Translations under genes and position numbers: made by a program
From: a virus
Taxonomy: Duplodnaviria > Heunggongvirae > Uroviricota > Caudoviricetes
DNA length: 64,000 nucleotides
Reading direction: 5' to 3' (one strand)
IMG/VR virus record: IMGVR_UViG_2974716081_000001
Shown here: positions 1-64,000 of the stretch, in pieces
How positions within the stretch are numbered: position 1 is the first letter of the stretch
Layout of the letters: every line of letters begins with the position of its first letter
The notes under the pieces: model-generated
What the model was told of the DNA's origin: nothing
Databases searched by the model: none
What the model saw: the letters and a program-made list of their open reading frames with translations, nothing else

Positions 1-17
1 ACATTATACGAAGTTAT
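1..17. other. loxP: loxP recombination site, partial (spacer end plus one 13-bp arm; cut by window start)
   Basis: acatTATACGAAGTTAT matches the loxP arm and spacer end; lies directly upstream of cre. Confidence 0.75.
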
Positions 18-36
18 ATTAAGGGTTATTGAACAT

Positions 37-109
37 GATCAATTTACCTGTAAATCCATACAGTTCAATACCTTATCAGGTCAAATAGTGATCACTTGAT
101 CATTTGATC
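37..109. promoter_or_regulatory. cluster of four GATC (Dam) sites in the cre upstream region
   Basis: GATC at about 37, 90, 98 and 106 within ~75 bp; Dam-sensitive cre promoters are established for P1. Confidence 0.45.
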
Positions 110-435
110 AAGTTTGCGCTACGTAAAATCTGTGAAAAGTTGGCAGTGTTAGTGCTCCAGATTTCGCGTAGCGCACTTAGCACCACCAATCAATCAGAGG
201 TGAAAAATGGGATATTCAGCTGCTAAAGTGTCCACTCATCTTGAGCTTGAGAAAAACCGTGGTTACTGGCGGGCAAAAGGGTTTGATCGTGATAGTTGCC
301 AACTGTCATTATCGCGCGGTGAAGAGAAAATAGTACGCACGCGCGGTCGCTGGCGTTTCTATGGCGAGAACCATAAACAGGTAAAGGCAGAGCCGATCCT
401 GTACACTTTACTTAAAACCATTATCTGAGTGTTAA

Positions 436-1467
436 ATGTCTAATTTACTGACCGTACACCAAAATTTGCCTGCATTACCGGTCGATGCAACAAGTGATGA
501 GGTTCGCAAGAACCTGATGGACATGTTCAGGGATCGCCAGGCGTTTTCTGAGCATACCTGGAAAATGCTTCTGTCCGTTTGCCGGTCGTGGGCGGCATGG
601 TGCAAGTTGAATAACCGGAAGTGGTTTCCCGCAGAACCTGAAGATGTTCGCGATTATCTTCTATATCTTCAGGCGCGCGGTCTGGCAGTGAAAACTATCC
701 AGCAACATTTGGGCCAGCTAAATATGCTTCATCGTCGGTCCGGGCTGCCACGACCAAGTGACAGCAATGCTGTTTCACTGGTCATGCGACGGATCCGAAA
801 AGAAAACGTTGATGCCGGTGAGCGTGCAAAACAGGCGCTGGCGTTCGAACGCACTGATTTCGACCAGGTTCGTTCACTCATGGAAAATAGCGATCGCTGC
901 CAGGATATACGTAATCTGGCATTTCTGGGGATTGCTTATAACACCCTGTTACGTATAGCCGAAATTTCTAGGATCAGAGTTAAAGATATCTCACGTACTG
1001 ACGGTGGGAGAATGTTAATCCATATTGGCAGAACGAAAACGCTGGTTAGCACCGCTGGTGTAGAGAAGGCACTTAGTCTGGGGGTAACTAAACTGGTTGA
1101 GCGATGGATTTCTGTCTCTGGTGTGGCTGATGATCCGAATAACTACTTGTTTTGCCGTGTCAGAAAAAATGGTGTTGCCGCGCCATCTGCCACCAGCCAG
1201 CTATCAACTCGCGCCCTGGAAGGGATTTTTGAAGCAACTCACCGATTGATTTACGGGGCTAAGGATGACTCTGACCAGAGGTACCTGGCCTGGTCTGGAC
1301 ACAGTGCCCGTGTCGGAGCCGCGCGAGATATGGCCCGCGCCGGAGTTTCAATACCGGAGATCATGCAAGCTGGTGGCTGGACCAACGTAAATATTGTCAT
1401 GAACTATATCCGTAATCTGGATAGTGAAACGGGGGCAATGGTGCGCCTGCTGGAAGATGGTGATTAG
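436..1467 (+). CDS. cre: Cre site-specific tyrosine recombinase
   Basis: 343-aa ORF MSNLLTVHQNLPALPVDATSDEVRKNLMDMFRDRQAFSEHTWKMLLSVCRSWAAWCKLNNRKWFPAEPEDVRDYLLYLQARGLAVKTIQQHLGQLNMLHRR matches Cre as I recall it; ATG start; adjacent to loxP. Confidence 0.98.
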   Translation: MSNLLTVHQNLPALPVDATSDEVRKNLMDMFRDRQAFSEHTWKMLLSVCRSWAAWCKLNNRKWFPAEPEDVRDYLLYLQARGLAVKTIQQHLGQLNMLHRRSGLPRPSDSNAVSLVMRRIRKENVDAGERAKQALAFERTDFDQVRSLMENSDRCQDIRNLAFLGIAYNTLLRIAEISRIRVKDISRTDGGRMLIHIGRTKTLVSTAGVEKALSLGVTKLVERWISVSGVADDPNNYLFCRVRKNGVAAPSATSQLSTRALEGIFEATHRLIYGAKDDSDQRYLAWSGHSARVGAARDMARAGVSIPEIMQAGGWTNVNIVMNYIRNLDSETGAMVRLLEDGD

Positions 1468-1517
1468 CCGTCAATATATAAGAAATTGCTATAATTATTT
1501 GATATTTATGGTGACAT

Positions 1518-1829
1518 ATGAGAAAGGATTTCGACATCGGCGGAAAATATGTAGTGCTGTCTGTAAGCACTAATATTCAGTCGCCAGCCGTCATTGTCAC
1601 TGTAAAGTTAAGCGATAGAATGGCTGATATTGACTCAATATCTGTTGCGTTCCCTGTCAAAAGTATTCGTAGTGCTGAACATTTCGTGATGAATGCCACC
1701 GAGGAAGAAGCACGGCGCGGTTTTGCCAAAGTGATGTCTGAGTTTGGCGAATTTTTGGGGCACGTTGACAAAGCCCTCTCAATCAGTTCAGCAAGGTCCA
1801 AAGCGTTAACAGCTTCCATGCTGAAATAA
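1518..1829 (+). CDS. cra: small protein immediately downstream of cre (cra-like)
   Basis: 103-aa ORF with ATG start 50 bp after cre stop; name from position only, no recognisable domain. Confidence 0.5.
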   Translation: MRKDFDIGGKYVVLSVSTNIQSPAVIVTVKLSDRMADIDSISVAFPVKSIRSAEHFVMNATEEEARRGFAKVMSEFGEFLGHVDKALSISSARSKALTASMLK

Positions 1830-1835
1830 AAAAAA

Positions 1836-1854
1836 GCCTGGCAAGGAGCCAGGC
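1836..1854. terminator. hairpin after cra (GCCTGGC-aagga-GCCAGGC), preceded by an A-run
   Basis: 7-bp perfect stem; the A-run on the top strand suggests it terminates leftward transcripts or acts bidirectionally. Confidence 0.35.
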
Positions 1855-1962
1855 TGCACAAAAGAGCGGGTTTGTATTCCGCATCCAATCAATCAAGAAG
1901 GAGTATAGCACACAGGTACTGAAGTGAAAAAATGTGATTCGCGATTAACAAAATATCTATCA

Positions 1963-1979
1963 ATTGCTCTAATTGATTG
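1963..1979 (+). promoter_or_regulatory. C1 repressor operator (Op2-like) overlapping the ref promoter; -10 TATAAT at 1981-1986
   Basis: ATTGCTCTAATTGATTG versus C1 operator consensus ATTGCTCTAATAAATTT; a second partial copy (ATTGCTATAATTGAG) overlaps it. Confidence 0.6.
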
Positions 1980-2046
1980 CTATAATTGAGCCGCAGTTTT
2001 TGTCAACTACGAAGACGTTGCCATTACTTCACTCCTTGACATCATT

Positions 2047-2072
2047 GGCGGCCATTAGGCCGCCTTTTTTTT
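2047..2072 (+). terminator. terminator-like hairpin plus T8 run in the ref leader, 5 nt before the ref ATG
   Basis: GGCGGCC-atta-GGCCGCC followed by TTTTTTTT, located between the operator-controlled promoter and the start codon. Confidence 0.4.
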
Positions 2073-2077
2073 GCCAT

Positions 2078-2728
2078 ATGAAAACAATCGAACAAAAAAT
2101 TGAACAGTGCCGCAAGTGGCAGAAGGCAGCCAGAGAACGAGCGATCGCTCGGCAACGGGAGAAGTTGGCTGATCCGGCCTGGCGAGAATCTCAATATCAG
2201 AAAATGCGGAATACTATCGATCGCCGTATCGCTAAACAGAAAGAGCGCCCACCAGCCAGCAAAACGCGGAAAAGCGCGGTAAAAATAAAATCTCGTGACT
2301 TGAAGGGACGAACACCGACGGCGGAGGAACGGCGCATAGCCAATGCTCTTGGCGCTCTCCCCTGCATTGCCTGCTATATGCATGGAGTAATATCTGAAGA
2401 GGTGTCTCTGCACCATATCTCCGGTCGTACCGCGCCTGGTTGTCACAAAAAGCAATTGCCACTTTGTAGATGGCACCACCAGCATGCAGCACCGGCTGAA
2501 GTAAGAGAAAAATACCCCTGGCTGGTCCCTGTTCATGCCGATGGTGTGGTTGGAGGCAAGAAAGAATTCACCTTGCTGAACAAGTCAGAGATGGAGTTGC
2601 TGGCTGACGCCTATGAAAGGGGTCTGACGCTCAGTGGAACGAAAACTCACGTTAAGCAACGTTTTCTGCCTCTGACGCCTCTTTTAATGGTCTCAGATGT
2701 CCTTTGGTCACCAGTTCTGCCAGCGTGA
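2078..2728 (+). CDS. ref: Ref HNH endonuclease (recombination enhancement), last 6 codons replaced by a 37-aa read-through into the transposon inverted repeat
   Basis: Basic disordered N-terminus and HNH motif (CHKKQLPLCRWHHQH); removing the transposon restores an ORF of exactly 186 aa ending ...LLADAYEMANIMH. Confidence 0.85.
   Translation: MKTIEQKIEQCRKWQKAARERAIARQREKLADPAWRESQYQKMRNTIDRRIAKQKERPPASKTRKSAVKIKSRDLKGRTPTAEERRIANALGALPCIACYMHGVISEEVSLHHISGRTAPGCHKKQLPLCRWHHQHAAPAEVREKYPWLVPVHADGVVGGKKEFTLLNKSEMELLADAYERGLTLSGTKTHVKQRFLPLTPLLMVSDVLWSPVLPA
2614..2618. repeat. target-site duplication TGAAA (left copy)
   Basis: the same 5 bp directly flank both transposon inverted repeats. Confidence 0.8.
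2619..2656. repeat. Tn3-family left 38-bp terminal inverted repeat
   Basis: exact match to the canonical Tn3 inverted repeat. Confidence 0.9.
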
Positions 2729-5657
2729 AGGAATAATGGCCGAGCATATTGATATGTCCGTGGCAAAGCGGGGAGAGGCGTGCGATATCTTCATCATTCA
2801 GTGTTTCACCCTGCGCCCGGAGATGATCCAGGGCTGCCTGCATATAAATAGTGTTCCATAACACGACGGCGTTAGTGACCAGCCCCAGTGTGCCCAGTTG
2901 ATCTTCCTGACCGTCGGTATATCGTTTTCTTATCTCACCTTTTTGACCGTGACAGATGGCTCTGGCAACGGCATGGCGACTTTCTCCCCGATTAAGCTGG
3001 GTCAGAATGCGCCGGCGGTAATCTTCATCATCAATATAATTAAGCAGATACAGCGTTTTGTTGATGCGCCCCACTTCAATGATTGCCTGAGTCAGTCCGG
3101 AAGGACGTTCACTTTTCAGCAATGAACGGACCAGCACTGAAACCTGTACTTTGCCCAGCTTCAGGGAGCCAGCGGTCCGGATCATTTCGTCCCACTGAAG
3201 GACTATTTTTCGGGGATCTGATTGCCCTCTGGCAATATCATTCAGCACGCCATAGTCGGCATCATGGTCCATTCGCCAGAAAACCGAAGCACCGGCATCA
3301 GCCAGGCGTGGAGAAAACTGGTATCCCAGCAGCCAGAAAAGGCCAAAGACAAGTTCGCTGGCACCTGCTGTATCGGTCATAATTTCGGTTGGATTCAGCC
3401 CGGTCTCCTGTTCCAGAAGACCTTCCAGCACAAAGATAGAGTCCCTCAGCGTCCCCGGTATAACGATGCCATGAAAGCCGGAATACTGATCGGACACAAA
3501 GTTGTACCAGGTGATCCCTCTGTTATTACCAAAGTATTTGCGGTTCGGTCCGGCATTGATTGTTCTGACTGGCGTAACAAAGCGCATTCCATCTGCAGAT
3601 GCCACTTCTCCTCCACCCCATATCTGTGCCAGTGGCAGCGTTGCCTGAAAATCAACCAGTCTGGCATTAGCGCTGGTGATAGTTTCAGCCCGCAGATAGT
3701 TCGCTTTTGTCCAGTTCAGCCGGTGTCGGGTCAGTGCAGGAACATTTGATCTGATCAGTGGTTCCAGACCGATATTGCAGGCTTCAGCCATCAGCACGGC
3801 GCTGATGCTGACGGGCAGATCATCAACTCTGGCACTGGCTTCACTAGCATGGAAAAACTCATCAGCAAATCCGGTATGGGCGTTAATTTCGAGCAGCAAC
3901 TCCGTTAAATCCACCGGAGGGAGTAGATCACTGATCATTTTGCTCAGTCGTTTCAGACTGTCCGGCTCATCAAGACTGGCGAGGGGAGAAATTGTCAACC
4001 GGGGCTTCGGGCCAGAAACATCGAGTTCGACAGCCTCATTTTCGCAAAGACGTGCAGCAACCTGTCTGTAACGACTATCAAGCTGATGACCCAGAGATTT
4101 TATTGCTTCCTGCGGGTCTGTCGGGTGCCCCAAAGAACGATAAACCTTAATCCGGTTTGCCTGCCAGTCAGCACCCTGTAGTAATCTTGCACGAGGATCT
4201 CCCCACCGGTTACTGCCGGTAACGTAGACATCCCTCCGCCTCAGACTATCCTGCAGTTTACTGAGAAAGCAGAGCGTGTATCCCCTGCGGGTGATATGTT
4301 TTTCCTTGTTAATCACCAGCCGTTTCCATGACCGACTGATAATTTCCGTTGGTGCGTCGTCAAAAAACTGCCGCCGTGAGCTGAACTCCCGGCTGAGGTA
4401 GTCACAGGCATTCAGAGTGGTAACCCCGGCAGGTGCGGATGAAAATTTAACGGTATTCAGCAGATGGGGCAGGAAACGACGAACGCGCCCGTACTGCTCC
4501 ACCATTTCTTCATGAAAATTATCGTCTGAGGGCCGGGCAATTTCACGGACAAGCGTGATGATTTCAGCCAGCTTTTGCCTTGGGATGTAGCTGAACACCT
4601 CAGCACGAATCGATTCGTCCGGTGTTTCTTCTTTCAGCAGGTACGAACATGCGCTGGCGAGCGCCAATGCAGATTTATCCAGATCCTTCAGCGAGCGGAG
4701 CCGTTTTTTCTGCCCAATCTTTCTGGCGTCACGGATGATAACGGCCAGCATGGCGTCCAGAACGTCCAATGCATCATCCAGCGCCAGCGTTTCCCATGCA
4801 AGGACAAAGGCAACCAGAACCGCCATCCTTTTCTGCGGTGACATCCTGGCAATATTGAACACCGAAGTCATACCAGCATAACGTGCGAGATTTTTCAGGC
4901 GCACAGCCGGGAGTGTACTCAGGTTTTCAGCATGCAGGCCAAAATCGTTCAGAGTTTTCCAGCGTTCAATTGCTTCATTAAACGCCGGACCACTGATGGT
5001 CACAGGGCCCTTTTTCAGTGATTCCAGTAAAGACAGGCGGCTGCAATCAGTTGGCCCCAGCAGCATCTCCAGCTGTGAACGCTGTTCGGCTGACGGTATC
5101 AGTGCCAGTTTGTTCCACAGGCGCAACGTCGCCTTTTCCCTTACCTCTGAAATCAACCGGGTCAGCGTAGTGGCTCCGGGGAGAATAATACGATGTTGCA
5201 TAAGCCACCCTGTCGCCAGATCGAAAAGCAGGCCAGGACGTTCGTTGCTTATCCAGCTCCGGGTATATAAAAGACGGGTAAGGCGAAATGTCCAGGGCCA
5301 GGCAAATTCACGATACTGATAGTGCTGACGTATCAGCGCTGCATGCTCACGGCGGGTATTTTCCCTCTGACCGTATTCTGCAAGAACGGTGATATCACGA
5401 ATCCCGAGCTGTCTGGCGGTAAAATGCCGGACGCCGGAAGGAATATGATTCATATCGGTGAGGAAGGTGCCCAGAAAACGGACACATCCAATTTGCAGGG
5501 CAATGCCCAGACGGTTGTGATCACCTCTGCTTTTTCCGATAAATTCCTTGTCTGCTTCATCAAGGTGAAAATATCGTGCCAGCTGAAGCTCATCCGGTTC
5601 ACCGGTGAATCTGCCATAGCTTTCAGTCTGCTCAGTGGTCAGAAAGTCAACGGGCAT
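2652..5657 (-). CDS. tnpA: Tn3-family transposase TnpA (1001 aa)
   Basis: ORF contains MPVDFLTTEQTESYGRFTGEPDELQLARYFHLDEADKEFIG...; start set at the MPVDFLT methionine rather than the extended track start. Confidence 0.95.
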   Translation of the reverse strand: MPVDFLTTEQTESYGRFTGEPDELQLARYFHLDEADKEFIGKSRGDHNRLGIALQIGCVRFLGTFLTDMNHIPSGVRHFTARQLGIRDITVLAEYGQRENTRREHAALIRQHYQYREFAWPWTFRLTRLLYTRSWISNERPGLLFDLATGWLMQHRIILPGATTLTRLISEVREKATLRLWNKLALIPSAEQRSQLEMLLGPTDCSRLSLLESLKKGPVTISGPAFNEAIERWKTLNDFGLHAENLSTLPAVRLKNLARYAGMTSVFNIARMSPQKRMAVLVAFVLAWETLALDDALDVLDAMLAVIIRDARKIGQKKRLRSLKDLDKSALALASACSYLLKEETPDESIRAEVFSYIPRQKLAEIITLVREIARPSDDNFHEEMVEQYGRVRRFLPHLLNTVKFSSAPAGVTTLNACDYLSREFSSRRQFFDDAPTEIISRSWKRLVINKEKHITRRGYTLCFLSKLQDSLRRRDVYVTGSNRWGDPRARLLQGADWQANRIKVYRSLGHPTDPQEAIKSLGHQLDSRYRQVAARLCENEAVELDVSGPKPRLTISPLASLDEPDSLKRLSKMISDLLPPVDLTELLLEINAHTGFADEFFHASEASARVDDLPVSISAVLMAEACNIGLEPLIRSNVPALTRHRLNWTKANYLRAETITSANARLVDFQATLPLAQIWGGGEVASADGMRFVTPVRTINAGPNRKYFGNNRGITWYNFVSDQYSGFHGIVIPGTLRDSIFVLEGLLEQETGLNPTEIMTDTAGASELVFGLFWLLGYQFSPRLADAGASVFWRMDHDADYGVLNDIARGQSDPRKIVLQWDEMIRTAGSLKLGKVQVSVLVRSLLKSERPSGLTQAIIEVGRINKTLYLLNYIDDEDYRRRILTQLNRGESRHAVARAICHGQKGEIRKRYTDGQEDQLGTLGLVTNAVVLWNTIYMQAALDHLRAQGETLNDEDIARLSPLCHGHINMLGHYSFTLAELVTKGHLRPLKEASEAENVA

Positions 5658-6378
<721 letters not shown>

Positions 6379-6548
6379 TACGCCTATTTTTATAGGTTAA
6401 TGTCATGATAATAATGGTTTCTTAGACGTCAGGTGGCACTTTTCGGGGAAATGTGCGCGGAACCCCTATTTGTTTATTTTTCTAAATACATTCAAATATG
6501 TATCCGCTCATGAGACAATAACCCTGGTAAATGCTTCAATAATATTGA

Positions 6549-7421
<873 letters not shown>

Positions 7422-7530
7422 CTGTCAGACCAAGTTTACTCATATATACTTTAGATTGATTTAAAACTTCATTTTTAATTTAAAAGGATCTAGGTGAAGA
7501 TCCTTTTTGATAATCTCATGACCAAAATCC

Positions 7531-7568
7531 CTTAACGTGAGTTTTCGTTCCACTGAGCGTCAGACCCC
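7531..7568. repeat. Tn3-family right 38-bp terminal inverted repeat
   Basis: reverse complement of the left inverted repeat. Confidence 0.9.
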
Positions 7569-7573
7569 TGAAA
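7569..7573. repeat. target-site duplication TGAAA (right copy)
   Basis: identical to 2614-2618. Confidence 0.8.
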
Positions 7574-7593
7574 TGGCAAACATCATGCACTAA
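7574..7593 (+). other. displaced native 3' end of ref (codons MANIMH plus stop)
   Basis: joins in frame to position 2618 once the transposon and one duplication copy are removed. Confidence 0.7.
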
Positions 7594-7782
7594 TAAATAT
7601 ATTATTTTTAATCTTAAATGATTGACAACTGACAAGTGACTTGAGTCAGAATCATCACACGCCCGGTACGGATGGATCCCTTTTCAAATATTCCATGGAC
7701 GGCACAGTCTGAGTACCGGGCGCTACCTTCTGTTGTATTGCTAAGCCGCCGCTGGTGGCTTTTCTTTTTTGTAGGGGGCGCT

Positions 7783-8424
7783 ATGGATAAGAAAATATGC
7801 GTTGTTTCAATGAGCGTCGGCAAACCGGCGTCAATGACTGCTGCATGGATCAACAATGAGCTGATAATGGCTGAGCGGACCAGCTACCCTGAACGCCGCC
7901 GCGATATGGAACTCCAGCTGCTGCGCGAATTGCGAGAAAAAGAGGAAAAGGGTTTTATCGTGCTGGTGGAAGAGGAAAACAGCTTTATTACCGGTCGAGT
8001 TGGCCAGCGTGTAAGGTTGCGTGATCCCTTCATGAACGGTAGACCGGTACTGATTGAAGCAATGCAGATTTACAAGGAATTGGAACGCCAGAAAGCGATC
8101 AAGTTACCGCGCAAGGAATCCGGCAAATACATCCTCCACCAAAGCATCTTCGATTCCGAACATGACAAAAAAGGCGATGAATTTTTCAACATCAACTGGA
8201 GCGAAATAACGACAGAGCACGTTCTGACGTTGTTATGCTGCTTCGCAACGGAATACAACAACGTTGCAAACTCCGACTACATCAGGGCAATGGCTGGAGA
8301 AGTTGAGCCACGCCAGGAACCATCGTTACTAAGCCCACTGATTAACATAATTCGCGGCACACAGAGACTTGCGGAAAAAAGCGTTCCACATGGAATCTTA
8401 ACTGGAAAGGGAAACTATTTTTAA
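7783..8424 (+). CDS. hypothetical protein (at the position where P1 may carry mat; unverified)
   Basis: ORF with RBS GTAGGGGG four nt before ATG (MDKKICVVSMSVGK...); the track start at 7672 is an alternative; no recognisable domain. Confidence 0.5.
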   Translation: MDKKICVVSMSVGKPASMTAAWINNELIMAERTSYPERRRDMELQLLRELREKEEKGFIVLVEEENSFITGRVGQRVRLRDPFMNGRPVLIEAMQIYKELERQKAIKLPRKESGKYILHQSIFDSEHDKKGDEFFNINWSEITTEHVLTLLCCFATEYNNVANSDYIRAMAGEVEPRQEPSLLSPLINIIRGTQRLAEKSVPHGILTGKGNYF

Positions 8425-8465
8425 CGACCTGAGCGCCACTTCTTTCAGGTCGTGTTGGATGTCAT

Positions 8466-8490
8466 AAAAAGGAGGTTTTCACCTCCTTTT
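8466..8490. terminator. bidirectional intrinsic terminator between convergent genes
   Basis: AAAAAGGAGGT-tttc-ACCTCCTTTT: perfect stem flanked by an A-run and a T-run. Confidence 0.7.
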
Positions 8491-8499
8491 AAACTGGAA

Positions 8500-11412
8500 T
8501 TATGGTAATGCGCTCTTGATTAACTGATAAATATCATCATTAGCAAACTGCGTTTTGAATTCAACTTTAACAGACTGACTTATTTGATTGAAAAGCGCCT
8601 GGGCATGTTCAATTTTCTTTTTTTCTTCAAGCCGTAAACTATCCTTACTATCTACGTTTTTTGTTTCAATGATAAAGTTAAGATAATCACCTTCTGCTGT
8701 TTTTACAACATAAGCAAAATCGGGTGAGTAAGTGTATCCACCAGCTACCGGGATCTTAATAGAATTCTTCGGTATCTTTGAAAAAACAACAACAGACTGG
8801 ATCTCTCTATCTGTTATATTACGCCTTTCAAGCTCTGAATCATAAAAAACCTCTTCAAAAAGATAAGTATCTAATGGTGCTTTTGAATTATCCTGTAATA
8901 CACCAAGATCACTTGATAATACCTCGTCTAGAGGCTTACCATCAGCATTTGTGAACTTTGTGGGATGAATTGAACCCGAAATCAAATTATATCCGAGGCT
9001 GAATTTGTTAAACGAATTGTTCAACAAATACTTACTAAAACCAGATTTAATTTTTCTGATTGTTTGAATATTCAGGTATTCAGTGATATTAATAGTGTCT
9101 TTTATATCACAAAAAACTTTATGTAAAGTATCGTGTTTAACAAAAATAGTCTGTGATAAGTTATCGAGAAACTCTCGATAACTCATTGTGTTTAGCTTAG
9201 CAAAGTCATCGTCATCACTAACAATGCTTTTCGACATTGCCATATCATTGTGGATGTAAATTTTATCAATGCGAGTATGAACGCCTGATTTGGTAAATCG
9301 TTCTGTTTCTTCGAGCATGAATGACTTGAAAATGGATAAAAACTCATTTTCACTGTTTATTTTGTACTCAATCACCGCTTTTTGATTGATTAATTCCCAT
9401 AGTTCTTTCAGCTCACTGAACTTACCAACACGCATTTTAGTGCGTCTTTTTCCATCAGTAGCTTTTTTGATTTTACCTGGTTTCACTCCTATAGGGAATG
9501 CTGCTGGATATTTGGATTTTAAGCGGCTGTAGGCATCTGAATCTTTGAAATTATCATTTTCATCAATGATTTCATCATTGAAAAGTTCATTCATTAGTGC
9601 TCTGGATGAAAGCTCAGGATACTGAGCCCTGATTAGTTCCTTAAACTCTTGAGTAAACTTACTTGGAACCCTTTCTTTGAAAGAACTCTCATTGACCTCT
9701 TTAACAAGTGAGTCAACAAAATCCTTTTCTGTAAAATCGACATAATATTTAAGGGTAAAATTGCGGTCTTTCACTCGACACATGTATTCATTCACAGGAA
9801 GACGCAAACCGCGCCCTACCTCTTGAAGCTTGGATGTGGTACTACCGCTCGAACGGAGCTTACAGATCTGAAAGACATTAGGATTATCCCATCCCTCACG
9901 CAACGTCCATTTTGAGAAAATGAAACGACGTGGATTATCTAAAGACAGCAAAAGCTCTTTGTCATGAAGGATTTCGTTGATTTCCTTCTCGATTTTATCA
10001 TCCTTATCACTGTTATCTTTTGAAAAATAACCGCCATGAACGGAAGATATATCTTTAACTGTTTTTTCAAGATAGTTACTATAAAACTCATCTTTTTCTA
10101 TTTTTAACAGTTCATTAGCTTCTGCCAAAACATATTCTTCGAACTTAGCTTTCAAACTTCCGGCAATATTATTACCGTCACGATAACCTTCAATATCATC
10201 AATAAAGAAAAGAGTAAGAGGCTTTATGCGTGGCCTTTGTGTCAGAAACTCTTTTTCTAACTTAAAGTGTTCTTTGATAGCTTTCCTCATCATGCTGTCA
10301 GCAAGTGTCTGATCGTAAGAATAGGGGTTTATTGAGCAACCAATTTTTAGCTCAATACCATTACTCAACACTACTGTATTCTTGCCTAAGGCATCAAGAG
10401 TTAAATCGTGAATAGCACTATGTGTCTTAGATAGAGATTCACCTTTTGTTAACTTAAATAAAGTTTTCTTGTTATTTTCATTTAGCTCAAATGTAACTTC
10501 TTCCCCATCAGATTTAATGAACTTTAGGTTGGCGTCACCATCACCAACAATATCCTCAATGTACGCATCAATACCTTTAACAAGGTCTTCATTAAATGCA
10601 TCCACAGCTGTAAGTCGATAAACTAAATTCTTATAGCCTTCACTAAAGGTCGCACCGTAGCGGATAATATATTGAGCATTAAACTTCTCTATATTTTCCC
10701 ATGTCTTCTTACCAGTAGGAAATTTATGTGGTTCATCAATGATAATGAATGGTTTTACCGCACCAAGAGCTGAAAAGGGAGAATCAAAATGATTGTCAAG
10801 CAAGCCAACATCATAAGTGGAATTTAAATTCTTAGAGTGAATCATTCCCGTGTTAATAACAAGAACGTGTATATATTTCTTATTGAAATTACTAGCTTCA
10901 ACAAAATCATGTATAGCTTGAGGCATATACGATTTTGTGCTTTTACCGGCATTTTTCTGACTTTCAACAACGTAAGTCTTTATTTCACGCTCATAATCAT
11001 CTCTAAAGTGTTCTTTTAACGCATCGCTTTTCAAAAAGTTCACTGTTCCAGCTTTGATCGATAGAGTAGGAACAATAATGATAAACTTATTAATGCCAAA
11101 TGATTTGTTCAGATCAAAAATTGTTTTAGTGTAGGTATACGTTTTACCTGTACCTGTCTCCATAGAAACATCGATTACGTTGCTTCCAGCATCGTAATTA
11201 TTTTTTACATGTTCAATACCATTGAGTTCCTGAACTTTTTTTATATTTTTATAGTATTGCTGTTCAGTAAGCCGTAATTCTGGATTAACTAACAGGCGAA
11301 TAGAAACATTATCCTCCTGATGAGATGTCGCGGAAACAAAAACGTTCATCACCGCATCGACACCTGCTTTCTGATGCGGTAAGTTCTTTTCGAATGTGAA
11401 CCCTTTTGACAT
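8500..11412 (-). CDS. res: Type III restriction enzyme Res subunit (EcoP1I-like, 970 aa)
   Basis: 970 aa with helicase motifs (TGTGKT Walker A); immediately downstream of and coupled to mod; AT-rich. Confidence 0.9.
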   Translation of the reverse strand: MSKGFTFEKNLPHQKAGVDAVMNVFVSATSHQEDNVSIRLLVNPELRLTEQQYYKNIKKVQELNGIEHVKNNYDAGSNVIDVSMETGTGKTYTYTKTIFDLNKSFGINKFIIIVPTLSIKAGTVNFLKSDALKEHFRDDYEREIKTYVVESQKNAGKSTKSYMPQAIHDFVEASNFNKKYIHVLVINTGMIHSKNLNSTYDVGLLDNHFDSPFSALGAVKPFIIIDEPHKFPTGKKTWENIEKFNAQYIIRYGATFSEGYKNLVYRLTAVDAFNEDLVKGIDAYIEDIVGDGDANLKFIKSDGEEVTFELNENNKKTLFKLTKGESLSKTHSAIHDLTLDALGKNTVVLSNGIELKIGCSINPYSYDQTLADSMMRKAIKEHFKLEKEFLTQRPRIKPLTLFFIDDIEGYRDGNNIAGSLKAKFEEYVLAEANELLKIEKDEFYSNYLEKTVKDISSVHGGYFSKDNSDKDDKIEKEINEILHDKELLLSLDNPRRFIFSKWTLREGWDNPNVFQICKLRSSGSTTSKLQEVGRGLRLPVNEYMCRVKDRNFTLKYYVDFTEKDFVDSLVKEVNESSFKERVPSKFTQEFKELIRAQYPELSSRALMNELFNDEIIDENDNFKDSDAYSRLKSKYPAAFPIGVKPGKIKKATDGKRRTKMRVGKFSELKELWELINQKAVIEYKINSENEFLSIFKSFMLEETERFTKSGVHTRIDKIYIHNDMAMSKSIVSDDDDFAKLNTMSYREFLDNLSQTIFVKHDTLHKVFCDIKDTINITEYLNIQTIRKIKSGFSKYLLNNSFNKFSLGYNLISGSIHPTKFTNADGKPLDEVLSSDLGVLQDNSKAPLDTYLFEEVFYDSELERRNITDREIQSVVVFSKIPKNSIKIPVAGGYTYSPDFAYVVKTAEGDYLNFIIETKNVDSKDSLRLEEKKKIEHAQALFNQISQSVKVEFKTQFANDDIYQLIKSALP

Positions 11413-11414
11413 GA

Positions 11415-13355
11415 TTAGTTCCTTACCACTAAATCTAACTCAATAGATTTTTTGTTAGCATAACTTTTTAGCGCCTCATTAAGCTCCCTTTGTTTTGCAC
11501 TTTCAAAGTTACAACCATAAAACACGACTTTGTTTGGGGCAAAATCTTCATCTGAATCCAGCTTTTGGAGCAACGCTTTCAATGCTTCGCTAGTAAAATT
11601 AGGTGCAATCAAATACAGACGGCCATTGCAAAAGTGTGCTGTATAGCCACTAAGATCAACATCTTCAATAGGTGTTATTAACAAGCTACCATCATATACA
11701 CACCATGTAGTCAATAGGGCATCATACTGTTCAGGCGTTAATACCGCATCATCAAAGAATGTATGATTAGTGAGCGTAAGTTCAGACTCAACTTTTGCTC
11801 TAAAGTCATCAATAGTATGAATCACTTTGAAACCTATTTTAGCCGCATTATCACTTGTGGTTGTGCTTTTTTTAAATACCTCCTGTATCCTTTTTTTTGT
11901 TATTTCAAAAATAGATCTATAGCCAAGAGAATAGGCATTCTTTGTTTTATTTATAACTTCATCTTTTTGTATGCATATAAAATTCCTACAGCCTGAATCT
12001 TTTTCATTTAAATATGCAACAGCTTCTGCTGTCGTACCAGAGCCAGCAAAAAAGTCAAGAACTAATGAATCCTTTTTTGTTCCTATTTTTACAAGATCGG
12101 TTATAAGAGGAACAGGTTTTGGTCCTTCAAATAATTTTGCACCTAAAAGATTTTTAAGCTCAGTTGTCGCCGTGCTTGTACTATATTCAGGTTTATACCA
12201 AATTGATTTTGGCTTTTTAGTTGGTAGCTCTCCAAGAGCAGGCCGCTGTTTTTTATAGATATTTTTACCATCTTTTATATCTATTACTATTAGATTATAA
12301 AACTCATCATTTATTTTTTTCTTTCCCCACGACCATGAAAGCTCTTCACCCGTAGGGCTTACTGGGTAAAGTACATAGTCATCTTCGTTAAGAGGTTTAT
12401 CATCATCTGTTACATAAACCTTATTTTCTGAATTGATGAATACCGGAAACCAACCTTTTGGTCTTGATTTTCTAGAAGCATCTTGGCCAGTACGCTTTAA
12501 TGTATCAGCTCTTTTAAATAGCCCATATTCATCTTCATCCCACTCTTTTTCAACTTCACTTTCATCAATATCGAATTGCCCCAAACTACAAACATCTTTG
12601 TTTTTAGCGTATACATATATATATTCATGCGTATCTGAAAAGCCAAAGTTATCATGATTGCCTTTGAGATTCATGATTGTAGGGAGTTTTGCAACAAAAT
12701 TACCTTGCCCAAATACTTCGTCGCATAATAATCCCAACTGTTTATCTTCGTTATCGTCTATGGAGATGAATATTACTCCATCCTCTTTTAAAAGTTCACG
12801 TGCAATATAAAGACGAGGATAAATGAATGTCAGCCATGCACTATGACTGCTTGAACCCTTGGTGGTAAATTCAAGTATGCGGTTAGCCTCATCAAGCTCG
12901 ATACCTGCCAGTTCAGAAAGCTGTTCTGGTGTAAACTTGCGATCATCGTTATAGACGAATCCATCTTTACCCGTATTGTATGGTGGGTCAATGTAAATCA
13001 TATTCACCTTTTCAGCATAAGCATTAACCATATGCTTCAATACTTCGAGGTTATCCCCTTTGATTAACAGGTTTTGACTGTTCTTGTTCTCTTCTTGTTG
13101 GTTATGTGTTTTATCTTCTGCCAACAACGTTTTCGGTGGTAGATTGGCCAACAAACGGGCATAAGATTTACCCAGCCAGTTTAAACTGTATGATTCTTTA
13201 GAGAGTTCAACCTCCGATGCTCTAATAATCTCAAGCAATTTTTCTTGAATGAAGGCTCCGTTTTTATCAAAACACTGTGGGAAATTAGCTTTCAACACAG
13301 CCAGTTGCTTGCTGTTAGCCGTTTCTACTTCGGAAAAAATCGTTTCTTTTTTCAT
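11415..13355 (-). CDS. mod: Type III modification methyltransferase Mod (EcoP1I-like, 646 aa)
   Basis: DPPY adenine-methyltransferase motif and FxGxG AdoMet motif; start set at MKKETIFSEV; no IS interruption seen. Confidence 0.9.
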   Translation of the reverse strand: MKKETIFSEVETANSKQLAVLKANFPQCFDKNGAFIQEKLLEIIRASEVELSKESYSLNWLGKSYARLLANLPPKTLLAEDKTHNQQEENKNSQNLLIKGDNLEVLKHMVNAYAEKVNMIYIDPPYNTGKDGFVYNDDRKFTPEQLSELAGIELDEANRILEFTTKGSSSHSAWLTFIYPRLYIARELLKEDGVIFISIDDNEDKQLGLLCDEVFGQGNFVAKLPTIMNLKGNHDNFGFSDTHEYIYVYAKNKDVCSLGQFDIDESEVEKEWDEDEYGLFKRADTLKRTGQDASRKSRPKGWFPVFINSENKVYVTDDDKPLNEDDYVLYPVSPTGEELSWSWGKKKINDEFYNLIVIDIKDGKNIYKKQRPALGELPTKKPKSIWYKPEYSTSTATTELKNLLGAKLFEGPKPVPLITDLVKIGTKKDSLVLDFFAGSGTTAEAVAYLNEKDSGCRNFICIQKDEVINKTKNAYSLGYRSIFEITKKRIQEVFKKSTTTSDNAAKIGFKVIHTIDDFRAKVESELTLTNHTFFDDAVLTPEQYDALLTTWCVYDGSLLITPIEDVDLSGYTAHFCNGRLYLIAPNFTSEALKALLQKLDSDEDFAPNKVVFYGCNFESAKQRELNEALKSYANKKSIELDLVVRN

Positions 13356-13506
13356 ATCCATTTTAAACCAGATCATTTAGCAACAAAGCGCCGCCTCCCC
13401 AGCCCGTTAGAGCCAGAAGTTGTGGCACTATCACTATCTATATGTTTGAAGAATCGTGCTTCTTTGAGCGATGCTCGGTGAGCAAACAGCCATAATTTGG
13501 GGAAGT

Positions 13507-13755
13507 TTAATCCGCATTGAGAAGCAATGCATTATCTATGATGATCTGCTCCCATTCTTCGAATGCCCGGTCACGGACGCCCTGGGGAACGCTGTTAGTT
13601 TTGAAATCGACGACCGTACGCCATTTCCCGTCCGGACGGTACATGCGCAGAGCTTTACTTCCCCCTTCCCTGCGCACCTCAACGTTATGCTTGTCAGCAA
13701 ACTCTTGTAATGCTCGTAGCGTCCCATGCTTTACTGTGTAGTATCGCTTTTTCAA
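13507..13755 (-). CDS. 82-aa basic protein downstream of darB (possibly Lxc/Bof C1 co-repressor; name from size and position only)
   Basis: MKKRYYTVKHGTLRALQEFADKHNVEVRREGG...; start overlaps the upstream gene stop by 4 nt. Confidence 0.4.
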   Translation of the reverse strand: MKKRYYTVKHGTLRALQEFADKHNVEVRREGGSKALRMYRPDGKWRTVVDFKTNSVPQGVRDRAFEEWEQIIIDNALLLNAD

Positions 13756-14192
13756 GTTTTCTCTCCAGCCTGTGCCAAGGCTTCAACTTCCAAATCGTAA
13801 GACTCAAACTCATAGTCCTGGTCGTCAACTTCTTCAGGCACTGGCAGTAAATGCCAGGCTGAGTATATCTGACCATTATCAAAACGCTCCTGGCTGTAGA
13901 GCGTCGCGGCTATGAGTGTTAGCGCCGGGCGGTCATAACGGTAAATTTTGCGAACGTCACGGTCAACGAGACGACCGAAATTACCATAACCGCGCTCCAG
14001 TAATAATTTTTTAATTTCCGGCCAGTATGGACCATAGCTGCGGTACAGGCGGGGATTTTTCAGTAATCGCCCGCGTAGCCCTGACAGGAAGAAATCAACG
14101 TATTCGTCTTCTGTCTTTCCTAACAACGCTGTACGGAGTACCGCCTCAAGATATGTTTTATTCGGTTTTATTGTATCAGATAGTGTGGCCAT
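13752..14192 (-). CDS. 146-aa protein between darB and the 82-aa gene (possibly Ulx; name from position only)
   Basis: ORF 34 bp downstream of darB stop on the same strand. Confidence 0.4.
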   Translation of the reverse strand: MATLSDTIKPNKTYLEAVLRTALLGKTEDEYVDFFLSGLRGRLLKNPRLYRSYGPYWPEIKKLLLERGYGNFGRLVDRDVRKIYRYDRPALTLIAATLYSQERFDNGQIYSAWHLLPVPEEVDDQDYEFESYDLEVEALAQAGEKT

Positions 14193-14225
14193 ATTATGCG
14201 ACGCCCGGCGAACCGGGCGCTCCTG

Positions 14226-17200
14226 TTATGCGTATTGTTGGATGACGGCCAGAACGTCCGCCACGTTGTGTTTTGTCTCGATAATCCACCAGTTACCTGG
14301 GAAGTCGCTGTTCTTCGCCTTCGCTGGCAACCAGCGAGCGCCGAATTTCGCCTTGATTGCGTCTTTCGCACGGAAAAGCCCCCCTTTCATGCCGGAGGCT
14401 TCCTGAAGCCCAAATACCTCGCCAGCGGCGAATTTTGGTGCGTACATCATCTTCAGGTCGGCGGTGGATACGCGATAATTCAGCCCAAGAGACTGAGCTA
14501 TGCTGGTGGCATCACCCTGTATTGATGATAACTCTTCTTGTTTCTCGTTTCTGGCGGCAATTTCTTCCTCCGTGATGTTGCCTAGGGCCAGGTTTATCCG
14601 ATCAGCGTCGGCCTGTTTCTCTTCATCGGTGCGCCCGGCAAGAACCGTGTTAATTCTCTGCAATATCTCAACATGATTCTTGCGCATGCTGAGTAATTCC
14701 GGCGTAACCTCGTTAAGGTCCACCAGCCCAAGGATGGCAAGGTCAGTAAACATTGATACCAGGTTGTAGGTTATGCGATAGCTGAGTTGGCCATAGGCTG
14801 ATGGCAACTGCACCGCATCCATTTTATAGGCATCCATAAATTTAGAGCCGTCGTTTACGACATCCGCAATTGCCGGTGTGATTTTTCCTGTGGTGGCGGC
14901 CTCCCTGATTGCTGTTACCCACGATTGAGTCAGCGCGGCGACTGCATGATTCAGATTGGCTTTCCGTTCTGCTGCAATGCGCGCACTTGCTGCGTCCATT
15001 GCCTGCTTGATCTCGTCTTTATTGCTGTAAATGCCAATGGTGCCAAACTGTGCTGTGGTGATCTCATAATCTGACGCCCGGAACTCATGGGTACCGAAAA
15101 TAGCATTGGTGACCTCAAGTTCAGAATCCCCGTTACGAGTAGCCCCCTGGCTTGTTTTCTCCGGCATTTTGGCGATCGAATCCGCTATTTTCTCCTGAAG
15201 TGCTTCAGGGGATAGAGTATCTCCGTATGACGCGATTACCTCGCCATAATTGGAGCCAAACAGTTCAGTCAGGAATACTTCTGCCAAACGGACCTGGCGG
15301 TTATTCCCTTCCGACATCATACCAAGCACCCATTTTGCAATTGACGACTTCAGCGCGCCGTCACGGCGATCCGGGTAAACCGCATGCTTCAGTGGGTCCG
15401 TATAGGTACCAACAAAATCAATGCTATAGCCTGACTCTGTAGTCTGAACGCCGTACGAGTCAGTTATTTTGATCATGCCGCGCTGCTGGAAACGGTAGAA
15501 ATCGTCACAGGAAATGATGTCGTTAATCCCGGCGATGGAGACGCCACCACTGATTTTCTGCATAACAGCATCTTCATCGGGAGTTACATCAACCTGTTTA
15601 TCCAGCGTCTTCACATCCCAGTTACCCGATTTGGTGCCTTTGAAGGTAAAGATGATCTCCACGTCTGCGCGCTGGCTGTCGAAGTCCAGCGACTTAATGC
15701 GAACGATATCACCGGCACAATCGTAGTATTGGCCTACACGCCATGAGCGATCGCCGATAACAAGGAACTCATTCGCATGGTTAACCAGATCAGGATCAAC
15801 ATCCAGAATGCCTTTATTTATTGCATCCTCCACCAGCGGGCGCAGGCGTTTGATATCCGTCGCGGCCTTCTGAGTACGGTTCAATAATTTCTCATAGCGG
15901 GAGATGGCCTGAGAGATATTAGCCTTGCGCTGAATGGCGCTTTTCAACGACGCGCGATACTGTGCTAACAACATACGGTCTGTGTGATGGACACTCCCCC
16001 AGCGTGCCTTCCAGTCTGCGTTATCCGCTGCCTTGGCCATTGCCGCCTGTTTGAATTTAGCTACCTCGGCGGTGGTCTTTTCAAGTTCCGCCTTGCTTCG
16101 CTCTAATTCAGCGGTAAGCACCTCCACATCCTCACCAGCTGCGTGCTGCGCCTTGATGTAGTTCTGAAGGTCGATAGTAGCCTGTTCTTTCTGGCGAGCG
16201 CGTTGCGCAGCTTTCGCCTTATCCATTTGAACCTGCATCATTGCCAGACGTTCGCCATCATCCTTAGCGGTATACATCTGCATTTCGATCATATCGTTGG
16301 CGTCGGCGTTCTCCATTTCTGACTTATCTGAACGGAGGATATCGGAGATCCAGCCTGCTTTACGCTTCAGCGTCTTCAGTCGGTATTCATCGAAAGAACC
16401 CTTGCCGCAGTAGTAGTGAACGCGAACGCTTGCACGGTTGGAGCCAACTCGGGCACCGCGACCGTTTCGTTGCGCAATACTGGCTGGAGTCCATGGCAAC
16501 GTCAGATGATGGATGTCAGTCGTTCCTCGATGCAGGTTGATACCCACCTCTGCCTTTTTGTTGCAGATGATGATCGGAGTCCGGCCCTCCTGGAAGTCGG
16601 CTGCAATCTTTTCCAGACCGCCCAACGACATTTCATTTTGCTGCGCGATATAGGCGTCATACAGAGCCATTTGCTCGTTGTATTTCGCTATCTGTGCATC
16701 TGTTGGTTCATCCGGTAACTCTTTCGGCGGTTTAACCGCTTTCAGTTTCTTACCGGTTTTACCTGCCTCGGCAACCGTCTGAGCATTCAGGATCCCCACC
16801 TTTGAAGGTTCAAGGTTTAGAGCATTGCAGATAATGCGCTTGAGCTTCTGGTGCTGCGTTTTTTCATCGGTGAAGATGATTTGCTTACCTTCCGGGAAAA
16901 ACTCCTTCAGCGTGGCGATCAGCTTCGCGTATTTCGGCGTAACGGGGTGAGTTACGGTCTGTTCGTCAATGCCAAACCTGGCCAGGCGCTTATTCACTTC
17001 CTGCTCGAACGCTTCCGGAACCTGCAACTGAATAAACTCGCCCTTATCTATCAGGGAGTATTGCGATTGCTGCGTGATTGAATCATCACTGTCGTCGTCT
17101 TCGCTGGTGGCTTGTTTAGGCAAACTGTCCGCCAGCTGCTGCACCGCATCGGCGTACTCCGGCAGGAAACGATAGGTGATCCGGCGATAGTACAGGTCCA

Positions 17201-20200
17201 TGTCAGTACATACGCGGTCCATATCCCTGATTATTGAGAAGATCGGACGGGCTTTCTCGTGCTCAATCACGCCGTCTTCATTGACCGAGGTCGTTACGCC
17301 ATTGTTGGCTTTGGCCGCCGCTTCCGCCTGCTGACGCAATTCTTCATACGCCGCCAGTTGTTCTTCAGTAAGTGGTGCATCCTGCTGGTGTTCGTCCAGC
17401 TCCGGGATCTCCACGGTATCCTTAACGTCTTCCGCCGTTTTAAGCGTTACCCAGCGATGGAATATACCGCGCAGCGCATCAAGGTTTTCAAAGCCCACCA
17501 GCGCCATTTTTTCTTCAACTTCACCGCTGATTTTCTGTACCGTTTCCAGCCTGGTCTTGCCGAAGAATTTAACGAAGTCATCAGGACCGTAGATCCCCAT
17601 CTTCTGCCAGTATTCCTTCGGCAGAACATGAGAAAGCATGTTGTATGCATCGATCGGGGTGTTAACGACTGGCGTTGCAGTCAGGAGAACCGGCCCGCGC
17701 CCGCCATTCTTTTTCATCAGGTACGCGTTTTTGATTGCCATATCCCGCGCCGATTGCGCCACCGCGCTGGTGGGCAGATAGGCCAGTTGTGACGCTTCGC
17801 GACCATTTTTATAGCTATTGCGGTAGTTGTGGCCTTCGTCGGCGATCACACTATCGAAGCCCATATCCTCAAAGTACGGATATTTCTCTGCTTTTTCGGT
17901 ACCGGTATCTGAATACTCCGACAATACCCGGCGACGCGCCGCCTCTTTACGATGGGAGTCGGAATCCATTGCGCTGGCTACGCGCCCGGCGGCAACGAAG
18001 TCATAAAGCATGTCTTGTGCATGCTCATCTACGGTGTCATCACGTAGCGGAATGCGGGCGTATTGTTCTTTGGTAAACACGACTGCACGGTAGTTTGAGT
18101 GCGGGATCGCGTTCATCCGCGCCGTGATAGTGGCTTCATCTGCCAGCTTAAGAGCATCGCGCATAACTGAAGTGCCATCAGTACCAAGAACAGGTTTACC
18201 GTTCTCATTGAGCACCGGCACCTGGCGAATCTGATCGCCATCCATCAGCACATCAAGACCGACGAACAAGTAGTTACTGAATGCCTCTTCACTCAGGAAT
18301 TCTTTTGCTTCGTAATACCAATTTTCCAGCACTGATTTAGGCACTACATACGCAGTACGGGTAGAGCGACCGTTCTCATAGTTGAACGCCTCAAGCGCCA
18401 GCGCGGTCGTGGTTTTACCCAGCCCGGTGCCGAAGCCCAGGATGCCGCGCCCATCTTCGGACAGTCGGCGCACCTCGCTATTCTGGTAATCAAATGGCTG
18501 GCGCTTACCGCTTAATCCCTTCAACCCAAGCGGATCGCCAGAGTGTTCATACGGGATATTGCTATTGAACACATCGTTGTATTTGGCAACCAGCTCATCG
18601 TAGCGATCGTGCGTCTTGATCCACTTATTGAACTGGTCCTCAAGCAGTGCCATCTGCTCGCGGTAGCCGTTCGCCGTCGCGCTATCTTTGCCACCGATAC
18701 GCGCACCATTGAGATACTTTTCCAGCTGTGCCGGGAACCCGGTCGCGTTTTCACCCGATTTACGGTCCCACTCGTAGCGGATCTCGCCTGTTTCTTTATC
18801 CTTGCGCTGGACGACACCGTATCGGTGCCCGACGAACAGACCATCACCACCGTGATAGGTGTCAGAAACCATTTCGTCGCCTTCCAGCTGCACTGACTGC
18901 ACATAGCGCAGATCCGGATAGCCGTTTTCCTGCAAAAATTCCAGAATGACGGAGCGGTCGAACCAACGGCTATTGAGCTTAAAGCGGATATTCTCTGCTG
19001 GCGTCTTGATGCGCTTCTCTTCGATCGCTGCCAGCTGATTAAGGACGTTGTTCTTTACTGGACCGTCGGGGAGTGTGGCAAGAAATTCCTGTTTTGGAGC
19101 CACTATCTCGTTAATGTCGCCGCTGGTGGCGCGGGCGAACGGAACAATCCCGCCATACGGTGAAACCGCAATACCAGGGGTGCTGGCCAATAAATTAAGC
19201 AACTCTTCATCACTGGCTGGCAGTTCGCCGGTAAACGCAAGGCGGAAATCATCGAGCTGGATTGGATCGCGGGTAAGATCGCTATAGAGATAACGCAGGG
19301 TGTCCTGATAGCTGGTGGAGTCATAACTGGCGCTGGAATCATGCGTAACCAGCTTTCCTGTCAGCTCGTCAGAAATAGTGCCATCCAGCTTAATCGCACC
19401 ACGGAAAGCAAACCAGGCGCGCGCACCGCTCCCCGACAATTTCGCTATCGGACCGCGACCGGGGTTACCAAAACGGTCAATCTCTGCCTGCAAACGGGAT
19501 ACCAGAGAAAGGCGCTGCTGTTCGATTTGTTCAGCACTATGCCCGGCGGCCTTCATGTCCTGATATTCAATTAACATCCGGCCAATCATCGCCCCGCGAT
19601 ACAAGCGTTCACGGTATTTTTCAGGCTGGCTGTTAATCCAGTCCACCAGCTGCACCATATCGTCGCTGATTGATGTGGTGTACTTATCGCGGACATTTGC
19701 CATCTGGGTAAATGTCATGCCGAGACGGCCTTCTGTTGTAGTCAGGTTACGCTGAAGAGCCTCCCAGCTATCCGCGCCATAACTGGCAGCATCGATCTTA
19801 AGTTCCTTCCCGGCATCAGCTTCAATCCAGCGACCACCAGCATATTTTTGCCATACGCCATTAATCAGGCGCATTTCCCCTTCACCAACAACGTCTGCGG
19901 TCGGTGACGGTTCAGCCATATCGAGCAAAGACCAGTCGATACGGCTTTCGAAACGATGAATCAGCTTCGCTTTAAGAGCCTGGTTATCAATCTGACCGTC
20001 GGCACGAACCTCAATACGCCCCTGGAAGCCCTTTTCCTGGGTGCCATGAACAAACCGGCGGCCGTCCTTTTCAAACCACTTGCCAGAAATAAACGTTGGC
20101 CAAAGCACATTTGCCGATTCGAGAGTGCTTTCATCCACCAGGGGGATTTTCTCAGCCATCTCTGCCGGATGTTTGCGCATCAGCACCACATCAACGACTG

Positions 20201-20993
20201 TACTGGTCCCGTTTGCGTCAAAAGTACCGGTAGGCAAGCGGTGAGCGCCAAGAAATTCAGCTTTACGGGATAAGCGCAGGCGTAACCGCTTCATGTTTGA
20301 ACCTGAAACAATGGACGGCGGCACAATCACACACATGAATCCGCCAGGTTTTATCTTGTCCAGCATGCGGAGCATGAAGTAAGACCCCATGTCCGTTTCT
20401 TCTGCGTAAGGCTTATCGATGTTGCGTGTGTTATCACGACCGCCGAACGGAACGTTACCCACAACATGGTCGAATGAATCGTTAGGCGTGTTTATAGCCA
20501 GCTGTTCGAACGGGGAAATCTGTACGCTGTCTTCCGGGTGTAACAACTGGTTTATACGACCGGAAACACTGCTGATCTCAGTCGCGGTCATCACCGTACC
20601 AACCGGTTTTGTCTCATTAAAAACGCCGGTTCCCGCCGATGGTTCCAGAGTGTTACCTACGTCCGCGCCGTAGAGCTTCATGATCTCCCAGACACCTTCA
20701 GCGATAGGCTTTGGTGTGTAATATTCGGAGACGGACCCGCCAATGCCGCCTTCACCAGTGTACCCGGCCAGGATCTGGCGCTGTTCATCTGTCAGTGTCG
20801 CGCCGTCCACCAGCGAATTAAGCAAATCTATCGCCTTCTGATTCGCCTCCCGGCGCAGTCGGTCATAGCTTTTGCCTTCCACCTTTTCCACGCCGTATTT
20901 AATCGGCGCTCGGTGAGATGTTATTGCCCTAATGTATTTCAATATTTCGCTGACACTTGAACAGCGAAACACACCCATAGATAGCTTGTTCAT
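14226..20993 (-). CDS. darB: DarB antirestriction protein (2255 aa; methyltransferase plus helicase domains)
   Basis: 2255-aa ORF, the size of P1 DarB; methyltransferase-like N-terminal region and helicase motifs (GFGTGLGKT, DEGH); divergent from prt. Confidence 0.85.
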   Translation of the reverse strand: MNKLSMGVFRCSSVSEILKYIRAITSHRAPIKYGVEKVEGKSYDRLRREANQKAIDLLNSLVDGATLTDEQRQILAGYTGEGGIGGSVSEYYTPKPIAEGVWEIMKLYGADVGNTLEPSAGTGVFNETKPVGTVMTATEISSVSGRINQLLHPEDSVQISPFEQLAINTPNDSFDHVVGNVPFGGRDNTRNIDKPYAEETDMGSYFMLRMLDKIKPGGFMCVIVPPSIVSGSNMKRLRLRLSRKAEFLGAHRLPTGTFDANGTSTVVDVVLMRKHPAEMAEKIPLVDESTLESANVLWPTFISGKWFEKDGRRFVHGTQEKGFQGRIEVRADGQIDNQALKAKLIHRFESRIDWSLLDMAEPSPTADVVGEGEMRLINGVWQKYAGGRWIEADAGKELKIDAASYGADSWEALQRNLTTTEGRLGMTFTQMANVRDKYTTSISDDMVQLVDWINSQPEKYRERLYRGAMIGRMLIEYQDMKAAGHSAEQIEQQRLSLVSRLQAEIDRFGNPGRGPIAKLSGSGARAWFAFRGAIKLDGTISDELTGKLVTHDSSASYDSTSYQDTLRYLYSDLTRDPIQLDDFRLAFTGELPASDEELLNLLASTPGIAVSPYGGIVPFARATSGDINEIVAPKQEFLATLPDGPVKNNVLNQLAAIEEKRIKTPAENIRFKLNSRWFDRSVILEFLQENGYPDLRYVQSVQLEGDEMVSDTYHGGDGLFVGHRYGVVQRKDKETGEIRYEWDRKSGENATGFPAQLEKYLNGARIGGKDSATANGYREQMALLEDQFNKWIKTHDRYDELVAKYNDVFNSNIPYEHSGDPLGLKGLSGKRQPFDYQNSEVRRLSEDGRGILGFGTGLGKTTTALALEAFNYENGRSTRTAYVVPKSVLENWYYEAKEFLSEEAFSNYLFVGLDVLMDGDQIRQVPVLNENGKPVLGTDGTSVMRDALKLADEATITARMNAIPHSNYRAVVFTKEQYARIPLRDDTVDEHAQDMLYDFVAAGRVASAMDSDSHRKEAARRRVLSEYSDTGTEKAEKYPYFEDMGFDSVIADEGHNYRNSYKNGREASQLAYLPTSAVAQSARDMAIKNAYLMKKNGGRGPVLLTATPVVNTPIDAYNMLSHVLPKEYWQKMGIYGPDDFVKFFGKTRLETVQKISGEVEEKMALVGFENLDALRGIFHRWVTLKTAEDVKDTVEIPELDEHQQDAPLTEEQLAAYEELRQQAEAAAKANNGVTTSVNEDGVIEHEKARPIFSIIRDMDRVCTDMDLYYRRITYRFLPEYADAVQQLADSLPKQATSEDDDSDDSITQQSQYSLIDKGEFIQLQVPEAFEQEVNKRLARFGIDEQTVTHPVTPKYAKLIATLKEFFPEGKQIIFTDEKTQHQKLKRIICNALNLEPSKVGILNAQTVAEAGKTGKKLKAVKPPKELPDEPTDAQIAKYNEQMALYDAYIAQQNEMSLGGLEKIAADFQEGRTPIIICNKKAEVGINLHRGTTDIHHLTLPWTPASIAQRNGRGARVGSNRASVRVHYYCGKGSFDEYRLKTLKRKAGWISDILRSDKSEMENADANDMIEMQMYTAKDDGERLAMMQVQMDKAKAAQRARQKEQATIDLQNYIKAQHAAGEDVEVLTAELERSKAELEKTTAEVAKFKQAAMAKAADNADWKARWGSVHHTDRMLLAQYRASLKSAIQRKANISQAISRYEKLLNRTQKAATDIKRLRPLVEDAINKGILDVDPDLVNHANEFLVIGDRSWRVGQYYDCAGDIVRIKSLDFDSQRADVEIIFTFKGTKSGNWDVKTLDKQVDVTPDEDAVMQKISGGVSIAGINDIISCDDFYRFQQRGMIKITDSYGVQTTESGYSIDFVGTYTDPLKHAVYPDRRDGALKSSIAKWVLGMMSEGNNRQVRLAEVFLTELFGSNYGEVIASYGDTLSPEALQEKIADSIAKMPEKTSQGATRNGDSELEVTNAIFGTHEFRASDYEITTAQFGTIGIYSNKDEIKQAMDAASARIAAERKANLNHAVAALTQSWVTAIREAATTGKITPAIADVVNDGSKFMDAYKMDAVQLPSAYGQLSYRITYNLVSMFTDLAILGLVDLNEVTPELLSMRKNHVEILQRINTVLAGRTDEEKQADADRINLALGNITEEEIAARNEKQEELSSIQGDATSIAQSLGLNYRVSTADLKMMYAPKFAAGEVFGLQEASGMKGGLFRAKDAIKAKFGARWLPAKAKNSDFPGNWWIIETKHNVADVLAVIQQYA

Positions 20994-21059
20994 TGGTAAT
21001 CCTTAACAAGTGACTAGTGTTAAATTCCGTTCAAACACGATGCGAATTATTCTAATTAA

Positions 21060-23790
<2,731 letters not shown>

Positions 23791-23801
23791 CCATCAAAAA
23801 T

Positions 23802-23823
23802 AACCCCGGCGGCTGCCGGGGTT
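23802..23823. terminator. hairpin terminator after pro (AACCCCGGC-ggct-GCCGGGGTT)
   Basis: 9-bp perfect GC-rich stem between convergent pro and lyz transcription units. Confidence 0.55.
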
Positions 23824-23834
23824 ATCGTTAACTA

Positions 23835-24089
23835 TTATCGCCTTCGTCTGCGTGCCATATATTTGCGCACCGCGCGACGTGGGCAATCTGAAGCGGTTTC
23901 TTTCTGCTGCATCAATCTTGCAGCCATGCTCAAAAATGTCAGGCACAGCCGAAGCCCGGCATATAATAGCGGTTCCAGTGGCCACGTCTCATTGAGCACA
24001 TATACCGCCATGAAAATCGAGTCGAAAACTATCGCCGCCAGCGATAACTTCATTGTCGAAAGTCGGCGGAGCTGCCGGAGTTTATTCAT
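23835..24089 (-). CDS. small membrane protein with polybasic C-terminus (hypothetical)
   Basis: 84-aa ORF with one hydrophobic segment and an RRRRR tail, overlapping the lyz stop by 8 nt; weak. Confidence 0.25.
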   Translation of the reverse strand: MNKLRQLRRLSTMKLSLAAIVFDSIFMAVYVLNETWPLEPLLYAGLRLCLTFLSMAARLMQQKETASDCPRRAVRKYMARRRRR

Positions 24090-24639
24090 TGATCAGCCCC
24101 GTCAGGCAAAGCTGGCGTTCTTTTTCACGGCGAATCTTTAAACCTCGCAGGGGCACGCCGTTACTGTTCACAAAATCAGGGAGATGGTTACACATATTTA
24201 CCCATTCCCCTTTCTGCGCCCACTTGTGGATGGACGTTTCGACTCGCATGCCTCGCGCTTTGCTGTAGTAGGTCCGTAAGCTATTGCATCCCATATTGAA
24301 TGCCGCGCTTGTCATTGCACTGAAGGCATTATCGGGCATGTCTTTGCCCCGAAAGTGCTGATTAATACAGCGTTCAGCGATCAGGATATTCTTTTCCCAA
24401 TCAGCGGCGATTTGCTGGTCGGTTTTTCGCACACCCGGCGTTACCCCGTGTGTATTACCGATCCCGTCAGTCCATACCCCCGCCGGGCACATGTATGGAT
24501 CACGTCGGCAACCTTCAGCGTTACCAATCAGCTCAAGCCCCGCCTGGTTGGTTCGCACATTGCCATTACCCATCACGATGGTAATCATCACCGCGATAGC
24601 GCAAATTGCACCGCCTCCTGCGGCTGTTTTTCCCTTCAT
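24082..24639 (-). CDS. lyz: SAR endolysin Lyz (185 aa)
   Basis: MKGKTAAGGGAICAIAVMITIVMGNG... N-terminal signal-anchor-release segment followed by a lysozyme domain. Confidence 0.85.
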   Translation of the reverse strand: MKGKTAAGGGAICAIAVMITIVMGNGNVRTNQAGLELIGNAEGCRRDPYMCPAGVWTDGIGNTHGVTPGVRKTDQQIAADWEKNILIAERCINQHFRGKDMPDNAFSAMTSAAFNMGCNSLRTYYSKARGMRVETSIHKWAQKGEWVNMCNHLPDFVNSNGVPLRGLKIRREKERQLCLTGLINE

Positions 24640-24771
24640 AAAGACCTCATAAGCGAATTTTTTACGCTCCAGGACAAACACCCATTCACAGCCAATACCG
24701 ACTGACTCGATCCCTTTAGAAGACACAGGATAATGCAAATCACTTGTTAGCTACGTTTCAAAGATATACAT

Positions 24772-24788
24772 TATTGCTCTAATTAATT
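24772..24788 (+). promoter_or_regulatory. C1 operator upstream of ssb
   Basis: ATTGCTCTAATTAATTT, 15/17 match to consensus, 20 bp upstream of ssb. Confidence 0.55.
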
Positions 24789-24808
24789 TATTTTATTGGG
24801 TAAGAAAA

Positions 24809-25297
24809 GTGGCACAACGCGGTGTAAACAAAGTCATCCTGATTGGTACCCTGGGGCAAGACCCGGAGATCAGGTATATACCAAATGGCGGAACGGTCGG
24901 AAGACTAAGCATCGCAACAAATGAATCATGGCGCGACAAGCAAACGGGCCAACAGAAAGAGCAAACAGAATGGCATAGAGTCGTTTTGTTCGGGAAACTT
25001 GCTGAAATTGCGAGTGAGTATTTACGAAAAGGTTCTCAGGTCTACATCGAAGGGAAACTTAAAACCCGTAAGTGGACAGATGACGCCGGTGTAGAACGTT
25101 ACACGACGGAAATTATCGTCAGCCAGGGCGGCACCATGCAAATGATCGGCGCTCGCCGCGACGATTCACAATTCTCAAATGGCTGGGGGCAGTCAAACCA
25201 ACCTCAAAACCACCAGCAATACAGCGGTGGCAGTAAACCTCAGAGCAACGCCAATAGCGAACCTCCAATGGACTTTGAAGACGATATTCCATTTTGA
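24809..25297 (+). CDS. ssb: single-stranded DNA-binding protein
   Basis: 162 aa, OB-fold N-terminus, Gly/Gln-rich linker and acidic C-terminal tail DFEDDIPF typical of SSB. Confidence 0.95.
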
Positions 25298-25349
25298 GAG
25301 GGCTGAAAGTTGCTCGATTACTTAAAAATAACTTTACCTAATTGGTGTA

Positions 25350-25374
25350 AAAAAATGGGCGCAACAAAGCGCCC
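25350..25374 (-). terminator. intrinsic terminator for the leftward porin transcript
   Basis: GGGCGC-aacaaa-GCGCCC stem with a 7-nt A-run on the top strand (U-run on the porin transcript). Confidence 0.45.
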
Positions 25375-25530
25375 CAACAATAGAGTTTCAAATTAATAAA
25401 AAGGTAATAAATAACATGAAGTTAAATTGAGAAGAGGCAATTTTATTGCCTCTTCAAAGGTGGCATGAGGGTGCCACCTATATGCGGGCAGTGACATCAC
25501 TCCCTTCCCGCATATTCTTACCTACCAAAA

Positions 25531-26646
25531 TTAGAATTGGTAGGTCATACCAACAGCAACGATGTTGTCGGTTGCAACCTCAGATGTTTTGGTAAATTCA
25601 CTTTCATCAATCAGGTTGATCTTGTAGTCAACGAAAGCGGACATATTTTTGTTAAAGTAATAAGTCGCGCCCACGTCGATGTATTCAACCAGATCCTGGT
25701 TACCGAACGCACCAATATTTTCACCGCGAGAGTGTAGGTAAGCGATGGACGGACGCAGGCCGAAATCAAACTGGTATTGAGCAACGGCTTCAAAGTTTTT
25801 CGCCTTGTTCGCGATATGGTCATCACCGAAGACTGTCATATTCTGAGTTTCAGAATAAGTTGTAGCCAGGTAAATGTTGTTTGCATCATATTTCAGGCCC
25901 GTAGCCCATACTTCAGCAGTTTTACCAGAGGCATTCAGATTCAGAGGGGCTTTAGCATAGGATACCTGTCCATCAGTACGGTCAGATTTTGCATAAGTTG
26001 CGCCAATGCCAAATCCTTCATAATCATAAGTAGCTGACAGACCGAAGCCATCACCATTAGATTCAACTACGTCGCGGCCTTTCCAGTTGTTCACTTTTGC
26101 AGCACTATCATTTTTACCCTGATACTGCAAAGCAAAGTTCAGACCATCAACCAAGCCGAAGAAATCATTGTTACGATAGGTCGCGACGCCAGTAGCACGC
26201 TGGGTCATAAATACATCAGTCTGAGTCCAGGTATCTCCACCAAACTCCGGCAGCACGTCAGTCCAAGCGCCAACATCATACGCTACACCGTAGTTGCGAC
26301 CATAGTCGAGCGAACCATAATCGCCAAAGCGAAGCCCTGCAAACGCAAGACGAGTTTTATCTTTATCAGAACCTTCAGTTTCAGTACGGTTACCTTTAAA
26401 TTCGTACTCCCACTGACCAAAACCGGTTAACTGGTCATTAATCTGAGTTTCACCTTTGAAACCCATACGAGCATAAGTTTTATCCCCGTCATCACTAGCT
26501 GAAGAAGAGAAGTAATGCTCTGCATTAACTTTGCCGTACAGATCCAGTTTGTTACCGTCTTTGTTATAGATTTCTGCCGCTTGTGCAGACATTGCCATCA
26601 GGACTGATGCTGCAACCGCAGAAAGTGCCACTGTGATTTTTTTCAT
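25531..26646 (-). CDS. OmpC/OmpF-family general porin with signal peptide (phage-borne cargo)
   Basis: 371 aa; signal peptide [23 protein letters not shown]; motifs [44 protein letters not shown]-terminal YQF shared with enterobacterial porins. Confidence 0.85.
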
Positions 26647-26757
26647 TTTTTTGCCCTTTAGATTGAACTTTTCAGTAGAAAAGAGGTCACTGCGGACAAA
26701 TGTTTATCTTTTTTGGATTCGTGTTTCAAGTTTTGCAAATAAAAATCAAGGTATTTT

Positions 26758-26773
26758 TGTGATCAAAATCACA
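26758..26773. promoter_or_regulatory. CRP-type palindrome TGTGA-N6-TCACA about 110 bp upstream of the porin start
   Basis: perfect TGTGATCAAAATCACA inside a larger palindrome CAAGGT...ACCTTG (26748-26787). Confidence 0.4.
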
Positions 26774-27385
26774 AATAATAACCTTGAAAACCCAATGGAC
26801 TATTAGAAAAATCTCAATTCACAGAATAAAAATTGACAAAATAGAACAAAACACAATCAACAATAAGCACAAAAGACAAACAATTAAATTAGCACAAAAA
26901 TAATAACTGCAAAAATAGATAGTCTGTTAATTAATAGGGTTTTAATGGATGTGGATTTGAAATCTACTTAAAAAGTAGAGTCAAATTAATTACTGTCGAT
27001 TGGGTATTAAACTGAATCTATATTGTGAGAGTTAAAGACGATGTGTTTTAGTTATACATGTTATTCCCTAAAATGGAGTAGTCTCATCGAATTCTGATTA
27101 ATAACGAGCTAAGCCAATTCATTTTAGTATGTGTATATCTTTACCCTCTGAATATGCAATGACGAAGAGATATTAAACAATATGTAGCTTCAGGATTGAC
27201 TCTGGAAGAATTAAAAGATCGGCTAAAGTGTTCAATATGTGGTGAGCGAAACGCAAAAATTAAAATTTTTTGATCTAACATATTAGGCAATAGCTTGCTT
27301 CCATAACCTAAAGCAAGCCACTACGCGTTTACTTTAAGTACACAATTAACATATCAGAACAGATTATTTGTGCACTATCAGGGAG

Positions 27386-27691
27386 TTAATATACGATCTG
27401 GTCTACATGATCCCCAAAATCATCGTCGTCCTCATCGCCACCCTCTACTGCTGGCCAATCGACAAACCAGCCAGCGTAAAGATGCAGCGTTCGGAGAACA
27501 TCACTTGCGGGAGCATCAAGGGTGTTAACGAATCCCATATAGCTATTGGGATTTGCCCCAGCTATGGCTTCAGCGATCATGTCCTCGGTAATGTCACCGG
27601 AGATAATGCTTAAACGCCCGGAAACTTCTTCATTATCATCAAATTCGATAATGGCATCTCCGCCTAATGGCGCTGCGATTTTAATCTGCAT
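27386..27691 (-). CDS. acidic 101-aa protein downstream of ddrB (hypothetical)
   Basis: start overlaps the upstream stop; C-terminal EGGDEDDDDFGD acidic patch. Confidence 0.45.
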   Translation of the reverse strand: MQIKIAAPLGGDAIIEFDDNEEVSGRLSIISGDITEDMIAEAIAGANPNSYMGFVNTLDAPASDVLRTLHLYAGWFVDWPAVEGGDEDDDDFGDHVDQIVY

Positions 27692-30668
27692 TATTTAGCT
27701 CCTTTGCCACACCTAATAACAGTTCCAGCAATCCGTCACCATTCATCAGTGATGCGGCAGCGGCCTCTTTGTCATGATACAACTGAAGAGCCATAGAGAA
27801 TACTTCCGTTGCTGATGTTTTTGAAATAGTCGGTGCTTTCTGCCGAATTTTCCCGGAGTTACTCACTGAGGCTGGCGGGTATACCTTCGCCATATAAATA
27901 TTACTCAATCGAGATCTGAAGCACCATTCAGGCTTGCCACGCCCACCGATATTAACGAAAGATGGCTTATCCCCTTCAACATTGGCCTTCAGGAATGACC
28001 GGGCTTTCTCTAACAAACCAGGGTTACTGTACTCAAGATGATGACCCAGCTCGTGCCACAGTGCACTTGCATTTTCATCGTTCAAATTGACAGCAACAAC
28101 ACCATTAAGATTTGCATATGCCCTTCCCTGGTGGTGAACCACCTTTGATAAGGTCGAAATTTTACCGCCGGTCAGGCGATAAATATCAGCAAGTTCCTTG
28201 CGCAGGTCTATCCCACCATTCTGTCCAGCGCGGGCTTCTTCCACTTCTTCCGTGATAAAAGAGTCGGCCCACTCAAGAGCTTTTTCTTCAGATACGGATG
28301 AGTTTGCGATCGCACTGTTCATGGCAGATAACACTTTCTCGTGGACCGAACCCATACTTCGCTGATTCATTTGCCAGCGTGTCTGCGGGTTATATGAGAA
28401 TCGCTTAAGTAGTTGGTCAAGCTGCTCAAGTTCTTCTTCACTGACATACCTTTTAGCCTCACCAATAATGCCAGGGAGAATATTGCCGTTAGGATTAAAC
28501 GCTCGCGAAAGGAAGAGTTTCAGCGCCCCCATGCCCTCCGATGCTTCAATATCACCAATAACCCGGTTAACAATGGCCGCACTCTTCGGATTAGCATCCG
28601 CCAATGCTCTGGCTACAATTTGCAGGGACGATACGACCTCACGCTGCATATCCGTCCTGATCTCATCAATAAACTCTGGCGTTATGCCGTGCTCTTTAAG
28701 GATATCCCTGCCTTCCGCCGTTACCCCATCGATATCACCGACATGTTTATTAACCCGACTTTGCAATGCCTTAAATGCCTTCAGAATTCCACGGGCATCA
28801 TCCGCTTTACTAACGGCCTTCCTGAATGCTGGCAAGAAGTCTGAGTTAACCTCATTTTGTTGATCGGCCCACTGAATGGAGGCTTCTTTCATCTCGTCCA
28901 GAGTCAGATCACCCAACGCGGTATGGTCTGTGAATATGAGCGACAACCTCTGAACCATTTCTGCCAATGGTGATGCCGAATGCGCCGCGCTAAGGAATGC
29001 TTTCACCCTGGTTGGGCGAATGGAAAACCAGTCAATAGCTGGTGGCATATCTCCGTTTTTTATCGCCTGCGCTATCTCGTCAAAGCCATCGCGCCCAAGG
29101 GAGGATGCGTGATTTAACAAGCCGCGAAGTAACGAATTGCTGATACCGAATAATCGGCACCATTTTTTCACGTCGGCAACAGGCATTCGAACAAAATGCG
29201 CAAGCACTTGAACAAGCTGTTCATCCTGGGGATCTGTACGGGAAAGCAGCCTGATCAGATGAATAATGTCTTTGATGCCGGATGCCCGATGTAATAGCAA
29301 ACTGGTATATGGAGCAACACCGTTGTAACTACCGCCGGAAACGGACTCGAAAAGACCGCCGGATATCCCTTGCATGCCTTCGTTTTCCAGTTCCTGAGAC
29401 ACCTGGCGAAGGATATCCTGTAACGACACATCACCACCGCCAAACATATCCCCCAGCGCCTGGCACTGGTGCTGTAACTCATCATTGATACGTTGAGCCA
29501 TCAATTTAAAGGCGGTGGCCATACGCTTCGCGCTACGGTTATTCGCGACGATGAATAACGCGAGAGCTTTCACTTCCGGGGCTGTTTCGCTGAACATATC
29601 CCCCTGAGCAATAACATCGGTAATATGTTGGCCTGACTCCTTCGATTGCCTTACCAGGTCTACCGCATCTTTCAATGCCGCCAGCGCCTTTTTATCGAGA
29701 CTATCCGCTGTCTCAATACCATCAACAATAGTTGTCACAGCCTGCTTGTGCGCTTCACCTGATAAAGCCTGCATCTGGACAAAATCATTGGCTGCCGCAT
29801 TAAGCGCCGTCAGAACATTACGCATATCTGGATCAGGTTCTTCTGCAACCATCCTTACCAGGCGCGCATCCTTATATGCCTTGGCAAAGATCGCGTTTTG
29901 TATACGGTCTACAAGTTGCCGTGTTGGTCGCCCATCTTTCGTTACAAGGCCAGCAGCCTGTGTGGCACCAACTTGCGTCATGAATCCGCGGATAAACGCG
30001 TCATTACTGCGGCTAAGCAGATCTCCGCTTTCTGACGGGTTAAACAGCGCCATCATCGCCGAAGTTATGTTGTCGGCATCAACAAAAGCCTTTTCACTGG
30101 CTGCCATTTCCTGAAGATCAGAAATATTTGAGTCCTTGGCAAACTGAACGCGGTCAACCTTAGTTAACCGGCGGCGCACCAGTACCGGAGCCGCCATTGA
30201 TTCAACCTTTTCAGGTCGTATGCCGAATTCGGTCGCATGATCAATCAGGTACTCACGATACCGATCCGCATTGCCGTCCTGATAGGCTTTGATGATCCCC
30301 ATGGTCCGTCCATTACCTGACTCAACGGCATTGTCCTCACCAATTATCGGCGCTCCATGGCTGGATAAACCGGAATCGGTAAGCTGAGCAGGCCGCAAAT
30401 CCTTGGATATCTGGTTAACCTGAAGAAGGCTGGATGCGCGGGTCCGGTCGCGCGGCTGAAGTTCCTGGGGATAGTCCGGATTAATTTTCCCGTCCAGAGT
30501 ATTGGATACCAAAAGAGCTGAGGCATCGACGATATCAAACGCTGTTTTTACCTCGTCTCCCTTCGCTGTCACCACATACGAAACCCGCCCGAAATCGGGC
30601 AGGTTTTTTAGCAGCTCGATCAGCGTTTCTATGCTGGTGGCCATTACCACCTGATCGCTTAAGCTCAT
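27681..30668 (-). CDS. ddrB: DdrB-like 995-aa protein of the darA operon
   Basis: large ORF third in line after darA and ddrA on the same strand; assigned by operon position. Confidence 0.7.
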   Translation of the reverse strand: MSLSDQVVMATSIETLIELLKNLPDFGRVSYVVTAKGDEVKTAFDIVDASALLVSNTLDGKINPDYPQELQPRDRTRASSLLQVNQISKDLRPAQLTDSGLSSHGAPIIGEDNAVESGNGRTMGIIKAYQDGNADRYREYLIDHATEFGIRPEKVESMAAPVLVRRRLTKVDRVQFAKDSNISDLQEMAASEKAFVDADNITSAMMALFNPSESGDLLSRSNDAFIRGFMTQVGATQAAGLVTKDGRPTRQLVDRIQNAIFAKAYKDARLVRMVAEEPDPDMRNVLTALNAAANDFVQMQALSGEAHKQAVTTIVDGIETADSLDKKALAALKDAVDLVRQSKESGQHITDVIAQGDMFSETAPEVKALALFIVANNRSAKRMATAFKLMAQRINDELQHQCQALGDMFGGGDVSLQDILRQVSQELENEGMQGISGGLFESVSGGSYNGVAPYTSLLLHRASGIKDIIHLIRLLSRTDPQDEQLVQVLAHFVRMPVADVKKWCRLFGISNSLLRGLLNHASSLGRDGFDEIAQAIKNGDMPPAIDWFSIRPTRVKAFLSAAHSASPLAEMVQRLSLIFTDHTALGDLTLDEMKEASIQWADQQNEVNSDFLPAFRKAVSKADDARGILKAFKALQSRVNKHVGDIDGVTAEGRDILKEHGITPEFIDEIRTDMQREVVSSLQIVARALADANPKSAAIVNRVIGDIEASEGMGALKLFLSRAFNPNGNILPGIIGEAKRYVSEEELEQLDQLLKRFSYNPQTRWQMNQRSMGSVHEKVLSAMNSAIANSSVSEEKALEWADSFITEEVEEARAGQNGGIDLRKELADIYRLTGGKISTLSKVVHHQGRAYANLNGVVAVNLNDENASALWHELGHHLEYSNPGLLEKARSFLKANVEGDKPSFVNIGGRGKPEWCFRSRLSNIYMAKVYPPASVSNSGKIRQKAPTISKTSATEVFSMALQLYHDKEAAAASLMNGDGLLELLLGVAKELNNAD

Positions 30669-30680
30669 CCCTGTTACGCC

Positions 30681-31046
30681 TTATGCTGCCTCTTTAATGT
30701 TGGCGGCTATCCATGCCGCCGTGTGCTGTTTAACCTGGTCCAGGTCGATGTATGTGCCAACATATTGACTCAAGTCCTGTAACGTACCGATAAATGCATC
30801 AGTGCTCTGATCGACGAATTTATCAGCCAGGAATTCAGCAACCAGTTTTGGCACACCATCATGTTCCGAAGGTTGTTTTTCTTCGCCACTACCGCCGCCA
30901 GACGCGCCGTACCCCATCTGTTGCATGATCTGGTCAATTTCATCGCTGATATCCAGCAACTCCATGCCACTCGCGGTAGCCGCTTTGGACATCAGAGCAT
31001 CCAACTTATCGCTGAGGTCCATTAACTCAATCGCTGATAGTGTCAT
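30681..31046 (-). CDS. ddrA: DdrA-like protein
   Basis: 121-aa ORF overlapping the darA stop. Confidence 0.65.
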   Translation of the reverse strand: MTLSAIELMDLSDKLDALMSKAATASGMELLDISDEIDQIMQQMGYGASGGGSGEEKQPSEHDGVPKLVAEFLADKFVDQSTDAFIGTLQDLSQYVGTYIDLDQVKQHTAAWIAANIKEAA

Positions 31047-32962
31047 GCCGCTACCCCCGCTTTCTGGATTGCTACCAGCAGATCAGCCAGGTGGCGAGCT
31101 GCGCCATTAACCAGCTCTTCGTTTTCCTCAAAACGCCCGGCAGCCTGAAGGGCTGCAATCGCTTCCCGGACATTACCCCGGGCGTTACGGATCTCCGCCA
31201 TGTCAGTGCTTTGCATATCCATCACGCTATTGAGATATTCAATGGCTTTATTAGCCTCTGCATCTGCTTCGCTAACCGTTTCATCAGGCTGTGCCGGGAC
31301 CGGTTCTGGTTGAGTAATCTCACCGACTTCGGCCTGCAATGCATTGATCATGCTCTGCACCATTTTCTCGATGCCAGCGCCCCCTGGAAACGCAATATTG
31401 GGGAAAGTTTTTTGAAACTGAGTTTTCAGCATTACGCGGAACTCGTCTGGTGAGCTGGTGGCCAGCTCCAGAGCTTTTTGTGCATATTTGCCAAACGGAC
31501 CATTAGTAAGTGTCTTCGCCAGGAAGTCGAAAGAATCCTCGCGAGGCAATAACTTCAGGTCGTACTCACTCATTTGCTGATCAGAAAGCGGGGTATCGTA
31601 AGTAACAATGCCGTAGCGTGCATATTCATAATACGGGTCACCTTCATCAGGGCGCGACAGAATTGCTTTGTTACCTTCAGGTATTGCGCCAGGGGCCGCC
31701 GGACGCATTTGCAGGGCATATCGATATGCACCTACAGAGACTTCTGGTTCAGGCAAAGAGCTACCGGTATCCTCCGCTGATTCAGGTTCGACGTTTTCCG
31801 GTTTATGTTCTTCTGGTTGGACCAGATATTCCGATACATTACCCGCTTTATAGGCTTTAAACAGCTTGCCGATCGCATCTGCCATGTCCACACCCTGTAT
31901 GGATTTAGCCTTGATCATGTACACGCTGCCATCCGAATCGGTTAACTGGATATACCCTTCGCCGTCCTCAATGAATTGCTTCATTGATGCACCATTACTG
32001 AGCGTCACTTCCCCGTTCATATGCATACGATTTTTGATACTGGCAAGGCGATCCGTCATCGCGCGAGAGTGTCCACCAGTCATCCCCGCAGGAGCAATGG
32101 TTTCGCGCCCACCAGTGCGATTGAGCTGATCAATCTCCGTCTGCAAACGCTCATTCTCTTCATAAAGAGAATCCGCTTCCGATGCAACAGCGTTAATTTT
32201 CTGCTCCAGATCTGCCTTCTGCCCTTCTACCGCTGCCACCTGATCCGCGAGGTCGCTCATGGCATCCTCTTTCTGGTCACTGTCAGCCTGTAGTTGGGTT
32301 ATTTCATCAACAAGGGCTTTTTTCTTCTTCTGCGCACGCTGGAATTTTGCCGAGTTTTTCTCTGCAAGGTTGGCAAGTTTCATGGTGACCTGCGCCAGCG
32401 TCATATCACGTCCACTCATCGGAGCAACGGTGTGAGTAACGTCTTTTTTATTCAGTAAGAACTGGAAAGCAACCAGCGTATCGCTATTGGTGATCCGGTT
32501 TTCCGCTGTCGGGCTATGAAACAGAATGCTGATAGTCTGACCATCACTGAGCGGAATAATGGCTGGCAGGACTGGCAGCCCGTTAACGTTACGTGCCCGG
32601 CCAATTTCAGCGCCGCCGATCGCGCGCGCGCCGCTCTGGGCCACATCCCCCGTTTTATCACTCCCCGCAGAGATTCCGGTACCATTCAGCTTCTGGTTCA
32701 ATGCCCGGACAAATGCCTGCATGGTCCGGTGTAACTGCAAACGAGTAGAACTAATCGCCTCCAGTAAATCCGTAGCACACCAGTGGATCGGCGTGTCATA
32801 GAAGAACGTAGCCTCGATTTCCTCCAGGGTGTTGGATTCCGTCATCAGATAGCGGTCCTCACCGGCCATTAATGCGCGATATTCATCATCAGTCACTGGC
32901 GGGGGAAGCACGTCAAGCCCAGGTTTGATCGTCACCCCTTTATTGATATTGAACTGTTCCAT
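31043..32962 (-). CDS. darA: DarA antirestriction and head-associated protein (639 aa)
   Basis: 639 aa, the size of P1 DarA; follows the hdf and lydAB genes. Confidence 0.8.
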   Translation of the reverse strand: MEQFNINKGVTIKPGLDVLPPPVTDDEYRALMAGEDRYLMTESNTLEEIEATFFYDTPIHWCATDLLEAISSTRLQLHRTMQAFVRALNQKLNGTGISAGSDKTGDVAQSGARAIGGAEIGRARNVNGLPVLPAIIPLSDGQTISILFHSPTAENRITNSDTLVAFQFLLNKKDVTHTVAPMSGRDMTLAQVTMKLANLAEKNSAKFQRAQKKKKALVDEITQLQADSDQKEDAMSDLADQVAAVEGQKADLEQKINAVASEADSLYEENERLQTEIDQLNRTGGRETIAPAGMTGGHSRAMTDRLASIKNRMHMNGEVTLSNGASMKQFIEDGEGYIQLTDSDGSVYMIKAKSIQGVDMADAIGKLFKAYKAGNVSEYLVQPEEHKPENVEPESAEDTGSSLPEPEVSVGAYRYALQMRPAAPGAIPEGNKAILSRPDEGDPYYEYARYGIVTYDTPLSDQQMSEYDLKLLPREDSFDFLAKTLTNGPFGKYAQKALELATSSPDEFRVMLKTQFQKTFPNIAFPGGAGIEKMVQSMINALQAEVGEITQPEPVPAQPDETVSEADAEANKAIEYLNSVMDMQSTDMAEIRNARGNVREAIAALQAAGRFEENEELVNGAARHLADLLVAIQKAGVAA

Positions 32963-32963
32963 G

Positions 32964-33575
32964 TTAATTTCCTGCTTTCAGTTGCTTAAGACGGCGTTTG
33001 AGTTCGCCATTTCGGGCCTTTTCGTTATTGAGTCGGCCTGTCTCCTTATCCAGCTTCGCCCGCAAATCAGTGATCTGCTGTTGATTGAAAGACACCGAGT
33101 TCTGCGCGGACTTATAAGCGGCAACCACCTGAGCATTCCGCTGTTTTGCCTCTTGCAGGCGCTGAAAGTTGGATTTAACTGCTGGTTTCTTGTCTACCGG
33201 ATTAGCAACACGCTTCGCTTTGGCGATCAGTGATTTCTGGAATTTTGCGGAGTTTTTGCGGGCCGCTTGCCCCATGACGGTACCAAGCGTCTTGATATCC
33301 GGCGACTGAGCGTTAGGAATAGCTTTTCCATTCAGCCTCACAGACGATATATCGCCAGTATCGTTTACCTGTATGGCAAGAATTTGTCCGTCGTTAAGAA
33401 CCAGCTTTGCGGTTTTAACTTTAACGCCATCTTTCGTTGTTGCGCGGTTGCTGGAGTCAACCTCAATTACCGTAACACCGGTTTTATTGATCGCCGCGAT
33501 AAGGGATTTCAGCCCCTTTTCATTAACCTGGTCAAAATCGACCGTTGCATACTTATTTTTCGTCATCTGACACAT
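32964..33575 (-). CDS. hdf: Hdf-like basic protein
   Basis: 203-aa Lys-rich ORF directly upstream of darA. Confidence 0.6.
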   Translation of the reverse strand: MCQMTKNKYATVDFDQVNEKGLKSLIAAINKTGVTVIEVDSSNRATTKDGVKVKTAKLVLNDGQILAIQVNDTGDISSVRLNGKAIPNAQSPDIKTLGTVMGQAARKNSAKFQKSLIAKAKRVANPVDKKPAVKSNFQRLQEAKQRNAQVVAAYKSAQNSVSFNQQQITDLRAKLDKETGRLNNEKARNGELKRRLKQLKAGN

Positions 33576-33996
33576 CCTGTGCGAGATTTATTACGTAACT
33601 TCTGCGGATTTGCTGAGTAACAGGGAAAATCCGATACAACGGGTTAATGAACGAGTCGCCATGCGTAACCATGACGTTGAAATGCCACAGCCGTTCTCCT
33701 TTACCCATATATTCAGTGGGTATGTACAACCATTCACTGTTTTCGCCCTGTTCAGCCGACGTCAGACAACGTTGTTCGCCTTCAATCACTGTCGTTGGCT
33801 TCTGAACATCGCGGATCCAATATCTGACCGTTGCGCCGCGCAAAAACGGGAATTTAGACCGGTATTTGAACGGCACCCGGATGAAACCCGGTTTAATTTC
33901 CACATCACCAAGTTCTAAATGCGTGATGTCCTTGCGTTTTAGCAAATAGCGATCGGCTAAGGCTAACGCAAGAACGCATACACCCCAGCCAATCAT
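33553..33996 (-). CDS. lydB: LydB-like antiholin or lysis regulator
   Basis: 147-aa ORF overlapping the lydA stop, N-terminal hydrophobic segment. Confidence 0.7.
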   Translation of the reverse strand: MIGWGVCVLALALADRYLLKRKDITHLELGDVEIKPGFIRVPFKYRSKFPFLRGATVRYWIRDVQKPTTVIEGEQRCLTSAEQGENSEWLYIPTEYMGKGERLWHFNVMVTHGDSFINPLYRIFPVTQQIRRSYVINLAQDVSDDEK

Positions 33997-34322
33997 TTCC
34001 CGCCTCCCTTTTTCACCAAACTTGTAAGAACATTCAGAATGCTATCGATATTCACTCGTTTCATCCCTGAAATCACCTCATGACCGTTATTGCTGGCTAT
34101 CGTTACCATTAAGTACGTAATTGATAACTCCCAGCCCTCGTGTTGCCCCAATAGGTACGCCACCGCGCCAGCTGTCACTGCAACAAAGATCTCCGTAACC
34201 AATCCCAACAAATTGCCAGACTGGCGACCGTCTCGGACATCCATCAGAAACGTGCCTATCCCACCAATTACTGAAAGCAGGAGCGCAATAGCAACTGGAG
34301 CTAATTCCTGTGTGTCAAGCAC
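33993..34322 (-). CDS. lydA: LydA-like holin
   Basis: 109 aa with two predicted transmembrane helices and a charged C-terminus. Confidence 0.75.
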   Translation of the reverse strand: MLDTQELAPVAIALLLSVIGGIGTFLMDVRDGRQSGNLLGLVTEIFVAVTAGAVAYLLGQHEGWELSITYLMVTIASNNGHEVISGMKRVNIDSILNVLTSLVKKGGGK

Positions 34323-34382
34323 AAGTTCCCTCCTACGTTGTCAGGAGGTAATGGTATGCAAAGTAACTTCTCATCTGGTTGT

Positions 34383-34667
34383 TCATAATTTGCCAATACA
34401 TTCGTAAATCAAGTGAAAAACCCATATTTTGGTTATTCTTAATACAAAATGGCTATTCCAACTACATATCAAAAAAGCAACCACATCCAAAAATGAGTTT
34501 CCCCACTGAACTTCTGCAAGACAAAAACCAACAAAACCACCTTTTATGGCAAGCAGCCATGCTTCAAGCCAATGTAAAAAACATGGCTTATAAGCTCCAC
34601 GCCTAACTCCAGTAAGAAATAAATAGGTTCCACTAATAATGGACATTAAAAAAATCAAAATCTGCAT
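34383..34667 (-). CDS. small multi-pass membrane protein (holin-like, possibly lydC)
   Basis: 94 aa, very hydrophobic, between lydA and cin. Confidence 0.4.
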   Translation of the reverse strand: MQILIFLMSIISGTYLFLTGVRRGAYKPCFLHWLEAWLLAIKGGFVGFCLAEVQWGNSFLDVVAFLICSWNSHFVLRITKIWVFHLIYECIGKL

Positions 34668-34788
34668 AAGCTCCTCCCGGATCTAACAAAAATCAAGCAG
34701 GAACCTATTCAGATTGTTATTTCTGTGCATAACGCTTTGTTCTTTAAAATTCGCAGACTCATAAGAACAACGCATTAGAGTAAAAATC

Positions 34789-35349
34789 ATGCTGATCGGC
34801 TATGTACGCGTATCAACAAATGAACAAAACACTGCTTTGCAACGAAATGCCCTTGAAAGCGCAGGATGTGAGCTAATTTTTGAGGATAAGGCGAGCGGCA
34901 AACAGACTGAACGCCCTGGGCTAAAAAAGGTTTTGCGTATGCTTTCCAGAGGTGACACCCTGGTCGTATGGAAGTTAGATCGTCTTGGGCGCAGCATGCG
35001 TCACTTGGTTGTGCTGGTGGAAGAGCTGCGTGACAGAGGAATTAATTTCCGGAGTCTCACTGACTCTATCGACACCAGTACACCAATGGGGCGCTTTTTC
35101 TTTCACGTAATGGGGGCGCTGGCAGAAATGGAACGTGAGCTTATCGTTGAACGTACACGCGCTGGACTTGATGCAGCTCGCGCAGAAGGTCGTATAGGTG
35201 GGCGTCGGCCTAAATACCAAGAAGAAACATGGCAGCAAATGCGGCGATTGCTGGAGAATGGCATCCCCCGTAAGCAGGTTGCAATCATCTATGATGTGGC
35301 TGTTTCCACGCTTTATAAGAAGTTTCCGGCGTCGTCATTTCAATCCTAA
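34789..35349 (+). CDS. cin: Cin serine DNA invertase
   Basis: 186 aa MLIGYVRVSTNEQNTALQRNALESAGCELIFEDKASGKQTERPGL...; stop codon lies inside cixL. Confidence 0.97.
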   Translation: MLIGYVRVSTNEQNTALQRNALESAGCELIFEDKASGKQTERPGLKKVLRMLSRGDTLVVWKLDRLGRSMRHLVVLVEELRDRGINFRSLTDSIDTSTPMGRFFFHVMGALAEMERELIVERTRAGLDAARAEGRIGGRRPKYQEETWQQMRRLLENGIPRKQVAIIYDVAVSTLYKKFPASSFQS

Positions 35350-35366
35350 ACCTTGGTTTAAGAGAA
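35341..35366. other. cixL crossover site
   Basis: CAATCCTAAACCTTGGTTTAAGAGAA with central AAACCTTGGTTT dyad at the cin/C-segment junction. Confidence 0.7.
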
Positions 35367-35505
35367 CTCGGTACCAGCGGTGAAAAGATCCCCCTGTTGA
35401 GCACGGCTAACACATGGAGTGCGCGCCAGACTTTCAACGGAGGGATCACCGGGGCACTGACAGGGAACGCCGACACCGCGACGAAATTGAAAACAGCACG
35501 CACTA
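35367..35505. repeat. left inverted repeat of the C segment
   Basis: near-identical in reverse complement to 39205-39347, with a few mismatches; encodes the shared [34 protein letters not shown] segment. Confidence 0.7.
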
Positions 35506-46800: not shown

Positions 46801-47260
46801 GACCACGCGCATCGCGTTGGTTTTGGCTTTTTTGCGCACCGCCTTTTTGACCGAACATTTCGCGAGCGTGTTCGGCTGCTTCGGTCCGTTGTGCCTTTAC
46901 ATCCTCTGGTATAGCCTTCCTGCGTCGTTTTTTACCCTTTGGTGTGGTTGATTTGGCCCGCTGTTCCTGTTGAGCAACATCTTCCTGAACTACACGAGAA
47001 ACGTCCCCTAAATTAAGCCGTTTCATTGCGTCAACAATAGGGTCTACGGATGGCGCTTTGGCCACAAAGTCAGGCCGGGAATTTTCGATTGTGCGATTTA
47101 ATGCCGACACGCTGCGAGAGACAGGATCAACAGTATCAACTCGCCCCCCTTTCAAATCTTCAACAGCTTCCCGAATACCTGCAAGCTCTTCCAGCTCTTT
47201 TGCGCTGGCGGTTTCAACCGTCCTTATCACATCGTCAATGTTGGCGTTTTTTCTTTCCAT
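43868..47260 (-). CDS. sit: Sit: structural injection transglycosylase / tape-measure-like protein with a lytic transglycosylase domain
   Basis: 1130 aa; Gly/Lys-rich repeats and SLT motif GLPEGTLYAIAATESGGNPYAKSQTGALGMFQF. Confidence 0.8.
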   Translation of the reverse strand: MERKNANIDDVIRTVETASAKELEELAGIREAVEDLKGGRVDTVDPVSRSVSALNRTIENSRPDFVAKAPSVDPIVDAMKRLNLGDVSRVVQEDVAQQEQRAKSTTPKGKKRRRKAIPEDVKAQRTEAAEHAREMFGQKGGAQKSQNQRDARGRFIGKSGSKAAAEDARAERAEKARRKEDDERLNAESGLLKKLSKVAEGIGNPSETRAVDALGYAVAGPLWAAGKELGGISKEVGGSLNGARKSIADVIRGNDDNSRRKGFFRRKSQNSADVVQVNTQKRTVQELQEQTSEIKEGNDKILSALDQIAKNTGKKKGGLLSKLFSLLGKGAGGVASLLMGRGMLKKAGALAFGALGAKKLVGMLRGGGKKTLAHEGGDLAARAAGKLGLKAVGKGALRAIPLVGTVAGGIYDAVTGWNDTEAQRRAFGLKSGQDPSFQQKAAYTLANVLDLGGLVSGISSAIGDVLKSLGFEDIGNMLQSFSTESIAQAIDSGVTNLETYISNLGDTISTKFDDYTAKIGDAVSAWFSDTSNKLLEKLDAIKDFFTVDNLKQVFSDAIDSAIDFIKNPGKHIKEAAGNIWDGVKNLPGKALDAAVDAVKNTPAAMIVSKIPNPIGEANAKEITPELKAPVNSHQETSDSKTESDAKQTNIATRVINAALDTAKNSNKTVKETANQIINANAVETGNSAVRKIDSAIGQNSSSSSSRNTTGTGNDIQKAADTYNNGNLDVKVGSLGAEGKANLDKLAPYFAELENKYGLPEGTLYAIAATESGGNPYAKSQTGALGMFQFTGIAREETGLAEGESFDPVKSAEAAALLMSKYLKQANGDLNEAITAYNAGFGTINKWKKGTGDLSKENREYAIKVNTHRARYLGGEIYTPGAGAQGGAQYGVRGPLPDNAVIDQSTGLAFTPGDSPFEKGGLVDKIGNAVGVNDLVNKFMNGRGMRREVVQGTLEERARGKGTATAAGNVYVDTPMPVEEARPVASNSSYFDQLGAQMGIDGLFDKLRNSPGMRKNNAPEPASTSQVTTAANDLQQPTGRMQIDGQVISDLGGSGAKPTMQLADNTVSLDGETKRLFAQMTSLLARIEEHTKDSAKGQGTVVKVSTPQPGVMRTVPLSIDDPLMNDYARVD

Positions 47261-47341
47261 GATCTTATCGCCTACCGCTTTGGTTTAAGTTTTTCTTCCA
47301 GTTTCTCCAACAGGAAAAACGCATAGGATTCAGTGAGCCTT

Positions 47342-48223
47342 TCAGCGTCCTGAATCGGTATACCCCCATACAAAACCAGGTTGGACACTAAGGTCTGATA
47401 GCTTTTCAATCCCCACCTGTGGAATGAAGTCGGTAGCCCGAAAGGGCACCCACAGACGGGTATACGCACCCTCTGTGGACTCCTTTGTATCCTGGTTTGG
47501 GCATTTGTGCGGCGGGAGACGAAGACGCATTTCGCCTTTATCGATGTAGCACGGTAAACCATGTTCGAGCTTTTCATGAGCCAGCCGGATGTGTGCCGCC
47601 AGCTTCATAAATTCAGTATCAATGGCCATCCGTTTGATCGTTTCATAACGACGCTCAGCCTGCTCTTCACGAGTACCGCTAACATCGTTATAAAGTTCAC
47701 ACTGATAAGCGAATTCCCAAAAACGCAAATCAACGATCGCTTCTTTGAATTCTGCGTCGTCTTCAGGTGGCAATGCTGCACGGCGCATCTCCAGCATTTC
47801 CATTGCCCAACCATCAAGCGGCACGATACGCCATTGATAAGGCACGCCCTCTACAGACACCTCAATATCGTCAATGAACGGTTCCACTTCCAGGACCTGG
47901 ATATCTTCAGCCAGAGCATTCATATCGCAATCGTAATAATGCTCTTTACCGCAATGTTTACAGGTGTAGGTGAATGTCTCGACCGGTGTTTCACGGGAGC
48001 CAGTAAATATCCACCATAACGCGGTAATCCGGTCCTGCGCCGTCCATGTCAGGGGATCATATTTCGCGGGTTCAGCCAGCAAGGCTTTTAAATACGCCGT
48101 TGTCTGTTGTTCTTGTTCCTCCGGTGTTATCGAGTTGAAACGCATCGCATCAGCAATATTTGGCTGACGGAACTGGATCAATTCAGTTGGCCGCGATGGT
48201 AGCGGGAAAAGAGGTAAAAGCAT
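47342..48223 (-). CDS. putative morphogenetic protein (PmgB-like)
   Basis: 293-aa ORF with a CxxC...HxxC-like cysteine pair (CKHCGKEHYYDC). Confidence 0.5.
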   Translation of the reverse strand: MLLPLFPLPSRPTELIQFRQPNIADAMRFNSITPEEQEQQTTAYLKALLAEPAKYDPLTWTAQDRITALWWIFTGSRETPVETFTYTCKHCGKEHYYDCDMNALAEDIQVLEVEPFIDDIEVSVEGVPYQWRIVPLDGWAMEMLEMRRAALPPEDDAEFKEAIVDLRFWEFAYQCELYNDVSGTREEQAERRYETIKRMAIDTEFMKLAAHIRLAHEKLEHGLPCYIDKGEMRLRLPPHKCPNQDTKESTEGAYTRLWVPFRATDFIPQVGIEKLSDLSVQPGFVWGYTDSGR

Positions 48224-48237
48224 CCTTGCTCCTTAAT

Positions 48238-48849
48238 TCAAAGAGAAAAACTAAAGCCCAGAAGGGAAGCTAAAGAACTTGAGGATTGATTAAACGTGCT
48301 GTGCAATGCGAAGGTCATTGGGAATGACTTAAATTCCGTAACCTGATCCCGCGCATAGGTGACATCGCCGGTAGTGACCGGGAATACCGTCATCTCATTT
48401 TCCAGTTTGGTTAAACCGGAGGACAGCAACCGATAAATACGCACATTGAGCAAATATTTAGACGGTATATTCCCGGTACCGTCCGGATTGATCACCCGAC
48501 CTTTTGCCGTCTTAAACCAGTCCAAAACGAGGCCATCAACGGTATCCCTGACCATCATTGTTATCTGCCCAGGCGAACGCTCCGTTGGCTGAAGGATATT
48601 CCCTCCGCCGATTTTAATCGTTTCATATTCGATGCTGTAATCGTGGTAGGTAATGTCTTTAGCAAAGAAGTCTGCCCCCTCCAGACCATCAACTTCGACA
48701 GAGAACTGCCATCCTTGCGCGAACAGCATTTTGTTCATGATGATTGACGTCAGCTTACCAACTTCCCGCTCACCAACGCCGGAGCCAAATAATGTCGTCG
48801 TTAATGCCGAAGATACATAAGACTTTACTGAAGCAACATTAAGCCCCAT
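48238..48849 (-). CDS. virion structural protein (tail tube or baseplate candidate)
   Basis: 203-aa ORF in the tail operon. Confidence 0.45.
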   Translation of the reverse strand: MGLNVASVKSYVSSALTTTLFGSGVGEREVGKLTSIIMNKMLFAQGWQFSVEVDGLEGADFFAKDITYHDYSIEYETIKIGGGNILQPTERSPGQITMMVRDTVDGLVLDWFKTAKGRVINPDGTGNIPSKYLLNVRIYRLLSSGLTKLENEMTVFPVTTGDVTYARDQVTEFKSFPMTFALHSTFNQSSSSLASLLGFSFSL

Positions 48850-48859
48850 ATCAGCCCCC

Positions 48860-49466
<607 letters not shown>

Positions 49467-49506
49467 GTAGTCATTTGTGACAGTATGCTCGCAATCGTAG
49501 CGATTA

Positions 49507-50046
49507 CTACCACCAACTGCTAGCTTTCTTCTCTCTAGCTTTTCCTTCGCTTTGCAGTAAATCTTTACTTCCTGTAGAAATATTTCTATTTGCATCAGCC
49601 TCAGACTGAATTACATCTGTCTTAGCTGCTCTCTCCTTCAACTCCTGCTCTATAAAATCGTTTTCTCGCTGGACACGAGCCGCTTTTGCTTGCAGTTCGA
49701 GTTTCATGCTTTCGAGTTGCAGCTTGCGAAGCTCATCCTCATAAGCTTGATCTCGCTTCTTGTCATTTGCTAGCTCGGCTTCTCGTTTCGCTCTACGTTC
49801 ATTTTCTGCAGCAACACGCTGTTTTTCGCGTGCAGCAGCGGCAGATGCTGCTTTTTCTCTTCTAATACGTTCAGCTTGTGCTTGTTGGCGAATAAGTTCT
49901 TTTCTGGCATCCTCAGCTTGCTGCTCTTTAGCTCGCCCTTCATTTTCCGCTTGAGCAATAGCAGCAATTTGACTTTGCAACGAGTTAGCCAAGGCAGTGC
50001 CTACACTAAACGTAGAAAAGATTAGAAATAAAATAATTTTATTCAT
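49507..50046 (-). CDS. secreted charged coiled-coil protein (TolA-like repeats; candidate exclusion factor)
   Basis: 179 aa; signal peptide MNKIILFLIFSTFSVGTALA; long A/E/K/R/Q-rich helical region; C-terminal WW. Confidence 0.55.
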   Translation of the reverse strand: MNKIILFLIFSTFSVGTALANSLQSQIAAIAQAENEGRAKEQQAEDARKELIRQQAQAERIRREKAASAAAAREKQRVAAENERRAKREAELANDKKRDQAYEDELRKLQLESMKLELQAKAARVQRENDFIEQELKERAAKTDVIQSEADANRNISTGSKDLLQSEGKAREKKASSWW

Positions 50047-50049
50047 AAA

Positions 50050-50571
50050 TTATTTCTTTTCTGGACAAGTAGCATTTGGCTGAATTCGAGTTTCATTATC
50101 TTTAGTTGAAATAAGCACAGCAAGCCCCGTTGTAAACTGGCATGCTTTACCAACTTGAGTTGAAGTGAACACCTTAGTTCCTTCTTTATAAGTCAGTGAA
50201 ACACCTTCAACAATTGTTTTATCACTAACCAAAGAACCAGCCGCTGCACCAAGAGCCGCACCACCAGTACCGCCAGCTACAGCACCCAGTGTCGATGTGC
50301 CTTTAACATTATAACCGGCAACGCCCCCAGCAACAGCTCCCAGTACCGCACCAAATGTCTGTGCCGCTTCTTTATTAGCTTTATTATCAACTTTCACTTT
50401 AGCTGGAAGCACAGAGATAATATTGACTGTCTTTGTTTCCTGCTTCGAATTCAATTGAGCGGTATCATAAACATCGGCAGCATAATCAGCACCGCTAGAT
50501 TGACACCCAGAAAGAAGAATTGCAGATACAACAAGAGCGCATAAAGTATACTTTTTAGACATAAGAATCAT
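50050..50571 (-). CDS. outer-membrane lipoprotein with glycine-zipper motif (SlyB/Pcp-like)
   Basis: 173 aa; lipobox LLSGC; GAVLGAVAGGVAGYNVKGTSTLGAVAGGTGGAALGAAAGS glycine zipper. Confidence 0.6.
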   Translation of the reverse strand: MILMSKKYTLCALVVSAILLSGCQSSGADYAADVYDTAQLNSKQETKTVNIISVLPAKVKVDNKANKEAAQTFGAVLGAVAGGVAGYNVKGTSTLGAVAGGTGGAALGAAAGSLVSDKTIVEGVSLTYKEGTKVFTSTQVGKACQFTTGLAVLISTKDNETRIQPNATCPEKK

Positions 50572-50851
50572 CCCAGAAAAACAAAAACCGGCGAGAAGTT
50601 ACCACGAGAACGGAAAGTAAACAAGAATACTCCCATTGACTTATATCAATTAATCAACTTTTTATAAGCTATCCCTAACTTATTGTGTATAGCTGAAAAG
50701 TCAGAGATAAGTTCACCATCTGCATTATTTCTTAAGTTAATAGTTTATTGCTAACTTAATTTATGTATCGACTATTAATATCCATCTTAAAGTTACAATA
50801 TCCCTCTGCATTATTTTTCATCACAAATAATATATCTATTGCACGACACTA

Positions 50852-50869
50852 ATCTGCTCTAATAAATTT
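50852..50869 (+). promoter_or_regulatory. C1 operator (Op51-like) upstream of the c4-icd-ant operon
   Basis: ATCTGCTCTAATAAATTT. Confidence 0.6.
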
Positions 50870-51056
50870 GTATTTTTAAGTCACGAATGCTATCTTTTCG
50901 CATCATATTGACCTTTTAATCGTTCAGGCTTATAGTTCCGCCGTCGTAGCAAATTCTGCGACCGGGTTTAGCAGCCTGAATGATTGTGCGGACAGCCGCA
51001 GATATCCGATATTGCGGTATTTTTGTGTCCGTAAAACCGCGTTACGCCCAAATTAT

Positions 51057-51135
51057 GGTGGGGCGTGATGGGGAGGCTTCGGCCTGCTGGTTTCACAATC
51101 GCCAGTCTGCTAACCCCGTCACGTCCTGCCACCTG
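51057..51135 (+). ncRNA. c4: candidate c4 antisense RNA (immI repressor); boundaries approximate
   Basis: GC-rich structured segment with a GAGGCTTCGGCCTGC hairpin upstream of icd where P1 encodes c4; boundaries not determinable by eye. Confidence 0.4.
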
Positions 51136-51183
51136 TTTAGCAGCGGGTAGCAGGTTGTTAAACCTGATTGTGAGGCCGTAACT

Positions 51184-51405
51184 ATGGTTAATGCCAATCC
51201 TTGCGCACGCCAAGAATTCATCTGGCGTTTCTATTCCTGTAAAAAACACCACTATCACTTCGTCATCGCAGCAACAGAAGACGAAGCACGCTCTCAATTG
51301 CCTGATGGCCCCTGCATTTTTACTGCCCGTTTTTCAACTAACTCGCGCAATTCACTTAGTTACTGGAACCTCCCCTTCTCTGCCGACGTTCAGGGGGGTT
51401 TATGA
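51184..51405 (+). CDS. icd: Icd cell-division inhibitor (73 aa), overlapping the ant start
   Basis: 73-aa ORF whose stop overlaps the ant ATG by 4 nt. Confidence 0.7.
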   Translation: MVNANPCARQEFIWRFYSCKKHHYHFVIAATEDEARSQLPDGPCIFTARFSTNSRNSLSYWNLPFSADVQGGL

Positions 51406-52448
51406 AAAAACCTCTCGTCACCCGTAATGACATAGCCGAAGCGATCGCCCTGCATACTGCCTGTATGCCGACACGGGAGATCCCCGGCGCAATTGCTAAC
51501 TATTTCATGATAACCAGGCGTTTTTATACCCGAACAGATAAGGCTGTGATCAACAGGCTACTGATAGCCGAGATCAGGGATTATTTGATTGAACAAGGAC
51601 GTCTACGTTACGCAACAGTGGCAGCAGAAATGAGAAAGGAGGCACATAGAATGACCGGTAATAATTTGAATGTTGAAAAACCAGCACCTGTTACGTCAGC
51701 TACGCCAGCACCAGCCGTGAATATTATCCCCAACACCGGAGACACAATCGACAGCCTGACACTGTTAAAGATGGTCAATGAGGCACGGAAATTATGTAGC
51801 GAAAAACCAGTTCGCAACAATGATTTCATTGCCAGAGTTAAGGATGAGCTTGATGGGGAGGGTTACGAAATCTTCGTAACCCCTATGGATAAGAAAAAAG
51901 GTGGAGCGGATCAGGTAGTTATAGTAATGACATACAAACAAGCCCTGCGCGTTGCTGCTCGCGAATCGAAAGCGGTCCGCCGTTCGCTGATCGACAAACT
52001 GGAAGAATTGCAGCAGGCAAACTCCCCTACCCCATCGATCCCCCAAACATTACCAGAAGCTCTACGCCTGGCTGCCGAGTTGGCAGAACAGAAAATGCAG
52101 TTGGAACAACAGCTGGTGGCCGCAGCCCCTAAAGTCGATTTTGCCGACCGGGTATCAGCGGCTAATGGAATCCTGATCGGGAACTTTGCAAAGGTCGTTG
52201 GACTTAAGCAAAACGCCCTTTTCTCATGGTTGCGCCAGAACGGCATTCTCATGGCTTTTGGTACGCGCAAAAACGTACCGCGCCAGCAGTACATTAACGC
52301 CGGGTATTTCACGGTGAAAGAAGTGGTGCTGGATGATGAAAATGGCTACCAGATACGGCTGACGCCCCAATTAACGGGTAAAGGCCAGCAGTGGTTAACT
52401 CGCAAGCTACTTGATGCTGGTTTGTTAAAACCAGTAGCAATAGGTTAA
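51402..52448 (+). CDS. ant: antirepressor Ant (KilAC-type C-terminal domain)
   Basis: 348 aa; C-terminal about 130 aa is a close paralog of the KilA C-terminus (PQTLPEALRLAAELAEQK...GKGQQWL). Confidence 0.75.
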   Translation: MKKPLVTRNDIAEAIALHTACMPTREIPGAIANYFMITRRFYTRTDKAVINRLLIAEIRDYLIEQGRLRYATVAAEMRKEAHRMTGNNLNVEKPAPVTSATPAPAVNIIPNTGDTIDSLTLLKMVNEARKLCSEKPVRNNDFIARVKDELDGEGYEIFVTPMDKKKGGADQVVIVMTYKQALRVAARESKAVRRSLIDKLEELQQANSPTPSIPQTLPEALRLAAELAEQKMQLEQQLVAAAPKVDFADRVSAANGILIGNFAKVVGLKQNALFSWLRQNGILMAFGTRKNVPRQQYINAGYFTVKEVVLDDENGYQIRLTPQLTGKGQQWLTRKLLDAGLLKPVAIG

Positions 52449-52525
52449 CAAAAGAAAAAAACCTGCCAGCAAACTGGCAGGTTTCTGAGCAGATCGCCCA
52501 ACCCGATCTGGATCGAGTCAGAAAA

Positions 52526-52543
52526 ATTTGCTCTAATAAATTT
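52526..52543 (+). promoter_or_regulatory. C1 operator (Op53-like) upstream of kilA-repL
   Basis: ATTTGCTCTAATAAATTT. Confidence 0.6.
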
Positions 52544-52612
52544 CGTTTTCTAAGTGCAAAGAATCACCATTTCGAGCTGGTGATTGAAGGTTGATGCAAA
52601 TTTGGAGAAAAA

Positions 52613-53413
52613 ATGCAACAAACATTCAATGCGGATATGAATATATCAAACCTTCATCAAAATGTCGATCCTTCAACCACTCTGCCTGTTATTTGTGGTG
52701 TTGAAATTACGACCGACCGCGCTGGCCGTTACAACCTTAATGCTCTACACAGAGCGAGCGGACTCGGTGCCCATAAAGCGCCAGCTCAATGGCTAAGAAC
52801 GCTGTCAGCCAAACAGCTCATCGAAGAGCTTGAAAAAGAAACTATGCAGAATTGCATAGTTTCGTTCGAAGGCCGTGGCGGCGGCACTTTTGCCCATGAA
52901 TTGCTCGCTGTGGAGTACGCAGGCTGGATTTCTCCCGCGTTTCGGCTGAAGGTAAACCAGACATTTATCGACTATCGAGCTGGAAGATTACAACCTGCTA
53001 TTCCGCAGAGTCTCCCTGAAGCTCTCCGTTTGGCTGCCGACCTGGCAGAGCAAAAGCAACGGCTGGAGCAAAAAATGCTTATGGATGCACCTAAAGTCGA
53101 ATTCGCCGAACGCGTTGCTACCGCCAGCGGGGTTCTAATCGGCAACTATGCCAAAGTGCTCGGCCTGGGCCAAAACTATCTCTTCACCTGGTTGCGTGAT
53201 AACGGAATTCTGATCGCAACCGGTGAACGCAGGAACGTCCCCAAACAAGAATACATATCCCGTGGGTATTTCACCCTTAAAGAAACCGTGATCGATACAA
53301 GCAATGGAAGCAGGATTTCTTTCACGACTCGTATAACCGGCAAAGGTCAGCAGTGGCTTATGAAGCGATTGCTTGATGCTGGTGTGCTGGTGCCTGTCGC
53401 GGCGACGCGCTAA
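52613..53413 (+). CDS. kilA: KilA (KilA-N plus KilAC domains)
   Basis: 266 aa, the size of P1 KilA; directly upstream of repL. Confidence 0.8.
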   Translation: MQQTFNADMNISNLHQNVDPSTTLPVICGVEITTDRAGRYNLNALHRASGLGAHKAPAQWLRTLSAKQLIEELEKETMQNCIVSFEGRGGGTFAHELLAVEYAGWISPAFRLKVNQTFIDYRAGRLQPAIPQSLPEALRLAADLAEQKQRLEQKMLMDAPKVEFAERVATASGVLIGNYAKVLGLGQNYLFTWLRDNGILIATGERRNVPKQEYISRGYFTLKETVIDTSNGSRISFTTRITGKGQQWLMKRLLDAGVLVPVAATR

Positions 53414-53442
53414 CAGACGTAGTAAGAACCACCAGCATTGTA

Positions 53443-54288
53443 ATGCTGGCTAAAGTCACTTTCCTGAGCTGTATAACGATGAGCGATTTTACTTTTTCTG
53501 GCTATGAATTGGCCTGCTTTGTAACACACTCCGGTCTATCCCGTAGCGCCGGGCATATCCTGTCGCAATGTGCAAATCTCGCGGCAACAACCAGTGAATA
53601 CTTCATTCACAAGCCTCACCGCCTGATCGCGGCAGAAACTGGTTATAGCCAATCAACCGTCGTTCGTGCATTCCGTGAAGCTGTAAACAAAGGAATCCTG
53701 TCTGTAGAGATTGTTATCGGCGATCACCGTGAACGTCGCGCTAACCTGTACCGGTTTACACCATCCTTTTTGGCCTTCGCACAACAAGCCAAAAATGCGC
53801 TGATTGAAAGCAAATTAAAGATCTCTTCAGCGGCAACCAAGGTTAAAGCTGTTCTCGCTAAGACATTGGCTTTATTTAATTTTTTATCCACACCCCCATG
53901 TCAAAATGATACCCCCTCCCCCTGTCAGGATGACGTGGCAATAAAGAATAAGAAGTCACAAGTTAAAAAAACAAAAAGATCAGTTTCCGGCGGTGCCGGA
54001 ACGACCAGACTCAAAAAATTGACTTCATGGATCGCTGAGGCAAAAGCAAAGGCTGACAATCTGCGGTTATCCAAAAAACGCGCTCAAAAACATGAGTTCA
54101 AGCAGAAAGTAGAGGCGGCAGCGCGGAAATATGCTTACCTGAAGGACAAGCGTTCTCCTGATATTGGCGGGATATCAAACTTCGATAATCTGCCGCATTG
54201 CATGACGGTAAACGAAGCTCTTAATGCGGTTTTAGCCAAAAATAAAGATAACGAACAATGGGGTATACCGGCAGGATTCAGAGGGTGA
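53443..54288 (+). CDS. repL: RepL lytic replication initiator (oriL expected inside the gene)
   Basis: 281 aa, the size of P1 RepL; follows kilA under the operator-controlled promoter. Confidence 0.85.
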   Translation: MLAKVTFLSCITMSDFTFSGYELACFVTHSGLSRSAGHILSQCANLAATTSEYFIHKPHRLIAAETGYSQSTVVRAFREAVNKGILSVEIVIGDHRERRANLYRFTPSFLAFAQQAKNALIESKLKISSAATKVKAVLAKTLALFNFLSTPPCQNDTPSPCQDDVAIKNKKSQVKKTKRSVSGGAGTTRLKKLTSWIAEAKAKADNLRLSKKRAQKHEFKQKVEAAARKYAYLKDKRSPDIGGISNFDNLPHCMTVNEALNAVLAKNKDNEQWGIPAGFRG

Positions 54289-54291
54289 TAG

Positions 54292-54308
54292 ATTGCTCTA
54301 ATTATAAC
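54292..54308 (+). promoter_or_regulatory. C1 operator-like site immediately downstream of repL, upstream of the AT-rich two-gene module
   Basis: ATTGCTCTAATTATAAC. Confidence 0.5.
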
Positions 54309-54456
54309 CATGCATACTTTCAACACCTCTAGTTTGCCATGAGGAAAACTCATAGGCGTCCTGGTAAGATGACGTAGTTAGCAAATCAGAACGTCCCATT
54401 ATTGCAATTAATAAACAACTAACGGACAATTCTACCTAACAATAAGTGGAGTTAAC

Positions 54457-55161
54457 ATGTTGAACCGAAGAACATTTAATGTATTCTGCGATGAATCCTG
54501 TCACCTACTAAATGATCATAATAAAGTCATGGTATTGGGTGCGCTTTGGTGTCCTGGCACTATCACAAAAAAAATTGCTAGAGACATCAAGGAATTAAAA
54601 TTAAAACACAATCTAAAACCTGATTTCGAAATCAAGTGGACTAAAGTATCTGCGTCCAAAGTTGAATTTTACTTAGATGTCGTAGATTACTTCTTCAGCA
54701 ACCCAGCATTGCGCTTTAGAGGTGTTGTTGTTCCTGATAAAGAGCAACTGGACCATGCTCGATTCCATCAAGATCATAATACTTTCTATTATAAGATGTT
54801 TTTTTATGTCTTAAAAAACATAATAGAAAGTAACAACACATACAATATCTACCTAGATATAAAAGATACTTTAGGTATTGAAAAAATTGAGAAATTAAGA
54901 GGGGTTCTTCACAATGATCGCTATGATTACAATCATGAGTCGATAAACAGAATTCAACATATACGATCTCATGAAGTGCAACAATTGCAGCTAACGGATC
55001 TTTTCATTGGTGCATTAGGCTACGTTCATCGAGGAATGAATAGCAACGCGGGAAAAATCCAAGTCATAAACAGGATAAAATCACATACAAACAGGGAGTT
55101 ACTAAAAAGCACTCTTCCAACAGAAAGTAAATTTAATATTTTCGTGTGGGAGGCTCGCTGA
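54457..55161 (+). CDS. DUF3800-like protein (at the P1 rlfA position), AT-rich
   Basis: 234 aa; N-terminal FNVFCDESCH motif resembling the DUF3800 signature as I recall it; codon usage markedly AT-rich compared with neighbours. Confidence 0.6.
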   Translation: MLNRRTFNVFCDESCHLLNDHNKVMVLGALWCPGTITKKIARDIKELKLKHNLKPDFEIKWTKVSASKVEFYLDVVDYFFSNPALRFRGVVVPDKEQLDHARFHQDHNTFYYKMFFYVLKNIIESNNTYNIYLDIKDTLGIEKIEKLRGVLHNDRYDYNHESINRIQHIRSHEVQQLQLTDLFIGALGYVHRGMNSNAGKIQVINRIKSHTNRELLKSTLPTESKFNIFVWEAR

Positions 55162-55625
55162 TGCTTCAAATGCCAGATTTATTGTACTTCAATGGAAGTT
55201 GGCAAGAGTATATAGCCGATGTATATGATATTGTCAGAGAAGACATTTTAATCTCTAATATAACGTTTAAGGGTCTCCCTGTTCGATTACGTTATTCACC
55301 GGAATATGATGGGAAAGAGTTCGGATTTTGGCATTTAGTATCAGAGGGAAAAAAAGAAGAAGAACGTATACCCGATCTTGAACGGTGCAAGCGAATTCGC
55401 TGGATCGCGCATATGATAAGGAATTATAACCATTGCGATATATCATGTTGGTCTGAAAGACGAGGACCAACTGAAGAGTGGGTAATCTGGAATGAGTGTG
55501 AAAACTACGTTGTTGTGCTATCCGCACGTAGAGACTATTGGCTTCTCAAAACAGCCTATGTTGTAACCTATGACAGTAAAATCAGAACACTCAAACAAAG
55601 CAGAAAAAGAGCACTTGGGACATAA
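55146..55625 (+). CDS. partner protein overlapping the DUF3800-like gene (at the P1 rlfB position)
   Basis: 159-aa ORF overlapping the upstream gene by 16 nt; Cys/His-containing region CKRIRWIAHMIRNYNHCDISC. Confidence 0.5.
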   Translation: MGGSLMLQMPDLLYFNGSWQEYIADVYDIVREDILISNITFKGLPVRLRYSPEYDGKEFGFWHLVSEGKKEEERIPDLERCKRIRWIAHMIRNYNHCDISCWSERRGPTEEWVIWNECENYVVVLSARRDYWLLKTAYVVTYDSKIRTLKQSRKRALGT

Positions 55626-55791
55626 AAAAGCTGAACCCGACACATATTGCTATGTATCGGGTTCGATCGCTCTTTCTACACATGGTAGATGAGTAAGTCA
55701 AATCTAACCGATCTACTTTAGCTTTTCAATAGCTAGCTATAACTTTCCGCATATATTCTTCTGATAATTCCTGGAGAGCGGTTGGGTTTTC

Positions 55792-56088
55792 TCATGCTTT
55801 TCTGCGCAGAGAAGCACACTTATTCAGCAATAATAAATGCAATTCTTTGTTATCACTAAGTATTTCTACACACCAATATCGTAACGTGTTCACTTCAAGT
55901 GTAGCCAGCACCTTATGTCGAAAAGCCCCCTCCCCTACACATAACGATGGCTGACATTCTGCTAAGGCACATAACCATGTATTGGCATCATAGAGAACCC
56001 AATAATGCTCATCTGAAATAGTTATGCATCCAATTATTTCGAATCTTCTTTCTATCGTCTCAGGAGAGTATGAAAAATCAATTTCCAT
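55792..56088 (-). CDS. hypothetical 98-aa protein (at the P1 pmgF position)
   Basis: ORF at the distal end of the leftward structural operon. Confidence 0.4.
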   Translation of the reverse strand: MEIDFSYSPETIERRFEIIGCITISDEHYWVLYDANTWLCALAECQPSLCVGEGAFRHKVLATLEVNTLRYWCVEILSDNKELHLLLLNKCASLRRKA

Positions 56089-56171
56089 AACATGCTCAAA
56101 ATCTATCTATACCGGCATAATTTAAGCACAAAAAAGCTCCCGAAGGAGCTTTAAAATACAAGGGATGACTC

Positions 56172-56681
56172 TTAATCCCACTCAATCCAGTTGTAAACGA
56201 TACGAAGTGACGGGCGCACAGCGGCAGTCACATCTTCAGTACTAAAGTCGATTGCATCACTGTAGATTTTGCAGTCCAACATTTCAATTGTTGTAGCAGC
56301 TTTTGTCACAGCGTTAACCCCGGAAGATTTGGATTCAGGGGTCGCAGCCATCGTGATATCAACATAGTCCTTCGCCGCAATGCGATCTTTAATGAACTGA
56401 AGAATATCGCCTTCGATAGTCTCCACGCACTGGACCTGGATTTCCCCGGAGTTACGGATTGGACCGTGCTGGTTGAACTTCACACCATTCGGACCATAGT
56501 CCTCCACATCCTCACGGGTCATTTCAGGGATCTGCGACGTGCGGACCAGTACGCTGATATCTTCATGGCCTGCAAAAGTGAGCTGGAATTCAGAAGATAC
56601 GAGTCGTTCGCCTTTGGCCGCGTTGGCAGTATAGCGGCCCTTAATAAATTTACGGTTTCCCTTAGTGTTATTGTGCCCCAT
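56172..56681 (-). CDS. virion structural protein (tail tube or baseplate candidate)
   Basis: 169-aa ORF in the structural operon with sheath and head genes. Confidence 0.5.
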   Translation of the reverse strand: MGHNNTKGNRKFIKGRYTANAAKGERLVSSEFQLTFAGHEDISVLVRTSQIPEMTREDVEDYGPNGVKFNQHGPIRNSGEIQVQCVETIEGDILQFIKDRIAAKDYVDITMAATPESKSSGVNAVTKAATTIEMLDCKIYSDAIDFSTEDVTAAVRPSLRIVYNWIEWD

Positions 56682-56692
56682 ATAAAATCCTT

Positions 56693-57274
56693 TTACTGGA
56701 AGGCCCGAACAATATCGGAACTGTTATATATCGATGAACCGGTCAACTGGAGGTTGACGGTGTTTTTCAGGAAATGCCCATTACTATCCCTGGGGGCATC
56801 GAGATCGAAACTTAGGTCCTGGATAGCGACATCAATGATGTTGATCCGGCGACCAATGTTTAGCGTCACACGCTCCGGGATTCGACCACCAATACTGGCG
56901 TCTTTAAGTTCCGGGCTAATCATTGCTGACAACGCGGCGATAGCACCTGAAACTTCCGTATATGGGTTAAACAAAGCAATGAAAGTTACTGGCAGCGTGA
57001 AAGTCGGCGGTGTCCCCCCTTCCCAAACCATTAAGCTGTTCCAACGGGCAACTGACGTTGTTTCAGTACCAACCTGCGCAAAACCACTAAATGCACCAGC
57101 AACAGAACCCATAGACATGCCGGTAAACGGCGCTTCCCAATTCTGGGCCAGATTCATTGCCGCCCCCTGGCTGATATATCCGGTAACCTGGTACTGAGAG
57201 TTCGTTAAAGTAACTTTCAGAAATGGCGATACACCGTCAGCCTGGCTGTAAACCCCAAAAGGTATAGGTGCCAT
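56693..57274 (-). CDS. virion structural protein (PmgG-like)
   Basis: 193-aa ORF in the structural operon. Confidence 0.5.
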   Translation of the reverse strand: MAPIPFGVYSQADGVSPFLKVTLTNSQYQVTGYISQGAAMNLAQNWEAPFTGMSMGSVAGAFSGFAQVGTETTSVARWNSLMVWEGGTPPTFTLPVTFIALFNPYTEVSGAIAALSAMISPELKDASIGGRIPERVTLNIGRRINIIDVAIQDLSFDLDAPRDSNGHFLKNTVNLQLTGSSIYNSSDIVRAFQ

Positions 57275-57309
57275 TCAAGTTAAAGGCCGGAGTTCTCCAG
57301 CCTCCTCCT

Positions 57310-58125
57310 TTAGCCGAGGCGCTTACGGCGCAGTTTCATTGACTTTTTGCGGGCCAGTTTTGCCGCGCCGGTCTGGGCTTTACGACGCGCTTTTTTCAGC
57401 GCCGATTTTTGAGCCGCAGTCAGACGTTTTTTACGCAGACGTTTACGGATGAGTTTGATCTCACCGTTACGAACAACCTTCTTAAATGCTTCAGTCAGCA
57501 TTTCATCAGAAGTGCCAGCAACAACAAACGCCGCTTCCAGTTCGTCGCGGTCGTCGCTATCCAAACCAGCGATAGCGGAACCAACATCAGCAGCTGCGTC
57601 GTCGTCTTCATCGTCGGCCAGTGCTTCGATCAGGTCATCATCTACACCGCATGCTGCGAGGAAGTCAGCAACATTTGCCCATGCTTCGTTATAGGCATCG
57701 TCCTGTTCTTCTGTAACTTCGGTGTCGTCGTCGTCAGAGATACCAGCGATAGCCTGAACGAAACCATCAAGGGAGTCGAAAGTCAGATCACCGCTATCAG
57801 CCCAGGCGAAAACGGCATCGGCCGCATTACTCAACGCATTCTGCATAGCACTTCGATTTGCAGCTTCCAGAATCATCTGGTGCGCCTGTTCGACGGTCCA
57901 TTCTTTACCTTCTTTTCCTTCCAGGATTTGCTCAGGAGCCGGGGCAGATGGAACGTTATCGTTAGTCTGTGCCGCCGGTTCCGGATTATTATTAATAACC
58001 GGATCTGTTGGCGGTTCGGCGCTTGCTCGGGCAGACTCCATCAGCTGCACAGGATCAGAGTTCAAAGCGAAACGGGACAGTCCATTCCCCAAAAATGCCC
58101 CGGATTGAAAAAAGTTTTTGCTCAT
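57310..58125 (-). CDS. highly acidic protein with basic C-terminal tail (scaffold-like; P1 gene 21 position)
   Basis: 271 aa; D/E-rich middle, KRLRKKRLTAAQKSALKKARRK tail. Confidence 0.5.
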   Translation of the reverse strand: MSKNFFQSGAFLGNGLSRFALNSDPVQLMESARASAEPPTDPVINNNPEPAAQTNDNVPSAPAPEQILEGKEGKEWTVEQAHQMILEAANRSAMQNALSNAADAVFAWADSGDLTFDSLDGFVQAIAGISDDDDTEVTEEQDDAYNEAWANVADFLAACGVDDDLIEALADDEDDDAAADVGSAIAGLDSDDRDELEAAFVVAGTSDEMLTEAFKKVVRNGEIKLIRKRLRKKRLTAAQKSALKKARRKAQTGAAKLARKKSMKLRRKRLG

Positions 58126-58134
58126 TGTATTCCC

Positions 58135-59724
58135 TTACTTAATAAGCAGCGGTACGCCCTGGATACGACGGGCTACGCCAGTCGGGCAGCAGGCCCAGAC
58201 TACTTCCCATTTATCGAATTCCGCTTGCGTAACTTTCAGCACATACGGTTCTGTACCGTCAGCATCAGGATCACGAGGAGCCACCAGAGCGCCGGAGGCG
58301 ACAAAGCGATCCAAAAGTTTGGTCATCCCTTTAGTCAGACCAGCGGCAGTAATACCGTCAGGGCTATGCTTCATCTGGCGGGCTAACTGGACAAAGAAAC
58401 GGCTGATTGCATTCATCAGGGATGGGACGTGCTGGAAGTGCAGATAGTTATCCTGCGTGCAGCAAGTTAAAGCATCGTCGATGATCATCTGGCCAGAGGT
58501 GCCAACAGATACTTTATTGAGGCGGCCCTTAACCATTGCTTCTTCGTCCGGGGTATCTTCCGGATACAGCGGTTGAATTGACGCACGAGCAATGACGGCA
58601 CGTTCTTCACCAGCCGGTGAGTAATGCCAACCGCCGACATCAGAGTTTTTCTTGACGCCACGAGCTTTCGCCGCATACGCCGCGCCAGACAGACCGAAGA
58701 CCACACGGGATTGGGTCCATTTGTCTTTGCAGGAGAACGGGAAGTGATAGACAGCACAGCTTACATAATCGGTACCAAGTAAACCGGTATCTTCAACAGC
58801 AGAGAGCGCTTCCGTATACGTCAATGTCGGTTTGACATCAAAGAAGCCATCAATCAGGCGATCAGAACAGATATTACCTAACGCGGTGATCGCCGCATTG
58901 TCATAGCAACCCAGGCCGAGAACAGCGGTGTACATGTACGGCGCATTGTTCAGCACCTTAACCGCACGCAGGTAGGCTTCGGTGGAGATTTTCGACTGAT
59001 CGCCGTTGGTACCGCCAGTGAACGCCAGTGATTTTTTATTTGTTACTTTCGCGGTCGAAATCAGCTCTTCATTAACAACCGCGCGCAGATATTTAGAACG
59101 GGCTTCCAGAGCCGTAGGCAGATAACACAAGCGGCCCATGTCATCTTTCGCTTCTTCCGCCAAAGACACAGTGTGTGTCTCCAGGGTCGTTACCACACCG
59201 AGCGAAGTCGTCTGGGTCAGTTTTAAGAGGAAGCGTTCATTACCCGCGCTGTCCGCTGTTGCCGTTTCGATGGTTAACTCACGGGTAGGTGAAATACACG
59301 GATCACCATCATCAACGTAGATAGCAAAGGCTTCGCCGCTATCAAGTTCAATTTCAGAACCGTATGGCAACGCACTGTAAGCCGGTTCGCCTGATTCATC
59401 GAACATAATAATCGGGAACTTCGCATCATCCGGAACAGCACGGACAACATAACCAGACGTTTGCTGAATAGCTTCGTACACATGGCGAATTGGTTCGAAC
59501 TGTGAGCCGGAAGACGGCTTCAGCGGTTCGCCGAGAACATCTTCGTAATTGGACTCAGTAACCGCAAGAACAGTAAACGGCTTGCCACGCGCAAATACGC
59601 CAATACCAGCCCACAAGCTGCTATTTAATGCAACACCGGTAGATAACGTCGCATCGGCATTGATCGGGCTAACAGCGACGCCGGATGCATTACCTAATGA
59701 CTGTTGAATTGAATATTGAGACAT
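58135..59724 (-). CDS. contractile tail sheath protein (P1 gene 22-like)
   Basis: 529-aa ORF; size and position fit the P1 sheath gene. Confidence 0.65.
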   Translation of the reverse strand: MSQYSIQQSLGNASGVAVSPINADATLSTGVALNSSLWAGIGVFARGKPFTVLAVTESNYEDVLGEPLKPSSGSQFEPIRHVYEAIQQTSGYVVRAVPDDAKFPIIMFDESGEPAYSALPYGSEIELDSGEAFAIYVDDGDPCISPTRELTIETATADSAGNERFLLKLTQTTSLGVVTTLETHTVSLAEEAKDDMGRLCYLPTALEARSKYLRAVVNEELISTAKVTNKKSLAFTGGTNGDQSKISTEAYLRAVKVLNNAPYMYTAVLGLGCYDNAAITALGNICSDRLIDGFFDVKPTLTYTEALSAVEDTGLLGTDYVSCAVYHFPFSCKDKWTQSRVVFGLSGAAYAAKARGVKKNSDVGGWHYSPAGEERAVIARASIQPLYPEDTPDEEAMVKGRLNKVSVGTSGQMIIDDALTCCTQDNYLHFQHVPSLMNAISRFFVQLARQMKHSPDGITAAGLTKGMTKLLDRFVASGALVAPRDPDADGTEPYVLKVTQAEFDKWEVVWACCPTGVARRIQGVPLLIK

Positions 59725-59784
59725 AACTTTCCCTGTTATGCGCCCCGCACGGGGGCGCTATGTTAAACGGAGAACTTCCCCTGA

Positions 59785-61512
59785 TTACTCAGAGTCACCG
59801 GCATCAATCGTGTCGCCGCTTATAAAGTTAAGCCCGCCTTTTTTGGCCATTGTCAGCGTTACACGAGTGAAGTAATCAGCGCCGTTGCGTGGGTGCATAT
59901 CGTTGATAGCCGAACCCCACAGTGTGGTACGGTTGACCAGCGCCGGAGTGGTCGGATGCTGGAACGGGATAGCCGGGACAGCATCACCAGTCACAAAGCC
60001 TGCTTTACCCGGATTTTCATCACGGACGTAGCACAGCACATCCATCGAGCTGAACTGAATGTTCTCTGTCGTTAAGTTCTTACAAATACCAGCAGGTACT
60101 TCGTACACTTTCACGTTACCGAACAGGGTACCGATGTAGTGAACATACGGAGTCTGGATATAGTCTTCGGCTGGCTGGAAGAAATCCTTCGGCAACTGTT
60201 TGAAGAAAGATGCTGCATCAGCACCAGCAAACATCCCCATCGCACCAGAAGATTTAACGCGCTCAATAATGTCGCGATATACAGTCTGGAATTTGCCACG
60301 AATGATGGTTGCCCATACATCAAAGGACTGGTTAACCGGCAGAGCGATGTCAAAGGTGTCGGTCGCAAGAGTGCGCCAGATCATGATGCGAAGACGCAGC
60401 ATATCCTGTTCATGAGACAGGTATTCCTTCAGGGTGCGGAACTGTAGGGAACCCAGGTCCAGACCAAATTCACGCTGTGCTTCATACGCCGCCTGTACCG
60501 TGTGCTCAGCCGCGATAACGAACTGACTTGGGAACAGGGTGTATTTCTTCATTTCGTGGTTGATCAGCGGGATCAGCTCAGGAGCGGCTTCAATATTGAT
60601 TTCCGTCTCAATTGCGATCTCAGTGCCTTTATCCGGCGCTTTGGAGAACGACAGAGCAATCTGACCAATGTTGTAGTTCAGAGAGCAGGTAACAGTGATT
60701 TGCTCACCAGCAGCATTAGTAAACGAGTGAAGTAGGCTGCCGGAACCGTTATCAACAACAGACTTAATACGGTTAACGTAGATGTTAGTGCGACCTTTTC
60801 GGATTGGTACATTCTGGCCTTCGAAGTCTTCCATCTTGAAGGTTGCGGTTTTGCTGGTGCCATCGGAGCTTGCCACCAGCACATAGCGGCGACGTAACTG
60901 GCTGTACACACCGACGGATTGCATGTCCAGAACATCACCAGCAGCATAAGAACCAAAAGATGAACCTGCCACGTTAAAGACTTCATAGATGTCGGACTGG
61001 TCACGCGTAACCGGAATGAAGGTACACGCATCAGCGGTAGCTGCCCCCAACTGAACAGGCAGGATCATCGCGAGGAATAAAGGCAGACGCATAACACCGT
61101 CAGAAACGCTCATCATCTCTGCTGCGACGGATTCCAGCATCGCTTTATTAGTGGCATCCATGCTATTGCGGGTGGACTCAATCAGGCAGTTTTCCAGCGT
61201 CTGGTGGCAGGAGGCCAGAATTTCCGGACGCGGCATAGATTTATGTGCTGCGGCGTAGTCAGCCAGTGCACTTGCCCACGCGGTAGCAATTTGAGCGGTG
61301 GCATTATCAGAGATACCCGCAAAAATTGGGTCTTTACGTGCAGCTTCAAGGATAGATGCGGCACGCGCGGCATCATCTTTGATGAATTGGTTATCAGTAC
61401 CGAACTGTGCTGTACTTGCCCAGCCAAGAACGGCTTTAGAGCGTTTTGCGATATCTGCAATACGATTCTGGTATTCGCGTAAGTTACTCAAGTTACTCTT
61501 CCTTAAACACAA
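59785..61512 (-). CDS. major head protein (P1 gene 23-like); start codon uncertain
   Basis: 575-aa track ORF begins at TTG; an RBS-like AAGGAAG precedes a second TTG at about 61491. Confidence 0.65.
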   Translation of the reverse strand: MCLRKSNLSNLREYQNRIADIAKRSKAVLGWASTAQFGTDNQFIKDDAARAASILEAARKDPIFAGISDNATAQIATAWASALADYAAAHKSMPRPEILASCHQTLENCLIESTRNSMDATNKAMLESVAAEMMSVSDGVMRLPLFLAMILPVQLGAATADACTFIPVTRDQSDIYEVFNVAGSSFGSYAAGDVLDMQSVGVYSQLRRRYVLVASSDGTSKTATFKMEDFEGQNVPIRKGRTNIYVNRIKSVVDNGSGSLLHSFTNAAGEQITVTCSLNYNIGQIALSFSKAPDKGTEIAIETEINIEAAPELIPLINHEMKKYTLFPSQFVIAAEHTVQAAYEAQREFGLDLGSLQFRTLKEYLSHEQDMLRLRIMIWRTLATDTFDIALPVNQSFDVWATIIRGKFQTVYRDIIERVKSSGAMGMFAGADAASFFKQLPKDFFQPAEDYIQTPYVHYIGTLFGNVKVYEVPAGICKNLTTENIQFSSMDVLCYVRDENPGKAGFVTGDAVPAIPFQHPTTPALVNRTTLWGSAINDMHPRNGADYFTRVTLTMAKKGGLNFISGDTIDAGDSE

Positions 61513-61550
61513 GGCACTTGTGTGAATCCCTTTTCGGAAGAGATTTTATT

Positions 61551-61571
61551 GAAAGTCACTTGTTGACTTTC
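61551..61571. promoter_or_regulatory. inverted repeat GAAAGTCA-cttgt-TGACTTTC upstream of the head gene
   Basis: 8-bp perfect dyad; a related GTCACTTGTT motif occurs upstream of darB (about 21006). Confidence 0.35.
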
Positions 61572-61624
61572 TCGCTAAAAGTAATTTTTTAAATTTTTTG
61601 TGCGGGGGAGGGGGGCAAGTAAAA

Positions 61625-61715
61625 CAGGCGTGAAACCGTGGGAATTTCAGCCTGAAATTTTTCATGAATGTCTATATATATCATATATTTATACATGAAA
61701 TAGGCGCGGGACATT
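61625..61715. promoter_or_regulatory. parS: candidate parS centromere downstream of parB
   Basis: several ATTTCA(G/T)/TGAAA(C/T) heptamer-like boxes in both orientations around an AT-rich IHF-like core, including the perfect palindrome AATTTCAGCCTGAAATT. Confidence 0.45.
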
Positions 61716-61757
61716 TTAGACAGGGGAGGGGGCTAAAGCCGCCTCCCACCAGCGGGA

Positions 61758-62723
61758 TTATTCCCCAGCAGACATTTTCCCAATGATTTTTTTTATTGCT
61801 TCGTCAATTTCAGTTTGCACTTCAGACGGGAGTCTGGAGAACTCGTAGGCGACAACCCGTTTTTTCGGATCGGACTTCTTTCGGGCATATTGGCGACGGT
61901 CAGAGAAGTCTCGCAGCTTCTCAACCACCACAGATTTAACCGGCGCGGGCTTCAGGCTTTTGCTTTCCGCTTTGAAGATAGCCAGTATCTTCGCTTTATC
62001 CTCTTTCGCGCCCTCAGTCTCTGCAATTCGTTCGCGCACCGTATCAACCAGCTCTTCAATAGGCACGCTTTTAGCGTTGGCATCCTCGGAGATCTGGAGC
62101 AGTAACTGGTAATCTGGCAGGGCGAGATCGCTGGCAACAGGGAAGACAGCAATCATCTCATCCGGCACCGCTGCCGCCTGGAACGCGCGCGTAACTTTAG
62201 CCTTTGAAATGTTCTCAGCGCGGGCGATCTCTTCTTTGGTCATGCTCTTACCATACATAACCTCGAAGCGTTTACCCAGTTCGCGCAGGGTGTGTTCGCG
62301 GGCTGTCTGGATATCAATGGCCAGCTGGCGTGCATCCGCCAGGCTGATCTCATCTTTCGTCACCAGAATCTCAAATTTCGTTTCATTGAAGATACACGCA
62401 GCGCGGCGACGTGATCCGTCCAATACCTCAATGCGCTCCCCAACCATACGACCGATAGCCGGGAAGAACTGTTGCAATTTAATGGTGCGGGAAATATCGC
62501 TTACCGACTCAGGGGTGAGCAGAGACTGATCGCGGCCGTTAACTGCCGGGTCAACGAACGTGCGCGACTCAATCTCACCACTCAGCACAACGGTAAGCAA
62601 AAATTTAGCCTGGCGGCCAGATTTTAGGGTAAAGGTTTTGGTGCCTTCACTGCCTTCAAGCATGCGAGCAAACTCGGAGCTATTCTTGCCCAGCACTCGT
62701 CCACGGGAAACTATTTTTTTCAT
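61758..62723 (-). CDS. parB: ParB partition protein
   Basis: 321 aa; ParB box GSRRRAA and HTH region; downstream of and coupled to parA. Confidence 0.85.
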   Translation of the reverse strand: MKKIVSRGRVLGKNSSEFARMLEGSEGTKTFTLKSGRQAKFLLTVVLSGEIESRTFVDPAVNGRDQSLLTPESVSDISRTIKLQQFFPAIGRMVGERIEVLDGSRRRAACIFNETKFEILVTKDEISLADARQLAIDIQTAREHTLRELGKRFEVMYGKSMTKEEIARAENISKAKVTRAFQAAAVPDEMIAVFPVASDLALPDYQLLLQISEDANAKSVPIEELVDTVRERIAETEGAKEDKAKILAIFKAESKSLKPAPVKSVVVEKLRDFSDRRQYARKKSDPKKRVVAYEFSRLPSEVQTEIDEAIKKIIGKMSAGE

Positions 62724-63931
62724 GCCGCCTCACCCCTAACAAACTCAATTCGATCAAACACAGCCTTAGTGAAACGCTCGGCCTCGGTTCGTGCCTTCTT
62801 CAGCGCCTCTGCACTGCCTGGATACGATTGCGGGTTGGCACTGATTACGGTGTCGAAAGACTCGCCGCATCGCTCAAAGCCATCCAGACGAGGCAGAGAA
62901 GAGTCCAGAATGTTGCTGGCGTAAACCTCACGCGCAAGGCTGTGTGATGTCTCGTGATCGCGCTTGCCGGTCATCTTCGACATAAAACCAATGCTGGCGC
63001 TCAAACGCGGTTCTACGCCTTCCTCCTCCAGTTGCTCCAGCATTTCTGGCAGACGGGTGAGATATTTCAGTGTTGAGTGGAAGTCAACCTGGGCTGGTGG
63101 GGTAGGGGTAAGCAGCAAATCGCTGGCCGCCAGACCGTTGAGCAGGAACGGATCCAGGTGTGGACCGGTATCAATAAAGATAAAGTCATAATCATCCGCA
63201 ACACGATCAATGATATTGCGTCGAAGGATTTCGTACTGATTTTGTCCGGGAAGATGCTCTTCAACCAGCTCTTTCCATTGGCTGGCAACAAAGCCATCGT
63301 CGATAGAGGCTGGAATCACGTCTACGCCAGGAACGATGGTCGGACGAATCACCTCTTTGCGTAGCGTCTCCGCGTCCAGGTCGTTCAGCATCGCCTGCGC
63401 GGCGGTTTCCAGGATGGAACCAATACTGTGAGTATGGTCGAGGAACATTGTGCTGGATGCCTGAGGGTCAAGGTCAATTACCAGAATGCGCAGATCGTGA
63501 CGCAGTAAATCCTGATGCACACGCAGAGCGTGCGCCAACGTGACTGTGGAAACCGTTTTGGATACGCCACCCTTCAGGTTTACGACAAAAATAACGTAAG
63601 GCGATTTGTGAATGTCGCGATATTTGGGGATCTTACGGTGGGCATAGATATCAATGACGTTCTGGATGGTCAGCGCGTACTGTTCAACGTTACCGACCTG
63701 TTTCTTGTTGAACTGGTACCCATCATCTTCCATCTCTTTGATGGCCTGCTCCACAATGCGGCGGCTCAGCTTCGGCAACTTTGCCACAGCGTTACGAGTG
63801 AACGTCTGATAATACTCGGTCTGATTGAACTCTTTGCGCTGATCTTCAATATCCTGACTCATGGCCTTAAGTAATGCGCTTGCACGAAGAGCTATGGTGC
63901 CGACACCGCCGTAATCGCGTTTCATCATCAT
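62720..63931 (-). CDS. parA: ParA partition ATPase
   Basis: 403 aa; deviant Walker A KGGVSKT, DLDPQ and GFERCGESFDTVISANP motifs; regulatory N-terminal extension. Confidence 0.9.
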   Translation of the reverse strand: MMMKRDYGGVGTIALRASALLKAMSQDIEDQRKEFNQTEYYQTFTRNAVAKLPKLSRRIVEQAIKEMEDDGYQFNKKQVGNVEQYALTIQNVIDIYAHRKIPKYRDIHKSPYVIFVVNLKGGVSKTVSTVTLAHALRVHQDLLRHDLRILVIDLDPQASSTMFLDHTHSIGSILETAAQAMLNDLDAETLRKEVIRPTIVPGVDVIPASIDDGFVASQWKELVEEHLPGQNQYEILRRNIIDRVADDYDFIFIDTGPHLDPFLLNGLAASDLLLTPTPPAQVDFHSTLKYLTRLPEMLEQLEEEGVEPRLSASIGFMSKMTGKRDHETSHSLAREVYASNILDSSLPRLDGFERCGESFDTVISANPQSYPGSAEALKKARTEAERFTKAVFDRIEFVRGEAA

Positions 63932-64000
63932 CTCCTTATCATTTCGTATGAGTGAATTGTACGTTTGATTCTGCTACGTGCAACTTTTTTTGATTCGTGC

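Follow-up and report, generated by a model that had tools for sequence, protein, structure and literature searches.

The cluster of GATC sites at the start of the window (the whole 64,000-nucleotide stretch of viral DNA that we analysed) lies in what is very probably the regulatory spacer between loxP and cra-cre in a P7-type P1 phage, where its members would be the known Dam sites that modulate cre transcription. That is, the cluster corresponds to the long-known Dam-sensitive control region between loxP and cre of P1 and P7. While regulation of cre by methylation is taken from the literature, the positions of the sites, their overlap with promoter hexamers and their non-random conservation are results of the present analysis.

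The window represents the genome of a P7-type P1 phage, its first base being the centre of loxP (the central A of lox). Over positions 1-1500, the identity is 100% with the P7 immC/cre entry AY751747 and 96.7% with P1 (AF234172 / NC_005856), whose numbering begins at the same base; over positions 1-440, the column identity with P1 is 99%. The encoded Cre is 100% identical to P7 Cre and 99.4% identical to P1 Cre. Judged by its position to the right of loxP and by identity, the region is the orthologue of P1 nt 1-435 and belongs to the P1-family loxP-cra-cre regulatory region. Its placement relative to loxP, cra and cre is the same as in P1. In the P1 RefSeq record, three GATC sites of this region (37-40, 98-101 and 106-109) bear the labels 'Dam methylation site 1/2/3 within the regulatory region of cre', and all three are found at the same coordinates in the window. 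The P7-type window differs from P1 by an extra GATC at 90-93 and therewith by three TGATCAnn units versus two. The features of the region are as follows:

1-17, no strand: right half of loxP, the same as P1 1-17, which is annotated as 'right half of recombination site lox'
37-40: GATC (Dam site 1), beginning 1 nt downstream of the P2coi -10 and 64 bp upstream of the pR1 -35
41-68, minus strand: P2coi promoter according to the P1 annotation, with -35 TTGAAC at 68-63, a 16-nt spacer and -10 TAAATT at 46-41
46-65: LexA box (CTGT-N8-ACAG) according to the P1 annotation
90-93: GATC in the first of three tandem 8-bp TGATCAnn units
96-101, plus strand: alternative pR1 -35 TTGATC according to the 1986 entry X03453, with a 22-nt spacer
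98-101: GATC (Dam site 2), within the alternative pR1 -35 at 96-101
104-129, plus strand: pR1 (= P3cre), a sigma-70 promoter according to P1 RefSeq, with -35 TTGATC at 104-109, a 14-nt spacer and -10 TAAAAT at 124-129
106-109: GATC (Dam site 3), within the pR1 -35 at 104-109; an invariant anchor
207-428, plus strand: cra (cre-associated ORF, 73 aa), from the ORF listing and the P1 annotation
283-312, plus strand: pR2 (= P2cre) according to P1 RefSeq and X03453, with -35 TTGATC at 283-288
285-288: GATC within the pR2 -35 at 283-288
395-398: GATC ending 2 bp before the pR3 -35
400-424, plus strand: pR3 (= P1cre) according to P1 RefSeq
436-1467, plus strand: cre (343 aa tyrosine recombinase), from the ORF listing and the identity to P7 and P1 Cre

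Further downstream, a Tn3-family transposon of 4,950 bp occupies positions 2619-7568. Its genes are tnpA (2652-5816, minus strand), tnpR and a bla gene of the TEM type (6561-7421), and its ends are perfect inverted repeats of 38 bp. It is flanked by a 5-bp target duplication (TGAAA) and sits near the 3' end of ref, a few codons short of the end of that gene. This bla transposon fits the ampicillin-resistance transposon of P7, an ampicillin-resistance relative of P1. Dam is present in enterobacterial hosts. When we searched the window for a phage Dam homologue (dmt) by its DPPY motif, the sole match was a type III mod gene, and the phage dmt gene therefore lies outside the window.

The sequence-only reading had counted four GATC sites within about 75 bp, and this count holds: sites at 37-40, 90-93, 98-101 and 106-109 make 4 in 73 bp. 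All four are TGATCA hexamers, and the last three are spaced by exactly 8 bp. Two more GATC sites (285-288 and 395-398) fall within cra and within the interval 37-435. The cluster is the sole span of at most 100 bp with four GATC in the 64-kb window and holds the tightest three-GATC span of the window (20 bp). Yet its plain density is not beyond chance in a scan-wide comparison (P about 0.5). The whole window is slightly GATC-rich (281 sites observed versus 250 expected), and with uniform placement of 281 sites in 64 kb a 3-in-20-bp cluster arose somewhere in 45% of the simulations and a 4-in-73-bp cluster in 58%. Density thus leaves room for the view that the GATC of this AT-rich spacer came together by chance and serve no function, a view to which we nevertheless give next to no probability. 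In the pre-specified 189-bp spacer from lox to cra, 4 GATC stand against 0.83 expected (Poisson P=0.01), and a first-order Markov model trained on this spacer itself gives P=0.003, an excess that is modest but real, the spacer-specific tests being partly post hoc. TGATCA accounts for only 28 hexamers in the window, or 10% of its GATC sites, and the clustering of this hexamer is clearly non-random at P about 1e-4 (three within 16 bp, P=6e-4; four within 69 bp, P=1.3e-4), in a test that is likewise partly post hoc because the hexamer was picked after the data had been seen.

Two other GATC features of the window deserve mention in their own right. Positions 35448-38906 comprise 3,459 bp without any GATC, whereas 10-13 would be expected from composition. 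This stretch coincides with the Cin-invertible C segment, which carries the variable parts of the tail-fibre genes S and U and which is shared with phage D6 at about 90% identity, with weaker matches to Yersinia and P2-like (Peduovirus) phage records. Its composition suggests either GATC avoidance or a foreign origin of a mobile tail-fibre cassette. The second-tightest GATC triple of the window (3 sites in 23 bp, 52492-52514) directly follows a strong terminator-like hairpin (AAAAAAACCTGCCAGCAAACTGGCAGGTTTCT) and precedes a C1-operator-like sequence (ATTTGCTCTAATAAATTT) by about 15 bp. It may be another methylation-sensitive control region.

Two sites of the cluster, 98 and 106, are not only close to the distal cre promoter pR1 but lie inside it. 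The promoter hexamers of pR1, pR2, pR3 and P2coi and the LexA box are identical between the window and P1, and GATC overlaps a core hexamer of a promoter mapped in the literature at 96-101, 104-109 and 283-288. The proposed nearness of the cluster to the cre promoters is borne out by the P1 and X03453 annotations, which place sites 98 and 106 within the two alternative -35 hexamers of pR1. A strict scan of positions 1-600 for sigma-70 consensus promoters and terminators found nothing. Such a scan misses these promoters because the pR1 spacer measures 14 or 22 nt and P2coi has only 8/12 consensus matches; a permissive promoter scan recovered both pR1 and P2coi. On the minus strand, a perfect TATAAT is found at 3-8, within the lox spacer and right arm, with only weak -35 partners. 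It is kept in all lineages because lox is conserved.

In addition, the region downstream of the cluster contains an 18-nt imperfect inverted repeat (115-132 / 158-175; arms 89% complementary, 25-nt loop) that is unannotated in the P1 record and encloses the -10 of pR1 together with the early transcribed region. The predicted fold of its RNA is -31 kcal/mol (z=-3.4). Among P1-like relatives the arms are almost invariant and the loop is variable. The arm cores (GCTACG / CGTAGCGCA) are also kept in a Salmonella arizonae plasmid and in Cronobacter phage JK004, and phage D6 has a TTCGCGTAGCG motif. No clear compensatory changes were found, so the repeat may serve as a binding site for a protein or form a structure in RNA or DNA.

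Conservation among close relatives was analysed in 85 P1-like loci (viral contigs, genomes and GenBank entries) by counting the exact hexamer of the window at each site; a few of the loci do not cover every site. Site 106 was invariant (kept in 84 of 84 loci). Site 98 was kept in 80/84, and the other four loci showed a clean deletion of one 8-bp unit. The remaining sites were less uniform, with 74/84 for site 90, 73/83 for site 37, 67/84 for site 285 and 71/84 for site 395. P1 is among the minority without site 90: it reads GACC at 90-93 instead of GATC (T92 in the window, C in P1) and therefore has two tandem TGATCAnn units where the window has three. Given that site 90 is kept in 74/84, three units are the usual state and the allele of laboratory P1 is a minority one.

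Two more diverged lineages extend this comparison, namely the S. arizonae plasmid CP053320 (control region at 760-1000 of locus L097) and Cronobacter phage JK004 (1349-1585 of locus L096, reverse complement), whose Cre is 79% identical. Outside lox, pairwise identity among the lox-proximal spacers of P7, the S. arizonae plasmid and JK004 amounts to only 47-52%. Counted from the centre of lox, GATC sites are found at these positions:

P7 (window): 37, 90, 98, 106
P1: 37, 98, 106
S. arizonae plasmid: 37, 90, 106 (98 is not kept)
JK004: 28, 36, 104, 111

In a four-way alignment, the invariant blocks were the half-site of lox, TGATCAA at site 37 (continuous with the LexA box), (A)TTGATCA at site 106, the cores of the inverted repeat (GCTACG... 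/ ...CGTAGCGCA) and, shortly before the Shine-Dalgarno sequence, CCAATCAATCA (186-196). Two anchors (37 and 106) are thus invariant and are accompanied by one or two sites that turn over at 8, 16 or 7 bp from the anchor. On comparative grounds, this argues for selection for several methylatable sites and disfavours a rigid protein operator. It also bears on the chance view: sites 37 and 106 are invariant across three lineages whose spacers are about 50% identical, 106 has been retained in every close relative covering it, all four sites are TGATCA in spite of the rarity of this hexamer among GATC sites, and published work reports regulation by methylation. Conservation in particular effectively refutes chance.

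The diverged lineages show little conservation of the pR1 -10: S. arizonae reads CAAAAT, and JK004 offers nothing convincing. In both, extra genes separate the control region from cra-cre: JK004 has a 356-aa ORF there, and the S. arizonae plasmid some 1.3 kb. It is thus lox, not cre, that the region accompanies. The S. arizonae lox has a variant spacer (ATAACTTCGTATAACACACATTATACGAAGTTAT) and may, judging by this difference, be heterospecific with loxP. Beyond these lineages the cluster disappears. In phage D6, whose Dre is 41% identical to Cre, no GATC was found between rox and dre. A Pantoea alvi locus with cra and cre (Cre 65% identical) lacks both a GATC cluster and a lox-like site within 2 kb; its nearest GATC are two single sites, some 400 and 500 bp upstream of cre. 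The cluster is therefore not general to Cre-family loci, and its conservation ends at about 80% Cre identity. A tblastn search with JK004 Cre among plasmids revealed no closer relatives of JK004.

The two anchors probably serve different promoters. Site 37 may not act on cre, because it is situated 64 bp upstream of the pR1 -35 and adjoins the -10 of the leftward promoter P2coi. The layout of P2coi (-35, 16-nt spacer with LexA box, -10) is kept in all three lineages, and its hexamers differ between them (TTGAAC/TAAATT, TTTACC/TATTAT and TTGCGA/TATATT). From this arrangement, site 37 more probably modulates the LexA/SOS-controlled transcript that crosses lox toward coi rather than cre.

Several known systems resemble the cluster in part. 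Dam-sensitive sigma-70 promoters with GATC in a hexamer include IS10 transposase pIN, dnaA P2, trpR and sulA. What the cre region has in common with them is GATC in a core hexamer (here the -35 TTGATC), with methylation altering promoter strength and coupling expression to replication. In contrast to these promoters, the cre region has tandem sites, two to three overlapping alternative -35 hexamers and an additional site at a divergent LexA-controlled promoter. To our knowledge, strand-specific effects of hemimethylation as in IS10 have not been described for cre. A second likeness exists within the same phage. The pac site of P1 and P7 reportedly consists of seven TGATCA/G hexamers, the methylation of which is said to be needed for pacase cleavage (attributed to Sternberg & Coulby 1990). 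In the P7 record (locus L095, pac at 431-612), we located TGATC[AG] at 431, 438, 450 and 465 and again at 561, 573 and 584. Pac and the cre cluster thus share TGATCA in a closely spaced array, and pac function is Dam-dependent. Pac differs in that two arrays (4+3) surround a cleavage region of about 90 bp within pacA, whereas the cre cluster is a single intergenic promoter array, i.e. one array of three hexamers plus one isolated hexamer, and so falls outside the definition of pac. We know of no cleavage function of the cre GATC cluster. Finally, phage Mu mom has three GATC in 43 bp, according to the passage on it in PMC7549136, and mom, agn43 and pap all resemble the cluster in having three GATC close together (a few tens of bp) in front of a gene. 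These systems need a regulator site (OxyR or Lrp) overlapping the GATCs, whereas the cre GATCs overlap the -35 itself; no OxyR/Lrp-type regulator site was identified at the cre cluster.

Taken as Dam sites in promoters, the sites would act directly on transcription. N6-methyladenine on both strands in the major groove of the -35 would weaken recognition by RNA polymerase (sigma-70 region 4). pR1, and perhaps pR2, would be low on fully methylated prophage DNA, and pR1 would be more active on unmethylated sites or during their transient hemimethylation right behind the replication fork. Cre would thereby be supplied in a pulse at a time when dimers of sister plasmids may have to be resolved, a post-replication timing that we infer. 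Site 37, in the discriminator of the LexA-controlled P2coi, would most likely form a second unit. The activity of pR1 is said to be about 3-4 fold higher in dam- hosts. Comparison of cre expression in dam+ and dam- hosts, the experiment that would address the proposed control, has reportedly been published already (Sternberg et al. 1986, "...regulation by DNA methylation"). PMC7549136 states methylation control of cre secondhand, citing Lobocka et al.; the same passages state that the P1 Dam enzyme acts in the lytic stage and that P1 packaging depends on seven methylated GATC in pac. The sequence-only reading had suggested methylation-sensitive control of the recombinase either after replication or on entry. 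Methylation-sensitive control itself agrees with the P1 annotation and the literature. The variant on entry is weak. Cleavage at pac requires methylated GATC, so P1 DNA should be methylated by the time it has been packaged, which makes such a role less likely.

Two other modes of action were weighed against this direct effect of the methyl groups. SeqA needs two or more hemimethylated GATC. It might bind the cluster after replication and transiently occlude pR1 and P2coi or lox, which would fit the presence of several GATC within 20 bp as well as the retention of at least two clustered sites by the relatives in spite of their shifting positions (8, 16 and 7 bp apart), as expected under selection for multiplicity. 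Sites on different helical faces are poor for SeqA dimers, and the spacings observed (8 and 16 bp in P7, 7 bp in JK004, 16 bp in S. arizonae) keep the sites near one another without helical phasing, those of 7-8 bp placing them on different faces. Occlusion by SeqA moreover predicts repression after replication, the opposite of the classical model, and we regard it as improbable.

Even less probable, in our estimation, is that the TGATCA array is the site of a protein that competes with Dam methylation or needs it, such as PacA (pacase) or an OxyR/Lrp-type factor. The conserved unit is TGATCA and not bare GATC: all 8 of the 8 clustered sites in P7 and JK004 have this form, compared with a tenth of the GATC sites in the window, and in the 6.7-kb P7 record pac is the only other TGATC[AG] array. 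Something more than recognition by Dam may thus constrain the sequence, but the 5' T is also explicable by the TTGA of the -35, and TGATCA is self-complementary. Furthermore, there is one array only, not two arms around a cleavage region as in pac. ACTTGATCA-TT-TGATCAAGT is a perfect 9-nt palindrome and was considered as a dimer operator; it was rejected, since its flanks and the 8-bp spacing are kept neither in JK004 (7 bp) nor in the S. arizonae plasmid (16 bp). The idea of an ArgR/PepA accessory site was also set aside, the proposed Arg-box lying on the far side of loxP (P1 nt 94669), outside the window. According to the literature, ArgR fails to bind this proposed Arg-box, and accessory factors had no effect on Cre recombination in vitro with a 601-bp lox fragment in which this GATC cluster is included.

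The direct effect of Dam methylation on the -35 hexamers hence remains our preferred reading, and as a discovery its value is small, as Dam control of cre has been in the literature since 1986 and forms part of the annotation of the reference genome. New are the allele frequencies, the conservation pattern of anchors plus turnover and the probable link between site 37 and P2coi, which by themselves raise no new question. A wider proposal, which we consider unlikely although less so than SeqA occlusion, is that the lox-proximal spacer is a conserved bidirectional methylation-sensing module. It would comprise the invariant TGATCA in the P2coi discriminator and in the pR1 -35, neighbouring sites that turn over and the inverted repeat at 115-175, perhaps with a TGATCA-reading protein as at pac. 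If true, both prophage induction (through the anti-repressor coi) and the supply of Cre would be tied to the state of replication or methylation. The comparative details are useful for revisiting the timing of Cre and Coi expression in P1-type phage-plasmids.

Follow-up and report, generated by a model that had tools for sequence, protein, structure and literature searches.

Within the 64-kb window (the whole stretch of DNA that was analysed), positions 25349-26806 of the slot between ssb and the dar operon are probably a lysogenic-conversion cassette, Lc/NmpC-like and complete in itself, carried by a P7-like phage-plasmid and serving as a porin-replacement module (Table 1). Its gene encodes a predicted outer-membrane porin and is followed by a tail that is a structured homologue of ipeX, the tail of the lambdoid lc and nmpC genes, complete with its own terminator. 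More tentatively, the tail of the porin mRNA is possibly a dual antisense regulator that uses one 32-nt stretch, MicF-like in its anti-ompF part, to base-pair with the regions around the Shine-Dalgarno (SD) sequence and the start codon in ompF as well as in ompC. The porin itself is ordinary: Lc/NmpC-type phage porins have been described before, catabolite control included, and P7-like plasmids are known to carry such a gene.

Table 1. Features of the ssb-to-hxr slot and its flanks, by position in the window.
Feature	Position	Strand	Details
C1 operator of ssb	24773-24789		outside the slot
ssb	24809-25297	+	left flank of the slot
ipeX-like structured 3'UTR	25349-25530	-	about 182 nt, stop codon to terminator end; fold z, profile and compensatory changes
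Rho-independent terminator	25349-25374	-	GGGCGC-UUUGUU-GCGCCC, then U7
Predicted seed	25397-25428	-	5'-AAUUUAACUUCAUGUUAUUUAUUACCUUUUUA-3'; anti-ompF 12-mer 25403-25414, anti-ompC 11-mer 25410-25420
3'UTR hairpin 3	25431-25455	-	
3'UTR hairpin 2	25459-25478	-	loop CCCUCA in 9 of 10 aligned homologues; CCCUUA in E. albertii
3'UTR hairpin 1	25480-25515	-	
Porin CDS	25531-26646	-	371 aa, ATG start, Lc/NmpC/OmpD clade; signal peptide encoded at 26578-26646
Predicted 5'UTR	26647-26694	-	about 48 nt; SD AAAGGG 26654-26659; conserved GCAGUGAC 26686-26693
Predicted sigma-70 promoter	26701-26729	-	-35 TTGAAA 26724-26729, 17-nt spacer, weak -10 TAAACA 26701-26706
CRP site	26755-26776		core TGTGAT-N4-ATCACA at 26758-26773, centre 119.5 nt upstream of ATG
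AT-rich spacer	26807-27136	.	peculiar to the P7-type slot (24-32% GC); unstructured, without ORF; lowest conservation of all segments
Homologue of IS1-flanking P1 sequence	27139-27162	+	includes homologue of the 9-bp IS1 target (TGCCCTCTG in P1)
isaB remnant	27163-27273	+	last 36 codons and stop codon
hxr	27386-27691	-	bounds the slot on the right; final dar operon gene
ddrB	27681-30668	-	beyond hxr

Porin gene

The predicted protein matches Pfam Porin_1 with 494 bits over residues 29-371 in a profile search, and 51 PDB sequences match it as well, solved 16-stranded trimeric porins among them (best Omp36, E = 2e-136, residues 24-371), a full-length agreement with family profile and solved structures that identifies a general bacterial porin. 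Its cleavable signal peptide of 23 residues (MKK...AQA, followed by AEIYNK) has the same length as the sig_peptide annotated in PA-2 lc, the loop-3 motif PEFGG is present, and the C-terminal end is YQF, with an aromatic last residue. The product is predicted to form an outer-membrane diffusion pore.

With PA-2 Lc the protein shares 79.2% identity and with the NmpC-type products of lambdoid phages 80-82%; the figure drops to 69-74% for chromosomal OmpD-type genes and to about 60% for OmpC/OmpF/PhoE-type genes. Among the OmpC, OmpF and PhoE models of NCBIfam only the broader OmpC-subfamily model is passed (531 bits, cut-off 484), the equivalog level being reached neither for PhoE (497 vs a cut-off of 599) nor for OmpF (448 vs 583), and an Rfam search of the slot detected no micF gene adjoining the porin. 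An earlier, sequence-only reading of this DNA had named the gene an OmpC-family porin; it is a porin and it passes the subfamily model, but the label is too loose, as these comparisons place the gene in the Lc/NmpC/OmpD clade and not with OmpC proper. That reading was right to describe a full-length, phage-borne porin, signal peptide included, in the slot from ssb to the dar operon, and its comparison with Lc of phage PA-2 proved apt, with the promoter region and the 3'UTR also common to both. The NCBI annotation pipeline calls the gene ompC. One of the matches (H63) is not ompC but a frameshifted porin pseudogene adjoining hchA.

For the more diverged pairs of porin alleles dN/dS is 0.08-0.17 (about 0.1 across alleles, with dS up to 0.23), which points to an intact gene under purifying selection. 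Where the P7-type alleles differ in amino acids, they do so mainly in a few short stretches, read here as external loops L4, L5 and L8. Compared with Lc and NmpC, the porin has a 7-residue insertion at predicted loop L4, and the second variable stretch (predicted L5) differs. The lambdoid Lc/NmpC copies also differ in location, lying between Q and the S/lysis genes rather than between ssb and the hxr/dar operon.

Promoter region

The window contains a single perfect TGTGA-N6-TCACA palindrome, TGTGATCAAAATCACA at 26758-26773. Shuffles of the window are expected to hold 0.13 such palindromes, and 12 of 100 held at least one; by itself its occurrence by chance is only modestly unlikely, and its weight comes from position and conservation. 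About 150 bp upstream of the porin aligns with lc and nmpC (the latter from the DLP12/qsr' prophage), whose promoters are homologous and whose CRP site lies at the same distance from ATG, and the palindrome occupies the same alignment columns as the misc_binding feature 1363..1383 (CRP) of J02580, the PA-2 lc record; by this alignment it is the positional homologue of the site annotated there. The core is invariant in eight P7-type variants and fully matches the consensus CRP core TGTGA-N6-TCACA, plus a flanking T and A. The suggestion of catabolite control that had been drawn from the palindrome thus finds it present, perfect and placed where a GenBank record annotates a CRP site, and such control of Lc/NmpC-type phage porins is already on record.

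The -35 hexamer TTGAAA is invariant in the lc/nmpC-type family, and a simple promoter scan made no call at the predicted porin promoter, whose -10 hexamer is poor. Given a predicted transcription start near 26694, inferred from TTGAAA-17-TAAACA, the centre of the CRP site would lie at -71.5, one of the class I positions used as the criterion (near -61.5, -71.5, -82.5 or -92.5 from the start). CRP binding and cAMP-dependent activation of this promoter are predictions only. Readings of the palindrome as an FNR site or as part of a divergent promoter were rejected on spacing, by inspection.

Salmonella OmpD is a member of this porin clade, the S. arizonae gene being 74% identical, and has a CRP-like site upstream. 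Nine of ten OmpD-type loci match 7-8 of 10 core positions, with a perfect, conserved TCACA half, and their site begins 158-169 nt upstream of ATG, as against 127 nt here. OmpD also differs in its signal peptide and has only a short terminator in place of an ipeX-like tail. Expression of ompD is reportedly activated by cAMP-CRP.

3' untranslated region

The candidate regulatory RNA of the slot lies in the 3'UTR, on the side of the gene opposite to the one on which the sequence-only reading had looked for an sRNA. This tail folds with a z-score of -6.0, is matched by an nhmmer profile of the lc/nmpC 3'UTR (E = 3e-40) and has 10 base pairs with compensatory changes across its homologues, in which the hairpins follow the same order. 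It shares with the tail of lc and nmpC the three hairpins and the terminator, and with them the same logic of a phage porin accompanied by an anti-porin RNA; it differs in length (about 182 nt against 167 nt for the lc/nmpC ipeX) and has a 19-nt insertion. Published statements report that ipeX represses OmpC and OmpF. The lambdoid homology emerged only from alignment and profile search, a blastn search of phages with the 3'UTR alone having matched only two P1-like phages.

The ipeX profile matches 23 phage-type porin loci and the P1 remnant and none of 65 chromosomal porin loci; in chromosomal ompD genes the stop codon is followed only by a short terminator, about 45 nt downstream. Promoter, CRP site and 3'UTR are all more conserved than the synonymous sites of the porin alleles. 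The 3'UTR is identical to that of phage JL22 (zero differences) although the CDS differs at dS = 0.23, which could reflect recombination rather than constraint. At permissive thresholds, neither the slot nor the lambdoid homologues matched an ipeX or MicF family in Rfam, which holds no ipeX family. A GcvB match (RF00022) at 30.5 bits, against a gathering threshold of 42, was rejected, as the GU-rich R1 region is absent and the lambdoid homologues have no GcvB match; it is treated as chance or an architectural resemblance.

Predicted pairing with ompF and ompC

The predicted seed is complementary to the E. coli start regions of ompF from -15 to +9 (-23.4 kcal/mol) and of ompC from -15 to +12 (-20.7 kcal/mol), the target segments being GGUAAUAAAUAA at ompF -12 to -1 and AAUAACAUGAA at ompC -7 to +4. 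Across the 14 P7-type copies examined, nt 1-26 of the seed do not vary. Whole 3'UTRs scored against 180-nt targets were uninformative, as everything pairs, and pairing was redone with the single-stranded segment against mononucleotide shuffles and natural-sequence windows; MicF-ompF scored positive and MicF-ompC negative as controls. None of 300 shuffles matched the seed energy for ompF or for ompC. The ompF energy was reached by none of 24,162 natural 90-nt windows and the ompC energy by 25, of which 18 are porin start regions from other genera, about 60% identical to the query and taken to be OmpC orthologues. With the start region of the porin gene itself the seed gave no pairing signal. 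Both the seed and its targets are rich in A and T, and folding predicts that some of the seed is base-paired inside the 3'UTR (mean unpaired probability 0.53).

The anti-ompF 12-mer is identical to MicF nt 17-28, and the whole of MicF nt 11-28 is found in the seed, where a 5-nt insertion (CAUGU) interrupts it. The predicted target of the seed on ompF, GGUAAUAAAUAA between the SD sequence and AUG, is also that of MicF. MicF is the product of a free-standing gene divergent from ompC, whereas the seed belongs to the tail of a porin mRNA; outside the seed the tail has no similarity to MicF, and the shared stretch may be convergent. The register also differs between the two kinds of phage tail, the best ompC match of PA-2 ipeX lying at -32 to -2 (-26.7 kcal/mol) and its ompF match being weak. 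The predicted pairing, which is purely computational, disagrees with published statements that ipeX lacks complementarity to ompC. Since extensive complementarity of lambdoid ipeX to the ompC leader was found where the literature says there is none, the long-unexplained mechanism of lambdoid ipeX might be ordinary base pairing with that leader.

Mechanism and alternatives

Under the replacement reading, the porin would be transcribed in the plasmid-prophage state from its weak sigma-70 promoter, which cAMP-CRP would activate from about -71.5 in class I geometry, and the phage porin would insert into the outer membrane. The 3'UTR, within the mRNA or after processing, would use the seed to pair with host ompF and ompC where their translation is initiated, and would lower OmpF and OmpC synthesis. 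In sum, a phage porin with other surface loops would take the place of the host's major porins, so that phages and colicins dependent on OmpC/OmpF would lose their receptors and permeability would change. Porin expression, CRP dependence, the 3' end and RNA action are all predicted steps.

It is unlikely, though worth weighing, that the gene is a plain accessory porin, an extra pore for permeability or uptake whose 3'UTR serves only as terminator and mRNA stabiliser and leaves host porins unaffected. An intact ORF under purifying selection fits such a gene, structured 3'UTRs can merely stabilise mRNA, and both the reported non-complementarity of ipeX to ompC, in the statements cited above, and the partial internal pairing of the seed favour it. 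Yet the chromosomal OmpD-type genes make do with their short terminator, and the long tail is restricted to phage-borne copies; moreover, the complementarity to ompF and ompC beats every shuffle and nearly all natural windows, and ipeX is reported to repress both host porins.

Distribution and integrity of the cassette

The 2.1-kb slot segment is present in about 100-125 of some 500 P1-like plasmids (about a fifth to a quarter). At least 80% of its 2088 bp is matched by 99 PLSDB plasmid records, those inspected being complete circular plasmids, and by 91 complete E. coli genomes, and two isolated phages, JL22 and phi456, carry it in the same ssb-to-hxr slot. The ssb and hxr junctions are identical in arrangement in JL22 and every plasmid inspected, and a P7-like mcr-1 plasmid has the same gene order, hxr-ompD-ssb. 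The gene has been annotated nmpC in phage P7 and ompD or ompC in P7-like plasmids; the likeness to P7 nmpC rests on the literature, with no difference established. Literature searches found no functional study of a P1/P7 porin or its regulation. No P1 C1 operator was found within the slot.

The proposal that this slot is an insertion hotspot agrees with its variability. In P1 it holds isaA-IS1-isaB, the cassette having been removed by a clean 1.7-kb deletion that left the porin terminator in place, with compensatory changes; laboratory P1 is thus a deletion derivative without the porin module. Other plasmids carry IS1, IS26, IS5, ISVsa5 or IS3 in or beside the slot, and porin copies are often interrupted by IS elements, as in pSvP1, where IS10 lies inside the gene. 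Because interrupted copies are frequent and P1 has lost the cassette, any selective advantage is conditional at best.

Such losses would also be expected of a silent passenger, unexpressed in lysogens (for example through H-NS on AT-rich DNA), hitch-hiking and eroded by IS elements and deletions. The low GC content of the upstream DNA (24-32%) suits this account, and an insertion element is reported to keep the related nmpC unexpressed in K-12 and many other E. coli strains. We nevertheless consider it improbable: dN/dS stays near 0.1 at the allele divergence given above, the regulatory segments are more conserved than synonymous sites, and roughly one P1-like plasmid in four or five has kept the cassette.

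Upstream DNA

From 26647 to 27385 the DNA has 24-35% GC per 100 bp and no ORF above 57 aa. It had been described as an AT-rich leader of about 730 bp, a description that does not survive: the predicted 5'UTR is only about 48 nt, and the sequence ceases to be homologous to lc/nmpC, and to a chromosomal cassette copy flanked by IS elements, about 35 bp upstream of the CRP site. What lies upstream is this short 5'UTR, the promoter, a poorly conserved and unstructured spacer, in or beside which other plasmids bear IS elements, and the isaB remnant. The description as AT-rich and free of long ORFs holds; that of wholly non-coding DNA does not, because 27163-27273 are the last 36 isaB codons.

An independent sRNA gene or regulatory promoters in 26807-27385, as the sequence-only reading had proposed, are very improbable. 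One promoter-like site on the + strand (26784-26812) speaks for them, but the upstream DNA holds only 4 such sites against 5.9 expected from shuffles and has no Rfam match. The spacer folds at chance level on both strands (z-scores -0.5 and 0.05), a scan for promoters and terminators gave nothing above chance, its repeats are short two-copy ones of the kind chance predicts, and its identity of 87-99.7% is the lowest in the stretch from porin to isaB remnant, part of the region being a pseudogene relic.

That the porin is mis-assembled host chromosome, a concern raised in the same reading, or an ompC recently acquired from the host itself, as its pipeline name might suggest, has next to no probability left and is refuted, because the same 2.1 kb with the same junctions recurs in the plasmids and in JL22 and phi456, and the nearest chromosomal relatives of the cassette are only 78-82% identical and themselves prophage-borne or IS-flanked.

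Significance

The putative anti-porin tail offers a testable mechanism beyond an ordinary porin gene. If the dual antisense reading is true, roughly one in four or five P1-like phage-plasmids, a good many of which are resistance plasmids, would exchange the major porins of their hosts for their own, and the divergent P7-type copy would help to locate the working parts of ipeX, candidates for which are the block UGUUAU-N-UAUUACC and, in hairpin 2, the nearly invariant loop CCCUCA. Should the tail silence OmpF and OmpC by pairing, a large part of the P1-like phage-plasmids that circulate in human, livestock and food E. coli would remodel the outer membrane of the host, with a bearing on its sensitivity to porin-dependent phages and colicins and on the entry of antibiotics.

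Description

The slot between ssb and hxr holds one long ORF (371 aa), which scores 494 bits against Pfam Porin_1 and 531 bits against the NCBIfam OmpC-subfamily model (cut-off 484) and does not reach the PhoE and OmpF equivalog cut-offs of the NCBIfam models. Residues 24-371 align to solved trimeric porins (E about 1e-136), and the protein has a 23-residue signal peptide, a loop-3 PEFGG motif and a C-terminal YQF. The sequence-only reading had placed a porin with signal peptide between ssb and the dar side in a variable slot; the ORF, its signal peptide and the ssb and hxr flanks bear this out, and the slot is a known place for an Lc/NmpC-type conversion porin. Identity to the window porin is 80-82% for NmpC-type genes of lambdoid prophages, 79% for Lc of phage PA-2, 69-74% for chromosomal OmpD-type genes (Salmonella, Citrobacter, Enterobacter) and about 60% for OmpC/OmpF/PhoE-type genes. 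The clade is present in 40 phage records, two P1-like and most others lambdoid, and the lambdoid copies inspected lie between Q and the lysis genes.

Features of the ssb-to-hxr slot and its flanks
Feature	Position	Strand	Remark
ssb	24809-25297	+	left flank of slot
Rho-independent terminator	25349-25374	-	3' end of porin tail
Predicted seed, 5'-AAUUUAACUUCAUGUUAUUUAUUACCUUUUUA	25397-25428	-	single-stranded stretch, hairpin 3 to terminator
3'UTR hairpin 2	25459-25478	-	loop CCCUCA in most homologues
Porin ORF	25531-26646	-	371 aa
5'UTR motif GCAGUGAC	26686-26693	-	
Predicted -10, TAAACA	26701-26706	-	weak; 17-nt spacer from -35
Predicted -35, TTGAAA	26724-26729	-	family-invariant
TGTGA-N6-TCACA palindrome	26758-26773		
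Match to P1 sequence flanking IS1	27139-27162		
isaB remnant	27163-27273		last 36 codons
hxr	27386-27691	-	right flank of slot

The feature missed by that reading is the porin 3'UTR. The ~182 nt from the stop codon through the terminator fold with three strong hairpins ahead of the terminator (-66.9 kcal/mol, z = -6.0) and align with the lc/nmpC tail, every hairpin being retained via compensatory changes (10 compensated pairs). The hairpin-2 loop reads CCCUCA in nine of ten aligned homologues (CCCUUA in E. albertii) above a stem that varies by compensation, and may be where a protein or another RNA contacts RNAs of the ipeX type. Lambdoid tails are about 165-170 nt, in agreement with the 167 nt listed for ipeX, the lc/nmpC 3'UTR RNA, of DLP12. 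A tail profile search matched phage-type porin loci only, K-12 DLP12 beyond its IS5 included, and none of 65 chromosomal porin loci, which have short terminators in place of the tail. In K-12 BW25113 the DLP12 tail is intact (L006 2564-2746) on the far side of the nmpC-truncating IS5, adjoining quuD. An Rfam GcvB match at 25349-25535 (-) scores 30.5 bits, below the gathering score of 42 (E = 3.5e-4 on 3.1 kb); GcvB identity was rejected, the GU-rich R1 region being absent and the lambdoid ipeX homologues having no GcvB match, and the match is probably a resemblance of architecture.

Nucleotides 1-26 of the seed do not vary among the 14 P7-type copies examined. With ompF, ompC and micF sequences taken from NC_000913.3, the seed is predicted to pair with ompF -15..+9 (-23.4 kcal/mol; perfect core UUAUUUAUUACC opposite GGUAAUAAAUAA) and with ompC -15..+12 (-20.7 kcal/mol; perfect core UUCAUGUUAUU opposite the AUG-spanning AAUAACAUGAA). 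Two caveats are the high AT content of seed and targets and the predicted base pairing of part of the seed within the tail. The anti-ompF core is identical to MicF nt 17-28. Neither energy was equalled in 300 shuffles, no pairing signal was found between the seed and the cassette's own start region, and of the control pairs the positive one, MicF-ompF, gave a signal (z = -4.7) and the negative one, MicF-ompC, gave none. The background consisted of 24,162 natural 90-nt windows drawn from enterobacterial loci that lack the cassette: none reached the seed-ompF energy and 25 reached the seed-ompC energy, 18 of these being start regions of ~60%-identity porin genes of other genera, taken to be OmpC orthologues. 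The PA-2 ipeX stretch (L088 2587-2760) shows extensive predicted pairing with K-12 ompC -32..-2 (L104; -26.7 kcal/mol), and the 15 best-scoring of the 24,162 background windows for this stretch all come from 5' regions of porin genes with about 60% identity to the window porin, presumably OmpC-type. This pairing, a computational result only, disagrees with published statements of no complementarity between ipeX and ompC. That the cassette delivers a porin only is a minority possibility.

The palindrome occurs once in the 64-kb window (0.13 expected from shuffles) and the DNA upstream of the porin is 24-35% GC, so that palindrome, porin and AT-rich upstream DNA had been correctly observed. About 150 bp 5' of the porin ATG align with the lc/nmpC upstream region. 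In the PA-2 lc record (J02580) a CRP-binding site is annotated at 1363..1383 and the ATG at 1492; this site, ATAGAGATCTACTTCACAAAT, shares exact alignment columns with TTTGTGATTTTGATCACAAA of the window, both centred 119-119.5 nt 5' of the ATG. The core is unchanged in eight P7-type variants, and nine of ten OmpD-type loci (L009-L018) retain 7-8 of 10 core positions, with the TCACA half perfect, 158-169 nt before the ATG. The predicted promoter, which a simple promoter scan did not call, would start transcription at ~26694; the 5'UTR would then measure about 48 nt and the CRP site would be centred at -71.5, as in class I promoters. Catabolite control is, from sequence, a well-founded expectation, though one that comes with the Lc/NmpC/OmpD family and is no novelty of this element. 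The P1 C1 operator consensus (up to 3 mismatches) has five matches in the window (1963, 20923, 24773, 50853 and 52527; 0.29 expected), which at the sequence level confirm that the window has an immunity network of the P1 type. All five lie outside the porin slot, the nearest being Ossb at 24773, which fits porin expression in the prophage state.

Of seven lc/nmpC/P7-type 5'UTRs aligned, six have the 5'UTR motif, and that of E. albertii reads GCAGUGGC instead. The motif is almost complementary to the 5' end of RybB (GCCACUGC). RybB is reported to target nmpC mRNA, and the host sigma-E response may likewise act on the cassette.

For the more diverged pairs of P7-type alleles dN/dS is 0.08-0.17, and amino-acid changes cluster in a few short stretches, taken to be external loops L4, L5 and L8; compared with Lc, the window porin has a 7-residue insertion in L4, a predicted loop. 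Judged by these patterns it is a working gene with a diversifying surface, and a silent passenger being lost is improbable. Between the window and phage JL22 (25298-26806), CDS dS is 0.23, with no difference in the 181-nt 3'UTR and two in the 160-nt promoter region. A diverged CDS between near-identical untranslated parts reflects either strong constraint or mosaic recombination within the gene, and recombination could contribute to the identity of tail and promoter region.

The upstream DNA had been read as a 730-bp leader, wrongly, as cassette homology ends at ~26806 and the predicted 5'UTR is short. The IS-flanked chromosomal copy of E. coli ECSD228 is homologous to the window from ~25350 to ~26806 only, so the cassette unit runs from terminator to promoter. 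In other plasmids homology stops between ~26763 and ~26845, with IS1, IS26 or IS5 annotated beside the cassette, and ISVsa5 and IS3 disrupt the slot in further plasmid records. Beyond the cassette, 26807-27136 is AT-rich and free of ORFs, with short two-copy repeats only and the lowest conservation of the porin-to-isaB-remnant stretch (87-99.7%). An sRNA suggested for this spacer is very improbable: it gives neither a fold signal (z = -0.5 and 0.05) nor an Rfam match.

Phages JL22 and phi456 both contain the entire 2088-bp slot (95-100% identity). The slot is matched by 130 PLSDB plasmid records, 99 of them over at least 80% of its length, and over that much of it also by 91 genomes among 5426 complete ones of E. 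coli; the same neighbours flank the cassette in JL22 and the plasmids inspected. Mis-assembly, which the earlier reading had allowed for, is countered by the same slot in both phages and the 99 plasmids, and the chance of an artefact is negligible. P1-type ssb is found in about 500 PLSDB plasmids, which puts the share of P1-like plasmids with the cassette at about 20-25%. The gene order hxr-ompD-ssb is listed for a P7-like mcr-1 plasmid; no functional or regulatory study of the P7-type porin copy was found in the literature. The terminator-to-CRP-site cassette also occurs outside P1-like elements, in the ECSD228 chromosome, IncF plasmid pKTa005_3 and pECTOK-001_2, adjoined by IS3, ISKpn26, IS26 or IS5 elements, and appears to move as a unit.

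P1 (NC_005856, L002 3510-3602 and 4372-4391; window counterparts 25330-25428 and 27139-27162) keeps the cassette terminator, its hairpin with compensatory changes, and a degenerated seed block between isaA and IS1, joined directly to the counterpart of window 27139 onward. The IS1 at this junction is a simple insertion flanked by its duplicated 9-bp target (TGCCCTCTG). Some 1.7 kb of the window (~25429-27136: hairpins 1-3, porin, promoter and spacer) is missing from P1, and the window lacks the isaB promoter and first ~165 isaB codons. Because of this scar, laboratory P1 appears to descend from an ancestor that had the porin, by a deletion of about 1.7 kb. In E. fergusonii pTB91P2 (NZ_CP070875, 512-2871) the cassette is followed by a full-length isaB, whose product is 95.5% identical to P1 IsaB, and by a piece of isaA from its 3' end; this looks like the older, ancestral arrangement.

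By its sequence, the cassette is most likely a porin-replacement module. In the plasmid-prophage state, with cAMP-CRP active, the phage porin would be made and the tail of its transcript would lower OmpF and OmpC. The PA-2 receptor is OmpC, and PA-2 lysogens make Lc and lose OmpC, so PA-2 is excluded. P1 adsorbs to LPS, so the benefit here would be to shield the lysogen against other phages and colicins that depend on OmpC or OmpF, together with altered permeability. We infer all steps beyond the intact, conserved gene and signals. The Lc/NmpC-type conversion porin, CRP site and variable slot are already known; what is added is an ipeX-like tail with an explicit, testable predicted pairing to ompF and ompC.

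Follow-up and report, generated by a model that had tools for sequence, protein, structure and literature searches.

The DNA described here has its closest known counterparts in the ssb-hxr locus of P1-like phage-plasmids. In P1 the gene order is ssb - isaA - IS1 - PisaB - isaB - hxr (convergent) - ddrB, and isaB, the 'IS1-associated gene B' (P1_gp020, YP_006489.1, 23527-24132), is annotated as a 201-aa product of 'unknown protein function'; by CRISPRi, it is non-essential for plaque formation by P1 (PMC10695390). In the accessible text of Venturini et al. 2019 (PMC6906374) and of the JL22 paper (PMC9603915), isaA-IS1-isaB is recognised as a region of P1-like plasmids that varies and is low in GC, and the same ssb-hxr locus, with its low GC and its alternative cargo, is described by gene content under the names RD-2 and 'region 2'; the former text also mentions a 'P7 porin precursor gene nmpC', which in pSvP1 is disrupted by IS10. 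Phage JL22 carries the same porin and the same truncated isaB as the sequence studied here. Our analysis resolves the structure of this locus beyond gene content, with a porin in the isaA slot, a 32-bp spacer, a deletion of ~607 bp and intermediates in which isaB is intact. The short open frame that lies at its centre is, with a probability of about 0.92, a non-functional 3' pseudogene stub of the P1-family isaB, and as such an ordinary pseudogene in an already known variable region.

The window, by which we mean the whole 64,000-nt stretch analysed (IMG/VR record IMGVR_UViG_2974716081_000001), contains the following features in this region:

25531-26646, minus strand: porin gene (Porin_1, E 3e-148), in the slot held by isaA in pMB3362_2 and P1
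26647-27130, no strand assigned: AT-rich (28% GC) region upstream of the porin, collinear with the porin in the loci L004, L011 and L012
27131-27162, no strand assigned: P1 backbone spacer of 32 bp (isaA-isaB intergenic), holding an empty IS1 target
27163-27164, no strand assigned: deletion junction, CG here and AG in the JL22 allele, in place of ~607-609 bp
27163-27273, plus strand: isaB 3' remnant, made up of the junction codon CGA, codons 167-201 and the stop TGA at 27271-27273
27287-27324, no strand assigned: conserved hairpin with a 15-bp stem, between the isaB stop and the hxr stop
27386-27691, minus strand: hxr, convergent with the remnant and last gene of the darA/ddrB operon

The fragment is the 3' end of P1 isaB. 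A tblastn search with P1 IsaB against the whole window gave a single match, in which residues 166-201 correspond to 27163-27270 (E 3.4e-16), with 31 of 36 amino acids identical (86%) and ~93% identity to isaB at the DNA level; by the same search, no other part of IsaB, nor IsaA, is encoded anywhere in the window. The 36-aa peptide also matches phrog_30162 (PHROG 30162), at profile positions 166-201 of 201 (E 2.3e-17). Both matches are much stronger than chance would give. When 26640-27400 was compared with phage records by megablast, the match to P1 (NC_005856, AF234172/3, AJ000741) began at query base 526, which is window position 27165, and covered the features 'isaB' and 'hxr'; from there the DNA homology to P1 continues through the hairpin, hxr and ddrB. 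The suspicion raised by the sequence-only reading, that this was the tail of a decayed gene, was therefore borne out by both megablast and tblastn. The surroundings agree with this identity: the remnant lies downstream of the cassette on the ssb side and is convergent with hxr, and the same hairpin stands between the two. In P1, 111 bp separate the end of isaB from the convergent hxr, with an annotated terminator in between, and the window is arranged alike. The C-terminus of P1 IsaB reads SQRDIKKYVASGLTLEDLKNRLKCSICGERNAKIKVF, and the motif LKCSICGERNAKIK(V/I)F is common to both. The differences are as clear as the likeness. The remnant keeps 36 of the 201 codons, it lacks PisaB, the ribosome-binding site, the start codon and the N-terminal alpha/beta domain, and the IS1 found beside the P1 gene is absent, its target being empty. 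A full-length IsaB (~195-230 aa, with the motifs DLNGSGTQG, LYEADL and KDYEP) is represented in the entire window by residues 166-201 only, and on these comparisons the remnant is a gene fragment rather than a member of the IsaB family at the protein level.

The open frame at 27163-27270 (plus strand) comprises 36 codons and reads RRDIKQYVASGLTLEELKDRLKCSICGERNAKIKIF. Translation of 27100-27276 on the same strand gives NNELSQFILVCVYLYPLNMQ, a stop, RRDIKQYVASGLTLEELKDRLKCSICGERNAKIKIF, a second stop and S, with NMQ preceding the first stop: an in-frame TGA at 27160-27162, itself preceded by ATG-CAA at 27154-27159, closes the frame upstream. The CxxC motif of the remnant is CSIC, the C-terminal CxxC of the IsaB family. 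A frame bearing a CxxC in an AT-rich tract had been reported from the sequence, and it is indeed present: the GC content is 0.32 in the fragment and 0.28 in 26647-27130, compared with 0.47 in the whole window. The extent first given to it, 27120-27275, proved to be composite, since only 27163-27273 is gene fragment, while 27131-27162 is non-coding P1 backbone and everything to the left of ~27130 belongs to the porin module.

The boundaries of the deletion follow from comparison with P1 and with an intact relative. Positions 27144-27162 (CCCTCTGAATATGCAATGA) are identical, 19/19 in a short-word blastn, to the P1 sequence abutting the right end of IS1. In the P1 locus (L001), IS1 is flanked by a 9-bp duplication, TGCCCTCTG, at 1094-1102 and 1871-1879, and because of this duplication it is a simple insertion; the corresponding target in the window, TACCCTCTG at 27142-27150, is unoccupied. 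In pMB3362_2 the IS1 site is unoccupied as well. If IS1 is left out, the spacer of P1, GTGTAATTCTTTGCCCTCTGAATATGCAATGA/TGGTTAGACA, lines up with GTGTATATCTTTACCCTCTGAATATGCAATGA/CG/AAGAGAT of the window, where the spacer is followed by sequence that resumes at the third base of codon 166 in isaB. The DNA absent from the window corresponds to 1892-2500 of the P1 locus (609 bp) and to 2666-3272 of the locus from plasmid pHNBY4G-2 (L011; 607 bp), and includes the -35 and -10 boxes of PisaB, the ribosome-binding site, the ATG and isaB codons 1-165. In P1, PisaB is annotated at 1896-1924 and the isaB ATG at 2004, both inside the missing interval, and the -35 box starts 4 bp past the left breakpoint. 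The promoter and the start codon of isaB are thus deleted, and the fragment is instead preceded by the in-frame TGA. No obvious microhomology was seen at the junction. An IS1-mediated adjacent deletion was considered and set aside as unlikely, since the IS1 target is unoccupied and the deletion begins 20 bp past the point at which IS1 ends in P1. Among the 19 IMG/VR contigs recovered by a scan for the junction, the breakpoint is identical in all, which points to a single ancestral event.

The ssb-hxr locus exists in three states: (a) ssb - isaA - isaB - hxr without IS1, as in pMB3362_2 (L005), P1 being the same arrangement plus IS1; (b) ssb - porin - AT-rich region - spacer - isaB of intact length - hxr, found with the full 201-codon isaB in plasmids pHNBY4G-2 (L011) and pRHB31-C17_2 (L012), and also in RHB44-C01 unnamed2 (L004), where isaB is frameshifted; and (c) ssb - porin - AT-rich region - spacer - truncated isaB - hxr, to which the window, phage JL22, phi456 and ~100 PLSDB plasmids belong. 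Compared with the isaA-type locus L005, homology to the window ends at the end of ssb (25300) and restarts at 27131, and for this reason the porin module (~25300 to 27130) is the alternative to isaA, not to isaB. Compared with L011, the window is collinear on both sides of the deletion, at 24700-27162 (L011 199-2665, 94.9%) and at 27165-27800 (L011 3273-3910). Porin and truncated isaB form a single block in 101 of 123 PLSDB matches; the truncated form is also the commoner one, with only the tail of the gene present in ~90 of the 115 PLSDB plasmids that match a P1 isaB query. In L004, a porin-carrying E. fergusonii plasmid (NZ_CP099340.1), the full-length isaB at 4128-4735 has undergone an A8-to-A7 frameshift near codon 55, an inactivation that is independent of the 607-bp deletion. 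isaB has been lost at least twice independently, by deletion here and by frameshift in L004, and this repeated loss fits the non-essentiality of the gene in P1.

The close association between remnant and porin could be taken to mean that the porin was inserted and the rest of isaB removed in one step, and the porin-less P1-type relatives compared (P1 and pMB3362_2) do have an intact isaB. We nevertheless regard a single event as very improbable. The porin module ends at ~27130, the deletion junction lies at 27163-27164, and 32 bp of backbone with an intact IS1 target divide them, so that there are two separate junctions; L011 and L012 carry the same porin module and the same spacer beside a full-length isaB, which argues that the truncation was a separate deletion; and the porin takes the place of isaA, not of isaB. 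In principle, the plasmids that combine the porin with an intact isaB could have arisen by recombination and need not represent the ancestral state, but even then the two junctions stand because of the 32-bp spacer. The proposal that the fragment is a remnant of what the porin replaced consequently holds in part: it is backbone DNA of the isaA-IS1-isaB variable region, but the rest of isaB was not lost to the porin, whose module stops short of the junction and coexists with an intact isaB in L011 and L012.

A different reading would make the remnant a functional micro-protein, a CxxC peptide exapted from the C-terminus of IsaB, of 25 aa from the TTG at 27196 or of 36 aa from a non-canonical start. 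In its favour, the frame is open, the allele in the window retains the two Leu, the CxxC and the terminal F, and the tail-only form predominates among the PLSDB plasmids. However, the evidence makes such a peptide highly improbable. The remnant frame has no ATG or GTG; its sole start codon is the TTG at 27196, from which the list of open reading frames gives a single 25-aa ORF (27196-27273), and the AGGA at 27192-27195 abuts this TTG with zero spacing, leaving no usable Shine-Dalgarno spacing. PisaB is deleted, the frame is closed upstream by an in-frame stop in both alleles (TGA in the window, TAA in JL22), and a promoter scan of 26500-27500 found no site near the remnant and only one weak match, at 26784-26812, ~350 bp upstream, which is below the mean of 3.4 in shuffles; a dedicated promoter is thus unsupported. 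A Pfam search with the 36-aa peptide gave no match at E up to 1, and in an Rfam scan of 25300-27800 nothing overlapped the fragment, the only match being a sub-threshold one to GcvB near the 3' end of the porin gene. As for the small zinc-ribbon peptide that had been offered as an alternative to a decayed gene, this idea did not survive. A zinc ribbon requires four ligands on two knuckles (CxxC/CxxH ... CxxC). Like small proteins of this kind, the remnant has a CxxC followed by G and basic residues, but it has a single CxxC, no second knuckle and no translation signals, and its motif derives from the Cys cluster at the C-terminus of a larger protein. Because the deletion took the other Cys of the family, which precede residue 166, a peptide made from the remnant would be unable to form a four-ligand zinc site. 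The variation among copies also looks like neutral drift, in what is a uniform sample with two main alleles. Ten of the IMG/VR contigs end in ...KIKIF and match the window exactly for 253 nt from the junction, and nine (one of them partial) end in ...KINFF; the two alleles differ by one synonymous and two amino-acid changes, so that in JL22 two of the last three residues are altered. Two of the 19 copies are disrupted, one by an internal stop (GAAGAATTA to CAACAATAA) and one by a T8-to-T7 shift that removes the stop. With so few substitutions, that the 36-codon frame stays open in most copies is expected by chance. A more specific proposal, that translation of the IsaB tail starts at the TTG, whether or not read-through transcription from the region upstream of the porin contributes, and yields a 25-aa CxxC peptide with a function of its own, for example in interfering with the IsaB-type proteins of competing mobile elements, is barely credible; if true, it would explain the predominance of the truncated form among porin-carrying P1-like plasmids.

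The remnant might also have been kept for an action in cis, either as a convergent terminator or 3' end of the minus-strand hxr/ddrB/darA transcript, or as a spacer separating that terminator from the region upstream of the porin. The hairpin at 27287-27324 starts 14 bp downstream of the remnant stop, its core does not differ between P1, JL22 and the window, and it falls within the region annotated as 'terminator' in the record of the P1 darA operon (AJ000741). Moreover, 27255-27390 on the minus strand (136 nt, including this and a second hairpin) folds with -34.5 kcal/mol (z = -3.9), and the nearest and only U-rich run after the hairpin on that strand, AAAAAAUUUUAAUUUUU, lies inside the remnant at 27255-27271. 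Set against this, the annotated terminator is outside the isaB coding region, a generic terminator scan of 26500-27500 called no site, the hairpin included, and the U-run stands ~16 nt from the stem, which is atypical. A role in cis can be envisaged for no more than the last ~20 bp of the remnant and would leave the other 90 bp unexplained; on balance, we consider it unlikely. In two plasmids, NZ_CP070953.1 and NZ_OY754444.1, homology to the window stops at ~27305, inside the hairpin, which suggests another rearrangement breakpoint in the hotspot.

Under the reading that we prefer, a non-functional stub of isaB, the ancestral order would have been ssb - [isaA or porin cassette] - spacer - PisaB - isaB - hairpin - hxr. 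One deletion of ~607 bp, beginning 4 bp ahead of the -35 box of PisaB and extending as far as the third base of codon 166, took the promoter, the ribosome-binding site, the start codon and 165 of the 201 codons. It spared 35 codons at the 3' end with their stop, together with the hairpin by which the convergent hxr/ddrB/darA operon is closed. The identity with isaB, the limits of the deletion, its independence of the porin junction and the lack of a start codon or promoter are shown by the comparisons above, and nothing found speaks positively against this reading. We infer from these features that the remnant is not translated and has no role as a protein, and that it is both unexpressed and functionless, read-through transcription into it from the AT-rich region upstream of the porin being possible. 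Its persistence is probably due to its small size and to the recent date of the deletion relative to the two alleles, and perhaps also to the terminator hairpin that lies 14 bp downstream, into which a longer deletion would run.

The parent family was examined with a set of 56 proteins (P0001-P0056) and five loci (L006-L010). Homologues of IsaB at 46-62% identity to the P1-type protein occur in Serratia, Aeromonas, Novosphingobium, Paracoccus, Roseicella and others. In 26 IsaB homologues, the invariant columns of the tail are the two Leu and the CxxC, and two nearly invariant Cys (...RC.SGYFCRKP...) lie ~30-35 residues upstream of the tail CxxC, in the part deleted here. The C-terminal Cys cluster has the form Cx4-5C...CxxC, and the P1-type proteins lack its second Cys. 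Full-length IsaB received no Pfam, NCBI-style or PADLOC assignment (a MurT_C match at E 0.15 was dismissed as noise), and PADLOC run on IsaA, IsaB and Hxr gave no match to a defence system. The AlphaFold model of IsaB is confident and matched no fold in the PDB. Around the homologue P0013 lie genes for RPA, ParA, DUF2840, an S26 peptidase, SLT and a relaxase, a neighbourhood that looks like that of integrative conjugative elements; the IsaB family is common to P1-like phage-plasmids and to these apparent integrative conjugative elements of Alphaproteobacteria. A 314-aa DUF5677 protein encoded next to alphaproteobacterial IsaB homologues was considered as a relative of IsaA and rejected for want of any similarity, and this comparison gave no sign of a conserved isaA-isaB pair beyond P1-like elements.

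Several neighbouring annotations deserve comment. Hxr, a 101-aa acidic protein, is annotated in P1 as 'possible repressor; homolog of Xre'; a Pfam search at E up to 1 gave no helix-turn-helix match, and the protein matches only phrog_2292, 'unknown function', so the repressor label looks weakly founded. The sub-threshold match to GcvB (RF00022; 25349-25535, minus strand; E 4.5e-5 and 30.5 bits, below the gathering score of 42) lies directly 3' of the porin stop codon and contains an R2-like ACUUCAUGU stretch, a terminal GC hairpin and U7, but R1 is for the greater part missing. A weak 34-bp match at 82% identity suggests that the 3' half of the GcvB match (25349-25421) is P1 backbone, and P1 has ACTTCATGTAATTTATT and a hairpin on the same strand to the left of IS1; the 5' half is part of the porin module. 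Because the GcvB match spans the junction between backbone and porin module, it may be fortuitous. Finally, in the AT-rich tract upstream of the porin, JL22 annotates a 39-aa 'hypothetical protein gp17', equivalent to a TTG ORF at 26784-26903 (plus strand) of the window; it lies in DNA of 28% GC, starts inside the tract's only promoter-like consensus match and is probably a spurious call.

On its own the remnant is of little importance, and its identification tidies the annotation of a very common P1/P7-like class: in ~100 PLSDB records of P1/P7-like phage-plasmids, this stretch is better labelled as an isaB pseudogene remnant than left blank or called as a small ORF. The history of the ssb-hxr hotspot is also clarified, with porin and isaA as alternative cassettes, and IsaB, an uncharacterised protein of mobile elements, may deserve study.

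What the first reader, a model, noticed from the sequence alone, without database searches (positions are those of the whole stretch)
54292..55625. AT-rich overlapping two-gene module (DUF3800-like plus partner) after repL: candidate defence or anti-defence system
Both genes are far more AT-rich than the surrounding phage backbone, overlap by 16 nt, and follow an operator-like site, implying horizontal acquisition and immunity-linked control. The first has a DUF3800-like CDES motif and the second a Cys/His cluster. Function is undescribed as far as I know; the architecture resembles abortive-infection or nuclease-regulator pairs.
Basis: inference. Interest (0 to 1): 0.65.

Follow-up and report, generated by a model that had tools for sequence, protein, structure and literature searches.

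The report
P1 rlfA-rlfB candidate defence nuclease pair
The two AT-rich genes after repL are the long-annotated but uncharacterised rlfA and rlfB of phage P1, a mobile pair already listed as an untested anti-phage defence candidate (PADLOC PDC-M04), and they probably encode an RNase H2-like nuclease and a possibly RelE/colicin-D-like partner.

Summary
The window is a P1-like phage-plasmid. The finding is rlfA (54457-55161) and rlfB (55161-55625), 97.7% identical to P1. They lie behind the annotated C1 operator Orlf/Op55 (54292-54308).

Confirmed: low GC (36.6% against 47.1%), the operator, and DUF3800 for RlfA (E=3.5e-14).

Corrected: rlfB most likely starts at the ATG at 55161, so the overlap is 1 nt (TGATG), not 16. 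The Cys/His cluster is not conserved.

Both proteins match PADLOC candidate system PDC-M04 (E=1e-95 and 1e-52). That candidate was predicted by embedding in known defence systems and I found no test of it.

The rlfA-rlfB order holds in 81 of 82 loci across many phyla. Half of 12 annotated contexts lie inside type I restriction operons directly after hsdS; most others are prophage or island cargo. RepL co-occurs only in P1-like elements, and only 121 of 517 repL-positive E. coli genomes carry rlfAB.

Verdict: a real, already catalogued, mechanistically unknown candidate defence module. Interest is moderate.

The parts
54292..54308 (+). C1 repressor operator Orlf (former Op55), ATTGCTCTAATTATAAC, 3 nt after the repL stop codon
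   Evidence: Identical to the protein_bind feature annotated in P1 NC_005856. The operator core is over-represented in the window.
54402..54430 (+). Predicted weak sigma-70 promoter PrlfA (TTGCAA, 17-nt spacer, GACAAT), 94 nt downstream of the operator
   Evidence: Transferred from the P1 annotation; the sequence is identical in this stretch. It scores 8 of 12 and falls below the threshold of the consensus scan. It has not been shown experimentally.
54457..55161 (+). rlfA, 234 aa: DUF3800 protein with an RNase HII/H2-like fold and candidate catalytic residues D12, E13, D134, D181
55161..55625 (+). rlfB, 154 aa from the ATG at 55161 (alternative GTG at 55146): family without a Pfam model, tentative colicin-D/RelE-like fold, invariant H58 and near-invariant R69, R75, R78, W57, W81, W97
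55148..55163 (+). Coupling junction: GGGAGG Shine-Dalgarno inside the end of rlfA, then the rlfA stop TGA overlapping the rlfB ATG by 1 nt (TGATG)
   Evidence: Read directly from the sequence. Tight or overlapping junctions occur in the homologous loci.
55633..55664 (.). G+C-rich 14-bp hairpin between the convergent rlfB and pmgF genes; a likely bidirectional terminator that ends the rlfAB transcript
   Evidence: The terminator scan calls it on the minus strand. On the plus strand it follows the rlfB stop by 8 nt. No plus-strand terminator was found between repL and rlfA.

Best explanation
The locus is rlfA-rlfB of a P1-like phage-plasmid. I read it as a self-contained, horizontally mobile two-gene conflict (anti-phage defence) module, the one PADLOC lists as candidate PDC-M04.

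Shown:
- The gene identity and the strict rlfA-then-rlfB pairing across phyla.
- The frequent position directly after hsdS inside type I restriction-modification operons, or as accessory cargo of prophages and integrative elements.
- An RNase HII/H2-like fold for RlfA, with an intact D-E...D...D set.

Inferred:
- RlfA is a metal-dependent nuclease or nucleic-acid sensor, probably acting on RNA:DNA hybrids or structured nucleic acid.
- RlfB may be a metal-independent RNase of the RelE/colicin-D kind that uses invariant H58 and three near-invariant arginines.
- The two proteins form a latent complex that is harmless when constitutively expressed. That follows because rlfA is translationally coupled to hsdS in many hosts.
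- The complex is switched on by infection and then degrades phage or cellular RNA or nucleic acid, stopping phage growth. This would be a second line of defence behind restriction, functionally like PrrC in the EcoprrI locus.

In P1 the module lies at the distal end of the C1-controlled kilA-repL transcription unit, behind its own C1 operator. Its expression is therefore probably tied to loss of immunity or to early lytic growth.

Confidence by layer: identity as rlfAB/PDC-M04 about 0.99; a defence or inter-element conflict role about 0.6; the specific two-nuclease mechanism about 0.25.
For: Identity: 97.7% nucleotide identity and synteny with P1 repL-rlfA-rlfB-pmgF-bplB.

PADLOC: PDC-M04A E=1e-95 and PDC-M04B E=1.2e-52. 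PDC systems were defined by embedding in BREX, DISARM or type I RM systems, and PDC-M04 is cassette CAS_00034.

Independent context survey: 6 of 12 annotated RlfA contexts lie in type I RM operons directly after hsdS, four of them with a 4-nt overlap with hsdS (L005, L012, L054, L087). Four more are prophage or integrative-element cargo, and one lies beside an MmeI-type enzyme. Type I RM genes lie within 10 kb in 12 of 35 genome loci.

Pairing: RlfA is immediately upstream of RlfB in 81 of 82 loci.

DUF3800 in other immune systems: retron type VII (PMC7736814) and Cas12a2/a3 and type VI-F loci.

Dispensability: rlfA and rlfB are non-essential for P1 lytic growth (PMC10695390), and the locus is variable among P1-like elements.
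Against: No experiment shows defence by PDC-M04 or by rlfAB. I found no paper on PDC-M04 in the searchable library, and it was not among the candidates tested in the cold-seep study.

A C1 operator, and the absence of a terminator after repL, suggest repression in lysogens. That fits poorly with protection of the lysogen.

A preprint groups rlfA/B with early replication genes during P1vir infection.

Several contexts show no neighbouring defence genes (for example L017, L088).
Confidence: 0.55

Rival explanations
1. Toxin-antitoxin or addiction module. RlfB is a RelE/ColD-like toxin and RlfA its antitoxin or controller. The main selected role is stabilising the mobile element that carries it (P1 plasmid-prophage, islands, RM operons), with no dedicated anti-phage role.
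Against: RlfA is a 234-aa protein with a conserved RNase H-like catalytic set. It lacks the DNA-binding and disordered layout typical of a type II antitoxin. It is the more conserved partner (52-88% identity against 25-75% for RlfB), the reverse of most toxin-antitoxin pairs. P1 already carries phd-doc (established knowledge). Translational coupling to hsdS points to function within an immune operon. Toxin-antitoxin and abortive-infection roles are not mutually exclusive.
Confidence: 0.12
2. Replication-linked function, the original meaning of 'rlf'. RlfA acts as an RNase H that processes primers or R-loops at oriL, and RlfB assists lytic replication.
For: The genes lie directly downstream of repL/oriL in the same transcriptional direction with no intervening terminator. 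RlfA has an RNase H2-like fold. The genes are co-induced with repL in P1vir RNA-seq. P1 RefSeq and PHROG 16230 label RlfB 'replication protein'.
Against: Both genes are non-essential in CRISPRi with efficiency of plating near 1. They are absent from about three quarters of repL-positive E. coli elements and are replaced by unrelated cargo in other P1-like phages. RepL is found next to rlfAB only in P1-like loci and in none of about 50 other loci. The 'replication protein' label has no domain support.
Confidence: 0.07
3. Anti-defence or host-takeover function in P1. The nucleases are expressed on derepression and destroy host immune nucleic acids, such as retron msDNA, guide RNAs or R-loops, or host RNAs, to favour P1 lytic growth.
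For: C1-operator control and position in an early lytic operon. An RNase H-like enzyme could cleave RNA:DNA hybrids such as msDNA (inference).
Against: Close homologs are chromosomal, translationally coupled to host hsdS, and embedded in host immune operons. That is the signature of host-side immunity. P1's known anti-restriction genes are elsewhere (established knowledge). No anti-defence family match was found.
Confidence: 0.08
4. Same defence role with a different division of labour. RlfA is the sole effector nuclease. RlfB is a non-catalytic sensor or adaptor with a RelE/ParE-like or different fold, and its conserved His, Arg and Trp residues bind a ligand or a phage protein.
For: The fold assignment for RlfB is weak. 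The conserved residues lie largely in helices rather than on the sheet face used by RelE. RlfB evolves faster, as sensors of phage proteins often do. PADLOC needs 13 HMMs for the B component and 2 for A.
Confidence: 0.18

Closest known systems
Phage P1 rlfA/rlfB (NC_005856 P1_gp051/gp052)
   Same: 97.7% nucleotide identity over repL-bplB. Same gene order, the same Orlf/Op55 operator and the same predicted PrlfA.
   Different: Only point differences. The window is a P1 relative, closest to E. coli plasmid NZ_CP032067 at 99.9%. The P1 note 'possibly associated with lytic replication' is not borne out by context.
PADLOC phage defence candidate PDC-M04 (Payne et al. 2024 bioRxiv, 'guilt-by-embedding')
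   Same: Both proteins hit the A and B HMMs at E=1e-95 and 1e-52, in A-then-B order. I independently recovered the embedding in type I RM operons.
   Different: PDC-M04 is a prediction without experimental validation or a proposed mechanism. The P1 copy is not embedded in an RM system. It is behind a phage repressor operator.
PrrC anticodon nuclease in the EcoprrI type I RM locus (and RloC)
   Same: A latent RNase-type effector encoded inside a type I hsd operon. It serves as the conceptual model for a second line of defence coupled to restriction. This rests on established knowledge; PrrC is cited as almost exclusively RM-embedded.
   Different: PrrC is a single ABC-ATPase-plus-nuclease protein with no similarity to RlfA or RlfB. 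No evidence yet shows that RlfAB senses anti-restriction or interacts with Hsd proteins. RlfAB also occurs without any RM system.
DUF3800 effectors of type VII retrons and TPR-DUF3800 accessory proteins of Cas12a2/a3 and type VI-F loci
   Same: The same Pfam family with an RNase H2-like fold. All are placed in immune systems as presumed nucleases.
   Different: Those proteins are fused to or partnered with a reverse transcriptase, TPR repeats or Cas12, not with an RlfB-type protein. Retron DUF3800 proteins lack the Q of QxxD, which RlfA keeps. None of the 11 DUF3800-associated RNA motifs of Rfam is present here.
RNase HII / RNase H2A
   Different: No sequence-level membership: there is no RNase_HII Pfam hit. 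RlfA has many extra invariant residues (S14, C15, H16, E58, K60, W61, H100, H107, K136, D137). The substrate is unknown.
RelE/ParE superfamily and colicin D / CdiA tRNase toxin domains (BECR fold)
   Different: No sequence similarity. Foldseek is not significant. RlfB has an extra N-terminal helix-strand unit and a fourth or fifth strand. Its catalytic geometry is untested.
TgvAB, the type I RM-embedded two-gene GmrSD-like system of Vibrio cholerae VPI-2
   Same: A validated example of a two-gene defence operon nested inside a type I RM operon that needs both genes (PMC11411939).
   Different: The proteins are unrelated (DUF262/DUF1524 type IV restriction), and the mechanism differs (modified-DNA cleavage).

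Membership tests
Pfam DUF3800 (PF12686) | Score above the curated gathering threshold | tested here: met
   54.2 bits against a cut-off of 21, E=3.5e-14, covering profile positions 1-148 of 149.
Pfam DUF3800 (PF12686) | N-terminal DE motif and C-terminal QxxD motif | tested here: met
   D12-E13 (CDESCH) and Q178-L-T-D181 are invariant in 32 homologs. The motif definition is as quoted in PMC7736814.
PADLOC PDC-M04 (candidate system) | Both component HMMs matched | tested here: met
   PDC-M04A E=1e-95. PDC-M04B E=1.2e-52, plus 11 further B models.
PADLOC PDC-M04 (candidate system) | Adjacent genes in A-then-B order on the same strand | tested here: met
   The window has a 1-nt overlap. The order holds in 81 of 82 homologous loci.
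PADLOC PDC-M04 (candidate system) | Anti-phage activity | not testable with these tools
   No published test was found. Phage challenge is needed.
Phage P1 rlfA-rlfB locus | Sequence identity and synteny repL-Orlf-rlfA-rlfB-pmgF-bplB | tested here: met
   97.7% identity over 2.8 kb, with an identical operator and promoter region.
RNase HII/H2 family | Sequence membership (Pfam RNase_HII) | tested here: not met
   No hit at E up to 1.
RNase HII/H2 family | RNase H-like fold with a DEDD-type carboxylate set | tested here: met
RNase HII/H2 family | Cleavage of the RNA strand of RNA:DNA hybrids | not testable with these tools
   A biochemical assay is required.
RelE/ParE-colicin D (BECR) RNase toxins | Sequence or profile similarity to a member family | tested here: not met
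   No Pfam hit for any of 29 members. No PDB sequence hit with the profile at E up to 10.
RelE/ParE-colicin D (BECR) RNase toxins | Shared fold | tested here: inconclusive
RelE/ParE-colicin D (BECR) RNase toxins | Catalytic residues in the active-site cleft, and RNase activity or toxicity | not testable with these tools
   H58, R69, R75 and R78 are conserved, but no residue-level superposition or assay was available.
Type II toxin-antitoxin module | Small labile antitoxin with a DNA-binding domain that neutralises the toxin | tested here: not met
   The upstream partner is a 234-aa RNase H-like enzyme with no HTH, RHH or AbrB hit and a well-folded model.
DUF3800-associated structured RNAs (Rfam DUF3800-I to XI, drum, skipping-rope) | Covariance-model match near the gene | tested here: not met
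   No such family at E up to 10 in 53300-56300. RM-embedded homologs leave no intergenic space.

The most novel reading that the evidence does not exclude
RlfAB is an infection-triggered dual-nuclease immune module. An RNase H2-like sensor-nuclease (RlfA) recognises phage RNA:DNA hybrid or replication intermediates, or loss of the type I restriction complex. It then licenses a previously unrecognised colicin-D/RelE-like RNase family (RlfB, about 1,750 sequence clusters, no Pfam model) to cut tRNA or mRNA. This would be a two-protein analogue of PrrC coupled to hsdS in many phyla. Phage P1 has placed the module under C1-repressor control, so it fires when immunity collapses or during competition with co-infecting phages.
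Probability: 0.15. Interest if true: 0.7.

Novelty: already known. Interest (0 to 1): 0.35.

Why it matters
P1 is one of the most used phages in genetics. Two of its genes have carried the unsupported label 'replication-linked' since 2004, and RefSeq propagates 'replication protein' and 'oxidoreductase' for RlfB.

Linking rlfAB to the widespread but untested candidate PDC-M04 gives that candidate a very tractable experimental model: P1 lysogens, c1ts induction and existing CRISPRi tools. It also gives concrete residues to mutate.

If confirmed, it would assign a function to a large DUF3800 clade. It would also define a new RNase-like family (RlfB) and add an example of immunity translationally coupled to type I restriction. 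Finally, it would raise the question of why a temperate phage puts such a module under its own repressor.

If not confirmed, the pair remains ordinary accessory cargo in a known variable slot of P1-like plasmids.

Tried and rejected
- **Rfam scan for DUF3800-associated RNA motifs.** A scan at E up to 10 over 53300-56300 gave only chance-level hits to unrelated families.
- **NCBIfam.** No family for either protein.
- **Pfam on all 29 RlfB homologs, and a profile search of PDB sequences.** Nothing.
- **Foldseek of the RlfB model against the PDB.** Nothing significant. The afdb50 library was unavailable.
- **Zinc or Cys/His cluster in RlfB.** Rejected, because the residues are not conserved.
- **GTG start at 55146.** Rejected in favour of the ATG at 55161.
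- **pmgF as a third component.** Rejected, because it occurs only in P1-like loci.
- **Domain fusions of RlfB.** The few longer representatives look like mis-called ORFs with no second domain.
- **RepL linkage.** Rejected, because RepL is next to rlfAB only in P1-like loci.
- **Neighbour annotation by concatenated ORFs.** Abandoned, because ORF calling in high-GC contigs was unreliable. I relied instead on the 12 pre-annotated contexts and on my own Hsd HMMs.
- **Literature searches.** Searches for rlfA/rlfB, DUF3800 and PDC-M04 found no functional study. The P1 genome paper (PMC523184) is not held.
Full report
**What is there**

The window around the finding is a P1-like phage-plasmid. A 2.8-kb query (53400-56200) matches phage P1 over its full length at 97.7% identity. 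The P1 record annotates kilA, repL (with oriL), rlfA, rlfB, then pmgF, bplB and pmgG on the opposite strand.

In window coordinates the genes are:
- repL: 53443-54288
- rlfA: 54457-55161 (234 aa)
- rlfB: 55161-55625 (154 aa)
- pmgF: 55792-56088, minus strand

The 'operator-like site' at the start of the finding, ATTGCTCTAATTATAAC (54292-54308), is base-for-base the operator that P1 annotates as 'monovalent C1-controlled operator Orlf; former Op55'. The 11-nt operator core with up to one mismatch occurs 7 times in the window against 1.5 expected from shuffles.

**Checking the observation**

AT-richness is real. rlfA is 34.9% GC and rlfB 39.1%, against 47.1% for the window and 45.7-50.2% for repL and kilA. 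Only 7.6% of equal-length windows are as low. The low-GC tract (about 53701-56320) also covers pmgF, and it is one of four such tracts in the window. The literature already lists 'rlfA, rlfB, pmgF' as variable region 5 of P1-like phage-plasmids and notes its low G+C (PMC9603915).

The DUF3800 assignment holds: 54.2 bits against a gathering threshold of 21, E=3.5e-14.

Two details do not hold.

First, the 16-nt overlap depends on a GTG at 55146. Four things point to the ATG at 55161 instead: the P1 annotation, the PHROG and PADLOC alignments, the 154-aa homologs that begin ML.MP, and a GGGAGG ribosome-binding site at 55148-55153. That start overlaps the rlfA stop by one base, TGATG.

Second, the Cys/His cluster in RlfB is not conserved. 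In 144 representatives that share less than 50% identity with one another, only H58 is invariant. P5, F56, W57, R69, R75, R78, W81 and W97 reach 90%. The NHCDISC residues vary freely.

**What the proteins look like**

*RlfA* is strikingly conserved: 52-88% identity from Enterobacteriaceae to Bacteroidota, Nitrospirota and Desulfobacterota. Its invariant residues include D12, E13, S14, C15, H16, E58, K60, W61, D134, D137, Q178 and D181.

D12 and E13 sit at the end of strand 1, D134 at the end of a later strand, and D181 on a helix. That is the arrangement of the type-2 RNase H carboxylates, but I did not superpose residues.

This agrees with published remarks that DUF3800 is an RNase H2-like fold:
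- It is found as the effector of type VII retrons (PMC7736814).
- It is found as a TPR-DUF3800 accessory protein of Cas12a2/a3 and type VI-F loci.

*RlfB* has no Pfam, NCBIfam or PDB sequence relative. It is nevertheless a large family: 1758 clusters at 50% identity, nearly all stand-alone proteins of about 150-180 aa.

Foldseek finds nothing significant (best E=0.06), although HigB1 and colicin D appear among its weak hits. I therefore treat 'RelE/colicin-D-like RNase' as a moderate-confidence lead. An invariant histidine with three near-invariant arginines fits a metal-independent RNase, but it would also fit a ligand-binding site.

**Where relatives live**

PADLOC's library identifies the pair as candidate system PDC-M04 (A: E=1e-95; B: E=1.2e-52). 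The PDC candidates come from Payne et al. (bioRxiv 2024). They selected uncharacterised cassettes embedded in BREX, DISARM or type I RM systems. Their supplement lists PDC-M04 as cassette CAS_00034. I found no experimental test of it.

My own survey reproduces and sharpens that picture.

Twelve RlfA homologs had pre-annotated contigs:
- Six lie inside type I RM operons directly after hsdS (Methylomonas, Algoriphagus, Marinomonas, a Nitrospirota MAG and two metagenomic contigs). In four of these the rlfA start overlaps the hsdS stop by 4 nt.
- Four are cargo of mobile elements: next to the integrase of an Enterobacter prophage, in the accessory slot between the replication genes and Q of a Serratia lambdoid prophage, and at the integrase edge of an E. 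coli mobilisable island and of a Halioglobus islet.
- One lies beside an MmeI-type enzyme.
- One is uninformative.

I also built HMMs from these Hsd proteins. With them, type I RM genes lie within 10 kb in 12 of 35 further genome loci. Those loci span Proteobacteria, Planctomycetota, Verrucomicrobiota, Saccharibacteria, Chloroflexota and Acidobacteriota.

RlfA sits immediately upstream of RlfB in 81 of 82 loci. The one exception is cut off by the contig end.

RepL occurs next to the pair only in P1-like loci, and so does PmgF.

In E. coli complete genomes, repL is present in 517 genomes but rlfAB in only 121. Other P1-like phages carry unrelated cargo between repL and bplB (PMC6906374). CRISPRi knock-down of rlfA or rlfB does not reduce P1 plating (PMC10695390).

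Neither condition is met.

**How it most likely works**

Shown: a strictly paired, horizontally mobile two-gene cassette. One partner has an RNase H2-like fold and an intact acidic set. The cassette is often transcribed and translationally coupled with hsdS.

Inferred from this: because the pair is expressed constitutively in those operons, it must be harmless until triggered. The simplest model is a latent complex of a nucleic-acid-recognising nuclease (RlfA) and a second effector or sensor (RlfB) that infection activates. The complex would then destroy RNA or hybrid nucleic acids and stop phage growth. That would make it a back-up to restriction, in the manner of the PrrC anticodon nuclease of the EcoprrI locus. 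The comparison is a functional analogy only.

My estimates are about 0.6 for a defence or inter-element conflict role and about 0.25 for the two-nuclease mechanism as stated. A variant in which RlfB is a non-catalytic sensor is nearly as likely.

**The P1-specific puzzle**

In P1 and in this window the pair lies at the end of the C1-repressed kilA-repL unit.
- No plus-strand terminator separates repL from rlfA.
- A C1 operator sits immediately after repL.
- Only a weak predicted promoter lies 94 nt further on (TTGCAA, 17-nt spacer, GACAAT; 54402-54430).
- A P1vir RNA-seq preprint groups rlfA/B with early replication genes.

If C1 silences rlfAB in lysogens, the module cannot protect the lysogen in the usual way. 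It would act when immunity collapses or during lytic growth, for example against co-infecting phages. Alternatively PrlfA escapes C1. This is unresolved and is the most interesting open point.

**Rivals**

- A pure addiction (toxin-antitoxin) role is possible but fits poorly. The upstream partner is a large, highly conserved enzyme.
- The historical 'replication-linked function' is contradicted by dispensability, by patchy presence among repL-bearing elements, and by the absence of RepL elsewhere.
- An anti-defence role is not supported by the host-side, hsdS-coupled homologs.

**Novelty and verdict**

However, the genes are the named P1 genes rlfA and rlfB, their variability and low GC are published, and the family is already catalogued as PDC-M04.

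What this analysis adds:
- the explicit link between P1 rlfAB and PDC-M04;
- the fold-level description of both partners, with candidate catalytic residues;
- the translational coupling to hsdS;
- the correction of the rlfB start and of the Cys/His claim;
- evidence that the 'replication protein' and 'oxidoreductase' labels are unfounded.

Function remains untested. I rate it as already known, with moderate interest (0.35), mainly because P1 offers an easy route to test a widespread candidate system.

Noticed in passing
window 55161-55625; P0002, P0007, P0008, P0012, P0016; H22-H26: NCBI/RefSeq names RlfB homologs 'oxidoreductase'. P1 RefSeq and PHROG 16230 call RlfB 'replication protein'. No domain hit or genomic context supports either label, so they look like propagated misannotations.
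   Followed up: partly
L008 6183-17617 and L009 (Algoriphagus-type integrative element): Inside one type I RM operon the order is hsdM/S, a 502-aa reverse transcriptase (RVT_1), rlfA, rlfB, hsdR, an unknown 325-aa ORF and a Piwi-domain Argonaute. An RT directly upstream of a DUF3800 gene recalls type VII retrons.
   Followed up: no
L005-L007 (Methylomonas), L028, L050 (Vibrio paucivorans): Decayed copies. rlfB is split into 57-aa and 100-aa ORFs in Methylomonas, rlfA is split in two in L028, and rlfB is truncated in L050. The module is lost as readily as it is gained.
   Followed up: no
L014, L015, L016 (other P1-like phages), slot equivalent to window 54289-56171: The repL-bplB slot holds different cargo in other P1-like phages. 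MH422554 carries a MokW (hok/mok-type) ORF, 673R5 carries small hypothetical ORFs, and SJ46 carries a second RepL-annotated ORF plus an ORF annotated as Lom outer membrane protein. The slot behaves as an accessory-gene hotspot.
   Followed up: partly
window 7901-13620, 25851-28020, 49701-51170: Three further tracts with GC below 40% in 1.2-kb windows. They probably correspond to other published variable regions of P1-like elements (for example res-mod and sim), but I did not check this here.
   Followed up: no
window 1963, 20923, 24773, 50853, 52527: Further matches to the C1 operator consensus ATTGCTCTAATAAATTT with up to 3 mismatches: 5 found against 0.29 expected. The site at 52527 is upstream of kilA, where P1 has OrepL/Op53.
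   Followed up: partly
window 53443-54288 (repL): RepL gives only sub-threshold HTH hits (MarR_2, HTH_36; E about 0.01), yet RefSeq annotates it as 'MarR family transcriptional regulator' in E. coli plasmids.
   Followed up: no
window 51402-52448 and 52613-53413: The 348-aa Ant1 and the 266-aa KilA share a clearly similar C-terminal half (…PQ.LPEALRLAA.LAEQK…GNFAKV.GL.QN.LF.WLR.NGIL…). This is visible directly in the ORF translations.
   Followed up: no
L087 4725-5810: In one RM-embedded locus a Virulence_RhuM gene and an unknown ORF lie between hsdM and hsdS, ahead of rlfAB. RhuM-domain proteins are themselves a PADLOC candidate (PDC-S05) reported to protect against T4, T5 and T7.
   Followed up: no
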